Shown here in pieces: positions 1-64,000 of a stretch of DNA of 64,000 bases. Location of the stretch: contig CM075994.1 of NCBI GenBank assembly GCA_038087875.1, positions 6,264,001 through 6,328,000 of the forward strand, read 5' to 3'. Numbering within the stretch: the stretch's first letter is position 1; every line of letters begins with the position of its first letter. The stretch is from Malacoraja senta (lineage: Eukaryota). The position numbers and the translations under genes are program-made. The notes beneath the pieces are model-generated. The model saw only the letters and a program-made list of their open reading frames with translations. It searched no databases and was not told the DNA's origin.

Positions 1-939
1 CTAAGATAGGTGGTGTTGTGGATAATGAAGTAGATTTTCAAAGTCTACAGAGAGATTTAGGCCATTTGGAAGAGTGGGCTGAAAGATGGCAGATGGAGTT
101 TAATGCTGACAAATGTGAGGTGCTACATCTCGGCAGGACAAATCAAAATAGGACGTACACGGTAAATGGTAGCGAATTGAGGAATGCAGTTGAACAGAGG
201 GATCTAGGAATAACTGTGCATAGTTCCCTGAAGGTGGAATCTCATGTAGATAGGGTGGTAAAGAAAGCTTTTGGTGTGCTGGCCTTTATAAATCAGAGCA
301 TTGAATATAGAAGTTGGGATGTAATGTTAAAATTGTACAAGGCATTGGTGAGGCCAATTCTGGAGTATGGAGTACAATTTTGGTCGCCTAATTATAGGAA
401 GGATGTCAACAAAATAGAGAGAGTACAGAGGAGATTTACTAGAATGATGCCTGGGTTTCAGCAACTAAGTTACAGAGAAAGGTTGAACAAGTTAGGTCTT
501 TATTCTTTGGAGCGCAGAAGGTTAAGAGGGGACTTGAGAGAGGTCTTTAAAATTATGAGCGGGTTAGACAGAGTGGACGTGGATAAGCTTTTCCCATTGA
601 GAGTAGGGAAGATTCAAACAAGGGGACATGACTGGAGAATTAAGGGACAGAAGTTTAGGGGGAACTTCTTTGCTCAGAGAGTGGTAGCTGTGTGGAATGA
701 GCTTCCAGTGGAAGTGGTGGAGGCAGGTTCAATGTTATCCTTTAAAAATAGATTGGATGGGTATATGGACGGGAAAGGAATGGAGGGTTATGGTCTGAGT
801 GCAGGTAGATGGGACTAGGGGGAAGCATTTTATTTTTTATTTAAAAAAATAAAAATAAAAATAAAAAATTAAATGTTCGGCACGGACTTGAAGGGCCGAG
901 ATGGCCTGTTTCCGTGCTGTTATGGTTATATGGTTATAT
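1..939 (+). mobile_element. CR1 LINE, 3' part of ORF2 (RT C-terminus) plus 3'UTR and (TATGGT)n-type tail
   Basis: ORF 18-818 has WQMEFNADKCEVLHLG, YKALVRPILEY and LGLYSLERRRLRGDL, typical of CR1 ORF2; ends tatggttatatggttata. Confidence 0.93.
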
Positions 940-1729
940 AGTGTCGAGTTATCGGCTTAAAACACTATTATTCTGAAATGGAGGGCAAGGAAAATTACTG
1001 AAGTGTTGTTTAGAGACTATAGTGCATTGTGGCAGCATATGTAAGAAAGGCCTATAACAATGTGAAAAATATTATTCACCAGGCCCGTACGAAGCTTTTC
1101 GAAAAGGGGGTGGCATGGCAGGATTACAAAAGATTTATGTGAAATAAGTGCACGCAGCGCATATCACAAGCGCGAAGCTCAAAGACCCTTGCGGCCGGGA
1201 TCCAGGGCCCGCTTAAAGGGTTTTAGATGCTCTCCTGTGCATTCTGAGCCTTATTTTGGAGCATTTATGCACCAAATTTATGACCAATATTTCAGGAATA
1301 ATTTTGGTTGAGTCAAGAGTAATGATTGGTTGGAATGGGATGATTGGTGCATTGTTGTATACATTTTTTGTAAACAAGAGTTGAAGCTGTTGAAGCTGTT
1401 CATGTTTTAATAATCGGTTGTACTGTAAAATGTTATAAAGGAGCATGTAAACACTGCAAATAAAATACTGTAAGTTTTTGCAGTAAATAAAACATTTTTT
1501 CAGAAAATGTGTTGTGTGTTGATTTGACCGCCTGTTACTGTTGGACAGTATTAGTGTGTGCACATTAAAAATATGATGCAAAATGAAAGCCGCAAACTAT
1601 GGAATACATATTTTTCAGTATTGTTATCAAGGAAAAGAAAGCAGTTCCAATTGTTTGATATTAGTCATATGTAGGAGATTATATAATTACTCTAAAACCT
1701 ACCTTAATTTTGCAATCTCACTAAAGACA

Positions 1730-1910
1730 ATCCCCCTTTCCCTCCCCCTCCTCCTTCCCCCTCCCTCTCCCTCCACCTCTCTCGCCCTCCCCATCTCTCT
1801 CTCCCTCTCCTCCCCTTCCGCTCTCTCTCTCCCTCTTCCCCCCCTCCCTCTCTCTCCCCCTCTGTCTCAACCCCCTTTCCCCCTCTCACATCCCCCTCTC
1901 TCTCCCTCCC
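1730..1910 (+). repeat. C/T-rich low-complexity tract
   Basis: Near-pure pyrimidine run; explains the Pro/Ser/Leu and Gly/Arg/Glu ORFs. Confidence 0.9.
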
Positions 1911-2299
1911 ATGCAGCGAGGCTCTGACTCCGCGCCCCTGATACCGCAGCCCCCCCCCCCCCACTGGCCCTGAGAAACGGGCACTACCGCAACGCAATAT
2001 TCCACTACTTACCTGGAGTAGACACCTAGGATCTTTGGTGGACACGAGGCAGCGAGGTGATTGTGTGGAATGCAAATGGCGATCTGAACCCACTCGGGCC
2101 CACTGCGCACGTGCGGAGAGACAGCGTCATTTCACGCTGCTACTTCGTCACCGGCTTCCCCCAACTGCGGAGGCGCGGATGGTCTCAATTTTTTCCCCAA
2201 AAACTTCCAGCGGGCCAGAACCAGAATTTCGGGTAATTTCCGTCAAAGTGGAAATGCTGACAGCGCTCCAATTTTTCTTTTCTCTGGGAAAATAACACC

Positions 2300-2439
2300 T
2301 TGGCCAGAGGCCCCCTAGATTTTGAGGCCCTAGGCTTCAGCCTATGAAGCCTATAGGTAAATCCGGCCCTGCCGAGGCCTCCCTAGATCTCGAGGCCCTA
2401 AGCTTAAGCTTGTGAAGCTTATACGTAAATCCAGCCCTG
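2300..2439. mobile_element. Two tandem hAT-like DNA transposon termini (…GTAAATCCGGCCCTG / …GTAAATCCAGCCCTG)
   Basis: ~65-bp imperfect direct repeat; each unit ends in the reverse complement of CAGGGC(C/T)GGATTTAC; no partner end identified. Confidence 0.45.
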
Positions 2440-2750
2440 GCTCCGACAGTCTAAAGAGGAAGCCTAAAGGAGCAGGGATGCAGACCTCTATAGGCAGGCA
2501 AAGTACAAGCTGTCAAGAGGAATCAGAACTGCCAAGGAAGGGTACTCTGAGATGTTGAGGAGCAGGTTCTCAGCTAGTGACTCTTCTTCAATTTGGAAGT
2601 GCTTGCAAGAAATCACCAGCTACAAGAGGAAAGCCCTCCGCTCTTTGGACAATCGTCAGCTGACCAACGACACAATGAATTCTACTACAGGTTTGATAAG
2701 CAGAAACATAACCCTGGTACCCCCTCCCCCTCCCCAACCAACACAGCCAG
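2440..2750 (+). mobile_element. Rex1/Babar-like LINE fragment
   Basis: SDSSSIWKCLQEITSYKRK resembles the Rex1 pre-RT region; runs into the gap. Confidence 0.6.
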
Positions 2751-2950
2751 NNNNNNNNNNNNNNNNNNNNNNNNNNNNNNNNNNNNNNNNNNNNNNNNNN
2801 NNNNNNNNNNNNNNNNNNNNNNNNNNNNNNNNNNNNNNNNNNNNNNNNNNNNNNNNNNNNNNNNNNNNNNNNNNNNNNNNNNNNNNNNNNNNNNNNNNNN
2901 NNNNNNNNNNNNNNNNNNNNNNNNNNNNNNNNNNNNNNNNNNNNNNNNNN
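2751..2950. other. Assembly gap (200 N)
   Basis: N run. Confidence 1.
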
Positions 2951-5900
2951 GACCTCCTGTTAGGAAATGAGACAGGTCAGGTGGCGGAGGTATGTGTTGT
3001 GGAGCACTTCGGGTCCAGTGATCACAATACCATTAGTTTCAATATAATATGGAGAAGGACAGAACTGGACCAAGGTTGAGATTTTTGATTGGAGAAAGGC
3101 TAACTGAGGAGATGCGAAAGGATTTAAAAGGAGTGAATTGGGACATTTTGTTTTATGGGAAGGGTGTAGAGGAGAAATGCAGGACATTTAAAGGTGAAAT
3201 TTTAAGAGTACAGAATCATTATGTCCCTGTTCGGTTGAAAGGAAAGGAGTAATAATTGGAAAGAGCCATGGTTTTCAAGGGAAATTAGACACTTGGTTCG
3301 GAAAAAGAGAGAGATCTACAATAATTATAGGCAGCATGGAGTAAATGAGGCTTGAGGAGTATAAAGAATGTAAAAATAATCCAGAAATAAATTAGAAAAG
3401 CTAAAAGAAGATATGAGGGTGCTTTGGCAAGTAAGGTGAAAGTAAATCCAAAGGGTTTCTACAGCTATATTAATAGCAAAAGGATAACGAGGGATAAAAT
3501 TGGTCCATTAGAGAGTCTGAGTGGACAGCTATCTGCAGAGCCAAAAGAGATGGGGGAGATATTGAACAATTTCTTTTCTTCGGTATTCACCAAGGAGAAG
3601 GATATTGAATTATGTGAGATAAGGGAAACAAGTAGAGAAGCTATGGAAACTACGAGGATCAGAGAAGAGGAAGTCCTGACACTTTTGAAAAATATAAAAG
3701 TGGATAAGTCTCCAGGTCCTGACAGGATATTCCCTAGGACATTGAGGGGTTAGTGTAGAAATAGCAGGGGCAATGACAGAAAATATTTCAAATGTCATTA
3801 GAAACGGGAATGGTGCCGGAGGATTGGCGTGCTGCGCAAGTTGTTCCATTGTTTAAAAAGGGTTCTAAGAGCAAACCTAGCAATTATAGACCTGTTAGTT
3901 TGACGTCAGTGGTGGGCAAATTAATACTTAGAGATAATATATATAATCATCTGGATAAACAAGGTCTGATTAGGAACAGTCAACATGGATTTGTGCCTGG
4001 AAGGTCATGTTTGACTAATCTTCTTGAATTTTTTTAAGAGGTTACTAGGGAAATTGATGAGGGTAAAGCGGTGGATGTTGTCTATATGGACTTCAGTAAG
4101 GCCTTTGACAAGGTTCCACATGGAAGGTTGGTTAAGAAGGTTCAATTGTTGGGTATTAATAGTGGAGTAGCAAGATGGATTCAACAGTGGCTGAATGGGA
4201 GATGCCAGAGAGTAATGGTGGATAACTGTTTGTCAGGTTGGAGGCCGGTGACTAGTGGGGTGCCTCAGGGATCTGTGTTGGGTCCACTGTTGTTTGTCAT
4301 ATACATCAATGATCTGGATGATGGTGTGGTAAATTGGATTAGTAAGTATGCAGATGATACTAACATAGGTGGTGTTGTGGATAATGAAGTAGATTTTCAA
4401 AGTCTGCAGAGAGATTTAGGCCATTTGGAAGAGTGGGCTGAAAGATTTTTATTTTTATTTTATTTAACCTTTATTTAACCAGGAGAAGTCTCATTGAGAT
4501 TAAACATCTCTTTTACAAGAGAGTCCTGGCCAAGACAGGCAGCAGCACAGTTCCACAGTTACAGACAATAATTTAAAAACAACAGAGAACATATAAATAG
4601 AGTCACAGTCAGAATATCATCAAACAAAGCATGTACAGACAGAAGAGCCCGCTTCAACATCATTAAGAAGGGATTTAAATCTGTTGAAAGAAACCAGCTC
4701 CTTAAGTTTCAGTTCATTCTGCAGCTGGTTCCATGCGAAGGGAGCAGCATAACTAAATGCCCTTTTCCCCAGTTCAGTACGGACTTTAGGTACAGTTAGT
4801 AAGAACAAGCCCGCTGATAAGTTCCTGTGCTTTTTCGAATTACATACTTCTGCAAGTATGAAGGAAGAACACCGAGGATAGTCTTATAAATAAGGATATG
4901 CCAATGATGGAGTCTGTGGGTGGACAGGGCAAACCATCCAACTTGAGCATACAAAGAGCAGTGGTGCGTGAGGGTTTTAAAATTAGTAACAAATCTCAGT
5001 GCTCCGTGGTAGATCGTGTCCAAAGACTGTAGGCATTTTGAAGATGCATTCATATATAAAACATCACCATAGTCCAACACAGACATAAACGTTGCAGCAA
5101 CAAGCCTTTTTTTGGCTTCAAAAGAAAAACAAGATTTGTTTCTAAAGTAAAACCTAATCTTATCTTTAGTTTTTTCACAAATTGCTGGATATGTGGTTTA
5201 AAAGAGAGAGAATCGTCAATTATAATTCCCAGATATTTATATTGAGACACAGATTCAACCACAGAGCCCTGCAAAGTGGTGATAGGAGGGAGGTCCGAGG
5301 GCTTTGATTTAGCTTTAGTGAACAGCATGAGCTTTGTCTTGTCAGCATTTAAAACAAGTTTTAAATCACACAGGTAACGTTGCACAGTGTTAAAAGCTGT
5401 TTGGAGCTGACAGAGAGCCTGATTTGGGGTAGACGGAGCAATATATCACTGTGTCGTCAGCATAAAAGTGAAAATTTGCGTTCAGAGCTTTATGATCCAG
5501 ACTATTAATATAAATAGTAAATAATAAAGATCCTAGAACCGATCCCTGTGGCACACCCTTGGATACATTAAGAGAGCTAGAAGTAATACCTTCTGCTCGC
5601 ACACACTGGGATCTGCCTGATAGATAGTTTTTAAACCAACAGACAGCTTGATCAGACAAACCGATGCTGCATAGTCTTTGTAACAATAAGGCATGATCCA
5701 CAGTATTGAAAACCTTTGATAGGTCAACGAAAAGGGCTGCACAGTGTTGCTTATTGTCTAAAAATTCAATAAAATAATTTACTACTTTTACAGCAGCTGT
5801 TGACGTACTATATTTTTTCCTAAAACCAGATTGAAATTCAGATAAAATACTGTTGGTTGATAAAAAGTCCTTCAGTTGTTGGTTTACAATGGATTCCAGC

Positions 5901-7126
5901 ACCTTAATTAAAACAGACAGTTTGGAGATGGGCCTATAGTTGTTTAGCACAGTGGGATCCCCCCCTTTTAACAGTGGGAGAACAAAGGCAGATTTGCAAA
6001 TAAGGGGAATTTCGTTTGTCTCCAGGGATAGATTAAAAAGATAAGTCAGAGGCATGCAATAAAATCAGTGGCTAACTTTAGGAAGTAAGGCTCAAGGTTG
6101 TCTGGACCTGCCGATTTTTTTGTGTCTAAACATCTCAGGGCCTTATGCACCTCTGAAAGTGTAACAGCGTCAAAAGTAAAGGCTTGTCCCTCAAAAAAAC
6201 AACTACTATCAGAGCAAGCAGAGGAGCCTTGAGCTGTGTTTTGAGAGTTGAAAAGTGAACCAGAGGCAATGAAATGCTCATTTCATTGGCATTTCATTTC
6301 AAGATGGCAGATGGAGTTTAATGCTGATAAGTGTGAGGTGCTACATCTTGGCAGGACAAATCAAAATAGGACGTACATGGTAAATGGTAGCTAATTGAGG
6401 AATGCAGTTGAACAGAGGGATTTAGGAATAACTGTGCATAGTTCCCTGAAGGTGGAATCTCGTGTAGATAGGGTGGTAAAGAAAGCTTTTGGTGTGCTGG
6501 CTTTTATAAATCAGAGTATTGAGCATAGAAGTTGGGATGTAATGTTAAAATTGTACAAGGCATTGGTGAGGCCAATTCTGGAGTATGGTGTACAATTTTG
6601 GTCGCCAAATTATATGAAAGATGTCAACAAAATAGAGAGAGTACAGAGGAGATTTACTAGAATGTTGCCTGGGTTTCAGCACCTAAGTTACAGAGAAAGG
6701 TTGAACAAGTTAGGTCTTTCTTCTTTGGCGCACAGAAGGTTAAGGGGGGGGACTTGGTAGAGATCTTTAAAATTATGAGAGGGATAGACAGAGTTGACGT
6801 GGATAAGCTTTTTCCATTGAGAGTAGGGAAGATTCAAACAAGAGGACATGATTTGAGAATTAACGGACAGAAGTTTAGGGGTAACATGAGGGGGAACCTC
6901 TTTACTCAGAGAGTGGTAGCTGTGTGGAATGAGCTTCCAGTGGAAGTGGTGGAGGCAAGTTTGATTTTATCATTTAAAAATAAATTGTATATGTATATGG
7001 ATGGGAAAGGAATGGAGGGTTATGGTCTGAGTGCAGGTAGATGGGACTAGGTGAGAGTAAGTGTTCGGCATGGACTAGAATGGCCGAGATGGCCTGTTTT
7101 CGTGCTGTAATTGTTATATGGTTATA
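2951..7126 (+). mobile_element. CR1 LINE (degenerate ORF2), interrupted at 4447-6300
   Basis: SDHN, KSPGPD, NYRPVSLTS, YMDFSKAFD, GVPQGSVLGP and YADD motifs; sequence resumes at 6301 (aagatggcag), as in the uninterrupted copy near 76-95; tail ends near 7126. Confidence 0.92.
4447..6300 (-). mobile_element. 5'-truncated L2/RSg-1-like LINE nested in CR1
   Basis: Minus-strand RT: KGGDPTVLNNYRPISKL, FQSGFR, CAALFVDLSK, GVPQGSVLG, FYADDT; A-rich tail at 4447-4470; AAGAT repeated at 4442-4446 and 6301-6305. Confidence 0.85.
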
Positions 7127-7429
7127 ACAAGGAATGGAAAGCAAAAAAGACGTGGGTTAAGCCCGTCAGCGTGACTCGACGAAGGCCTTCTGTACTTTAT
7201 GCCGTTGGTAATTTGTCCCTTATTTTGAACTTTAGTCCCTTATTTTGAACTTTTGTCCCTTTTTTGGGAGTGAGAAAGTTGACAACCCTAGTTGTAAGGA
7301 AGCAACTCTATCGTTGCGTCGCTGTGCTGCGTCATGTTGGCGATAGGATGGTTCAGTTGCCTAATAACAGCCAGAAGGGGGAGTGGGGGGACTATCTTGG
7401 AAAGAAACGGAACAGGTCGAAAGTGGATA

Positions 7430-8075
7430 GTTTAGTTTGGAGATACAGCGCGGAACAGGCCCTTCGGGCTACCGGGTCCGCACTGACCAGCGATACCCGC
7501 ACACTAAAACTATCACTACCCTACACACACTAGGGACAATTTACATTAATTACAAGCCAATTTACCTATAAACCCGCACTTCTTTCGGGTGTGGGAGGAA
7601 ACCAAAGATCTCGGATTTAACCCACACAGGTCACGGGGAGAACTTAAAACTCCCATTCCCTTTCCTTCCTGCTTCGCATTACCATTTTTAGATTCCTTAC
7701 TTATTTTCTTTTTCTTTTCTTAAGGCCCCCCTTTTCTGTGGGGCCTTTTTTTCTTCTTTTCTTTTCACATTTTCAAGCAGGCAGTCTACTTAACCATTAT
7801 CATTCACTTAACGCCAACTACTGCGGACTACACTTCACTACTATCCTCACTCTTTTCTTCTTTCTCTTTTTACTTTTCTCTTTTTCTATTATAGGTTAAA
7901 GTTCAAAAAAAGACAAAAAAGTTGTACAAGAAATGTAATATGTTGCATATTATGATTAAGATGTATGTACATTGCTTCTAATAAAATAAAAAAAATTAAA
8001 AAATTAAAATAAAAAATAAAACTCCCATAGACAGAATCCCAAACAGACTGCGCCCGTAGTCGGTCTCTGGCTCTG
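7430..8075 (-). mobile_element. tRNA-derived SINE with an L1 3' end (7657-8016, + strand, poly-A) inserted
   Basis: SINE body and tail; TSD TAAAACTCCCAT at 7645-7656 and 8017-8028. Confidence 0.7.
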
Positions 8076-8102
8076 TGAGGGTGTGTGGTTGGGTTAGGCT
8101 CA

Positions 8103-8716
8103 GGAATTCATAGAGGGAATCTGACTGTGATCATATTTTCACCAACAAATGAATCATGAAATTGAGATGAAAAATTAAGCAGCATAAATAGTAAGATGGG
8201 CAGGGTGTAGTCTAGACACCCAAAACACAAAATTTGATCAACATGTTAAATTGTGAAATAACAGCAGCAATAATAACAGTGATTTTCCAACATCACTGTA
8301 TAATTATAGGGAGCACAGATTGTTCAAATGCAGCCATTGGAGACTTTTTAACGAGTACATAGCAAATCCGCTGAGGCAGAATTCTGGTTCAGGGGAGCAG
8401 AGGCGTGCAGCCAAAACCTGCTGGGGTGGATAGGAAAGTACTGACATTTTGAAAGCATTAAAACCTGGGATTCTCGGAGCGGGGTTTCCTCTAGAATGGC
8501 TGACCAAAACTTCTCATCAACTGTGAACTCTGATCTCAGCATTTAGTTTAGAGATGAACAGTTAATAATACGTTGATAAAACACAGGAGAAGAATTAGGC
8601 CACTGGACCCCAAGAAAGGGAGTTTGTGGAGTGCCTCTGAAATGGACTCTTAGAGCAGCTCGTGTTGAAGCCAACCAGGGAGAAGGCAATTCTGGATTTA
8701 GTGCTGTGTAATGAAA
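8103..8716 (+). pseudogene. Paralogous terminal-exon remnant (…ESDCDHIFTNK*) and 3'UTR/flank of a second CD2/SLAM-like gene copy
   Basis: Colinear similarity to 62598-63520, including the AAC AAA TGA stop (8150-8152) and the following CR1 junction; no splice acceptor found. Confidence 0.6.
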
Positions 8717-9029
8717 CAACCGGGTTTCCGGGGATGCAGCAAATGTCCAGCTCAGTTAGTTTATTTTATAGGAAGGAACTGCAGATGCTGGTTTAGACCA
8801 AAGATAGACACAAAAAACTGGAGAAATTCAGTGGGACAGGCAGCAACTTTTGAGAGAAGGAATGGGTGGACACCCTGCTTCAGACTGAGGAGATGCTGCC
8901 TTTTGATGCCAAGCTGGAAAGGTACACAGAAGATTTACAATGAGGCTGCTAGGACTAGATGGTCAAGTCAAGTCAAGAGAGTTTATTATCATGTGTCCCA
9001 GATAGGACAATGAAATTCTTGCATTGAGC

Positions 9030-9442
9030 TGTAGGCTGGGACTCTATTCCTTGGAGCGCAGGAGGATGAGGGGTGATCTTATTGAGATGTATAGAATCAT
9101 GAGAGGAATAGATCGGGTAGATGCACAGAGGCTCTTGCCAAGGGTAGGTGAATCGAGGACCAGAGGATATAGGTTTAAGGTGAAGGGGAAAAGATTTAAT
9201 AGGAATGTGAGGGGTAACATTTTCACACAAGCAGTGGTGGATGTATGGAACAAGCTGCCAGAGGAGGTAGTTGAGGCAGGGACTATCCCAACATTTAAGA
9301 AACAGTTAGACAGGTACATGGATAGGACAGGTTTGGAGGTATATAGTCCAAACGCGGGCAGGTGGGACTAGTGTAGCCGGGACATGTTGGCCGGTGTGGT
9401 CAAGGTGGGCTGAAGGGCCTGTTTCCACATTATCACTCTATG
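9030..9442 (+). mobile_element. CR1 3' fragment
   Basis: LGLYSLERRRMRGDLIE…WNKLP…AGRWD*. Confidence 0.85.
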
Positions 9443-9852
9443 ATGCTTTGTGTGCTATCCAGTCAGCAAAAAGACAATACATGATTACAATCGATCCATT
9501 TATAGTTTACAGATGCATGAAAAGGGAATAACGTTTAGTTAATAAAGTTAAGCCAGCAAAGTACCTTCAAGGGTAGTCCGAGGGTAAACAACGAGGTAGA
9601 TAGTAGTTCAGCACTGCTCTCTGGTGGTGATGGGATGGATCTGTTATCTGATACCGCGTCTAGTCTCCAGGCAACCCCGAAGATAGACACAAAATTGCTG
9701 GAGTAACTCAGCAGGACAGGTAGTATATCTGGAGAGAAGGAATGGGTGATGTTTCGGGTCGAGACCCTTCTTTAGACTCACTGTCTTCCAGAGAATACCC
9801 AGAGGCACAATTTGGATCCGTGCCTGGTGTCAAGAAGGGTGTGTACGCGTAT

Positions 9853-10745
9853 AGGGACGTTTCACGGCAGTCGGGTCACGACCCCATGACCCGTACTGTT
9901 GCTACGCTACGCCAAATGGATTACAGGCGATGAACTGCGGGTAGGCACTTACCATTGTTTCCAGCGTAGCGGGCCCGTTAAACCCACCGAAATTGTCAAT
10001 TTTTGCGCTGTAAATAATTATGGAAATCGGGATAAGCGTGAGAGACATTTAGCCTACTTCAGAATTCCACAAGTGAGGAGAAATGACGGTAGATAGAAGC
10101 GAGAGCTGAAGGGACAACAACAGCCAGAGTGCTTGGCGAACATTGGCCGTTTGCTCACTGCATTTCATCAACTAAGGCATTATTTGTGCTTTTTCTTGAT
10201 TCCTTTGGCATCTAACAAGTTTCAGAAGTGATAAATCTGTCTGTAAAATTTTAAAATCGCCCCTGGTTCTCAAGTGGGTTTTTACATACAAAAAGAAAAC
10301 GCCTCTGAAGCAAAATTTACAACCAGATCTACCACTTCTGAGACTTTTTAGATACCAAAGAAAAAAATAAATAAAAAAATAATGCCTTACCGTTAATGAA
10401 ATGCAGCGAACAAACGCAATAAATTCCGATATTTCCAATTCCGATATCTGCACGGCCAATGTAATGTTCGCCAAGCACTTTAGCTGTTGTTGTCCCTTCA
10501 GCTCTCGCTTCATTTCACTTCACTTTTGGAATTCTGAAGTTGGGTAAATGTCTCTCACACTTACCCCGACTTCCACAATTTTTTACAGCGAAAAAATTCA
10601 ACATTTTGGCGGATTTTAACAGGTAGGAAAGTACGCGTTTCTAGCATTAATAACATATACCGGAAGTGACGGATGTCTTCCAGATGGATTGAGCGGCTCC
10701 GTGCGTCAAGCCCTATGACCCGGTGACCTTACGTGCAACCCCCCT
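9853..10745. mobile_element. Non-autonomous foldback DNA transposon with THAP-domain remnants, ISL2EU-like
   Basis: AT dinucleotide on both flanks (9851-52, 10746-47); AGGG…CCCT ends; long inverted repeats ~9990-10150 vs ~10450-10610 encoding VNFCAVNN…YFRIP…LANI…VCSLHF. Confidence 0.65.
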
Positions 10746-10988
10746 ATATGTGTGTGCGAGTGTATGTGAGCCTGTGCGTGCACATGAGTATGTGTGAGTT
10801 TGTGTATGTATACACACACTGAAATTACTTTTTCTCGTTTGTTCTATTGTTTACAGTGTACCATGTTTACACATTCTGTTGTGCTGCTGCAAGTAAGAAT
10901 TTAATAGTTCTACCTAGGACATACGACAATAAAACCCCTTGACTCTTGGATTGCGGTCGCCAATTGTTAAAATGTTTGCTATTGGTAC

Positions 10989-11141
10989 CTTCTCCTGCTC
11001 TTCCGCAAACTGCCCGCGCGTCGATACCCGGTCTCCCGGTGAATCTTCGTGTGAATCCTCCCCGTCTCCCGAAGTCTCTCTCCGTGTCCGCGCTGGTTTC
11101 GCATTTAGGCTCGCGTAGATGATAGTTTGTCCCCGGGAAAG
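10989..11141 (-). CDS. Putative cytoplasmic-tail exon with ITIM-like motif IIYASL
   Basis: Acceptor ctctttccttgcag|, donor AAG|gtacca; 153 bp, phase 0-0, open: LSRGQTIIYASLNAKPARTRRETSGDGEDSHEDSPGDRVSTRGQFAEEQEK; no repeat recognised. Confidence 0.62.
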
Positions 11142-11539
11142 CTGCAAGGAAAGAGAATTGAGACGGCCAAACGCCGTGTTGATATTTCAGCACCACAACA
11201 GACCTGAATTAACATTGAACCATACTCTAACAACATTACATATATATCACACCGCACTCCGAGCAACAGAATTATGAACGTCGACGTCGGGATAAACAGG
11301 ACAATGCAGAACAATATTTCTACCCTGAGTATTTTTTCACGGTTTCATTTAAACTTCACACAGTATTTACTCAAAACCAACACAGCGCAGCTGGTGGAGC
11401 CGCTGTCTCACATTGCTAGGGACGCAGGTGCGATTCTGACCTAGTGTGTTGTCTGCGTGTCGACTTTGTACGTTCTCCCTGTGATGGCGTGTTGTGTTTT
11501 CTCCAGGTGTTCCCGTTTCCTCCTACATTCCAAATGACC

Positions 11540-11802
11540 CTCTGTAGAGTATGGAAGCGGTACACATACCCCGGTTTGCATTGATGGTGCTGAAGTAGAG
11601 ATGGTCGAAAACTTCAAATTCCTCGAGTCAATATCACCAACAACTTCTCCTGGACCACCCAGATTGCAGCAAAGACCAAGAAGGCACAGCGACGCCTCTA
11701 CTTCAATCGAAGGCGTAGGAAGCTTGGCATGTCCCCTACAACTCTCAGCAACTTCTACAGAAAGCATCTAATCAGGATACATCGCAGCCTGGTTTGCAAA
11801 CA
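11540..11802 (+). mobile_element. Rex1-like LINE fragment (preceded by a SINE at ~11385-11540)
   Basis: Degenerate VEMVENFKFLGV…KKAQRRLYF motif. Confidence 0.6.
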
Positions 11803-12612
11803 GCACCCTCCTGGCCCCAAGAGCTATATCGAACTCTCTCTTGAACATTTCTGGCTCTCTACCCTCTAAAGCCTCCAACCTTATCGTTCCCCAGCATCAC
11901 ACGGCCCGATTGTATCTTCTCCCCAAAATCCACAAACAGAACTGTCCTGGCAGACCCATTGTTTCTGCCTGTTCATGTCCCAACGAATTAATTGCCACAT
12001 ACCTCGAATCCATCCTATCCCCCCTGGTCCAATCCCTCCCTACCTATGTCCAAGACACCTCACACACTCTTTGTCTCCTCAATGACTTCCGTTTTCCAGG
12101 CCCCCACTCCCTCATCTTTACTATGGATGTCCAGTCACTCTACACCTCCATCCTCCACCAGGAGTATCTTAAAGCCCTCCATTCCTTCCTCGACCGCAGA
12201 ACAAGCCAATTTCTGTCAACCAATACTCTCCTCCGCCTAGCAGAGCTGGTCCTTACCCTGAACAACTTCTCCTTCAACACCTCCCACTTCCTCCAGATCC
12301 AAGACATAGCTATGGACATTCACATGGGCCCTACTATGCCTGCCTCTTTGTAGGGTATGTTGAACAATCCCTGTTCCAGGCGTACACTGGTCCTATCTCC
12401 GCTACATTGACGACTGAATTGATGCTACCTCCTGCACCCATGCAGAACTCACTGACTTCATCAACTTCACCACTAATTTCCTTACTGCACTCAAATTCAC
12501 TTGGACCATCTCCGACATCTCCCCACCGTTTCTAGATCTCACCATCTCATTCACAGGTAACAGACTATTGACCGACATCTACTACAAACCTACTGACTCC
12601 CATAGTTATCTT

Positions 12613-12941
12613 TAAAAAATATATATATATTTTTGTTAGAAGTACAATAAAGTGGTACCACAGTACCTAATACTTGTTGACATATTACATTTCATATACA
12701 TTTCATGTACATTTCATATACAACTTCTTATTTTTAATTTAATAATAAAGCAAGAGTAAGGGAGAAAGGGAGAAAAGAAGAGATTGATATAGAGTGTTGC
12801 GTGAAATAGAAAGATTGGTCTACTTTACCTGCTAGAAGGAGTCGCATTTCTTCAAGATATGCCGTTTCCGACATATTTGAAATCCACATTTTGAGCGTTG
12901 GTGTTGGCGCATTTTTCCAAAATTTAAGTATGAGGTTTTTT
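12613..12941 (-). mobile_element. 5'-truncated L1 3' end inserted in the Penelope-like element
   Basis: TSD TCCCATAG(T/C)TATCTT at 12598-12612 and 12942-12956; encodes LILKFWK…MWISNM, like the L1 ORF2 C-terminus. Confidence 0.8.
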
Positions 12942-13843
12942 TCCCATAGCTATCTTGACTACACTTCTTCCCACCCAACTTCCTGTAAAAACTCTATCCC
13001 CTACTCCCAAATCCTCTGTTTACGCTGCATCTGCGCCCAGGGTGAGGTGTTCCATACCAGGGCTTCGGAGATGTCCCTATTCTTTAGGTAATGGGGGTTC
13101 CCCTCTTCCATTATAGATGAGGCTCTCACTTGGGTCTCCTGGATGTCCTGCAGCTCCGCTCTTATACCCCCTCCCCCCATTAGTGACAAGGACAGAGTCC
13201 CCCTTGTCCTCACCTTCCACCCCATCAACCGTCGCATACAGCATATAATCCTCCGACATTTTTGCCACCTCCAACAGAATTGCACAACTCACCACATTTT
13301 CCCATCTCCACCCATTTCTGCTTTCCGCAGAGACCGTTCCCTCCGAAACTTCCTGGTCAACTCACCCCTTCCCACCCAAACCACCCCCTCCCCAGGTACT
13401 TTGCCCTGCAACCGCAGGAGATGCAACACGTGTCCCTTTACCTCTCCCCTCGACTTCAACCAAGGACCCAAACTGTCTTTCCAGGTGAGGCCGAGGTTCA
13501 CCTGCACCACCTGCAACCTCATCTGCTGTATCCACTGTTCCAGGTGTCAACTTCTCTACATCGGCGAGACCAAGCGCTGGCTCGGCGATCATTTCACAGA
13601 ACACCTCGGCTCAGTCTGTCTTAACTTACCTGATCTCCCGGTGGCTCAGCACTTCAACTCCCCCTCCCATTCCCAATATGACCTCATATTTCGTTTGGGT
13701 AGTTTACACCCCAGCGCTATGAACATTGACTTCTCTAACCAGACAGCCCTTGCTTTCTCTCTCCATCCCCTTCCTCTTCCCAGTTCTCCCACTAGTTTTA
13801 CTGTCTCCCCCTACATTCTATCTTTGTCCCGCCTCCCCTTACA

Positions 13844-13880
13844 TCAGTCTGAAGAAGGGTCTCGAACCGAAACGTCACCC
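13844..13880 (+). ncRNA. Minimal hammerhead ribozyme motif in Penelope terminal repeat
   Basis: CTGAAGA-agggtctcgaacc-GAAA-CGTC (one stem II mismatch). Confidence 0.55.
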
Positions 13881-14381
13881 ATTCCATCTCTCCAGAGATG
13901 CTGCCTGTCTTATATGTGGCAGAGAATTCCACGGATTCACAACTTTCTGGATTAAAATGTTTTTCCTCATCTTGGTCCTAAATGGCCTACCCCTTATTCT
14001 TTTTTGTTGTTGTTTTTTTTTGTTTTCTTTCTTCTTTTTTTTTGTTTTGTTTATTTTATTAGATGTTAATACAATACAAAACATTACAGTGGCAACTAAT
14101 TTTAGGAGCCAACTATGTCATAACGTAATGCATTCTATGTACAACCTCTAGTTTTATGTTTTTGAAAAGGAGGTAAAAAATAAAAAATAAAGAAAGTAAA
14201 AAAAATAGAGAAAAGAAAGAGGAAAAATAAATAGTAGAAAATAGAAAAACGTGAAGTGTGTATATAAGAAAAGAAAAAATAGAAAGTAGAAATAGTAGAA
14301 AAAGACCCTTAAAAAAGAAATTTTCAAATCTTTGTTTGGAGATGTAAATCTATCCACGACCTGACCTGAAATCAGTAATCT

Positions 14382-17300
14382 TTACGGTACTGCTGCATCA
14401 CATGATTCCAAAAAGTCGATGAAAGGTGACCAACTCCTTAAGAATTGGTCATATTTATCTATTAGGCGGAGTCTCATTTCTTCTAGGTGTGCTATGTCCG
14501 TCATATTCCTAATCCACATTTTAATAGTTGGTATAGCTGTATTTTTCCAAAATTTAAGTATCAATTTCTTTCCAATTATTAACCCATAATTAAAGAATAC
14601 TTTTTGGTCTTTGTTTAAATTGCTATCTTCTGATATTATTCCAAATATAATCCATTCCATATTAGATTCTATTCTTGACTTGAAGAGCTTTGTAAATATA
14701 TCAAATATATCGCTCCAAAATGTATTCAACTTTGTACATCCTACAAATGAATGTGTTATATTGGCATTTTGAAACAAACATTTATCGCATCTGGGAGAGA
14801 CATTTGGGTAAAATTTATTCAACCTCGTTTTTGAATAATATAGTCTATGTAATAATTTAAATTGAATTAAATTATGTCTTGCATTAATGGAACAATTATG
14901 TGTATTCATCAGATACTTTTCCCATCTATCTTTCGGGATCTTTACCATTAGTTCATGTTCCCAATCTTCTCTTAGTGCCTCTGTTGAGGGTAATTCTCTA
15001 TTTAATATACTATTATAAAAATATGATATTAGTTTTTCTGAATCAGCCTTAATATTCATTGCTTTTTCTAAAGGGTCTAAAAATATAGTTTGAGATCTAT
15101 GTATATATTTCTTCATAAAGTCACATATCTGTATATATTTAAAATATTGATTATCATTCAGTTTAAATTTAAATTTTAATTGTTGAAATGATAACAATTT
15201 GCCCAGTTCATACATATCTCCTACTTTCCCAATCCCCAATCTATCCCATTGTTTATATGTTTTGTCGATAATAGATGGTTTGAATGCAGGATTATTCAGA
15301 ATTGGGGTTAATACTGATAGATTATTTAATTTCAAGGATAATTTTATTTGTTTCCAAATTCTTATTGTATTGTGAATAATTGGGTTCTTCTTATATATTA
15401 TACTATTCAATTTTATTGGTGAGAACAAGATCGTTCCTATATCGTACGGGAAACACTCCTCTTTTTCCATTCTTATCCACTCCGACTGGTGAGTTGAACT
15501 ATCCAACCAGTACATTATGTTCTTAATATGCACTGCCCAGTAGTAATACGTAAAGTTAGGTAGTGATAAACCCCCAGCTTCTTTAGGTTTACACAAATGC
15601 TTTCGTTGAATTCTGTGTGCTCTATAATCCCATATAAAATTAGTGATATTAGAATCTAGTTTTTTGAAAAAATATTTCGGAATATATATTGGGATCGCTT
15701 GAAACAAATATATTAATTGTGGTAAGAAAGTCATTTTTATAGCATTAATTCTACCTATCAATGAGAGTGGGAGCGTTTTCCAAAATTTAATCATAACATT
15801 CAATTTATTTAATAGTGGCATAAAATTGGCGCTAAATAATGATTTGTGTCCTCGTAATTTGAATACCTAAATACTTGAATTTTTCTGTTGCAATTTTGAA
15901 AGGGAATTTTAATAAGAGTCTCGCATCCTGTGGTTTTAAAGACATGATTTCGCTTTTATTCCAGTTTATTCTATATCCTGAAAAAGAACCAAATTCCTCA
16001 ATTAGTGTTAATAAGGTGGGAATACTCGTTTGTGTATTAGTAATATATAAAAGAATATCATCAGCATATAATGAAATTTTATTCTTTGAGTCCTTGGTAT
16101 TATATCCGTGAATATTCGGATGATTTCTAATCCTTTCAGCCAGCGGTTCTATCATAAGGGCAAATAGCAATGGTGATAAGGCACAACCCTGCCTATTACC
16201 CCTTGATAAATAAAATTTTGAAGATAACATATTGTTAGTTAATATCCTTGCCGTAGGTTTATCATAAAGTAGTTTAACCCATCTAATAAAATTCTCTCCC
16301 GTATCAAATTTTTCGAGTACCTTATATAATTAAATACTGCCATTCTACCTGATCAAATGCCTTCTCTGCATCCAGCGTAACGACTGAAATATCTTCAATG
16401 TCCTCTTTGTGAGAGTACATTATATTGAAAAGCCTTCTCAAGTTATTAAATGATTGTCTTTTGGGTATAAATCCCGTTTGATCCGGGTTTACCAATTTAT
16501 TAATATAATTATTCAGTCTTCTTGCTAGAATCTTTGCTAACATTTTCTGATCCGTATTTAAAAGTGATATAGCTCTGTAAGAACCCGGTTCATCTAAATC
16601 TTTATCTTTTTTTGGTATAAGCGTTATTGTTGATTCTGCTAAAGTTTCTGGTAGTTTATTTTCGGTATAAGCCTGCGTGTATAAGTTGAGTAATCTTGGT
16701 ACAAGTGACTCCTGAAAGCGTTTATAAAATTCATTACTAAAACCATCTGGTCCTGGGGTCTTCCCAATTTTCAATGAGTTTATTATTTGTTTTATTTCTT
16801 CACTAGTAATCCGTGCTCCTAATTCCTCTTGTTCTAAACTATCCAATTTAGGGAGGTTGCAAATATCTAAAAAATTTGTAATTTTACTATCATCTGTATT
16901 TATTTTAGTTGTGTATAAATTATGATAAAATTGGGCAAACCTTTTATTAATATCCTTTGGTAATGTTAGAAGCTCACCCTTATCAGATTTAATTTTAGTG
17001 ATAGTATTTTCCTTTTCTTGTTGCTTCAGTTGCCTCGCTAATAATTTATGTGGCTTATCCCCAAATTCGAAGTGTGCCTGTTTTGTAATTTGGAATAGTC
17101 TTATTACTCTACCCGATAATATTCTATTGAGTTTGTATTTCAATAAGGTTATCTTATTATGTTTATCTATAGTTGGGTCACTTGCATTGTCCAGTTCTAG
17201 TAATTTTATTTCCTGTTCTATCCTCTGAAGTTCTCTTTTATTTTCTTTATTTTGATAACTTTGATAAGAGATTATAACACCGCGAATGTATGCCTTAAAG

Positions 17301-18230
17301 GTTTCCCATAATAGCGATACAGAAATACCCGGCGTATCATTTGTCTCGAAAATTTTTTTTGTTTGTTCGGCACGGACTTGAAGGGCCGAGATGGCCTGTT
17401 TCCGTGCTGTTATGGTTATGGTTATGGTTATGGTTTTATATACTCATAACACTGCGGGTTATTTAATATTTGTGCGTTGAATTTCCCAAAACATTTTATA
17501 CCCGGCATTCCCTCGATTTTAAGTATAAAAGTCAGTGGTGAATGATCGGAAATAATACTATTATGATATGATGGTTTAATTGTATACGGGATTAATTTTG
17601 TATCCACTAAGAAATAGTCAATTCGTGAATAAGTTTTATGAGGCGACGAGTAAAACGAATATTCCCTTCCAATTGGGTTTGCTATTCTCCAAACGTCAGT
17701 TATGTTATTATTTTTTATATAAGTATTTAAAAATTCACAGGTCTTGGTTTTAACTAGACGCTTCCCTACCTTTATTCATTTATCTAAGTATGGGTCTATA
17801 ACACAATTAAAATCTCCCCCAGTATAATATTTTGATAATTATGCTCTGCAATTATATCTACTATTTTCTTAAAAAATTGGGGATTATCAAAATTAGGCGC
17901 ATAAATATTTATCATAGTTAATGGTGTATTGTAAATTTCTCCCGTGACTATAACGTATCTTCCCTCTTTATCAGATATAGACTTCTTTAATATAAAAGGT
18001 ATACCTTTCCGAATTATAATGACCGTGCCTCTTGCTTTAGAAGTGAATGAGGTTTGACCTATCCAGTTTGCCCTTAATCTGATCTGCGTTTGTTGTTTCA
18101 AATGCGTTTCTTGTAGGAAAGCAATATCAATGTTTAATGATTTTAATAGTGCCAGAATTTTACCCCTCTTAATTGGCTCATTCGCACCTCTAATGTTCCA
18201 ACTACAAAAAGTGAGACCTCCGGTGTTTAT
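14382..18230 (-). pseudogene. L1 ORF2 (EN-RT-Cys-rich), broken by frameshifts and a CR1-tail insertion
   Basis: ORF pieces 17796-18101 (EN), 16322-17143, 15832-16230 (LYADD) and 14382-15821. Confidence 0.9.
17364..17435 (+). mobile_element. ~70-bp CR1 3' tail inserted in L1 copy A
   Basis: tgttcggcacggacttgaagggccgagatggcctgtttccgtgctg(ttatgg)n matches the tail at 874-935. Confidence 0.85.
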
Positions 18231-19157
18231 TCGACTATTATCTTGTATTGGCTATTATTACTAGAATGTATAATTCATGTGATGCAGCCAAGTACCTCGA
18301 AATCCCGAGTCCAGGGTTGTCCTTCATAATTTCTGCACTAGTTTTACATCTCCTGACACTATTAAACATAATTAAGGGAAAAAGAAAAACATAAAATGAA
18401 GTGTTCATAAAGATTGTTAAATCATACAACGCATAATAGTGAATAAACAAAAAAAGTGAATGTAAGTTATCAAAAAAGCGATATCTTACAAAAAAGCCAC
18501 CTATGGTGGCTAAGATTTGTTTTAAATTGACCTCCGTCGATGGAATTATGCACTGGGCTTTGTCCCCCTAGTAAAATATCATCCAACTTGGTTTCCTCCA
18601 ATTATAACCAAAATTATCGTGTCAGGTTGATTAATAGCCAAAAAATTTAAAATAAAATAGAAGAAAAGCTAGAAGATTTACAATAAAAAAAATAGAATTA
18701 TTATCATCATTAATCAGACTTTTCATTAGCCTGTATGTTAGTTGATTCGTAATTAGTATTTAGAATATCTGTCTAACCTCCCCCATCCTTCCTACTATAT
18801 AGTTAGTCATGTTAGTATAACATTAAACATTTAGGGTTAATTGAGTTTATTGCGTATATATAATTAATTAGTTAGTTAGTTATATGCTGTATATCTAAAT
18901 AATAGATCATATAGTACTAAGACAAAGGCAGACCAACAAGACTGTTATAAATTCAAAAAAGAACAGTCAATAAAGCTCAGGGCTGAAAAACTTGGCGCAG
19001 AGCCTGCGACCTTGAACGTTCCATCTGTTGAGCCTCAGTTTTTCAATTCAAGATAAAGTTAGGACTCTGTTATTAAAAAACACGTTCTGGCCAAATAAGT
19101 ATGTCTGAAAACCGTCTAAACAAAGTAAAAAACAAGTTCAGCCGGCGTAGTGTCACG

Positions 19158-20273
19158 TTATTCTTTTCCTTGAATTTTATTTAAAATCTCCTGGGCATAT
19201 TTGCAAGCTGAATCCGGATCCGTGAATGAACGTTGCTTAGCATTGTACGTAATTAACATTTTAGCAGGGTAGATAACACCGTAACGAACTTCAGAATGTC
19301 CTTGTAAGATACTACTTGTACTTTTAAACTGGCGTCTTTTTGCCAGTATTTCCCGAGAGTAGTCTCTGTAAAATCTAACAATATTATCAGCGAATGTAAG
19401 ATTTTCTCCATAAGATATCTTCTTTAATAAATTTTCCAAAGTCGAAATGTCTAAGAACTTTACGATAATTTGACGTGGTGGAGCATTCGCTCCTCTTTGG
19501 AAGCGACCAACACGATGAGCCACATCTATCTTTGTTTTTTCTGGCAGTTTGAAAACATCTTTAAGTAAATTATTGATAAAATCACCCATTTCAGAGTCGT
19601 GCTCTGCCCCCTCTTTAACTCCTATTATTCTCAAATTCTGCCTCCTTGACCTGGCTTCCAAATCTTGACATTTCTCATTCAATTTATTCGTCAGCTCCCA
19701 ATTCGCGTCGTGTTCTTTTTTCAAACCTGTTATTTCCTGGCCCATCTGCTGCATTTCACCCTCCATCTCTTCCATCAATTTTTCCGTCTTTGTTAATTGC
19801 TTCAGCAGGGAGTCATGTTTATTGTTATAATCTCTCTGCATTCTTTCCAATTCCTTAGCAGTCCTTGACTCCAAATCTTTGAACTGCTGGTTCAGGGATA
19901 CGTAAAGTTCCTTTAATTCTCCACAGCTAGTGTCAATTTTCTTAGAGAGATTATCCTCCATTGAAGAAAAATTGTTCTGCATTGTAGAATTCATTTTAGC
20001 AAATTGCTTCTGAAGATCTTTAGTAATGTCTTTAGTAATATTAACTCTTACCGATTCTTCCCAGCTTTTCATTTCTTTCTCCCTTTCTTTTAACTCTTTT
20101 GTTTCAGCTCTTGCAGCCATTTCGACTGTTGGATGTTGAGATTCCAGCTCCTCTTCCAAACTTTCAAAGGTAGATTCAGGAGTGGTTTCAAGCTCATCCA
20201 GAGCTTTTTGGAGCTGGAGCTGGAGACTGATTGTAGTCTTCTTCGGTCCTCTCTGACCTCTTCCCTTTTTCAT
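19158..20273 (-). CDS. L1 ORF1p (coiled coil + RRM/CTD), 371 aa
   Basis: DLEARSRRQNLRIIGVKEG, AHRV, PRQIIVKF, YPAKM. Confidence 0.92.
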   Translation of the reverse strand: MKKGRGQRGPKKTTISLQLQLQKALDELETTPESTFESLEEELESQHPTVEMAARAETKELKEREKEMKSWEESVRVNITKDITKDLQKQFAKMNSTMQNNFSSMEDNLSKKIDTSCGELKELYVSLNQQFKDLESRTAKELERMQRDYNNKHDSLLKQLTKTEKLMEEMEGEMQQMGQEITGLKKEHDANWELTNKLNEKCQDLEARSRRQNLRIIGVKEGAEHDSEMGDFINNLLKDVFKLPEKTKIDVAHRVGRFQRGANAPPRQIIVKFLDISTLENLLKKISYGENLTFADNIVRFYRDYSREILAKRRQFKSTSSILQGHSEVRYGVIYPAKMLITYNAKQRSFTDPDSACKYAQEILNKIQGKE

Positions 20274-21407
20274 CCGATTTTTACCGGTAAAATCGTTTTA
20301 AATCCCGATTCCACCGGCACCGTCTGATGACATCAATACCCACGAGGTTCAGCAATCCCGGTAAGAGTTTTTAAATCGATCCTGGCGTAGGAACCGAGTT
20401 TATACATGATTTGTCGGGAGCAGAGCTCTGTGCAGCTGTCTTACTGCTTCATAGCAGCCACCGGGAGTCTACCCCTTATTCTTAAACTGTGACCCCTGGT
20501 TCTGGACTTGCCCAACATCGGGAACAATTTTCCTGCATCTAGCCTGTCCATTCCCATAATCTATATTACTAAAAGTCTAATCTAGACCACTTCCTGTTGT
20601 TCTGTATATTGATTTTAGAAAAAAAAAAATGCCACTTACGGCTGTGATTTTGGGCCATCTTACTCGGAGTCCCCCTCTGCTGCGCAGGACAAGAGGATTT
20701 TTCCCATCGATGAAAAATAAAAGCGTCATTAGTGTTTAAAAAAAGTTGAGATTCTCTCTCCTGAAGGCCACGCCCCTTCCGGAGGGACTATAAAAACCCA
20801 GAAGTGTTGAGTGCCTCAGTCAGTCTCTGCAAGATGGGGCAGCGAGAGGGTCACATCTCTCAGTCTGAGCTGTGAATAACACTGAACATATGTCTACTAA
20901 ACTGTGAGTGACTTTACTGACCTGTCAGTACCCTCAATGTGGTTTGAAAATATAGTTTGGAAATGTTGTAGTTTGGAAATAAAGCTGTGTTGCCTTTGGT
21001 TTGGAAATGCTTTTTTTTAATTTATTTTTTTATTTGTATTTTATTAGAAGTACATTACATTACAACCACATACATTAGTACTTGTCATTTATATCTTCTT
21101 ACTATTAATGTACTCCATTTATTTTTTACACTAGAAAAGGAAAAGATTGAAAGAAAGAAGAAAGTGAAGGAAAAAGTGAAAGTGTAGGAAATGTGACAAC
21201 AAAAAAGGACGAAGACCCTATAAGAGCAAAATTAAAAACAAAAGAAAAAGAGTTAAGAAATAGACCCTAGGAAAGAAAGAAAGAGAGAAAGAGGAAAAAG
21301 AGAGAAACAAATATTTTTATGAGCATTACGTAAATGGGACATACCAACTCTTCAACTATCATCCCCCCTTACCTGACCTCAATTTTTTTTTAAAGTACTT
21401 TTGCACC

Positions 21408-24400
21408 CTATGTTTGTAATAATTCTATAAATGCAGACCACGTCAGGTGGAAGTGATCTGGTTTACCTGCTAGGAGGAGTCTTATCTCTTCTAGGTGTAA
21501 TGTTTCAAACATATTTGAAATCCACATATTTATAGTTGGTATTGGAGCCTTCTTCCAAAATTTTAGAATTAGCTTTTTTCCAGTTATTAACCCATAGTCC
21601 ATTAGTTTCTTTTGAAACACATTTAGTTCTGGACCATCTTCCGTTATACCGAAGATAATCCATTCTGCTTTGGGTATCAGTCTTGTTTTAAATAACTTTG
21701 TAAAGATTTCAAAAATTTAATTCCAAAATTTTTGAATTTTTGTACAAGAAACGAATGAGTGCGTTATGGTAGCTTCTTGGGATTGACATTTATCACAAAT
21801 AGATGATACATTTGGGAAAATTTTATGAATTTTAGTTTTCGAATAATATAATCTATGTAAAATTTTAAATTGTATTAAAGTGTGTCTTACATTAATCGAG
21901 CATTTATGCACGTTTAATAAGTATTCATTCCAACTTTCCTTTGAAATTTTAATAGCTAACTCTTGTTCCCAGTCTCTTCTGATACCCTCCGTAGATGGTA
22001 TTTGTGCATTTAAGATAATATTATACAAATATGATATTAAGTTTGCTGATTCCGCTTTTATCTGCATTGCCTCGTCCAGTACATCTGCTGGGTTATTATG
22101 ATGATCTTTTGTATATTTTTTCAAATAGTCGCATATTTGAAAATATGTAAAATATTGATTATTTCCGAGTTTATATTTTATTTGTAATTGTTGAAATGAA
22201 AGTAATTTTCCAGTTTCATACAAGTCACCAAGCGTTTTAATTCCTAATCTATCCCATTGTGTATAAGCTTTATCTATAATAGAAGGATTAAACGAAGGGT
22301 TATTGACTATAGGTAATAAAAGTGATAAATTTCTTCATTTTAAATTTTGTTTTATTTGTTTCCAAATTCGGATTGTACTATGAATAATTGGGTTCTTATT
22401 ATAATTTATGTTATTCAATTTCATTGGAGAGAGGAGGATCGCTCCAATGTTTCTAGAGGAGCAATCCTCTTTCTCCATTACAATCCAGTCCGCTTGCTGG
22501 GCGGAGTTATCCATCAGTTGAATCATATTTTTAATATTTACTGACCAATAATAATACATAAAATTAGGTAGTGCTAAACCCCCTAATACTTTAGGTTTAT
22601 TCAGATGAGTTTTTTGTATTCTATGTGATTTATAGTCCCATATAACATTAGTGATATCTGAGTCGAGTTTTTTAAAAAACTTCTTTGGTAAGTATATAGG
22701 AATTGATTGAAATAGGTATAAAATTTGTGGTAAAAAGATAATTTTTATTGCGTTTATTCGGCCTATTAAAGACATCGGGAGCGTTTTCCAGAATTTAATT
22801 AGTGTGTTTAATTTATTAAGTAAGGGGTCAAAATTTGCTCTAAACATACCTTGATATGATCTGGTAATTTCGATTCCCAAATATTTAAATTTTTCTGTAG
22901 CTATTTTAAAAGGGAATTTTAAAAGATGTGTTGAATCTTTCGGTTTTATTGACATAATTTCACTTTTATTCCAATTTATTCTATATCCAGAAAAAGATCC
23001 AAAATCTTCAATTAAATTTAATATATTTGGTATAGTGATTTGAGGTTTTGTAATGTACAGTAATATATCATCCGCGTATAAAGATATTTTATTATATGAA
23101 TCTTTAGTATTATATCCATGGATATCAGGGTGTATTCTAATTTTTTCTGCTAGCGGTTCAATAATGAGAGCAAACAGTTGTGGTGATAATGAGCATCCTT
23201 GTCTATTTCCCCTTGATAGTTGGAATTTCGAGGATAATATGTTATTAGTTAGTATTCTAGCTGTAGGTTTGTTATATAGTAACTTGATCCATAGAATAAA
23301 ATTCTCCCCCAGTTGAAATTTTTGTAATACTTTGTCCATATAATTCCATTCTACTTGATCAAATGCTTTTTCAGCATCCAGCGAAATAATTGATAATTCT
23401 TGATCTTCAGATTTGTGTGAGTGCATTATGTTGAGTAGACGTCTCATATTGTTAGATGAGTATCTCTTAGCGATAAACCCCGTCTGATCTGGGTTTATTA
23501 ATTTACTAATGTATTTACTTAATCTTCTAGCTAATGTTTTCGCTAATATTTTTTGATCTGTGTTTAACAATGCTATAGCTCTATATGAACCAGGTTCTTC
23601 TAAGTCTTTATTTTTCTTAGGTATTAATGTAATCGTTGATTCCGCTAATGTATCAGGTAGTATTCGTTTTTTAAAAGCATATTGGTACATTTTTTGTAAT
23701 CTTGGTATTATTTTATCGTAAAAGCTTTTATAAAATTCATTAGTAAATCCGTCAGGGCCTGGTGTTTTTCCATTCTTTAGTGAGTTTATTGTATCTTCTA
23801 ATTCCTTAATTGAGATTTGTGCACCCAATTCCTCTTGTTCCTTCAGTTCTAACTTTGGAAGATTACAGGTATCCAAGAACTTTGTGATATTATTGGAATC
23901 AATTGTCGTTTTAGATGTATACAAATTCTCATAAAATTGCGCAAATCTATTATTAATATCCTTTGGTGTTGTTAATAATTCCCCTTTATCTGATTTGATG
24001 TTTGGTATAGTATGTTCCTTTTCTCGTTTTTTTAGCTGGCGAGCCAAAGGTTTATGCGGTTTATCCCCAAATTCAAAGTGCTCTTGTTTTGTAATTTGAA
24101 AAAGTCTTATAAGTTTGGCAGATAATAATTTATTTAATTTAAATTTAAAAATTATTATTTTATTATGTTTATCTATTGATGGATCTTTAGCATTATCTAT
24201 ATCCATTTGTCTAATAAGTTCTTCTAACTGTCTTTGTTCATTCTTATTCTTTTCATTTTGAAAAGCTTGATATGAAATTATAATACCCCTAATGTATGCT
24301 TTAAAAGATTCCCATAATACAGTAGGCGATATATCTGGAGTATCATTTATTTGAAAAAAGACCTCCATTTGTTCTTTTAAATATATACTCGCTTGTGGAT

Positions 24401-25199
24401 CTTTTAGAATTTGAGAATTAAATCTCCAAAACGATTTATTCTTAGACAATCCTTCCAGTTTTAAAAAGAAAGTTAGTGGAGAATGGTCTGAAATCGAGTT
24501 TGTGTGGTATATTGCATTAGATGTTTGGGGGATTAATTTTGTATCCAGCAGAAAGTAGTCTATACGTGAGTATGTCTTATGTACCATTGAGTAAAACGAG
24601 TATTCCCTGCCAGTTGGATTAACAATTCTCCAAACATCTGCTATATTAGTGTTGTTTATATAGGTATTGAGAAGTTCCCCAGTTTTCGATTTCATATTCA
24701 CTCTCTGTTTTTGACTTGATTTATCTAAGTACGGATCTAAAACACAGTTAAAGTCTCCTCCTATTATAACATTTTGATAGTTTGACTCTGCAATTATGTT
24801 GAAAATTTTATTGAAAAAGTGGGGGTTATCAAAGTTAGGGGCATATATATTTACCAAAGTAAGTGGAGTATCATGGATTTCTCCATTAACTATTAGGTAT
24901 CTCCCTTCTATATCTGTTATAATATTCTTTGCTTTAAATGGTATACCTTTTCTTATGATGATTGACGTGCCTCTAGATTTTGAAGTAAATGAAGAATGGT
25001 ATGTTTGACCTATCCATTTCGCCCTCAACCTAACTTGATCCTGAGATTTTAGGTGTGTTTCTTGTAGGAAGATAATGTCGGAGTTGTACAATTTCAGCTG
25101 AGCTAGTATCTTACCCCTTTTAATAGGTTCGTTAATACCTCTTATATTCCAACTACAAAATGAGATTCCTCCTAGGTTCTTTTGTGTGGTGTCATGCAT
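21408..25199 (-). pseudogene. L1 ORF2, one frame of 1264 codons with two nonsense codons (22335-37, 21717-19); first 954 aa contain complete EN and RT
   Basis: SWNIRG, LQETH, GGDFN, SRIDY, SDH, LDAEKAFD, RQGCSLSP, LYADD; downstream ORFs 21717-22223 and 21408-21620 are in the same frame. Confidence 0.93.
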
Positions 25200-26024
25200 T
25201 TTTAATAATTATAGTACCTTTAAATCTTGTGGTGCATCCAAATCCCAGGTCTATAGGTATTGGGGGAGCTTTTGAGTTTTTAAGTTTTGCTGTTATGTCC
25301 ATTTTACGCTTATCACTAAACACAAAACACAAACAAGTGATTTTATGTGATAAAAAAAAAACTAAAAAAGTGAAGATACAGTGTCTGATATAGTCGGCAC
25401 TGTAGCGAGTGTCCCACCTGTAGGTGGGAAAAAACCTTGTTTTGACTTCCATTGCATTGTTACACAAATAGCTCCGCTCTCTTGGTTAATCATAACATAT
25501 TATAATATTAAAACGGGGCCTCACATTCAGATATATAATACACTTTTACCCTGTATGTTTCATTGTAACATATATATATATCGGAATTTTAACTACAGAT
25601 TATTAAACCGATACTTTTGACTTCAATAAGAATCAACTGATGGTTGAAGGGGTTAACGAGACGTGCCCCTGGACCTAAGCCAGTTGCTCGTTTCTCATCC
25701 CCTCCTCCCACTTATAGATAAGGTTTCAGTTTATTAAAATTCATATTAGTATGTTAGTTCGTTATTTTTTATTTTTGTTTTTATTAGTATTCTAATCTAA
25801 CATGCATAACTTATTAAGTTGTTAATAGGATAAGTTCTTACAATTGGTTATAATATTATAATCTAATAAGCAATTATATGCTTTCTGGTATATACCATTG
25901 CCATCTGTTCAGTTGTTTACTCGTTTTGAACAGAAAGTGTCCTTGATTCAACATTCCGAAGATAACAGTGTAACTATCCCCAGACAAAGCATTGCTTAAA
26001 ATGGTTCAGATCTCCCTTTCCTTT

Positions 26025-27173
26025 CTATTTTTCAACGATAGTTTGAGCATATTTAAACGCTTCTTCAGGCTTAACAAATGACTTTTCAAGACCCTTAAAG
26101 GAAATACGCATTTTCGCGGGATAAAAAATCCCAAATCTGATCCCTTCTCTCCCTCTTAAAAGATCTTTAACCTTCTCAAATTTGTTTCTTTTTTGCACAA
26201 TTTCATACGGGTAGTTCCTGAATATCTTAATAGTATCATTGTCCAGCCGCAGTTGCACACCGTATTTGATTTTACTCATAACATCTTCCAGTTCTAAAAT
26301 GTCCCGAAATTTCACAATAATATGTCGTGGATAAGTTTTTCCTGCACTAGATCTTTGTTTAAATCTTGGGACACGATGAGCCACTTCGATTTTCGGTTCT
26401 TTGGAAAGATTCAGCAGTTGTTTAAGCAAGCCCATGGCAGACTCACGTACATCCTCCCCTTCGGCTCCTTCTGAAACTCCAAGAATTCTCAAATTCTGGC
26501 GTCTAGAGCGAGCTTCCAGGTCCAGGCATTTGACTGAGACTTTCTCCAGTTGAGTCACCATCTGTAGTGAAGTTTGTTCGTTTTCTCGCCTCATTTGCTC
26601 ATGTTCTTGCCTCATTTTCGCCATGTCTTCAACCATTCGAGCCGTGTTTTTCTCCAATTCCGTAATTGTGCGCATACTTGCAGCTACTGTTTCAAGCACA
26701 GCCGTGAACTTATCCGTATTAGTTTCATCCATCTTGTCCATTCTCTCTGATAGTACATCTTTCACCTCATCAATTCGTTTATTCATAATGTCCAGTGAAT
26801 CAATCATATTCTTCTGGTTACCAGCATTTAATTCCCTCATCATCTTCTCCATTCCTTCCATCATTTTTGCCATATTTTCCTTCATTTCCTTCTTATCTTC
26901 CTTCATATTTTCCTTCATTTCCTTTTTATCTTCCTTCATATTTTCCTTCATATTTTCCATCATAATTTTATTTTCGTCCAAAATCTCATCTTTCATATTT
27001 TTCACTGATTTCTTCAAGTCATCAAACTCTTTCTTAGCTCTTGTATCCATTTTTGCAGCCACTTCAGAGACTTCAGAGACTTCAGAGGTAACTTCTGCTT
27101 CAGACTTCTTCTGGTCTTTCAGCAGCTTTTTCACTGCTCTCTGAGGGCTCACAGCTGGAGACAGTTTACTCAT
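26025..27173 (-). CDS. L1 ORF1p, 382 aa
   Basis: DLEARSRRQNLRILGVSEG, AHRV, PRHIIVKF, FYPAKM; repetitive coiled coil. Confidence 0.92.
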   Translation of the reverse strand: MSKLSPAVSPQRAVKKLLKDQKKSEAEVTSEVSEVSEVAAKMDTRAKKEFDDLKKSVKNMKDEILDENKIMMENMKENMKEDKKEMKENMKEDKKEMKENMAKMMEGMEKMMRELNAGNQKNMIDSLDIMNKRIDEVKDVLSERMDKMDETNTDKFTAVLETVAASMRTITELEKNTARMVEDMAKMRQEHEQMRRENEQTSLQMVTQLEKVSVKCLDLEARSRRQNLRILGVSEGAEGEDVRESAMGLLKQLLNLSKEPKIEVAHRVPRFKQRSSAGKTYPRHIIVKFRDILELEDVMSKIKYGVQLRLDNDTIKIFRNYPYEIVQKRNKFEKVKDLLRGREGIRFGIFYPAKMRISFKGLEKSFVKPEEAFKYAQTIVEK

Positions 27174-28539
27174 TTAAAGGGCTTCAAACCACCGTTTAAA
27201 ACATGTTTAGTGATGACGTCATCAGCGCAGCGCGGCGACCAGAAGCTCCGGTAAGGTTTTTAAAAACAATCCCGATTTTTGGACCCGTTTTACACGATAA
27301 ATCGTGAAATTTTTCGGGAAAGGAGCTAGGTGCACGTCTGTTAGTCCAACATGGCGCCACCGGAAGTCTGGTTTGGAAATGCTAAAGCTCTGTTGCCTAA
27401 TTAAAGTTTCCTTGCCTAATTAAAGTTGCCATGCCTTCTATATAATTAAAAGTCTAATCTTGACCACTTCCTGTTTGCGCTTTATATTGATTTTAGAAAA
27501 AACGTTACCTCGTACGGCAGTGATTTTTGGCCATCTTACTCAGAGTCTCCCTCCGCTCATCGGGTGTCGAGGATTTTTCCCATCGGTGAAAAATAAAAGA
27601 GTTACTAGTGTTTAAAAAAATGTTGAGATTCTCTCTCCTGTCAATCACGCCATGAAGGCCACGCCTCTTCTGGGGGGAGGGACTATAAAACCCACACGTG
27701 TGGGCATGGCTCAGTCTCTGCAAGATGCAGGAGGGAGCGGTCAGGACTTGCTGTCTCTAGTGGCTTGAAATGGTGTGAAACGGCACTTGAATTTGGTGGC
27801 CTAGCACCCTGCTTGAAATGGAATTTCAAGGAATAGCCGTGAGTCAACTGCCAGCCCACCAGCCGTGCGTGAGTGAGCGCCAGCACAACAGGTTTGAGTG
27901 ACTGAGCCGCCAGCCCAAGAATCCATTCGGCCCACAATGTCCATACTAGCCCTCTGGAAACCAGTCACTTCAGCCCACAGCAGCCATACTAGCGTTCCAG
28001 AAAGCACTCCCCCCCCCCCCACCCCCACTGGCCATTAATATTGGAATTGGTGGAGAGGTGGAATATTGCATTGGGGGACCAGCCCTCCCGTGTGATGCTG
28101 GGATCCAACGGGTCCAACTTAGTCTAGTAATTATATATGTTTCTATAAGATCCCCTCTTATCCTAAATTCCAGTGAATACTATCCCAGTCGACCCATTCT
28201 TTCATCATATGACAGTCCCGCCATGCCGTGAATTAACCTAGTGAACCTACGCTGCACTCCTCCAACAGCAAAAATGTCCTTCCTCAAATGAAGAGACCAG
28301 ACCTGCACACAATACTCCAGGTGTAGTCTCACCAGGGCCCTGTACAATTTCATTCTCAATCCCATTCTCTTGCTTTCTCCCCATAACCTCAGACACCTAT
28401 ACTAATCAAGAACCTACCAAACTCCACCTTTAAAATATCTATTGACAGCCTCTACAGCCTTCTGCAGATTCCACAGATTCACCACTCTCTGGCTCAATAA
28501 ATTCCTCTTCATCTCCTTTCTAAAGGTAGAATCCAGTTC

Positions 28540-29390
28540 GAGTGGGAGCGCTGTTGAGTATGGCTGCCCTGCCTGCAGCTGTTTGTTCTTTCACCCTTTT
28601 TTTATTTTTAGTGTGTTAAAAGTTCTGTCCCGGAGGTCTACTAGTCGTTTTATGTGGGTGTGGGGGGGGGGGGGGGGTGGGGGAGAGAAGGGGGAAACTG
28701 TTTTTCTCAGTCCCTAACTAGTCGGAGATGCGTCTTTCCTCCGAGCCACATCTTCGTCCCTTCCTCGCGGCCTACCAACTGGACTGGAGCGACGTTTCCT
28801 GCCGAGACAGGCCAGAACTTCAGCTTCGATGGCGGCGCAGCGCTGAAGCACTATCGCAGAGCGGGCGATGCCTTACCGAGGGTCGCCATGCGGTAATCTC
28901 CGGAGTGCTGGGACTGCCGACTCCAACATCGCGAAGCTGTGGTCGCGGAGCGTCCAGCTGCGGGCGGCGCTGACTTTAAACACCGCGGAGGCCTGGAATC
29001 TTCCACCGAGATCGCCAGTGTTGGAGCTCCGACCAGCGCGGCCTGTGGACTTCGGGAACCGCGGTCTCTGGTAGCAAGCTGCCATTTCGGAACTCCAAGC
29101 CGCTGAGAGTGTTCTTCCGGCGCCGGTGTTCCATCTTTCCAGCGAGAGGGCCTGAAACATCGGGCCTCAATAGACCCCAACCACGGGTGAACACAGAGGA
29201 AATGGACTGAACTTTGCTGCCTTCCCTCACAGTGGGAAACATTGTTTAATTATGTTTAATTTTGTTTTTATGTTTAATGTTTAACTCTATAATGTTGTGT
29301 TTATTTTATTGGTGTGCTGCAATGGCAACTCAAATTTCACTGCACCAATTGGTGTATATGACAATAAATGTCCTTTATGTCCTTTGTCCT
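28540..29390 (+). mobile_element. GC-rich non-coding retro-element, copy 1, with Rex1-type 3' tail, inserted in a minus-strand CR1
   Basis: Body similar to 45255-46030; ends …ttcactgcaccaattggtgtatatgacaataaa(tgtcctt)n. Confidence 0.6.
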
Positions 29391-30058
29391 TATGTCATTT
29401 TATTCTGAAGCTGTGCCACTAGTTTGAAGCTTGACTCTCCCACTAGTGGAAACATCCTCACCACATCCAATCTATCCAGGCCTTTCACTACTCTGTACGT
29501 TTCAATGATGCCCCACATAATTCTTCTGAACTCCAGCGAGTACAGGCCCAGTGCCGTCAAACACTCATCATAGGTTAACCCACTCATTCCTGGGATTATT
29601 CTTGTAACCTTCCCCTGGACCCTTTCCAGGTACCCAAAATTGCTCACAATACCCCAAATGCGGCCTGACCAGTGCCTTATAGAGCCTCAGCATTTCAGTC
29701 TGCTTCTCCATTCAATCAAGGCTGATCTATCTTTCTATCTCAACCCCATTATTCTGCCTTCTCCCTGTAACCATTGATGCCCTTACTAATCAAGAACCTA
29801 TCAATCTCTGCTTTAAAAATAACCAAAGACGCCCTGCAGATTTATCTGTGGCAATAGATTCCACCGACTCGCCACCCTCTGGCTAAATAAATTCCCCTTC
29901 ATCTAATTTCTAAAGATACATCCTTTTATTCTGAGGCTGTTCCCTCTGGTCCAAGGCTCTTCCACCAGTGCAAACATCCTCTCCACATCCACGATATCCA
30001 GGCATTTCACTATCGGGATCAATTAGATCCCCCTACATCGTTCTGAACTCCAGCGAGT
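29391..30058 (-). mobile_element. CR1 3' fragments
   Basis: LTALGLYSLEFRR…RMFPLVGES. Confidence 0.75.
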
Positions 30059-30580
30059 CAGCACCCTGGAAGTGAAACTGGGATCGTTGTTCATCTCCTT
30101 CGTGAAACATCTCTTGTCAGTGAGACAAAAATGAAGTGCAGACACTGCAATCTTGAACAACACACAAAGTGCTGATGGAATTCAGCGGGTCAGGCAGCAT
30201 CTGTGGATGGATGTTTCAAATTTGGACCATTCTTCAGTCTCATTGTAGTGGGGGGAAGGGGGGGGGAGCGAAAGGTGAAAAAGAGAGGTGGGGCAGGAAA
30301 AAGCCTGGAAAGTGATAGGTGGGTAAACACAAAATGCTGGAGTAACTCAACAGGACTGGCAGCATCTCTGGAGAAAAGGAATGGGTCTGAAATGAGTCTT
30401 GATCCGAAACATCACCCACTCTTTCTCTCCTGAGATGCTGCCTGCCCCACTGGGCTACTCCAGCATTTTGTGTCTATCTTCGGTTTAAACCAGCATCTGC
30501 AGTTTCTTCCTACACAAGTGATAGGTGGATACAGGTGAAGGTGATGGTTGTGTAGGAAGGAACTGCAGATGTGTAGGAAA

Positions 30581-30780
30581 NNNNNNNNNNNNNNNNNNNN
30601 NNNNNNNNNNNNNNNNNNNNNNNNNNNNNNNNNNNNNNNNNNNNNNNNNNNNNNNNNNNNNNNNNNNNNNNNNNNNNNNNNNNNNNNNNNNNNNNNNNNN
30701 NNNNNNNNNNNNNNNNNNNNNNNNNNNNNNNNNNNNNNNNNNNNNNNNNNNNNNNNNNNNNNNNNNNNNNNNNNNNNNNN
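30581..30780. other. Assembly gap (200 N)
   Basis: N run. Confidence 1.
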
Positions 30781-31255
30781 ATCGGGTCGATGCACATAGT
30801 CTGTAGCCCAGAGGTAGGGGAATCGAGGACCAGTGGGAGATAGATCTAAGGAGAAGGGGAAAATATTTAATAGAAATCTGAGGGCTAACTTTATAAGGGT
30901 GGTAGATGTTTGAAAAAAGCTGCCAGAGGTGGTAGTTGAGGCAGTGGTTACATCAACGTTTAAGAAACAGTTAGACAGGTAAATGGATTTGACAGGTTTG
31001 GAGGGATGTGGATCAAACGCGAGCAGATGGGACTAGTGTAGATGGGGCATGTTGGCCGGTGTGGACAAGTTGGGCCGAAGGGCCTGTTTCCACTTTTATC
31101 AATTCTCCCCTCAAACTCCGATGTTTCAGAAAATGTTCCAGAGAGGCTTCCATGTTGTATTACTCTACGACTCTAATTCAACTCGCACGGTGCGCTCGCA
31201 TCTGAAAAACCCGGGCAGTTACCAATCATCGAGTGAAGGGTCTCCAGTCACTTAC

Positions 31256-31371
31256 CGATCCGATTTTTAACCAGGTACAGGCAGGAAAACGCGACGATCC
31301 CGAACGCAAGTCCAAGCGCGGCGGCGATCAAAATGTCACTTCCAGAGAGCGAGGGGCTCCGCTGTCACCGT
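31256..31371 (-). pseudogene. Transmembrane-exon copy 1, frameshifted by a 7-nt deletion
   Basis: Acceptor tttctgacag|, donor G|gtaagtg; encodes …ILIAAALGLAFGIVAFSCLYLVKNRI; 116 bp vs 123 bp in copy 2. Confidence 0.6.
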
Positions 31372-32910
31372 CTGTCAGAAATAGTTGTTACAACACGAGT
31401 CGCCGGTAAACCTCTACATTTGGACTATTGACCGTTGGCCAGGGTTCATATGTGTGAAACATGCCCAGAGTATCGTGAGCGGGTGGGGGGGCCTACTGGA
31501 AAATTAACTTCGTGGCGTATCGGTAAAGTTGCTGCCTCACAGAGCCAGAACTAGTGTATGGGGTGATCGCTGGTCGGCGTAGACTCGACACCGGGAAAGG
31601 GTGCAATAGGAATTTGAAGGGTAACTTTTTCACACAAAGGGTGGTGGGTGTATGGAACAAGCTGCCGGAGGAGGTAGTTGAGGCTGGTACTATCGCAACG
31701 TTTAAGAAACATTTGGACAGGTACGTGATAGGATAGGTTTAAAGGGATATGGGCCAAACGCAGGCAGGTTGGACTAGTGTAGTGGGCAAGTTGGGCCGAA
31801 GGGCCTGTTTCCACGCTGTGTGACTATGACTCTTTGACAATCTCCTTTAAACTTTGCTCCTCTGAATGAAAAGCTGTGCCGTCTCGTCTTTGACATTTGC
31901 ACCCTGGAAAATGGTACTGACTGTCCACCCCCTCTATGCCTCTCATAATGTTGCATACTTCGATCAGGTCTGGTCGAATGTACAGCGATGGACGCGATTT
32001 AGTAGCGAGGAAGGTGGTTAAGGCCACGCTTTGTCTCACGAAACCCCAGCGAGAGCATGAAACCTGCACACCTGCATGAGACCAGCGTCAAAGAGTCAAA
32101 GATAGGTAATCTACCCACAGACAACACACGGGCTTAGTTTAATGCAAGTCGGTGACTTGGTCAGAGGTGAAATGCGTGTGAGAGCGGGCGATCTGCCGGC
32201 GGCCGCACCTCCCCATACTCCGCCAAGGCCAGTGTCAGACGGCATCGGCCTGAATGTGAGACATCTGTTGTTTCCTCCCCAAATTCACAGCAGCCGAGCA
32301 GGCGGCCATTTAGCCCACAGGGTCGCTGCTGGCCCGTGGGAAGATGGAATTAATTAGTCGCTCTATGCGCCCCCAGTCTCTGGGACGCGGGAGTTTCCCG
32401 AAGCGAGAAGATGATAATGAGAACACGAAGTGTTGGAGTATCTTAGCTGGTCAGGCAGCATCGCTGGAGTACATGGATAGATGAGGTGCAGCGGTAGTGT
32501 TGCTGCCTTCCAGCGTCAGAGACCCGGGTTCCTGTGTGGAGACTACGGATTCGGCCTGTGTGGAGTTTGTACGTTCTCTCTGTGAGTGACCGCGCGGATT
32601 TTCTCCGGGTTTTCCGGTTTCCTCCATCATCACAAAGACGCGCAGGTTTTGTCGGTTAATTTGCTTCTATAAATTTGTCCCTGGGGTGTAGGATAGTGAT
32701 AGTGTACGAGGTGATCGCTGGTAGGTGGGGACTCGGTGGGCTGAACAGTCTGTTTTTGCACTGTCTCTAATGTATGAAGTCTGAGTGACGGTTCGGGTCG
32801 GGACCCTTCTTCAGATCATAATGAGACAACCCGCAAAGGTGGACGCAGAAGATAGACACAAAATGCTGGAGTAACTCAGCGGGTCAGGCAGCATCTCTGG
32901 AAAAAAAGGA

Positions 32911-32948
32911 ATAGGTGAGCTTTCGGGTCGAGACCCTTCATCAGATTG
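32911..32948 (-). ncRNA. Hammerhead-like motif in Penelope terminal repeat (duplicate at ~38507-38546)
   Basis: Minus strand CTGATGA-AGGGTCTCGACCC-GAAA-GCTC. Confidence 0.5.
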
Positions 32949-34675
32949 AGAATCGGGGGAGAAGGACTGAGGTATGAGAAGGTACAGTACAAAGCAGTGC
33001 CGGCATAGATCACTCAGGAAAGGTGGAGCCCACAATGGTCCATTGTTGGCTGGGGACGGGGTGATAGCGATAACACGGTGAAATTAGCAAGAGAAGCAGA
33101 GTGGGTGAGGGACGTTGATAGAGGGAATGCAAGGGTTACGAACGCAGGTTGCATTCAAAAAAGAGGAATTGAGTCGGGTCGGGATGGGTTAGGACGGGAT
33201 TCTAATACCTGTTCACAAGGTCATAATGTCATGTGATAGAAACAGAATAAGGCCATTCGGCCCATCAGGTCTCCTCCGCCACTCAAATTATCCCGCCCTC
33301 CTAACACATTTATCATGCCATCTCCCCATAAACCCAGACACCCGTACTAGTCAAGAATTCCTGCCTTAAAAAATATCAATTGACTTGGCCTCCACAGCCT
33401 TTTATGGCAAAGTATTCCACAGATTCACCACCCTCTGATTAAAGAAATATCTCCTCATCTGGGTCTCTATTCCTTGGAGAGCAGGAAGATGAGGGGTGCT
33501 CTTATTGAGGTCTGTAAAATCATGAGAGGAACAGATCGGGTAGATGCACAGAATCTCTTGCCCAGAGTATGGGAATCGAGGACCAGATAACATAGGTTCA
33601 AGGTGAAGGGGAAAAGATTTAATAGGAATCTGAGGGGTAACTTTTTCACACAAAGGGTAGTCGGTATATGTAACAAGCTGCCAGAGGAGGTAGTTGAGGC
33701 TGGGACTATCCCAACGTTTAAGAAACCCCAATGTCAAACGTGCATTTGTTGGACAATTACTACTCGGAAAATTTGAGGGTTTTCTCATATTTTAAAAACA
33801 TGTGCAGGTTTTGTACTTGACGCCGATCAACATGCCCCATCTACACTAGTCCCACCTGCTTGCGTTTGGCCCATGTTCCTCTGAACCTATCTAATGTTTC
33901 TTAAACGTTGGAATTATACCTATCTCCTCTGGAAGCTCGTTCCATACACCTACCACACTTTACGTTAATAGTTGCACCCCAGGTTCGTATTAAATATCCC
34001 CGCCCCCCCACGAACGTCAACCTATATCTCACCTTCTCCAAAAATAAACAAAAAACTTCTTCCCACCATCCGTCATGGCACTTACAAGGTACATGGGAAG
34101 CATGTTCTACTGTCCAAACCCGATGCCAATTCAGGCTCACTATCCCTGGCAATAAACTGGGTTTATGTGGCGGGATTCTCTCTTGTTATTCTTGTCCAGT
34201 GGCCGAAAGATATACAATATAAATAATTTTGACTTCGTAGCATGGGTGTAAATTTTAATTTAAATGGGCCGTGCTCCTTTCCCCACCCACATCGCACCTC
34301 CAATTAGAGATAGAACACATAGAACTGTCTCTGTTAACCTTTTCCAGCGCAGCAGTTGAGTTGCAGCGGCAGAGACCTGGGTTCGATCCTGACCTCGGGT
34401 GCTGTCTGGAGTTTGAACGTTCTCCTCGTGACATGCGTGGGTTTTCTCCGAGATCTTCAATTTACTCCCACATACAGGTTTGTACGTGAATTGGTTTGGC
34501 ATAAGTGTAAATTGTCCCTAGTATGTTTAGGATAGTGTAAATGTGCGGGAATCGCTGGTTGGTGCGGATTCGGTGGGCCGAAGGGCCAGTTTCCGCGTTG
34601 TATCACTAAACTAATCTAAACTAAGCCGTTTATATTCGTGTTTTTTTTTTGTTAGACGTACATCATTCATTGATG

Positions 34676-36279
34676 GTACACAAAAATGCTGGAGAAACTC
34701 AGCGGGTGCAGCAGCATCTATGGAGCGAAGGAAATAGGTAACGTTTCGGGCCGAAACCCTTCTTCAGACTGATAGGGGGTGGGGAGAAGAAAGGAAAAAA
34801 GGAAAAAGGCGGAGGAGGAGCCTGAGGGCTGGGGGAGGGGAGGAGACAACCAGATGGCTGATGAAGGGGAGGGGACAGCAAGGGCTAGCAGAATTGGGAG
34901 AATTCAATGTTCAAGCCCCCAGGATGTAGACTGCCCAAGCGGAATGTGAGGTGCATTTCCTCCAATTTACGGTGTTGCTCGCTGTGGCCATGGAGGAGAC
35001 CCAGGACAGAGAGGTCAGATACGGAATGGGAGGGGGAGTTGAAGTGCTGAGCCACCGGGAGTTCAGGTTGGTTATTGCGGACCGACCGGAGGTGTTCGGC
35101 GAAACGATCGCCAAGCCGCCGCTTGGTCTCACCGATGTAGATCAGCTGGCATCTAGAGCAGTGAATGCAATAGATGAGGTTGGAGGAGATGCAGGTGAAC
35201 CTCTGTCGCACCTGGAACGACTGCTTGGGTCCTTGAATGGAGTAGAGGGGGGAGGTGAAGGGACAAGTATTGCATCTCTTGCGGTTGCAAGGGAAAGTAC
35301 CAGGGGAGGGGGTGGTATGGGAGGGAAGGGAAGAATTGACAAGGGAGTTACGGAGGGAGCGGTCTTTGCAGAAGGCAGACATGGGGGGGGATGGGAAGAT
35401 GTGGCGAGTGGTGGGGTCACGTTGGAGGTGGCGAAACTGACGGAGGATCACTTGTTGTATGTGACGGCTGGTGGGGTGAAAGGTGAGGACTAGGGGGACT
35501 CTGCCCTTGTTGTGAGTGGGGGGATGGGGAGAGAGAGCAGTGTTGCGGGGTATGGCAGAGACCCTGGTGCGAGCCTCATCTATGGTGGAGGAGGGGAACC
35601 CCCGTTCCCTGAAGAATGAGGACATTTCAGATGCCCTGGTGTGGAACGCATCCTGGGAGCAGATGCGGCGTAGACGGAGGAATTGGGAGTGGGGGATGGA
35701 GTCCTTACAGGAAGCAGGGTGGGAAGAAGTGTAGTCCAGATAGGCATGGGAGTCGGTAGGTTTGTAGTGGATGTCGGTAAGGAGTCTATCACCTGCGATG
35801 GAGATTGTGAGGTCAAGGAATGGTAGGGAAGTGTCGGAAATGGTCCAGGTGGATTTGAGTGCCGGATGGAAGTTGGTGGTGAAGCGGATGAAGTCAGTCA
35901 GTTGTGTGTGGGTGCAGGATGTGGCACCAAAACAATCATTGATGTAGCGGAGGTAGAGGTCGGGGATGGGGCCCTGGTCCGCATTGAACAAGGATTGTTC
36001 TACGTACCCGACAAAGAGGCAGGCGTAGCTGGGGCCCATGCGTGTGCCCATAGCTACGCCTTGTATTTGGAGGAAATGGGAGGAGTCAAATTAAAAGTTA
36101 TTAAGTGTAAGGACCAGCTCCGCTAGGCGGAGGAGGGTGTCAGTGGCCGGGTATAGATTGCTTCTACGGTCGAGGAAAAAACGGAGGGCTTCGAGACCAT
36201 CCTGGTGGGGGATGGAGGTGTACAATGACTGGACGTGCATGGTGAAGATGAGGGGGTGAGGGCCTAGAGAGTGGAATGC
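34676..36279 (-). mobile_element. 5'-truncated Penelope-like element; open 388-aa RT C-terminus + GIY-YIG (34885-36051)
   Basis: MGTRMGPSYA, LRYIND, YIGETKRRLGDRFAEH, GLN; GATG at both ends (34672-75, 36280-83); empty site in duplicate at 38886-89; hammerhead motif at ~34736-34772. Confidence 0.93.
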
Positions 36280-36875
36280 GATGTTGGCGAATATCGTGAC
36301 AGGTATTAACACACTACTGGTTATTGGAATTCAAAGATTTGTTTTTAATGTTTATTTTTATTAGAAGCAATTGTACAAGAATAAAGCAATCGGCATAACA
36401 ATTATACAATTTTCGTACAGCTTCATTTTTAACATTTTATAAACTGATAAATGAATCGGAAAAAAAAGTAAAAAGGAAAGAATGAAGAAAAAGAAAGATA
36501 CAAAACAGAGAGAGGAAAAGACTGCCAAAAAGTGAGAGAAAAAATAAAAAGAAAAAGAAAAAAACGGAGATATGTCCCACTATCCTACCCTCCGCCCCCC
36601 CCCCCCCAACTCACCTATCCCAAGCATCGGTTTTAAATTTGTGTTCAACCATTCTTGTGTAGATGGGGCATGTTGGCCGGTGTGGACAAGTTGGGCCGAA
36701 GGGCCTATTTCCACTTTTATCAATTCTCCCCTCAAGCTCCGATGTTTTAGAAAATGTTCTAGAGAGACTTCCATGTTGTATTACTCTACGACTCTAATTC
36801 AACTCGCACGGTGCGCTCGCATCTGAAAAACCCGGTCAGTTACCAATCATCGAGTAAAGGCTCTCAGTCACTCTC

Positions 36876-36998
36876 CGATCTGATTTTTAACCAGGTACAG
36901 GCAGGACAACGCGGCGATCCCGAACGCAAGTCCAAACCCGGCGGTGATCAAACTGTCACTTCGAGAGAGCGAGGGGCAATTCGCTCCCCTGTCACCGT
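36876..36998 (-). pseudogene. Transmembrane-exon copy 2, in frame but with donor GT>GA
   Basis: 123 bp, phase 1-1: (D)GDRGANCPSLSRSDSLITAGFGLAFGIAALSCLYLVKNQI|gagagtg. Confidence 0.6.
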
Positions 36999-38934
36999 CT
37001 GTCAGAAATAGTTGTTACAACACGAGTCGCCGGTAAACCTCTACATTTGGACTATTGACCGTTGGCCAGGGTTCATATGTGTGAAACATGCCCAGAGTAT
37101 CGTGAGCGGGTGGGGGGGCCCTACTGGAAAATTAACTCCGTGGCGTCTCGGTAGAGTTGCTGCCTCACAGAGCCAGAACTAGTGTACGGGGTGATCGCTG
37201 GTCGGCGTAGACTCGACACCGGGAAAGGATGCAATAGGAATCTGGGGGGTAACTTTTTCACACAAAGGGTGGTGAGTGTATGGAACAAGCTGCCGGAGGA
37301 GGTAGTTGAGGCAGGTACTATCGCAACGTTTAAGAAACATTTGGACAGGTACGTGATAGGATAGGTTTAAAGGGATATGGGCCAAACGCAGGCAGGTTGG
37401 ACTAATATAGCAAGTTGTGGGTAAGTTGGGCCGAAGGGCCTGTTTCCACGCTGTGTGACTATGACTCTTTGACAATCTCCTTTAAACTTTGCCCCTCTGA
37501 ATGAAAAGCTGTGCCGTCTAGTCTTTGACATTTCCACCTTGTAAAATGGTACTGACTGTCCACCCCCTCTATGCCTCTCATAATGTTGCATACTTCGATC
37601 AGGTCTGGTCGAATGTAGAGCGATGGACACGATTTAGTAGCGAGGAAGGTGGTTGAGGCCACGCTTTGTCTCACGAAACCCCAGCGAGAGCATGAAACCT
37701 GCACACCTGCATGAGACCAGCGTAAAAGAGTCAAAGATATGTAATCTACCCACAGACACCCCACGGGCTTAGTTTAATGCAAGTCGGTGACTTGGTCAGA
37801 GGTGAAATGCCCCATACTCCGCCAAGGCCAGTGTCACACGGCATCGGCCTGAATGTGAGACATCTGTTGTTTCCTCCCCAAATACACAGCAGCCGAGCAG
37901 GCGGCCATTTAGCCCACAGGGTCGCTGCTGGCCCGTGGGAAGATGGAAGTAATTAGTCGCTCTACGCGCCCCCAATCTCTGGGGCGCGGGAGTTTCCCGA
38001 AGCGAGAAGATGATAATGAGAACACGAAGTGTTGGAGTACCTTAGCTGGTCAGGCAGCATCGCTGGAGAACATGGATAGATGAGGTGCAGCGGTAGTGTT
38101 GCTGCCTTCCAGCGTCAGAGACCCGGGTTCCTGTGTGGAGACTACGGATTCGGCCTGTGTGGAGTGTGTGCGTTCTCTCTGTGAGTGAGCGCGCGGATAT
38201 TCTCCGGGTTTTCCGGTTTCCTCCCACATCACAAAGACGCGCAGGTTTTGTCGGTTAATTTGCTTCTATAAATTTGTCCCTGGAGTGTAGGATAGTGATA
38301 GTGATAGTGATCGCTGGGAGGTGGGGACTCGGTGGGCTGAACAGTCTGTTTTTGCACTGTCTCTAATGTATGAAGTCTGAGTGACGGTTCGGGTCGGGAC
38401 CCTTCTTCAGATCATAATGAGACAAGCCGCAAATGTAGACGCAGAAGATAGACACAAAATGCTGGAGTAACTCAGCGGGTCAGGCAGCATCTCTGGGGGA
38501 AAAAAGGAATAGGTGAGCTTTCGGGTCGAGACCCTTCATCAGATTGAGAATCGGGGAGAAGGACATTGAGGTATGAGAAGGTACAGAACAAAGCAGTGCC
38601 GGCATAGATCACACAGGAAAGGTGGAGCGCACAATGCGTGGGTGACATGCGTGGGTTTTCTCCGAGATCTTCCATTTACTCCCACATACAGGTTTGTACG
38701 TGAATTGGTTTGGCATAAGTGTAAATTGTCCCTAGTATGTTTAGGATAGTGCAAATGTGCGGGGATCGCTGGTTGGTGCGGATTCGGTGGGCCGAAGGTC
38801 CAGTTTCCGCGTTGTATCACTAAACTAATCTAAACTAAGCCGTTTATATTCGTGTTTTTTTTTTGTTAGACGCACATCATTCATTGATGTTGGCGAATAT
38901 CGTGACATAACACACTACTGGTTATTGGAATTCA

Positions 38935-41900
38935 AAGATTTTTTTTAAATGTTTATTTTATTAGAAGCTATTGTACAAGAATAAAGCAATCGGCATAACA
39001 ATTATACAATTTTCGTACAGCTTCATTTTTAACATTTTATAAACTGATAAATGAATCGGGGAAAAAAATAAACAGGAAAGAATGAAGAAAAAGAAAGATA
39101 CAAAACAGAGAGAGGAAAAGACCCCTGAACTTCCAAAAAGTGAGAGAAAAAAGAAAAAGAAAAGAAAAAAAACGGAGATATGTCCCACTATCCTTCTCTC
39201 CCCCCACCCCCCCACCCCACTCACGTATCCCAAGCATCGGTTTTAAATTTGTGTTCAACCATTCTATTGTTGAAGAAATTCAGTGAAAGGGGACCATGTT
39301 TTGGAGAATTGGTCTGATTTATCAGCCAAAACAAGCCTTATTTTTTCTAAATGTAGTGTCTCGGTCATTTCAGTGATCCACGTCTTCACTGTGGGAACTG
39401 TTATCTTTTTCCAGAATTTGAGTATAAGTTTTTTCGTGGTTATTAAGGAAACGTCTTTGGAATATCGTTAACTTAGAGAAGCCCTCTGACATTCCTAAAA
39501 TTATTAGTTTTGCATCTGACGCCAGTTGAATTTTAAGTGTTTTAGAAATGATATCGCATATTCCCATCCAAAAATTTTGTTTTTTTATACATGATACAAA
39601 GGAATGGGTTAAGGTAGCTTCTTGGAGGTGACATTTATCGCAGATAGGGGAGAGAATTGGAAAAATCTTATTCAATTTGGTCTTTGAAGAGTATAACCTA
39701 TGCAATATTTTGAATTGTATCAGGCAATGCCTGACATTTAAAGAACAGTAATGTATGTATAGTAGGCTTTCCTCCTATCTTTTGAAATAGGTAAACCCAA
39801 CTCGTCTTCCCATGCTCGCCTATAAATCTCAGAAGGTGGGGTATCAATATTTAAGAGAGTGCAAGATATCAACTTACTTGTATCGGCATGTCTATTCAAA
39901 TAATCGTCTAATATATCTGGACCCATAAAAGGACAATTTTGTGTGTGTGTTTTCACATAATCTCGGATTTGAAGGTATCTAAAAAGATTGTTTGCGTTCA
40001 AGTGGTATTTCTCCTGTAGTTCTTGAAAAGAAAAGAAAGTCCCCTTCCTATAGAGGTCTCCCACAGTATTAATTCCCAGGTTTTTCCATTGAACAAACAT
40101 CCTATCTAAAGTAGGCGGTTTAAACGAGGGATTGTTTGCAATAGGCAGAAGGAGAGACAAGTTTCTCAGTTTAAGACTTAATTTCAACTGTTTCCAAATA
40201 CGTAGAGTACTGTGTATTATCGGATTTTGCTCATATGTTGACTTATTCAAATGTATTGGAGATAGGAGAATCGAGCCTATATTAAAAGGCAAACAATCTT
40301 CCCTCTCCATTTCTAACCAATTTACCTGGTGACATGACCAATTTACCATGGTGACAGCAGTCTGAAGAAGGGTTTCGGCCCGAAACGTTGCCTATTTCCT
40401 TCGCTCCATAGATGCTGCTGCACCCGCTGAGTTTCTCCAGCATTTTTGTGTACCTGGTGACATGTATCGTCCAACCAGAAGATTATGTTTTTAATGTTAG
40501 TTGCCCAGTAGTAAAAAAGAAAGTTAGGAAGAGCTAATCCTCCATTTTCTTTGAATTTGCACAAATGTCTTTTGTGTATTCTGTGGGTTTTGTAGTCCCA
40601 AATAAAATTAGTGATAGTAGAATCAATTAAAAAAAACACTTTTAGGGAGATGTATCTTTTGAATTGAGATTGATTGAAATAAATATAGGAGTTGCGGAAG
40701 GAAGATCATCTTTATGGCATTTACTCTACCTATAAGGGAGATAGGAAGTGTTTTCCAAAATTGAATGTAGGCATATAGTTTAGTAATTAATGGTGGTAAG
40801 TTTGTTTTAAATAGAGAGGGGTGTTTTCTAGTCACCTAAATTCCGAGATATCTAAACTTTTCGGTAACAATTCTGAAAGGAAATTTTTTGAATTGAAAAG
40901 GGTCTTGAGCTTTTATTGGCATAATTTCACTTTTATTCCAATTTATTCTATAACCTGAAAAAGCACCAAATTGTTCTATAATGTTTAGTACGTTTGGGAT
41001 ACTAACTTGGGAATTAGTAATGTATAAAAGTACATCGTCTGCATATAACGTAATCTTATTGGTGGTATATTTAGTATTATATCCGAGAATGCCCGAATGT
41101 GACCCGATACTCTCAGCAAGGGGTTCCATGGCTAAGGCAAATAACATTGGTGAAAGGGCGCATCCTTGTCTGTTACCCCTGGATAAGTGAAATTTAGGTG
41201 AAAGCATTTGATTTGTCAGTATTCTGGCTGTCGGATTAGTGTATAACAGCTTCACCCATGAAATGAAGTTTTCTCCTAATTGGAATTTTTCCAACACTGT
41301 GAAAAGATAAGCCTATTCCACTTGGTCGAAAGCTTTTTCTGCATCTAGAGAAATAATTGTTAGATCCTCTATTGTCGTTCTATGCGAATATATTATATTA
41401 AACAAACATCTCAAATTATAAAATGAATGTCGATTAGGTATAAACCCAGTTTGGTCTGGATGTATTAGTTTATTAATAACCAAGCTTAATCTGCAAGCCA
41501 AAGTCTTAGCTAAAATCTTCTGATCTGTATTTAAAAGGGCTATTGCCCTATATGATCCAGGCTCCTCAAGGTTTTTATCTTTTTTTGGAATCAATGTAAT
41601 AGTTGATTCAGCAAGAGTTTGTGGTAAAGTCTGTTCTTTAAATGCTTGAATATAAAGGGCTTGTAAGCATGGGGAAATTAAATCATTAAATTTTTAATAA
41701 AATTCATCACTAAACCCATCGTTTTTCCACTTTTCAATGATTTAATAGTCTCTACAATGTCTTTTGTTGTTATCTCTGCACCTAATTCATCCCGTTCCTC
41801 CTCATTAAGGGATTGGAGATTGCAATTTTCAAGAAAGTTTTCAATCTTTGCAGGATCGGCTGTTGTTTTTGATGAATATAGTGTGTGATAGAATTTTAAG

Positions 41901-42600
41901 AATCTTTCATTAATATCTTTAGGCAGTGTAAGCAGCTCTCCTTTTTCTGATCTAATTTTTTGAATAGTGTGATCCTTCTCTAACTTATGGAGCTGACGTG
42001 CCAGTAGTTTGTGTGGTTTGTCGACAAATTCAAAAAAATGTTGCTTAGTATAATGAAATACATTAATATTTTTTGCAGAAAGGATCTGGTTTAATTTAAA
42101 TTTTAATGCAGCTATCTTATTATGTTTTGCAGTGGTTGGGTCAATCGCATTTTCTGAGTCTAGCTGTTTAATCTGTTTTTCTAATTCCAATTGTTCAGTC
42201 CTATTTTTCTTGTCTTGAAAAGCTTGGTATGCAATAATACAGCCTCTGATATAGGCCTTGAAAGTTTCCCACAACAACTCTGCAGAAATACCAGGTGTGT
42301 AGCTTGTGTCAAAGGATATTTTCATCTGTAGCTTCAGATAGTCACAACAACTTGCCTCAGTTAGTATTTGTGGGTTGAATCTCCAAAACTACTTTTTATT
42401 CTACATTCCTTCCAATTTTAAGGAGAAAGTTAACGGACAATGGTCCGAAATGATATTATTGTGATCTTTTGGGTTATAGGTGAAAGGGATAATTTTTGCA
42501 TCTACCAGGAAATAATCAATTCATGTATACGTTTTGTGAACACCTGAATAAAAAGAGTATTCTCTTCCGGATGGATTGGCAATCCTCCATACTGAATTCA
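38935..42600 (-). mobile_element. 5'-truncated, degenerate L1 (copy C)
   Basis: Multiple ORF2 fragments (LDAEKAFD, RQGCALSP, LYADD, CDKC); T-rich 3' tail. Confidence 0.9.
40357..40450 (+). ncRNA. Solo Penelope terminal repeat with hammerhead motif, inserted in L1 copy C
   Basis: CTGAAGA-AGGGTTTCGGCCC-GAAA-CGTT; flanked by duplicated TACCTGGTGACATG (40323-40336, 40451-40464). Confidence 0.7.
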
Positions 42601-42806
42601 AAGATTTAGATCAGTTTAGAGATACAGCGCGGAATCTGGCCCTTCGGAGAACGGAGTTCGATTCTGACCTCGGGTGCTGTCTCTGTGCAGTTTGCACGTT
42701 ACTGGGCAGGTTCCCCCGAGTGCCCTGTACATGTACACGCACACACACGCGTATAATACGCATACGTACATAAAAACAAACAATAACAATGCAATAATAA
42801 CAATAA

Positions 42807-42952
<146 letters not shown>

Positions 42953-43682
42953 TTATTATATTGTTTACAGTGTACTATATTTACATAATTTTGTTGTGCT
43001 GCTACAAGTAAGAATTTCATTGTTCTATCTGGGACATATGACAATAAAACACTCTTGACTCTTGACTCTTGAGATGATACTTGAGGGAGAAGGAAACATG
43101 AATTATTGTTGGTTGGTTGAATTGAATGGTTGGATTCCATGAAAAGGAATCATACATTTGAGTTCAGAAATACAGCATTTAAAAGACATTTTAATAGAAT
43201 GATCCCGGGATGAGTGGGTTAACATAAGATGAGCGCTTGATGGCGCTGGGCCTGTACTCGCTGGAGTTTAGAAGAATAAGGGGGGATCTCACTGAAACTT
43301 AACGGATAGTGAAAGGCCTGGGTAGAGTGGATGTGGAGATGTTTTCACGAGTGGGAGAGTCTAGGATCAGAGTACGGGAGTCAGGGGGTATGGGGAGAAG
43401 GCAAGCGAATGGGGTTGAGAGGGAAAGGTAGATCAGCCAAGATTGAATGGAGGAGTAGAGTCAATGGGTTGAATAGCCTAATTCTGCTCCTATGGCTTAT
43501 GAACATGAACTACCTTTCCTCTGCACTCTGAGTTCTTATGCGGGTCTTGTCCAGCATTTATTTGCCTCCACAAATGCTGCTCGAATGACTGAGATCCTCT
43601 AACAGGTTACGTTTTTCTTGCTACAGATTGCAGTATCTGCAGTCTCTTGTGTCTAAATAACAACCTGCTCTTCAGAGAAGAC

Positions 43683-43752
43683 ATGGCCAGGAGAGTTCCT
43701 GGGATTCACTCCCTCATCGGGATACTTTGGCTGCTGTTGAGCGACTCTGGAG
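43683..43752 (+). CDS. CD2/SLAM-like gene exon 1 (signal peptide)
   Basis: gacATGG Kozak; MARRVPGIHSLIGILWLLLSDSG; phase-1 donor AG|GCGAGT (GC-type). Confidence 0.68.
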
Positions 43753-44176
43753 GCGAGTCCATGCCTTGAGCTCGGGGTGCGGGTGGCGGTAGGGTGGAAG
43801 AAGCTGTGCTATATAGAACAGTACAGCACACGAACAGGCCATTCAGCCCACAACATCCATGCCGAACATGATGCCAAGTTAAAGTAAACTCCACTGCCGC
43901 ACATAATCCATATCTATGCATTCTCTGCAGAACCATGCACCTTTCTAAAAGCCACTTAAACCCCACTATCGTATCTGCCCTCCACCCGCCACTTCTGGCA
44001 GCGCATTACAGACACCCACCACTCTTGGTGTAAACATGTGGTGCCCCAGTTCCCTCCCACATCCCCAAGGTTGGAGGTTAATTGCCCGCAGTGCGTATGG
44101 AGCGGATGCGAAAGTGGAATAATGTAGAACTGGTATGATCGGTTGAGTCGGTGGGCTGAGTAGCCTGTTTCCAAGC

Positions 44177-44213
<37 letters not shown>

Positions 44214-44261
44214 GCCTGCCTCTGTCTGTCTGTCTGTCTGTATTTATCCATCTACTTATTC

Positions 44262-44890
44262 AGGGAGTACAAATACCTGGGAGTGCACCTGAACAGTAAA
44301 CTGGACTGGTGCAGGAACGTTGAGGCCCTGTACGAGAAGGGACAGAGCCGCCTGTACTTTTTGAGAAGGCTCCGCTTCTTCAATGTCTGCAGTAAGATGT
44401 TGCAGATGTTCTACCAACTGGTGGTAGCCAGTACCATCTTCTTCACTGCCATGTGCTGGAGCAGCAGGGCGAATGCAGCGGATGGCAACAGGATCAACAA
44501 ACTCATCAGGAAGACTGGCTCCATCCTTGGGGCAGAGTTAGATTCATGGGAAGTGGTCTTGGAGTGGAGGATGCTCCTCAAACTGCGTAGCACCCTGGGC
44601 AATACAGCTCACCTGCTCCATGACACACTGGTCAACATGAGGACCACCTTCAGCAACAGATTGGTTCCACCAAGATGCAGCACAGAACACCACAGGAGAT
44701 TAATCTTCCCTGTGGCTATCAAACTTTACAACTCCTCCCCCTCTGTCGTGGGGTAGACTGAGACTGACACCCCCCCCCCCTTAATCTTTGCACATCCCGA
44801 AAGCCTACCATTTGTCACTTTATTTTAATGTTTCATGTTTAATTATTTTATGACTGTTACCAAAATAATTACCCTCCTGGGATAAATAAA
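44262..44890 (+). mobile_element. Rex1/Babar LINE 3' fragment
   Basis: YKYLGVHLNSKLDW…KGQSRLYFLRRLR…FPVAIKLYN; gggataaataaagtt tail. Confidence 0.85.
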
Positions 44891-45254
44891 GTTCCATCAT
44901 TTCGTATCGTATCTATCTAAAAGCTTTTCAGTGTACCTCGGTACATGTGACAATAAACTAAACTATCTATCTATCCATCCATCCATCCATCTACCTATCT
45001 ATCATTCTACCTATCTATCATTGTGTCTATTATATTTATCTATTTTATCTATCTATTCTATCTAGTTTATCTATCTATCTATTTAATTTATCAATCTAAT
45101 CTATCCATCCAGACTGGGTTAAATCACAACCTCCAGAAATGTCTGTGTGGAGTTTGCATATCTCCCTGTGACTGACCCTTGCTAACTCTTGTGATCTTGC
45201 TAAATTATGTGAGGTGATGCCATGGGTAGACCTACTGTCCTTGTCCATCAGTCG

Positions 45255-46216
45255 AGGGGGCACCGTCGAGTATGGCTGCTCTGCCTGCAGCTGTCTGTCC
45301 TGTTCACCATTTTTTGTTTGTACTGTGCTAATAGTTTTGTTTTGGAGGTCAAATCTTTGTTGTGTGTGTGTAGGGGGGGGAAGGGGGAAACTGTACTTCT
45401 CGGTCCCTACCTGATCGGAGTTGCGGTTTTCCTCCGAGCTGCATCTTCGCCCCTTCATCACGGCTTACCAGTAGCATGCGGTGGCGTTTCCTGCTGGGAC
45501 CGGCCGGCCAGAACTTCAACTTAGGCGGCGGCTCAGCGCTGAAGCACCATCCCGCAGCGGGCAATACCTTACCCGGGTCGCCGTGTGGTAAGCTCCGGAG
45601 CGCTGAGACCGCCGACTCCAACATCGCGGAGCTGCAGGGTCTGCGGAGCGTCCAGCTGCGGCGGCACTGACTCTGAACACCACGGAGCCTGGGATCTTTC
45701 GCCGCGATCGCCAGTGTCGGAGCTCCGACCAGCGCGGCCTGTAGACTTCAGGAGCCCCGGTCTCCGGGGAGGAAGCGGCCGTTCCAGACACTCCAAGCCG
45801 CTGAGAGTGTTCTCCCGACGCCGGAGCTCCATCATCCGGCGAGAGGGCCTGCAACATCGGGCCTCAGTTGCGGCGACTGCGGAGGCCTCAATAGGCCTGA
45901 CCATGGGTGAACAGGAGGGAGAGGACTGGACTTTGTTGTCTTCCCTCACAGTGGGAACCATTGCGGGGGGGATGTTTATATGTTTTATGTTAAATTCTTT
46001 AATGTTGTGTTTTATTTTTGGTGTGCTGCAGATGGCTCGGAAAACATGGCTGCTGAAGGTGAGAGTGAATGCTGGCGTGATTGGCTGCCGCTGCTCTCTC
46101 TCCGAATTGTGTATTGTTGCTGTATATGTTGTTTTTGTTTCATGCTTGTTTTAACTGTAAGGTGTCCTTGAGAGTCCTGAAAGGCGCCCTATAAATAAAT
46201 GGTATTATTATTATTA
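45255..46216 (+). mobile_element. GC-rich non-coding retro-element, copy 2, with L2-type 3' tail
   Basis: Body similar to 28540-29240; ends tgtaaggtgtccttgag…gaaaggcgccctataaataaatgg(tat)n. Confidence 0.6.
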
Positions 46217-46305
46217 GGGTTGGGACAACTCACTGCTGTGCTGGGAAACTATGAACACCAACACACCACAGCTGATGGCACTAATATCTTGTCCTTGTGT
46301 TTCAG

Positions 46306-46635
46306 GTCTGGGACAGACTGCTGGGAAACCAGGCACTCGTCGCTTGGTGAAAGGGACACTGGGACAGTCAGTCACGTTACCAGGATGTATCTCAGGAGAA
46401 TACATTTCAATCCTTACTTGGGATTACCGCAATTCACCAACAACAGGAAAGGTTCAATTATGTACGAAATCTCAAAACAATCCAATACAATATAACAAAC
46501 AGCGGATCAAGTTAAACCTGAAGGACTGTAGTCTGGAAATACAGAACCTAACAGAACACGATCAAGGTCTATATGAAATGAACTTAAGGATGAATCTTGC
46601 TGTCCATGAACATGTGACAGAACTGAAGATTTATG
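46306..46635 (+). CDS. CD2/SLAM-like gene exon 2 (IgV domain)
   Basis: tgtgtttcag| and G|gtaat, phase 1-1; LVKGTLGQSVTLP…W…SLEIQNLTEHDQGLYEM…ELKIY; canonical F-strand Cys absent, as in many CD2-family V domains. Confidence 0.9.
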
Positions 46636-47259
46636 GTAATCTATTTCAATTAAAAAAATGGTACACTTTCCATTATAACAACCTTTAAGAACTTAAAGGT
46701 GTAAGGGGGGATGCTTTCGATGTGCGCCCAAGTCTGTGGGTTATACGGGCAGGGTGAATACTGAAACATTACATGGGTCGGAGTCCTTGCTTATTTAGGA
46801 ACCCATCCTCAGTATTTGCCGTTTGAATATTAATGGAGGTGCATTAGGATGGGTTCTTGAATGGAGATCTCTCTAAGCCATCTGACTTCTGTGGAAGATG
46901 ATAGGTCCACAGACATTCAACTTTCTCTGCTAATAACGAGTTTACTTGTGATCTCGTTTTGGTGGCAAAGTGTAACCTGGACGATCCATTTTTGTAAACT
47001 CACGGGAAGGATTTTGCACTAAAACTAGGTGCTTGTCTGTAAACAGTTTGTAAATTGTCCGTCGTGGGTGTAGAATAGTGCCAGTGTGCGGGGATCGATG
47101 GTCGGCGAGGACTCGGTGGGCCGAAGGGCTTGTTTACGCTGTATCTCTAAACTAAACCAAACAGTCTTCTACTCTTAATGTTCTTGTGGTAAACTCATGG
47201 CTAGCAGCTTCTGGTTGTTATTATTCCATGGCTTGTATTTGTGCTTTTTTTTAAAACAG

Positions 47260-47550
47260 AACGAGTGTCATTACCAGTAATAAATATCACAGAAGCCGTC
47301 ACTGACGGGGTGTGTAACGTTAGCTTGCTATGTTCACTGGAGCACGGCACCGAGCCAGTCTACACTTGGTGGTCAGGAGATGGCAAGGTCGCGGCAGATG
47401 GGTCGCACATACTGACTGACGAAGGGAGAAGGCTGGCACTATCCATAGCTCTACCCAACAACAACAGCGTGTATAACTGCACCGTGGAGAACCCTGTTAG
47501 TGAGGAGACACGGACCGTGGATCTCACAGAGTTCTGTCCTGCCCATGAAG
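47260..47550 (+). CDS. CD2/SLAM-like gene exon 3 (IgC2 domain)
   Basis: ttttaaaacag| and AAG|gtttgt, phase 1-1; VSLPVI…CNVSLLCS…YTW…YNCTVENPVS…C, the four-Cys SLAM C2 signature. Confidence 0.92.
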
Positions 47551-48554
47551 GTTTGTGCCTTCATCTTTTCACAGTAAGCACATTTCTCAAATAAAATAAG
47601 GGCTATTTATTTCATTCCTATTCAAATCTCCAAATCCTTCCGATGGAATAAATCATGTAATAGATGTAGTATAAACAGGCACAAAGTGCTGGAGTAAATG
47701 TCTCAGCGGGACAGGCAGCATCTCTGGAGAGAAGGAATGGTTGACGTTTCGGGTCGAGAAGAAGGGCCACGACCCGAAATGTCGCCCAATTCCTTCTTTC
47801 CAGAGAAACAATTTTCGGATAAAAAAACAACATCTGCAGTTCCTTCCTGCACAATATATTTAGCTTAGTTTAGTTTAGAGATTCAGCATTGAAACGGTCC
47901 ATTCGGCCCACCGAATCTGCGCCGACCATCGATCACCCGTACACTAATTCTATCCTACACGTTAGGGACAATTTACAGAAACCATTTAACCTGCAAATCT
48001 GCATGTCTTTGGGCTGTGGTCTAAACCGGGGACATAACGCACACGCTCACAGGGAGAACGTACATACTCCGTACAGACAGCATCTGTAGAAAAGAACGAC
48101 CCGGATCTCTGGTGCTCTGAGGTAGCAACGCTACCGCTGAGTTACTCCAGCATTGTGTGTGTATCTTCGGTGTAAACCAGCATTTGCAGTTCCTTCCTAC
48201 GCAAAAGGAAAAATAAGCTGTGTGCAAAAAAACAGACATGAATGCAGAAATACACAATCAGAAAACAAGTCCATGGTCTATAGTCTTCCATTGGCGAGGT
48301 TGGACTTGAATTATGCAGGTTGGTTCAAGACCCTGATGGTTGCAGAAAAGTACCTTTAACGATAGAGAGGCTGGAGGTGCTGGAATCTTGAGCAAAAATC
48401 AGTGCTGAAAGAATTCAGCGGGTCAGGCAGCTTCTGTGGAGGGAATGGTCTGAAAAAGGATCGATTTCCCTCCCGAGATACTGCCTCACCCATCGATTTC
48501 CTACGGTACATTAAAAAAAAAACCAATAGCTTTAGCTGCTTCTCCCTACGTTTG

Positions 48555-48820
48555 CCTTACAGCGCTTAAACCCAGATGCGATCCCGACTACGGGTGCTGT
48601 CTGTCCGGAGTTTGTACGTTCTCCCCGTGACCGCGTGGATTTTCTCAAAGATATTTGGTTTCCTCCTACACTCCAAAGATTTACAGGCCTGTGGGTTAAT
48701 TGGCTTCTGTATACGTGTGAATTGTCCCTTGTGTGTGTAGGATAGTGTAAGTGTGCTGGGATCACTGGTCGGGGCAGACTCGGTGGGCCGAAGGGCCTGT
48801 TTCTACGCTGTATCTCTAAA
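48555..48820 (+). mobile_element. tRNA-derived SINE; representative of many copies (e.g. 32485-32770, 34345-34625, 52105-52285, 53585-53730)
   Basis: Family has A/B-box-like head (GTTCGATCC), core GGAGTTTGTACGTTCTCCCCGTGAC and CR1-like tail GGGCCGAAGGGCCTGTTTC. Confidence 0.75.
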
Positions 48821-49224
48821 AAGGAAACTATCTAAAAATAAAACTATCATAGCTCAGCCTCTCCAGTCTAAATTGTAACTGCATTTTCCATTTTAAGCAA
48901 ACATTATTGAACAGGCGTCTGAAACCATGAGAGGAATAGATCGGGTGAATGCACAGAGTCATCTACCTTGTGTAGAGGAATGGAGAACCAGAGGACGTAG
49001 GTTTAAGCTGAAAGGGGAAGGATTTAATAGGAACCCAAGGGGCAACGTTTCCCACAGAGGGTGACGGGTACATGAATGAGCAGAGGAGGTAATTGGGGCA
49101 GTTACTATAAAATAATTTAAAGCCATTTGGACAAGTACATTGTTAGGAAAGTTTAGAAGGATATAGGCCAAAGGCGGGCATATGGGGCTAGCTTAGATGG
49201 GACATCATGGGGTGAAGGGCAGTA

Positions 49225-49720
49225 TTGCCTTCTTGCATGACCCGTAAGCAATCGCAGCGAATTGTGGACGCAACCCAGGCCTTCACACAAACCAACCTCC
49301 CTTCTATCGATTCCATTTATACCTCACACTGCCTCGGCAAGACCAGCAGCATAATCAAGGACGATTCGCGCCCTGGCCACACCCTCTTCTCCCCTCTCCA
49401 ATCAGGCCAACGGTATAGAAGTGTGAAAACGCACACCTCCAGATTCAGGGACAGTTTCTTCCCAGCTGCTATCAGGCAACTGAATCATCCTTCCACAAGC
49501 AGAGAGCAGTGCTGAACTATGACCTACCTCTTTGATGTCCCTCGGTCTATCCTTGACCAGACTATCTTGCACGAAACGTTATTCCCCTATCATGTATCTA
49601 TACACTAGAAATGGATTGATTGTAATTGTGTATCGTCTTTCTGCTAACTCGATAGCACGCAACCAAAAAGCTTTTCACGGTAACTCGGTACACGTGACAA
49701 TAAACTAAACTGAACTGAAC
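49225..49720 (+). mobile_element. Rex1-like LINE 3' fragment (similar copy at 50960-51360)
   Basis: LPSIDSIY…IIKD…FRDSFFPAAIRQLN; gtgacaataaa tail. Confidence 0.8.
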
Positions 49721-49793
49721 CGAACTCTCTGATTCTGTTCCTATGCACCAACAAATCAATAGATTGGCAACTGAAAATGTGATCTCTCTTCAG

Positions 49794-49903
49794 GTTATAA
49801 GCCACTGAGAGTCTCAAGCCGTGTACTTTTTACAGCCGCCACAATCATCTTCATCTCATCTATCTTTTGCTACATGTATTGCAAGAGGACAAGCTCAGCA
49901 CAG
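49794..49903 (+). CDS. CD2/SLAM-like gene exon 4 (transmembrane)
   Basis: ctctcttcag| and CAG|gtcagt, phase 1-0; GYKPLRVSSRVLFTAATIIFISSIFCYMYCKRTSSAQ. Confidence 0.85.
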
Positions 49904-52404
49904 GTCAGTACCTTAGAATGTTATTCTTTGTCCAATTCCAGGTAATAACCTGTAACCCATCTCCCCCCACCCCTCCCCTCCATTCCCTCTGCCTTACAAG
50001 TTTGTGCGCCTATTTCTCCCACTATCCCTCCCCTAATCCTTCAAGGATTTGACCGTGGATGGAATGCGCCAAGAATTAATTGGTGAAACTGTGGATATGC
50101 GAGAGGCTTGGATAGAGTGGATGTGGAGAGGATGTTTCCACTAGTGGGAGTGTCTAGGACTCCAGGTCATAGCCTCAGAATTAAAGGACGATATTTTAGG
50201 AAGATGAGGAGGAATTTCTCTTGTCAGGGTGGTGAATCTGTGGAATTCTTTGTCACAGAAGGCTGCGGAGGCCGTCAATGGATATTTTTATGGCAGAGAT
50301 GGATTCTTGATTACTACGGGAGTCAGGGGTTATGGAGAGCAGGTAGGGTAATTAGGTTAAGAGGGGGATATAGATCAGCCATGATTCAACCGGAGTAGAT
50401 TTGATGGGACGAATGGCATAATTCTGCTCCTGTCACTTACGACCTTATGGGAGGCCAAAGATGATGGTTTCTGCGGGGATTATAGGGCTGTTTGAAACAA
50501 TAGGCAGGCAGGGGCTAGATTGGGATGGGACATAAATGTAATTTAAAAATACACCAAAGCAATGTTGTCCTATTAGTGAGGCGAGCTGCAGATAGTTGAA
50601 CTCGTGTGGTTTGGACCCTGGCTGCAGATGCTGTCACATTCTATCGCCCACTGCGGTCCCAGACCACACGTAGCGTGAACAGAAATACGCGTGTGATCGG
50701 ATAAACAGATGGGACTGGAACAAGATGCAGCAGAGAGGGCAGTCAGTGTTTAAAGGTACCAACCACATCGTATTTAAGTTGACAAACCCACAGTAACATC
50801 CTCTGACAACAACATTCTGCCTTTTTTCTGTCTGCAATTCTCTAAAGTGAAATGTCGTGGCGGTGACCGATAAGGCATAATCAGAAAAGGACACAAAGTG
50901 CTGGAGTAACTCAGCGGGTCTGGCAGCATCTCTGGAGAGCACGGAAAGGCGACACAGTACTGCTCACGCTGCCACGGCAAGGCCAGCAGCATAATCAAAG
51001 ACGAGTTACAACCTGGCCACTCCCTCTTGTCCCCTCTCCAACGAGGCAAAAGGTACAGAAGTGTGAGATCGCAGACATCCAGATTCAAGGACAGTTTATT
51101 CCCAGCTGTTATCAGGCAACTGAACCATCCGACCACAACCAGAGAGCAGTGCTGATCTACTATCTCCCTCATTGGCGACCCTCGGACTATCCTTGATCGG
51201 ACTTTGCTGGTTTTACCTTGCACTAAACGTTATTCCCTTATCACTGTAAATGACTCGATTGTAATCGTGTGTATTGTCTTTCCGCTGGCTGGTTAGCACG
51301 CAACAAAAGCTTTTCTCTGCACCCCAATTCAGATGACAATAAACAAAACTGTAAACCAAACTGTATTGTACTGGGTCGAGACCTTTCTTGAGACTAATTT
51401 AGTGGAGGTGGGGGAGAACAAGGATGGAAAAGGGGGAGAGGCACGACAAAGTGTGGCAGGTAAAAGGGAGACAGAGGTGAGTGGGGAGCTTGATAGGCAG
51501 GTAGAGTCATAGAGACATACAGCGTGGAAACAAGCCCTTCGGCCTAACTTGCCCACACCGACCAACATGCCCCATCTACATTAGTCCGACCTGCCTGCAT
51601 TTGGCCCATATCCTTCCAAACCTGCCATATCCATGTACCTGACTAATTGTTTCTTGAACGTTGCAATGGTCCCTGCATCAACGTTCATGACTGGAAATAT
51701 GTATTTGAAGGAACTGCAGATGCTGGTTCAAACCATAGGTAGGCACAAAATGCTGGTGTAACTCAGCGGGACAGGCAACATCTCTGGAGAGAAGGAATGG
51801 GTGACGTTTCCAGTCGAGACCCTTCTTCTACTGAAAATATCCTCTTCGCGTCCGTTTCTTCTCGACCTTTCATTATTTGGTAAGTTTCAATGAAATCCTC
51901 CCCTCATCCTTCTAAACTCCAGCGAGTACAGGGTCTTCAAATGCTCCTCATACATTAACCCAATCATCCCTGGGATCATGCTCGTAAACCTCCTCTAGAC
52001 CCTCTGCAATGCGAGCACATCCTGCACATCCTTCCTCAGTTATGAGACCCAAACCTGTACACAGTATTGCAAATGTGGCCTCACCAACACCTTAGAAGTT
52101 AATGGAGCCAATTAACCTACAAACCTGTACATCTTTTGAGTGCGGCAGGAAACCGGAGCACCCGGAGAAAACCCACAGGTTCAAAGGGAGAACGTGCAAA
52201 CTCAGTAAATGCAGCACCCGAGGTCAGGATCGAACCTGGGTCTCCGGCGCTGTAAGGCAGTAACTCTACGGCTGTGCCACCGTGCGACGTACAGCACAGA
52301 AACTGGCCCTTCGGCCCAATTTCCCATGTCATCAAATGCTCCTCATATGTTAACCCAATCATCACCAGGGCCATTCTCGTATCCCTTGCACTGTGCGTTA
52401 CAAG

Positions 52405-52950
52405 CCTGAGTCACATACACACAAGGTCTAAATACATGGTCCACTGACAACCTGCGGCGAGGGACAGACCGTGTTCCATGTGTATATGGAGTGCGAGATG
52501 CTGCAGTCCCTGTACCAGTATCTGAAGGGGCTGCTCCTCATGTTCTGGTTGTAATTTAGTCTCACGATGTTGGTATTTGGGCACAAGGCAGGGAGTGGGG
52601 AGGATCGATCCGGAGGGTGGGATCTCCCTGTCGGTCTGCTCCTGGGCCTGGCCAAGATGGCCATCCACGGGTCCAGGCAGCGGGAGGCAATGCTCACACC
52701 TGAGTCATCTGCCTGAACTCTTCTGGGGCTACGTCCGTGCCCGCATGTCCCTGGAGAGGGAACACACACGCGTTGTCGACGGGGACTCTGGAGGCCTTCC
52801 GTCAATGCTGGTCATTAGAGGGGGGGGGGGCGGTTGGTGACTGTATTGTAGACAAGGTCGGTACTATTGTATCATAATGACTGCCTGATGTAATTTGACC
52901 ATTGAAAGTCGTGTACTTTCTCCTCTATTGTATAGTGTAAACTGAATAAA
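52405..52950 (+). mobile_element. Tx1-like LINE 3' fragment
   Basis: CGEGQTVFHVYMEC…LLLGLAKMAIH motif; aataaa tail. Confidence 0.6.
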
Positions 52951-52999
52951 GCTTGAAAGAAGGGAGAAAAATGGCCCACTGACATTCTTCCCTTTCAAG

Positions 53000-53471
53000 C
53001 CACAGAGAGATTTATGTGAACTGGATGCCAGTGGAGGAGAGGAAACATAGAAACGTAGAAAATAGCTGGAGGAGTAGGCCATTCGGCCCTTCGAGCCAGC
53101 ACCGCCATTCAATATGATCATGGCTGATCATCCAAAATCAGTGCCCCGTTCCTGCTTTTTTTCCCATATCCCTCGATCCCTTTGGCCCTAAGAGCTAAAT
53201 CTAATTCTCTCTTGAATACATCCAGTGAATTGGCCTCCACTGTCTTCTGTGGCAGAGAATTCCACAGATTTACAACTCTCTGGGTGAAAATGTTTTTCCT
53301 CAACTCCGTTCTAAATGGCCTACCCCTTATTATTAAACTGTGACCCCCTGGTTCTGGACACCCCCAACATCGGGATCATGGGGAATTTTTTTCCTGCATC
53401 GGAAAATCGGAAGGCACAGCTCACCACGATATACGATAAGATAAAATTTAATCCCGATCTGGACACTGCAG
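53000..53471 (+). pseudogene. CD2/SLAM-like gene exon 5 (ITSM exon), disrupted by CR1
   Basis: Removing 53046-53405 gives phase 0-1 PQRDLCELDASGGEENRKAQLTTIYDKIKFNPDLDTA(G); as assembled, TAG at 53048-53050; donor CAG|gcagga. Confidence 0.78.
53046..53400 (-). mobile_element. 5'-truncated CR1 inserted in exon 5
   Basis: FTQRVVNLWNSLPQK…; CR1 tail repeat; GGAAA at 53041-45 and 53401-05. Confidence 0.9.
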
Positions 53472-53737
53472 GCAGGAACGAACGAGGGAAAGGCGCTCTC
53501 TGCCCAACGTTTATCGTTCGATGCATCAAATCTAACCACCTGCTTGAATTGTGCCTTGAATTTAGATTAGTTTAGAGATACAAATGGTGGCGCAGCGGTA
53601 GAGTTGCCACCTTACAGCGCCAGAGACCCTGGTTCGATCCTGACTACGGGTGCGGTTTTGTACGCATTTTACATGTTCTCACGTCACCTGTGTGTCTCCT
53701 CCCTGTTTCCTCCCACACTTCAAATACGCAGCTTGAC

Positions 53738-54778
53738 GGTACACAAAAATGCTGGAGAAACTCAGCGCGTGCAGCAGCATCTATGGAGCGAAGGAAATAG
53801 GCAACGTTTCAGGCCGAAACCCTTCTTCAGACTGATGGGGGGGTGGGGAGAAAAAAGGAAAAAGGCGGAGGAGGAGCCCGAGGGCTGAGGGATAGAAAGA
53901 GACAGCCCGAGGGCCGAGGAAGGGGAAGAGACAGCAAGGGCTAACAGAATAGGGAGAATTCAATGTTCATGCCCCCAGGATGCAGACTCCCCAAGCGGAA
54001 TATGAGGTGCTGTACCTCCAATTTCTGATGTTGCTCGCTCTGGCCATGGAGGAGACCCAGGACAGAGAGGTCGGATACGGAATGGGAGGGGGAGTTGAAG
54101 TGCTGAGCCACCGGGAGGTCAGGTTGGTTATTGCGGACTGAGCGGAGGTGTTCGGCGAAATGATCGGCAAGCCTCCGCTTGGTCTCACCGATGTAGATCA
54201 GCTGACATCTAGAGCAGCGGATGCAATAGATGATGTTGGAGGAGATGCAGGTGAACCTCAGTCGCACCTGGAACGACTACTTAGGTCCTTGAATGGAGTC
54301 GAGGGGAGAGGTGAAGGGACAAGTGTTGCATCTCTTGCGGTTGCAAGGTAAAGTGCCCGGGGAGGGGGTGGTACGGGAAGAAAGGGAAGAATTGACAAGG
54401 GAGTTACGGAGGGAGCGGTCTTTGCGGAAGGCAGACATGGGGGGAGATGGGAAGATGTGGTGAGTGGTGGGGTCACGTTGGAGGTGGCGAAACTGACGGA
54501 GGATCACTTGTTGTATGTGACGGCTGGTGGTGTGAAAGGTGAGGACTAGGGGGACTCTGCCCTTGTTGCGAGTGGGGGGATGGGGAGAGAGAGCAGTGTT
54601 GCGGGGTATGGAAGAGACCCTGGTGCGAGCCTCATCTATGGTGGAGGAGGGGAACCCCGTTCCCTGAAGAATGGGGACATTTCAGATGCCCTGGTGTGGA
54701 ACGCCTCATCCTGGGAGCAGATGCGGCGTAGATGGAGGAATTGGGAGATGGGGATGGAGTCCTTACAGGAAGCAGGGT
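53738..54778 (-). mobile_element. Penelope-like element 3' fragment (GIY-YIG) with hammerhead motif at ~53797-53833
   Basis: YIGETKRRLADHFAEH; same family as 34676-36279. Confidence 0.88.
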
Positions 54779-54832
54779 GACGTGCAGGTTTGTAGGTTAA
54801 TTTGCTTCGTGTATGTGTAAATTGTCCCCAGT

Positions 54833-57793
54833 CACTGGGCAGAAATCCTGGGGGGCGGGCTGTCCCCCCCCCCCCCCATGTTTTGAGAGGTGGGGGACAG
54901 CCGCCCCATGTTTTGTGAAACATGTTGCAGCAAAACCGCCAGGGGATGGCTATAAATTTGGATGTACGATTCTGCTCTTACAGACGGATTTTTAAAATAT
55001 CGGCCCGACTTCCTGTTTCATTTTGCTGCTTAAAAAATGCAAGGATATAAAAAGTCATACTGTACCTCTAAATATTATAGCAGATTAAATCTATTAGTAT
55101 TTTAAATTTCAAGATCTGGATGATTATTTTTGTAAGCTTTCATCTACCTGTCCCTCTCCAGGTTTAAACAGCGCTGTCAGTGTAGCACGTGGGAATTTAA
55201 ACGGAGAGCTGTCGGCTACACCTCTATGGTTTCTAAATATAGCGCTACTGGCTGGAGTGCTATGGGCTTTACACATAGCGCAATGGCCACAGCGCTGTGG
55301 GTCACAGACTGTTCGTGGAGGGAGAAGGAGGGAGAGAGAGAGTGAGATGGAGGTAGGGAATAAGAGAGGGAGGGAGAAAAAAGGAAGTAGAGAGGAAAGA
55401 CGGAGAGGGAGGGTGAGGGAGGGAAAGAGATGAAGGAGGGAGAGAGAGTAAGGGAGGGAGAGAGAGGCTTCCTAAGTGGCTTCTACATCATCATCTGGTG
55501 CTAAAAGCAGGAAGCAGCTGCAGTTCTTTGCTTCACATCCGCAGCAGAACTTATCTTTTCACCTCTATAATACTGAAGAATGAAACACTTGAGATGCTAA
55601 CTCTTCGCAAGAGGCATTGAATTGACAGTACAACGCAGAGAATGGCTGTAATTAATGCTTTTACTGTATAAATCAGTAATAAATTACATGTCAAAGCAGG
55701 GGATAGAAAATGAGTTATTAGTCTGAAATTTATATTCAGTTAAAGAGAACTACTCATGTTAATGATGGATATAAGGTTTGGATCTGAAAAGCATTGGTGT
55801 GTTGTCAGTGAATGCAATGAGATGGTATTATATCCTCCCTCCTCTCCCCCCCTTCCTCCCCAACCCCTCTTCACTCCCCTCCCCACCTCCCCCTCCCACC
55901 ACCAATCACCTCCTGTCCCCATCCCCTCGTCTCTTTTCTCCCTCTCCTCATCCTCTCTCTCCCTCCTCTTTTACCCTACCCTCTCCTCTTCCTCTCCCAT
56001 TCTCCCTCCCCCTCTACCCCCATCACCTTTCCTCCCCTTCCCCTCCTCTCCTCCTAGCCTCCACAACCCCCACTCTTCCTCTCCCTGTACCCTTCCTCCC
56101 ATCTTCCTCCCTCCTCCTACCCCCCTCATCCTACCCTCCCCCTCCTCTCTCCCCCTCTTCCTCTCCTTCCCCATTCTCTCCCCTCACCCATCACCTCATC
56201 TCCCCTCGCCCCCCTCGCTCTATCCCTCTTCTCTCCCCTCTCTCCCCCTCCTCCCTATTCTCTCCCCACCTGCTCTCCCTTCCCCCTTCCCCCCCGCTTC
56301 ACGTCTCCCTCTCCCCTCCCTTCCCCGCCCCTGCTCTCCTCCCCTCACCACTCCTCCCCATCACCTCCTCTCCTCTCCCTCCCTCTACCCTTCTCTCTCC
56401 CCCCTCTCCTCACCCCTCTCTACCCCTCCTCTCATCCTCCCCATTCTCTCTCCTCCCCATCACCTTCAATCCCTTCCCTCCCTCTCCCCTTATCTCTCTT
56501 CCCCTGAGCACCTCGCCCCTCCTCTCTTCCCCTGCCCCCCACCCCATCCTCACCCATTCTCTGCCATTCCTTTCCCCTCTCTCTCCCTCTTCTCGCCGCT
56601 CTCTCCCCTCCTCTCCCCACTCCTCCTCTCCTCCCCCCTACTCTCTTGTCCCCCTCTTTCCCCTCCTCTCCCTTCTGCATCACCCCCCTCCTCTCTCCTG
56701 TTGTTCCAAATCAAACCACTTCAATTTAGCTCAATACGATACAGAGTGCAGGAGGAACAGAGTCCCTGACCCGCTGAGTTACGCGACCAATCGTATCGTT
56801 GGAATGGTTTGGTTTGGAACAGTAGGCGTGAACACACTTACCTTTGGAGAATGCCTTTCACTTCCTAAACAAACAAAACCAAACACATTTAATGCACCGA
56901 GCCATAAGCTTTAACCAGAGATGCGGATGACAGAAATCAAACTGTCAAAGGGCGGAAATCGCTGACAAAACATGGGGTGGGGGGCACAATTTCTTGGTGG
57001 CCGCGCACACACACAAGCGCAAGGCTTCGGCCGAGGGCCCAGTGGACGGTAACATCGGGAGCTGACCTGGTTGGTGACCGACTCCGAACACCAGCAACAG
57101 CAGCTTCTTCCGCCCCGAATCGTGGGGCTTGAATCGGCCTGTTTGCGGGACCTTTCATCGCCTGTCGAGGCTTCAACATCGGGAGCCTCGATCGCCTCGA
57201 TGCAGCAGTTTGATTTTAAGCCGCTCCGGGCGATGAAAGGCCCCGCGAACGGGCCGATTCAGAAAGCGTCTGATACCCGCTTGAATCTTTCAAAAGCTAC
57301 AATGTGAAAAATAACACACAAATAAAAGCAAATAAGGCCAACAGAAGAACCAAACTTGGAAGGGGGAGAGAGAAAGATGGGAAAAACATATTTAATTACG
57401 GGAGTGACCATGAATGAGGGACTTACCTGCAAGCCAGCCAGGAAACCCGTTCGACTGGAGCCTGATGACCTGACCCGTTGAAATCCGATACCCGTTTAAA
57501 TCTTTCCCATCCACCAATACATCCAATTAGTTCAAATGGCAATTGTACCCACATCAGACAGCTTTGGAAGGTCAAAATACAATTGGTGACACATTGTGTT
57601 AATATTGTGTTAATAGAGGCATTTTACAAGCGTTTAACAGTGACACCCCCACTGTCTCGCGGAAAGCAGAGATTATAATAGTTTTTTTCACTGAATTTTA
57701 AAATCCGGATTATAAAACATGGGGGGGGATTGTCCCCCGCCTCTCAAAACATGGGAAGGACGTATCCCCCATCCCCCAGGATTTCCGCCCATG
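54833..57793. mobile_element. Non-autonomous hAT-like DNA element with terminal/subterminal inverted repeats
   Basis: Left CACTGGGCAGAAATCCTGGGGG…CCCATGTTTTGAGAGG; right CCTCTCAAAACATGGG…CCCCCAGGATTTCCGCCCATG; no TSD seen. Confidence 0.6.
55835..56700 (+). repeat. ~870-bp polypyrimidine low-complexity tract (purine tract at 55320-55465)
   Basis: Direct. Confidence 0.95.
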
Positions 57794-58389
57794 CCTTCTC
57801 CCCCTAAACCACTGATCCCCCCACACCCTCCATTGCTGCACTTTACTCCTAACCTCACTCGCAGCGGTAGAGTTGCTGTCTCGCAGCGTCAGAGACACGG
57901 GTTCGATCCTGATCACGGGTGCTGTCTGCAGGGCCTATGAAAGGGGGGTGTAGGGGGTACATCATACCCGGGCCTGAGGTCAAAAGAGGGCCCGGGAGCC
58001 AAAGGAGGGGGGCCTGGAACTTCTTGAAATCTCAGAGAATGTTTGCATATATTTTGTGAAGACTAGCATTCACATTTTGTGTGACCCGACATAGTTTTAT
58101 ATATCATAATTCGTAGAAATTGTGATCCATAATAAAGCGGGGAATTTTAACTAGCGGGTGTGAGGTCAGGGTAACCTGATTAAAAGAGGGGGAAGGGGAA
58201 GACCCATCACTACTGAGGAGGGTGGGGGGAGCACTAGGACGCAGCAGAGTCAGTCCACGTGCTGTCTGCATCGTGGAGGTTGTGGGCCTCGTGCTGCGCC
58301 TGGAACTCTGGTGAGGTGACGGCTCTGGCCCGCTGGTGGCAGGTGGAGAGGCGAGGGTCGGCGGAGTCACCGGTGGAGGGACTGGTCTG

Positions 58390-58762
58390 GAGTGGGTGGT
58401 GCGTGTGTTTGTGAGTGGGTGTGGGTGAGTGTGTGGGTGTGGGTGTGTGTTTGTGAGTGGGCGTGGGTGTGTGTTTGTGAGTGTGTGTGTGTGGGTGTGG
58501 GTGTGGGTGTGTGAGTGGGTGGATGGGTGTGAGTGGATATGGGTGGGTGGGTGTGTGGGTGGGTGTGTGTGAGTGGGTGTGAGATGGTGTGGGTGGGTGT
58601 GAGTGGGAGTGAGTGGGTGCGAGTGAGGTAAGTGGGTCTGGGTGTTCGTGGGTGTGCGTGAATGGGTGGGTGTGTGTGGGTGTTGGTGTGGGTGTTGGTG
58701 TGTGTGTTGGAGTGTTTGGGCGAGTGTGGGTGTGTGTGAGAGTGAGTGAGTGAGTGTGAGTG
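58390..58762 (+). repeat. GT/GGGT-rich degenerate microsatellite
   Basis: Direct. Confidence 0.9.
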
Positions 58763-60130
58763 AGGGCCAGAGTTGACAGTACTGGCATTCTGAAAATGTA
58801 TGTTTTAGTACAGACTTAATTCTAAGTGCCTGTTTGACACATAGGCAGTATGACGATGGTCGTTTAACCTTGCAACTTAGCGTAGTAGCCTTTGATCACC
58901 CCAAAATAAGTCAGGCCTATAGCCTTTAGGCTTGGATAAAGACGAAAGGCAGCAGGAGCATCGTCTTTTTTCCCCCTTTTTTCATATATAAAAGTATAAA
59001 TTATAAATCATCTCTCCAAAATGTATTCTCACAAATCAGGAGCCAAGAAAAGAAAAGACAAGAAAGATCTAGAGGAAAATGAACAAAGGGGTCAACACAC
59101 GCTCTTTCAATTTGGATTAAGTGCGGTTTCAAAAATGTTTTCATTGAACTCACCTATAGAATTGGAGCAAGAAGAAACTGTTGGAAACCTCATCCACAAA
59201 CAAGGAGCAGTTGATCTGGGTAATCATGCACAGGATTTTGATGAAGGGGCAGATGCAGAAAATGAAAAAGGAAAACAGAAAGAAACAGACTTACAGGCAC
59301 ATGTGGAAGTGAATTTGGAAGACGAGAGGAGTAATTATAATGTACACCTTGACATTGGATGTATCACAACCGAGTTTCCATCTCAAAAGGAAATAGAAAG
59401 GTATGTTACGAATGGTCACATCCCTCTGCCTAAAACATTCCCAAAAGACACCTGCAATCAAGTTTTCCCAGAAAGCATACTGACATTTCAAAGCACCAGT
59501 GGAGAACTACATGTAAGAGAGTGGCTTGTCTGGAGTCAACAGAAACAAGCATTATATTGCTTTCCATGTCGATTACTTTTGCACAAAAAGGTCAAGACTA
59601 GCATTTCTGCATCTACATCTGCACTGGTATCTGCTGAAGGCTGGGATTCTAATGGGAAGTGGCGGAAACGTTCCTACAGGATCCCAAAACATGAAAAAGG
59701 CAATCGTCACAGAATGTTACCTGGCTTGGGGAGAACTGGAAAGACGCCTGCTGTCTGGGACGGGAGTTGACGCCATCTTTGAAGCATCAATCAAAACTGA
59801 AGCTGTGAAATGGTACAATCTTTTAAAGCGCATCATCGATGTTGTACTCTTCTTGGGAGAAGGTGGTCTGGCATTTACTGGTTCATCCCATCGAATTGAT
59901 GATTCAAACACTGGAAACTTTATAGGACATTGAACTGCTCTCCAGGTGGGACCCCATCTTTCAGGAACATGTACTAAATGTAGAGGAGTCATAGAAAAGG
60001 AGTGAGCAGCTTCAAGTTCATTATCTGTCCCCTGACTCACAAAATGAATTCATTGCAGAGTGCTTGAATCTTGTGAAACAACACATTTTGCTTGAGAGGC
60101 AATCTGCAAAGTACTTTGCAGTAATAGTAG

Positions 60131-60132
<2 letters not shown>

Positions 60133-60202
<70 letters not shown>

Positions 60203-60548
60203 GACAGAGTTGACGTGGATAAGCATTTTCCATTGAGAGTAGGGAAGATTCAAACAAGAGGACATGATTTGAGAATTAAGGGACAGAAGTTTAGGGGTAA
60301 CATGAGGGGGAACTTCTTTACTCAGAGAGTGGTAGCTGTGTGGAATGAGCTTCCAGTGGAAGTGGTGGAGGCAGGTTCGATTTTATCATTTAAAAATAAA
60401 TTGGATAGGTATATGGACGGGAAAGGAATGGAGGGTTATCGTCTGAGTGCAGGTAGATGGGACTAGGTGAGAGTAAGTGTTCGGCACGGACTAGAAGGGC
60501 TGAGATGGCCTGTTTCCGTGCTGTAATTGTTATATGGTTATATGGTTA
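60133..60548 (+). mobile_element. 5'-truncated CR1 with (AAT)~23 at its 5' junction, inserted in the hAT transposase
   Basis: TAGAT at 60128-32 and 60549-53; same family as the CR1 at 6301-7126. Confidence 0.9.
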
Positions 60549-61810
60549 TAGATGCCACACCAGATTCCTCCCATATTGAACAAACAACATTTATTTTGAA
60601 ATACGTACTTTTAAAAGAAACGCAGTATGAGATTCAAGAAAGATTTCTCAAGTTTGCAGATTGTAGCAACAAAAGAGGGGAAGAAATTACTCAGTTGATA
60701 ACTGATACATTGAAAGAACATGCTATTCCTCAGTGATTGTAGAGCTCAAGCCTATGATAATGGGGCAAATATGGCAGGAAAATACAACGGCGCACAAGAA
60801 AAAATACGTGAACAATGCTCAACAGCAATTTTTTCACCTTGCGGTTGTCACACACTCAACTTGTGTGGAAATGCTGCTGCTGAATGCACACCTGAAGCAA
60901 TAACCTTTTACAGAACAATTCAAACTGTGTACCACCTGTTCAGTTCCAGTCCTAAGCGGCGGAAATTTCTACAAAACCGTATGGCTTGTTCACTTAATGG
61001 TATGTCTGAAACAAAATGGTCAGATCGTGTTATATGTGTAAAGCCTTTTGCAGCTCACTTGCCTGGCATTAAATTAGCACTGGAAGACCTCCTAGAACTA
61101 AATTTGACGGCCAAAACAAGAAATGACGTCCATGGAAATTTATTACATGTGACATCTTTTGCCTGTGTTAATGTCAGCTGTGTGGTACAAAATATTACCT
61201 GGCATAGATATTTGCAACATGGTCATTCAAGCTAGAGACGCCACACTGGATGTTGAAGCCGCAAACATAGAAACTCTCCTCATAGATCTGACAAAACTTC
61301 GAAACAACTGGAAATCCATGTGGAATGAAGCTAAATCAGTTAACCTAAAGATAGAAATAAAACTCTCCCTTCGATGTGGTGGAGTTAGGTGCAAGAGGGC
61401 AAGGCTGCATGATGACAGCACACCTGATGCTAACTTGGAGGAAATGAATGACACAGATGATACGCCAGAAGAGGCCTACTTCAGAAAGTGTATGTTTTAT
61501 GTTTTGGTAGACAATGTTACAACAGGATTAACTGTCCGCTTCAATGATGTTAAGCAGTTGGCAGAAATTTTTGATTTCTTGTGGAAATATCTCACCATGT
61601 CTGAAAGTGATGTTGAGAGAAAAGCTTTATCTTAATCAGAGCAATATCCTGCTGACCATAATGGTGACGATTTTGGAAAAGAAATACAACATTTACCCTC
61701 AGTACATAAAGCTAATTTTGTAAATGCACAGTTAAAGCCATTAGATCTGTTGAACTTGTTAACAGAGTACAGACTTCATGACCTGTTTCCAAATGTTTGT
61801 GTTAGCTTAA

Positions 61811-62018
61811 AGGGCCTGTCCCATTTGGGCGTCATTTGCGCGTAACGCGAGCATAGCGTGTGGTAAGACGTGGCCACCACGACTTACCACACGCTATGCT
61901 CGCGTAATGCTCACCATGCGTGCGTCACGACGCGCCATGCGTCGTGATGCGTAAATCATGTTGCGTAAATTATGTTGCGTAAATGTTGCGCAAATAACAC
62001 CCAAGTGGGACGGGCCCT
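61811..62018. mobile_element. PIF/Harbinger-type MITE
   Basis: TIR AGGGCCTGTCCCA…TGGGACGGGCCCT; TAA TSD; removal restores VSLRIRLTIP of the hAT. Confidence 0.85.
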
Positions 62019-62522
62019 TAAGAATACGATTAACAATTCCAGCGACAGTAGCTTCTGCAGAGTGGTCATTTATCAAACTCAAGAATTATTTAAGGTCTAC
62101 AATGTCTCAGGAACGTCTTATGGATTTGGCCCGGCTAAGTATTGTATCAAACATTGCCAGGACAATACATTTTCATGCTGTGATTTGAATTTTCACAAAA
62201 AAGGCCAGGAAAGCTCTTTATTTAAAGTATCTACCTTTTTTAAAAAACTTTTAAACTAATAATTATGTCTTCTGATGATCTGATCTGCATTGAAATATAA
62301 AAGGATGTTTCAATGCGAATTATTTCTCCTTATCTGTATTGTCGAATAAAAAAAGATGTTCAAAACAAATGTGCTTTCTTCTCTCTGATCCTTTTATTTT
62401 GTTTATATTTATTTATATGTATCATGGAGGGAGTATAGGAGCATAAGGCCTCAAATGCAGAAAATCATCAGAGTGCTCCATTCCACCCCTCTCCCATCTT
62501 CCATATCCTTTTGGCCTTACAG

Positions 62523-62650
62523 GCTGCAGCTCATGGCATAAAACCGTAGTGGATAAAAACAGGCAAAATGGAGAAGGAAACTTTGTAGCCACTGATAAAA
62601 TTCCTCTCAGAGGCCCTGCTGACTGTGATGATAATGTCTCCAACAAATGA
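62523..62650 (+). CDS. CD2/SLAM-like gene putative terminal exon 6
   Basis: ccttttggccttacag|, phase 1: (G)CSSWHKTVVDKNRQNGEGNFVATDKIPLRGPADCDDNVSNK*; AATAAA at 62767-72; stop conserved in paralog at 8150. Confidence 0.6.
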
Positions 62651-63092
62651 CTCATTAAATTGAGGTGAAAAAACAGACAGGATAAATAGTAAGATGGGCA
62701 GGGTGTAGTCCAGACACTCAAAACACAAAATGTGATCAACTTGTTAAATTGTGAAATAACAACAGCAATAAAAGTGATTTCCCATCGTAACTGCTTAGTT
62801 ATAGGGAGCACAGATTGTTCAAATGCAGCCATAGGAGACTTTTTAACGAGTACATAACAAATCCGCTGAGGCAGAAGGTTCAGGGGAGCAGAGGCGTGCA
62901 GCAAAAACCTGCTGGTGTGGATAGGAAAGATCCAACATTTCGAAAGCACTAAAATCTGAGATTCTCGGAGCGGGGTTTCCTCTAGATGGCTGACTAGAAC
63001 TTCTCATCAGTTGTGCACTGTGATCTCAGCGTTTCATTTAGAGGTACCATGGACAGTTCAGAATACGTTGATAAGACACAGGAGAAGAATTA

Positions 63093-63398
63093 AGGACCTG
63101 TCCCACTGTACAAGGTAATTCAAGAGCTCTCCCGAGTTTAAAAAAAATCAAACTCGTGGTAAGTACGTAGAATGTACGTAGCGGCTACGTCAGAGCTCGT
63201 GGATGTCTCGTAGCAGCTCCTAATGCTAACGGCAGGTACTCGGGAAACGCGGTAACTCGTGAATTTTTTTCAGCGCTGTGAAAAATGTCCACGAGAGCCC
63301 CAAGTACATACGAACGGCTATTACCGTAATTCTCCGAGTTCGAATCAGGGGAAACTCGGGAGAACTCTTGAATTACCTCGTACAGTGGGACAGACCCT
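63093..63398. mobile_element. PIF/Harbinger-type MITE
   Basis: ~47-bp TIRs; TTA TSD (63090-92, 63399-401); empty site gaattaggcc in paralog at ~8592-8601. Confidence 0.88.
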
Positions 63399-63401
63399 TT
63401 A

Positions 63402-64000
63402 GGCCACTGGACGCCAAGAAAGGGAGTTTGTGGAGTGCCTCTGAGATGAATTTTTAGAGAAGCTTGTACCGGAGCCTACCAGGGAGAAGGCAATTCTGGG
63501 TTTAGTGTTGTGTAATGAACCTGATTTGATAAAGGAACACAAGGTTATGGAACCATTTGGAGGTAGTGACCATAATAAGAAAAGTTTTAGTCTACAATTT
63601 GGGAGGGAGAAGGTAAATTTGGAAGTGTCAGCACTACAGTTAGCAAAGGGGACTATGGAGGCATGAGGGAGGAGCTGGCCAAAGTAGACTGGAAAGATTC
63701 TCCAGCAGGGATGACAGTGGAACAACAATGGCAGGTATTTCTGGGAATAATACAGGTGCAGGATCAGTTCAATCTAAAGAGGAAGAAAGTTTCTAAGGGG
63801 AGTAAGAGGCGACCATGGGTGACAAGGGACATCAAGGACAGTATAAAAATAAAAGAGAAGAAGTATAACATAGCAAAGATGAGCGGGAAGCCAGAAGATA
63901 GGGGAACTTTTAAAGAGCAACAGAAGATAACTAAAAAGGCAATATGGGGAGAAAAGATGAGGTACAGAGGTAAGCTAGCCAAGAATATAATGGAGGATAG
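63402..64000 (+). mobile_element. Older CR1 fragment (EN C-terminus/linker)
   Basis: PTREKAILGLVLCNEPDLI…GGSDHN. Confidence 0.75.

Follow-up and report, generated by a model that had tools for sequence, protein, structure and literature searches.

The question raised by this locus is whether a retroelement has cut the signalling motif off an immune receptor. The window, i.e. the whole 64,000-nucleotide stretch of Malacoraja senta DNA analysed here, holds a SLAM-like receptor gene (gene B) in which the exon encoding TIYDKI is split by a 355-bp antisense CR1-like LINE 3' end. Based on sequence comparison, we favour, at a probability of roughly 0.6, the reading that gene duplications multiplied an old CR1 insertion lying in the one-time signalling exon of a short-tailed subfamily whose genes end at an upstream exon. 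The features of the gene are as follows.

43683-43752, plus strand: exon 1, signal peptide of the short-tailed type; its donor is GC, with GT in five other copies.
46306-46635, plus strand: exon 2, IgV domain (Pfam V-set, E 3e-8; splice sites).
47260-47550, plus strand: exon 3, second Ig domain (C2-type).
49794-49903, plus strand: exon 4, short-tailed-type membrane segment ending in KRTSSAQ; phase-0 GT donor, with a second possible donor after 49941.
50628-50678, plus strand: candidate alternative last exon, MLSHSIAHCGPRPHVA and a stop; by-eye match to the tail annotated in Rhinoraja P0036.
50848-50880, plus strand: likely short-tailed last exon (GNVVAVTDKA and a stop in Leucoraja and Amblyraja).
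51338-51343, plus strand: AATAAA, candidate polyA signal upstream of the CR1-hit exon; kept in 4/4 copies checked, which chance could also give.
53000-53045, plus strand: 5' piece of the ITSM exon, reading PQRDLCELDASGGEE; second frame HREIYVNWMPVEE.
53046-53400, minus strand: 5'-truncated CR1-like LINE with ORF2 end, 3' UTR and two octamer tail units; common to paralogs D, E and G.
53398-53405, plus strand: 8 extra nt, in the window copy only; origin of the apparent GGAAA duplication.
53406-53553, plus strand: remaining 3' part of the ITSM exon; TIYDKI at 53426-53443, 2 bp deleted near 53470.
62523-62549, plus strand: exon 6 of the initial annotation (AAAHGIKP and a stop), unsupported.

Read directly from the window, GGAAA stands at 53041 and 53401 with 355 bp in between, which confirms the minus-strand insert that the initial annotation described inside the TIYDKI exon. 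The frame from the acceptor at 52999/53000 gives PQRDLCELDASGGEET and meets a stop codon at the CR1 edge, and TIYDKI lies 3' of the insert. The contiguous exon that excision had been said to restore does exist in relatives: two paralogs hold the empty exon, and that of gene A reads SGGEQNRKAQLTTIYDEIK. The reads also support the insertion, in that a short-read contig (run X1) spans the 5' junction, with 45 letters to one side of it and 33 to the other; another X1 contig is 197/197 identical to the window. X1 derives from organism A, which is the same as or very close to the source organism, and possibly from the source sample itself. An assembly artefact was considered and is ruled out by the diverged paralogs sharing the insertion and by the bridging contig. 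A possible acceptor behind the CR1 (AG before CTC ACC ACG), seen by eye only, is in frame and could rescue the ITSM.

The insert is, judged from its sequence, the 3' end of an abundant minus-strand LINE. Its translation is 49% identical over 61 aa to a LINE ORF at 3-815 of the window, indicating the C-terminus of ORF2; that ORF overlaps in sequence an RVT_1-positive ORF (4038-4475), and the insert itself gave no Pfam match. The two octamer units at 53046-53061 constitute its 3' microsatellite tail, and since other genomic copies extend past its 5' end, it is 5'-truncated. We take the family to be CR1, as opposed to the related L2-like clades. Among the 40 of 13881 genomic candidates that were scored, the closest non-paralog copies are 88-92% identical, with no near-identical sister element. 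The available text on CR1 LINEs (PMC4316615) describes 5' truncation, an octamer microsatellite at the 3' end and the ORF2 C-terminus, and the window insert is alike in all three. As an element it is ordinary, one of many, and only its exonic position is notable. Elsewhere in the window, an AT-rich stretch (14385-27173, minus strand) carries large LINE-like ORFs, a 382-aa ORF1-like one and a 957-aa endonuclease/RT-like one broken by stops, presumably nested L1/Tx1-type elements, and the transposase-like ORF pieces downstream of the gene (59000-61632) resemble what we take to be a hAT/ZMYM-type transposase.

That GGAAA is a target-site duplication, as initially proposed, is doubtful on comparison of the copies. 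The empty site reads GAG CAA AAT CGA AAG GCG. The 5-nt duplication occurs in 1 of 4 filled copies, that of the window; D, E and G lack both it and the 8 additional nt. In these three the insertion site has no net gain, the element being joined by GAAA microhomology at its tail and ATC at its 5' end. Two indels common to B, D and E but absent from G favour a later 8-nt duplication in B, whereas the intron 4 distances place D closer to G; such a late origin, in B only, is thus favoured but not settled by the sequences. A target-site duplication is not obligatory for a CR1 LINE.

Exons 1-4 (43683-49903) form a 267-aa open frame, and the 283-aa protein of the initial annotation is borne out, with 16 further aa, provided that exon 4 is joined to 53000. 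Its statement that the other exons are undamaged holds for stops and frameshifts, of which there are none, but not for the exon-1 donor, which has changed from GT to GC, for the LYAVI exon, which is absent, or for the region after TIYDKI, which has lost 2 bp. The exon-1 donor, AG/GCGAGT (43753-43760), is otherwise a near-perfect donor match. About 15-18% of GT>GC donor changes retain a degree of normal splicing, and strong pairing with U1 makes this more frequent (10.1101/479493). The change may lower expression of the window gene. The membrane exon of gene A also appears to use a GC donor. Gene A and each of the five short-tailed copies have a second donor-like site, CCAG/GTAAT, 38-39 nt behind the membrane exon (window 49904-49949); used in the window gene, it would set the CR1-hit exon in the IYVNW frame, reading into the CR1.

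The downstream end of the gene needs revision. Exon 6 at 62523 was rejected, the piece being conserved in no paralog. An exon end at 53471 does not hold either, since the ITSM exon continues to its own stop (...HRLSSDT) in gene A and six database proteins, and RNA-like contigs from two runs span 53403-53562 without a break, crossing 53471. The lack of support for exon 6 and the run-on to HRLSSDT together identify the ITSM exon, by sequence, as the last coding exon, although a spliced 3' UTR is possible. Under the exon-junction rule, a stop without a downstream junction is not a classic trigger of NMD. Since the stop at the CR1 edge lies in the last coding exon and no coding junction follows it, the proposal that the transcript is an NMD target fails.

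We surveyed 380 kb around the window and found seven full V-domain exons in addition to partial ones, together with six copies of the ITSM exon. Four of the six carry the CR1 at the same base (B in the window, D, E and G) and two are empty (A and C); F, the fifth short-tailed copy, has lost the whole exon. The CR1 copies differ by p 0.08-0.13, compared with 0.07-0.13 for the introns. Genes D and E flank a 200-N gap (G000:C18:6427500-6478000, L018-L023) and share 99.6% identity across about 24 kb; they may be one locus assembled twice, a false duplication, so we count three independent filled copies. At about 90% identity, a contig of organism H (run X17) runs from the B-type upstream intron through the exon piece into the first 20 nt of the CR1 tail; it is one contig of depth 4.3, and its reach into the CR1 is below the 31-letter bridging threshold. 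The related-species comparison that had been suggested thus yields a likely filled site. In this same contig the AG acceptor has become CG. From organism D (X8) we obtained one empty gene-A-type contig and one ambiguous 59-nt contig. Being common to diverged paralogs, the insertion predates, by sequence, the paralog duplications, and with the organism H contig it likely predates a species split; these are relative ages.

Pseudogene pieces in the cluster comprise copy C and partial cassettes. Copy C (G000:C18:6360918-6374450, L012-L013) is a mosaic pseudogene with an empty CR1 site. Its signal exon is of the short-tailed type and its membrane exon of the gene-A type, its V and C2 cassettes are broken, the LYAVI exon is absent and 2 bp are deleted after TLYDEI.

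Two types of gene can be distinguished in the cluster. Gene A (minus strand, G000:C18:6196200-6262500) is intact, with an ITIM-like exon (LYAVI) and an ITSM-bearing last exon. It matches the gene-A-type database proteins (e.g. P0005, P0017 and P0038), which have an extra exon, APNTERRSEPPLYAVIGR..., followed by PQRHL...TIYDEI...HRLSSDT and a stop in one exon. The LYAVI exon was found only in gene A of the cluster. The short-tailed type, B, D, E, F and G, has its own signal and membrane exons and no LYAVI exon; in its intron 4, the sequence behind the membrane exon continues directly with what in A lies about 0.5-0.7 kb before the last exon, implying that the LYAVI exon was deleted in these copies.

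The short-tailed membrane exon is present in 5 of 42 database proteins, from Leucoraja, Amblyraja and Rhinoraja (two skate families) and from one Logan contig. Four end in GN(V/A)VAVTDKA and a stop, one uses the acceptor matching window 50628, and none enters the PQRDL exon. The RefSeq models among them are predictions; P0003 lies on a 1063-nt Logan contig, into which an unspliced gene would not fit. When the C-terminus of the short-tailed type was used as a query, P0004 and P0003 were the only matches. The RefSeq entries named signaling lymphocytic activation molecule-like (Leucoraja erinacea XP_055522191-3, Amblyraja radiata XP_032903632, Rhinoraja longicauda XP_078272149) share the membrane exon of the window gene, with 82-90% V-domain identity for the skate hits; its closest named proteins at large are skate SLAM-like ones (81-90% identity in the V domain). 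They differ in the upstream last exon at 50848, which begins with TGA in the window gene and in all five copies here, so that the protein would end at SSAQ, and with Gly in the other skates.

All three candidate tails of the window gene lack tyrosine motifs, whereas the ITSM (TxYxxV/I) is present in gene A. An IgV domain, an IgC2 domain and a membrane segment make up the SLAM/CD2 layout, and for the relative P0005 the best two-domain PDB match is SLAMF6 (E 1.5e-12), with CEA scoring higher on one domain. Because the ITSM is absent, as it also is in SLAMF8/9, SLAM/CD2 membership of the window gene rests on its homology to gene A. SAP did not stand out in a genome-wide SH2 search.

Gene A has features of its own. 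Some 49 kb separate its V exon from its likely first exon (L038, G000:C18:6262390-6262500, minus strand), which stands head-to-head with the window gene. Two frames of the ITSM exon appear to be in use (L032, G000:C18:6196230-6196403, minus strand; window 53000-53045): isoforms skipping the LYAVI exon read HRDIYVNWMPV...RYTMR and a stop, and such isoforms are annotated in the sawshark Pristiophorus as well as in Leucoraja, Amblyraja and Rhinoraja. When gene A is compared with the sawshark, 22 of the 28 determinable codons have the same third position in the ITSM frame, with unbroken runs of 12 and 9. The YVN of the second frame is presumably a Grb2-type motif. These sequences may reflect a conserved switch in which the choice of frame yields either an ITIM/ITSM tail or a YxN tail, with the caveat that sharks have slow substitution rates, and such a switch may be of more interest than the CR1.

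The 801-nt frames are open, with AG acceptors, in 5/5 short-tailed copies, while the introns have collected 5-11 frameshifting indels per 801 nt per pair. By arithmetic from this intron rate, about 14 such indels are expected over the coding frames of B, D, F and G, and none is seen; a threefold discount for intron slippage still gives P near 0.01. The dN/dS comparison that had been proposed gives 0.62-0.98 among the short-tailed copies, a weak sign of purifying selection, and 0.41-0.60 against gene A. The differences among the copies cluster in the V domain; F lacks one C2 cysteine and G has an Arg inside the membrane segment. Spliced V-C2 contigs occur in RNA-like runs of two organisms, and short-tailed membrane-exon contigs in a third. 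The first transcript-contig comparison was swamped by repeats and contained no exon 4 junction, and RNA-like run X23, which holds only gene-A-type pieces of the ITSM exon, is not counted as evidence. With frames intact while introns collect frameshifting indels, the short-tailed genes probably encode working receptors that have no tail, alongside a single intact gene with ITIM and ITSM. The signalling-dead receptor of the initial annotation survives as the likely reading.

As for the cause of the tail loss, the stop lies at the CR1 edge on the DNA, but that the CR1 cut off the ITSM is unproven: short-tailed genes of other skates end at the upstream exon, bypassing the CR1-hit one. This bypass in 5/5 database proteins favours the CR1 as a passenger, and so do signs that the exon is decaying: 2 bp and 30 bp have been deleted behind the ITSM, F no longer has the exon, and in the organism H contig the acceptor is CG. 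In the sequence of events that we propose, an ancestral copy would have deleted about 9.5 kb including the LYAVI exon, a short last exon and polyA site would then have been recruited from intron sequence, and the bypassed ITSM exon would have taken the CR1 and begun to decay. The resulting proteins would act in the manner of SLAMF8/9 or CD48/CD58, as ligands, adhesion partners or decoys, and would interact with gene A or with its ligands but recruit no SAP/SHP-type proteins. Counting against the bypass, the acceptor and 5' exon piece (76 nt) show three changes among B, D and G, and 1 of 52 intron windows is as conserved, which hints that the exon is still spliced; the choice of these 76 nt had a biological rationale, but was made once the data had been seen. 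Either order of exon bypass and CR1 insertion is possible.

The same conservation, together with the phase-0 donor of exon 4, which fits the ITSM frame, would suit a distinctly less probable history in which the CR1 was the founding event: it would have put a stop into an ITSM-only receptor, the truncated exon, reading PQRDLCELDASGGEET and a stop, would still serve as a last exon that escapes NMD, and the tail-less gene would then have been amplified as a decoy subfamily. The CR1 is indeed in 4/4 short-tailed copies retaining the exon, and an AATAAA lies within the insert (53332). However, no short-tailed database protein (0/5) uses the CR1-hit exon, the exon is lost in F and its acceptor broken in the organism H contig, and both the loss of the LYAVI exon and the new membrane exon are independent of the CR1. 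Slightly more tentative is the extended version of this history, that a single CR1 hit founded a skate-specific family of tail-less SLAM decoys, its ligand-binding domain diversified beside one signalling partner, as a paired-receptor system. A recent or polymorphic insertion giving an NMD null allele, as the initial annotation had entertained, could draw on the stop and on the apparent GGAAA duplication in the window copy, but is highly improbable: the insertion is common to diverged paralogs, whose CR1 copies are 8-13% diverged just as the introns are, and is present in a contig of another organism, likely another species, and the affected exon is the last coding one; nor did the 40 of 13881 candidates scored include a near-identical sister element.

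Another reading, an unlikely one, makes the short-tailed copies, with that of the window among them, pseudogenes of recent origin whose frames gene conversion has kept open, the CR1 being one lesion among several. Such a view could explain dN/dS near 1 in several pairs, the GT>GC donor in B, the lost Cys in F, the Arg in the G membrane segment and the true pseudogene pieces nearby (C and the partial cassettes), but it leaves five 801-nt frames without a frameshift or stop against about 14 expected. Moreover, signal and membrane exons unlike those of gene A are not repairable from it, and the type is annotated in two skate families and present in RNA-like contigs. Compatible with either history of the CR1, and a shade less likely than the pseudogene reading, is a role as activating paired receptors that would use an ITAM adaptor through an Arg conserved at the outer edge of the membrane segment, by analogy with FcR-gamma-pairing receptors. 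An Arg precedes or lies in the membrane segment in 9/9 short-tailed sequences examined, it is inside the best hydrophobic window in Rhinoraja P0036, and the clustering of copy variation in the V domain would fit; in B, D, E, F, P0003 and P0004, however, the best 19-residue hydrophobic window begins after the Arg. In G and P0018 a second Arg lies inside that window.

The bypassed-exon reading can be set beside known systems. According to PMC4718992, SLAMF8, SLAMF9 and CD48/SLAMF2 have a short tail without an ITSM and are clustered with ITSM-bearing relatives; the skate genes are alike in IgV, IgC2 and membrane segment, short tail and missing ITSM. Unlike SLAMF8/9, they form a recent skate-specific expansion, their ectodomains are about 90% identical to that of the signalling gene, and a dead ITSM exon is still downstream. 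In the accessible text of PMC13709765, the TE-derived decoys IFNAR2-S, IL18R1-Short, IL13RA1-LOR1a and sPD-L1 likewise link a retroelement to a lost intracellular signalling part of an immune receptor; these are isoforms of one gene, an intronic element supplying the splice or polyA site, whereas the skate CR1 sits in a coding exon of separate paralogs. This likeness requires the truncated exon to be part of the mRNA; the stop is seen here on DNA, and none of the RNA contigs listed shows it. Xenopus has short-tailed paired receptors that are FcR-like, not SLAMs, in the part of PMC2413239 available.

We found no paper on skate or shark SLAM clusters, or on this locus, in the open-access literature. 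In the skate cluster, a single SLAM-like receptor with ITIM and ITSM stands beside several near-identical copies that have no tail. Paired and decoy receptor families are known to be laid out in this way; for cartilaginous fish, no such description was found in open-access papers. The CR1 provides a usable presence/absence marker for ordering the steps of tail loss. If it caused that loss, the skate genes would be a DNA-level counterpart of the TE-made decoy isoforms of mammals.
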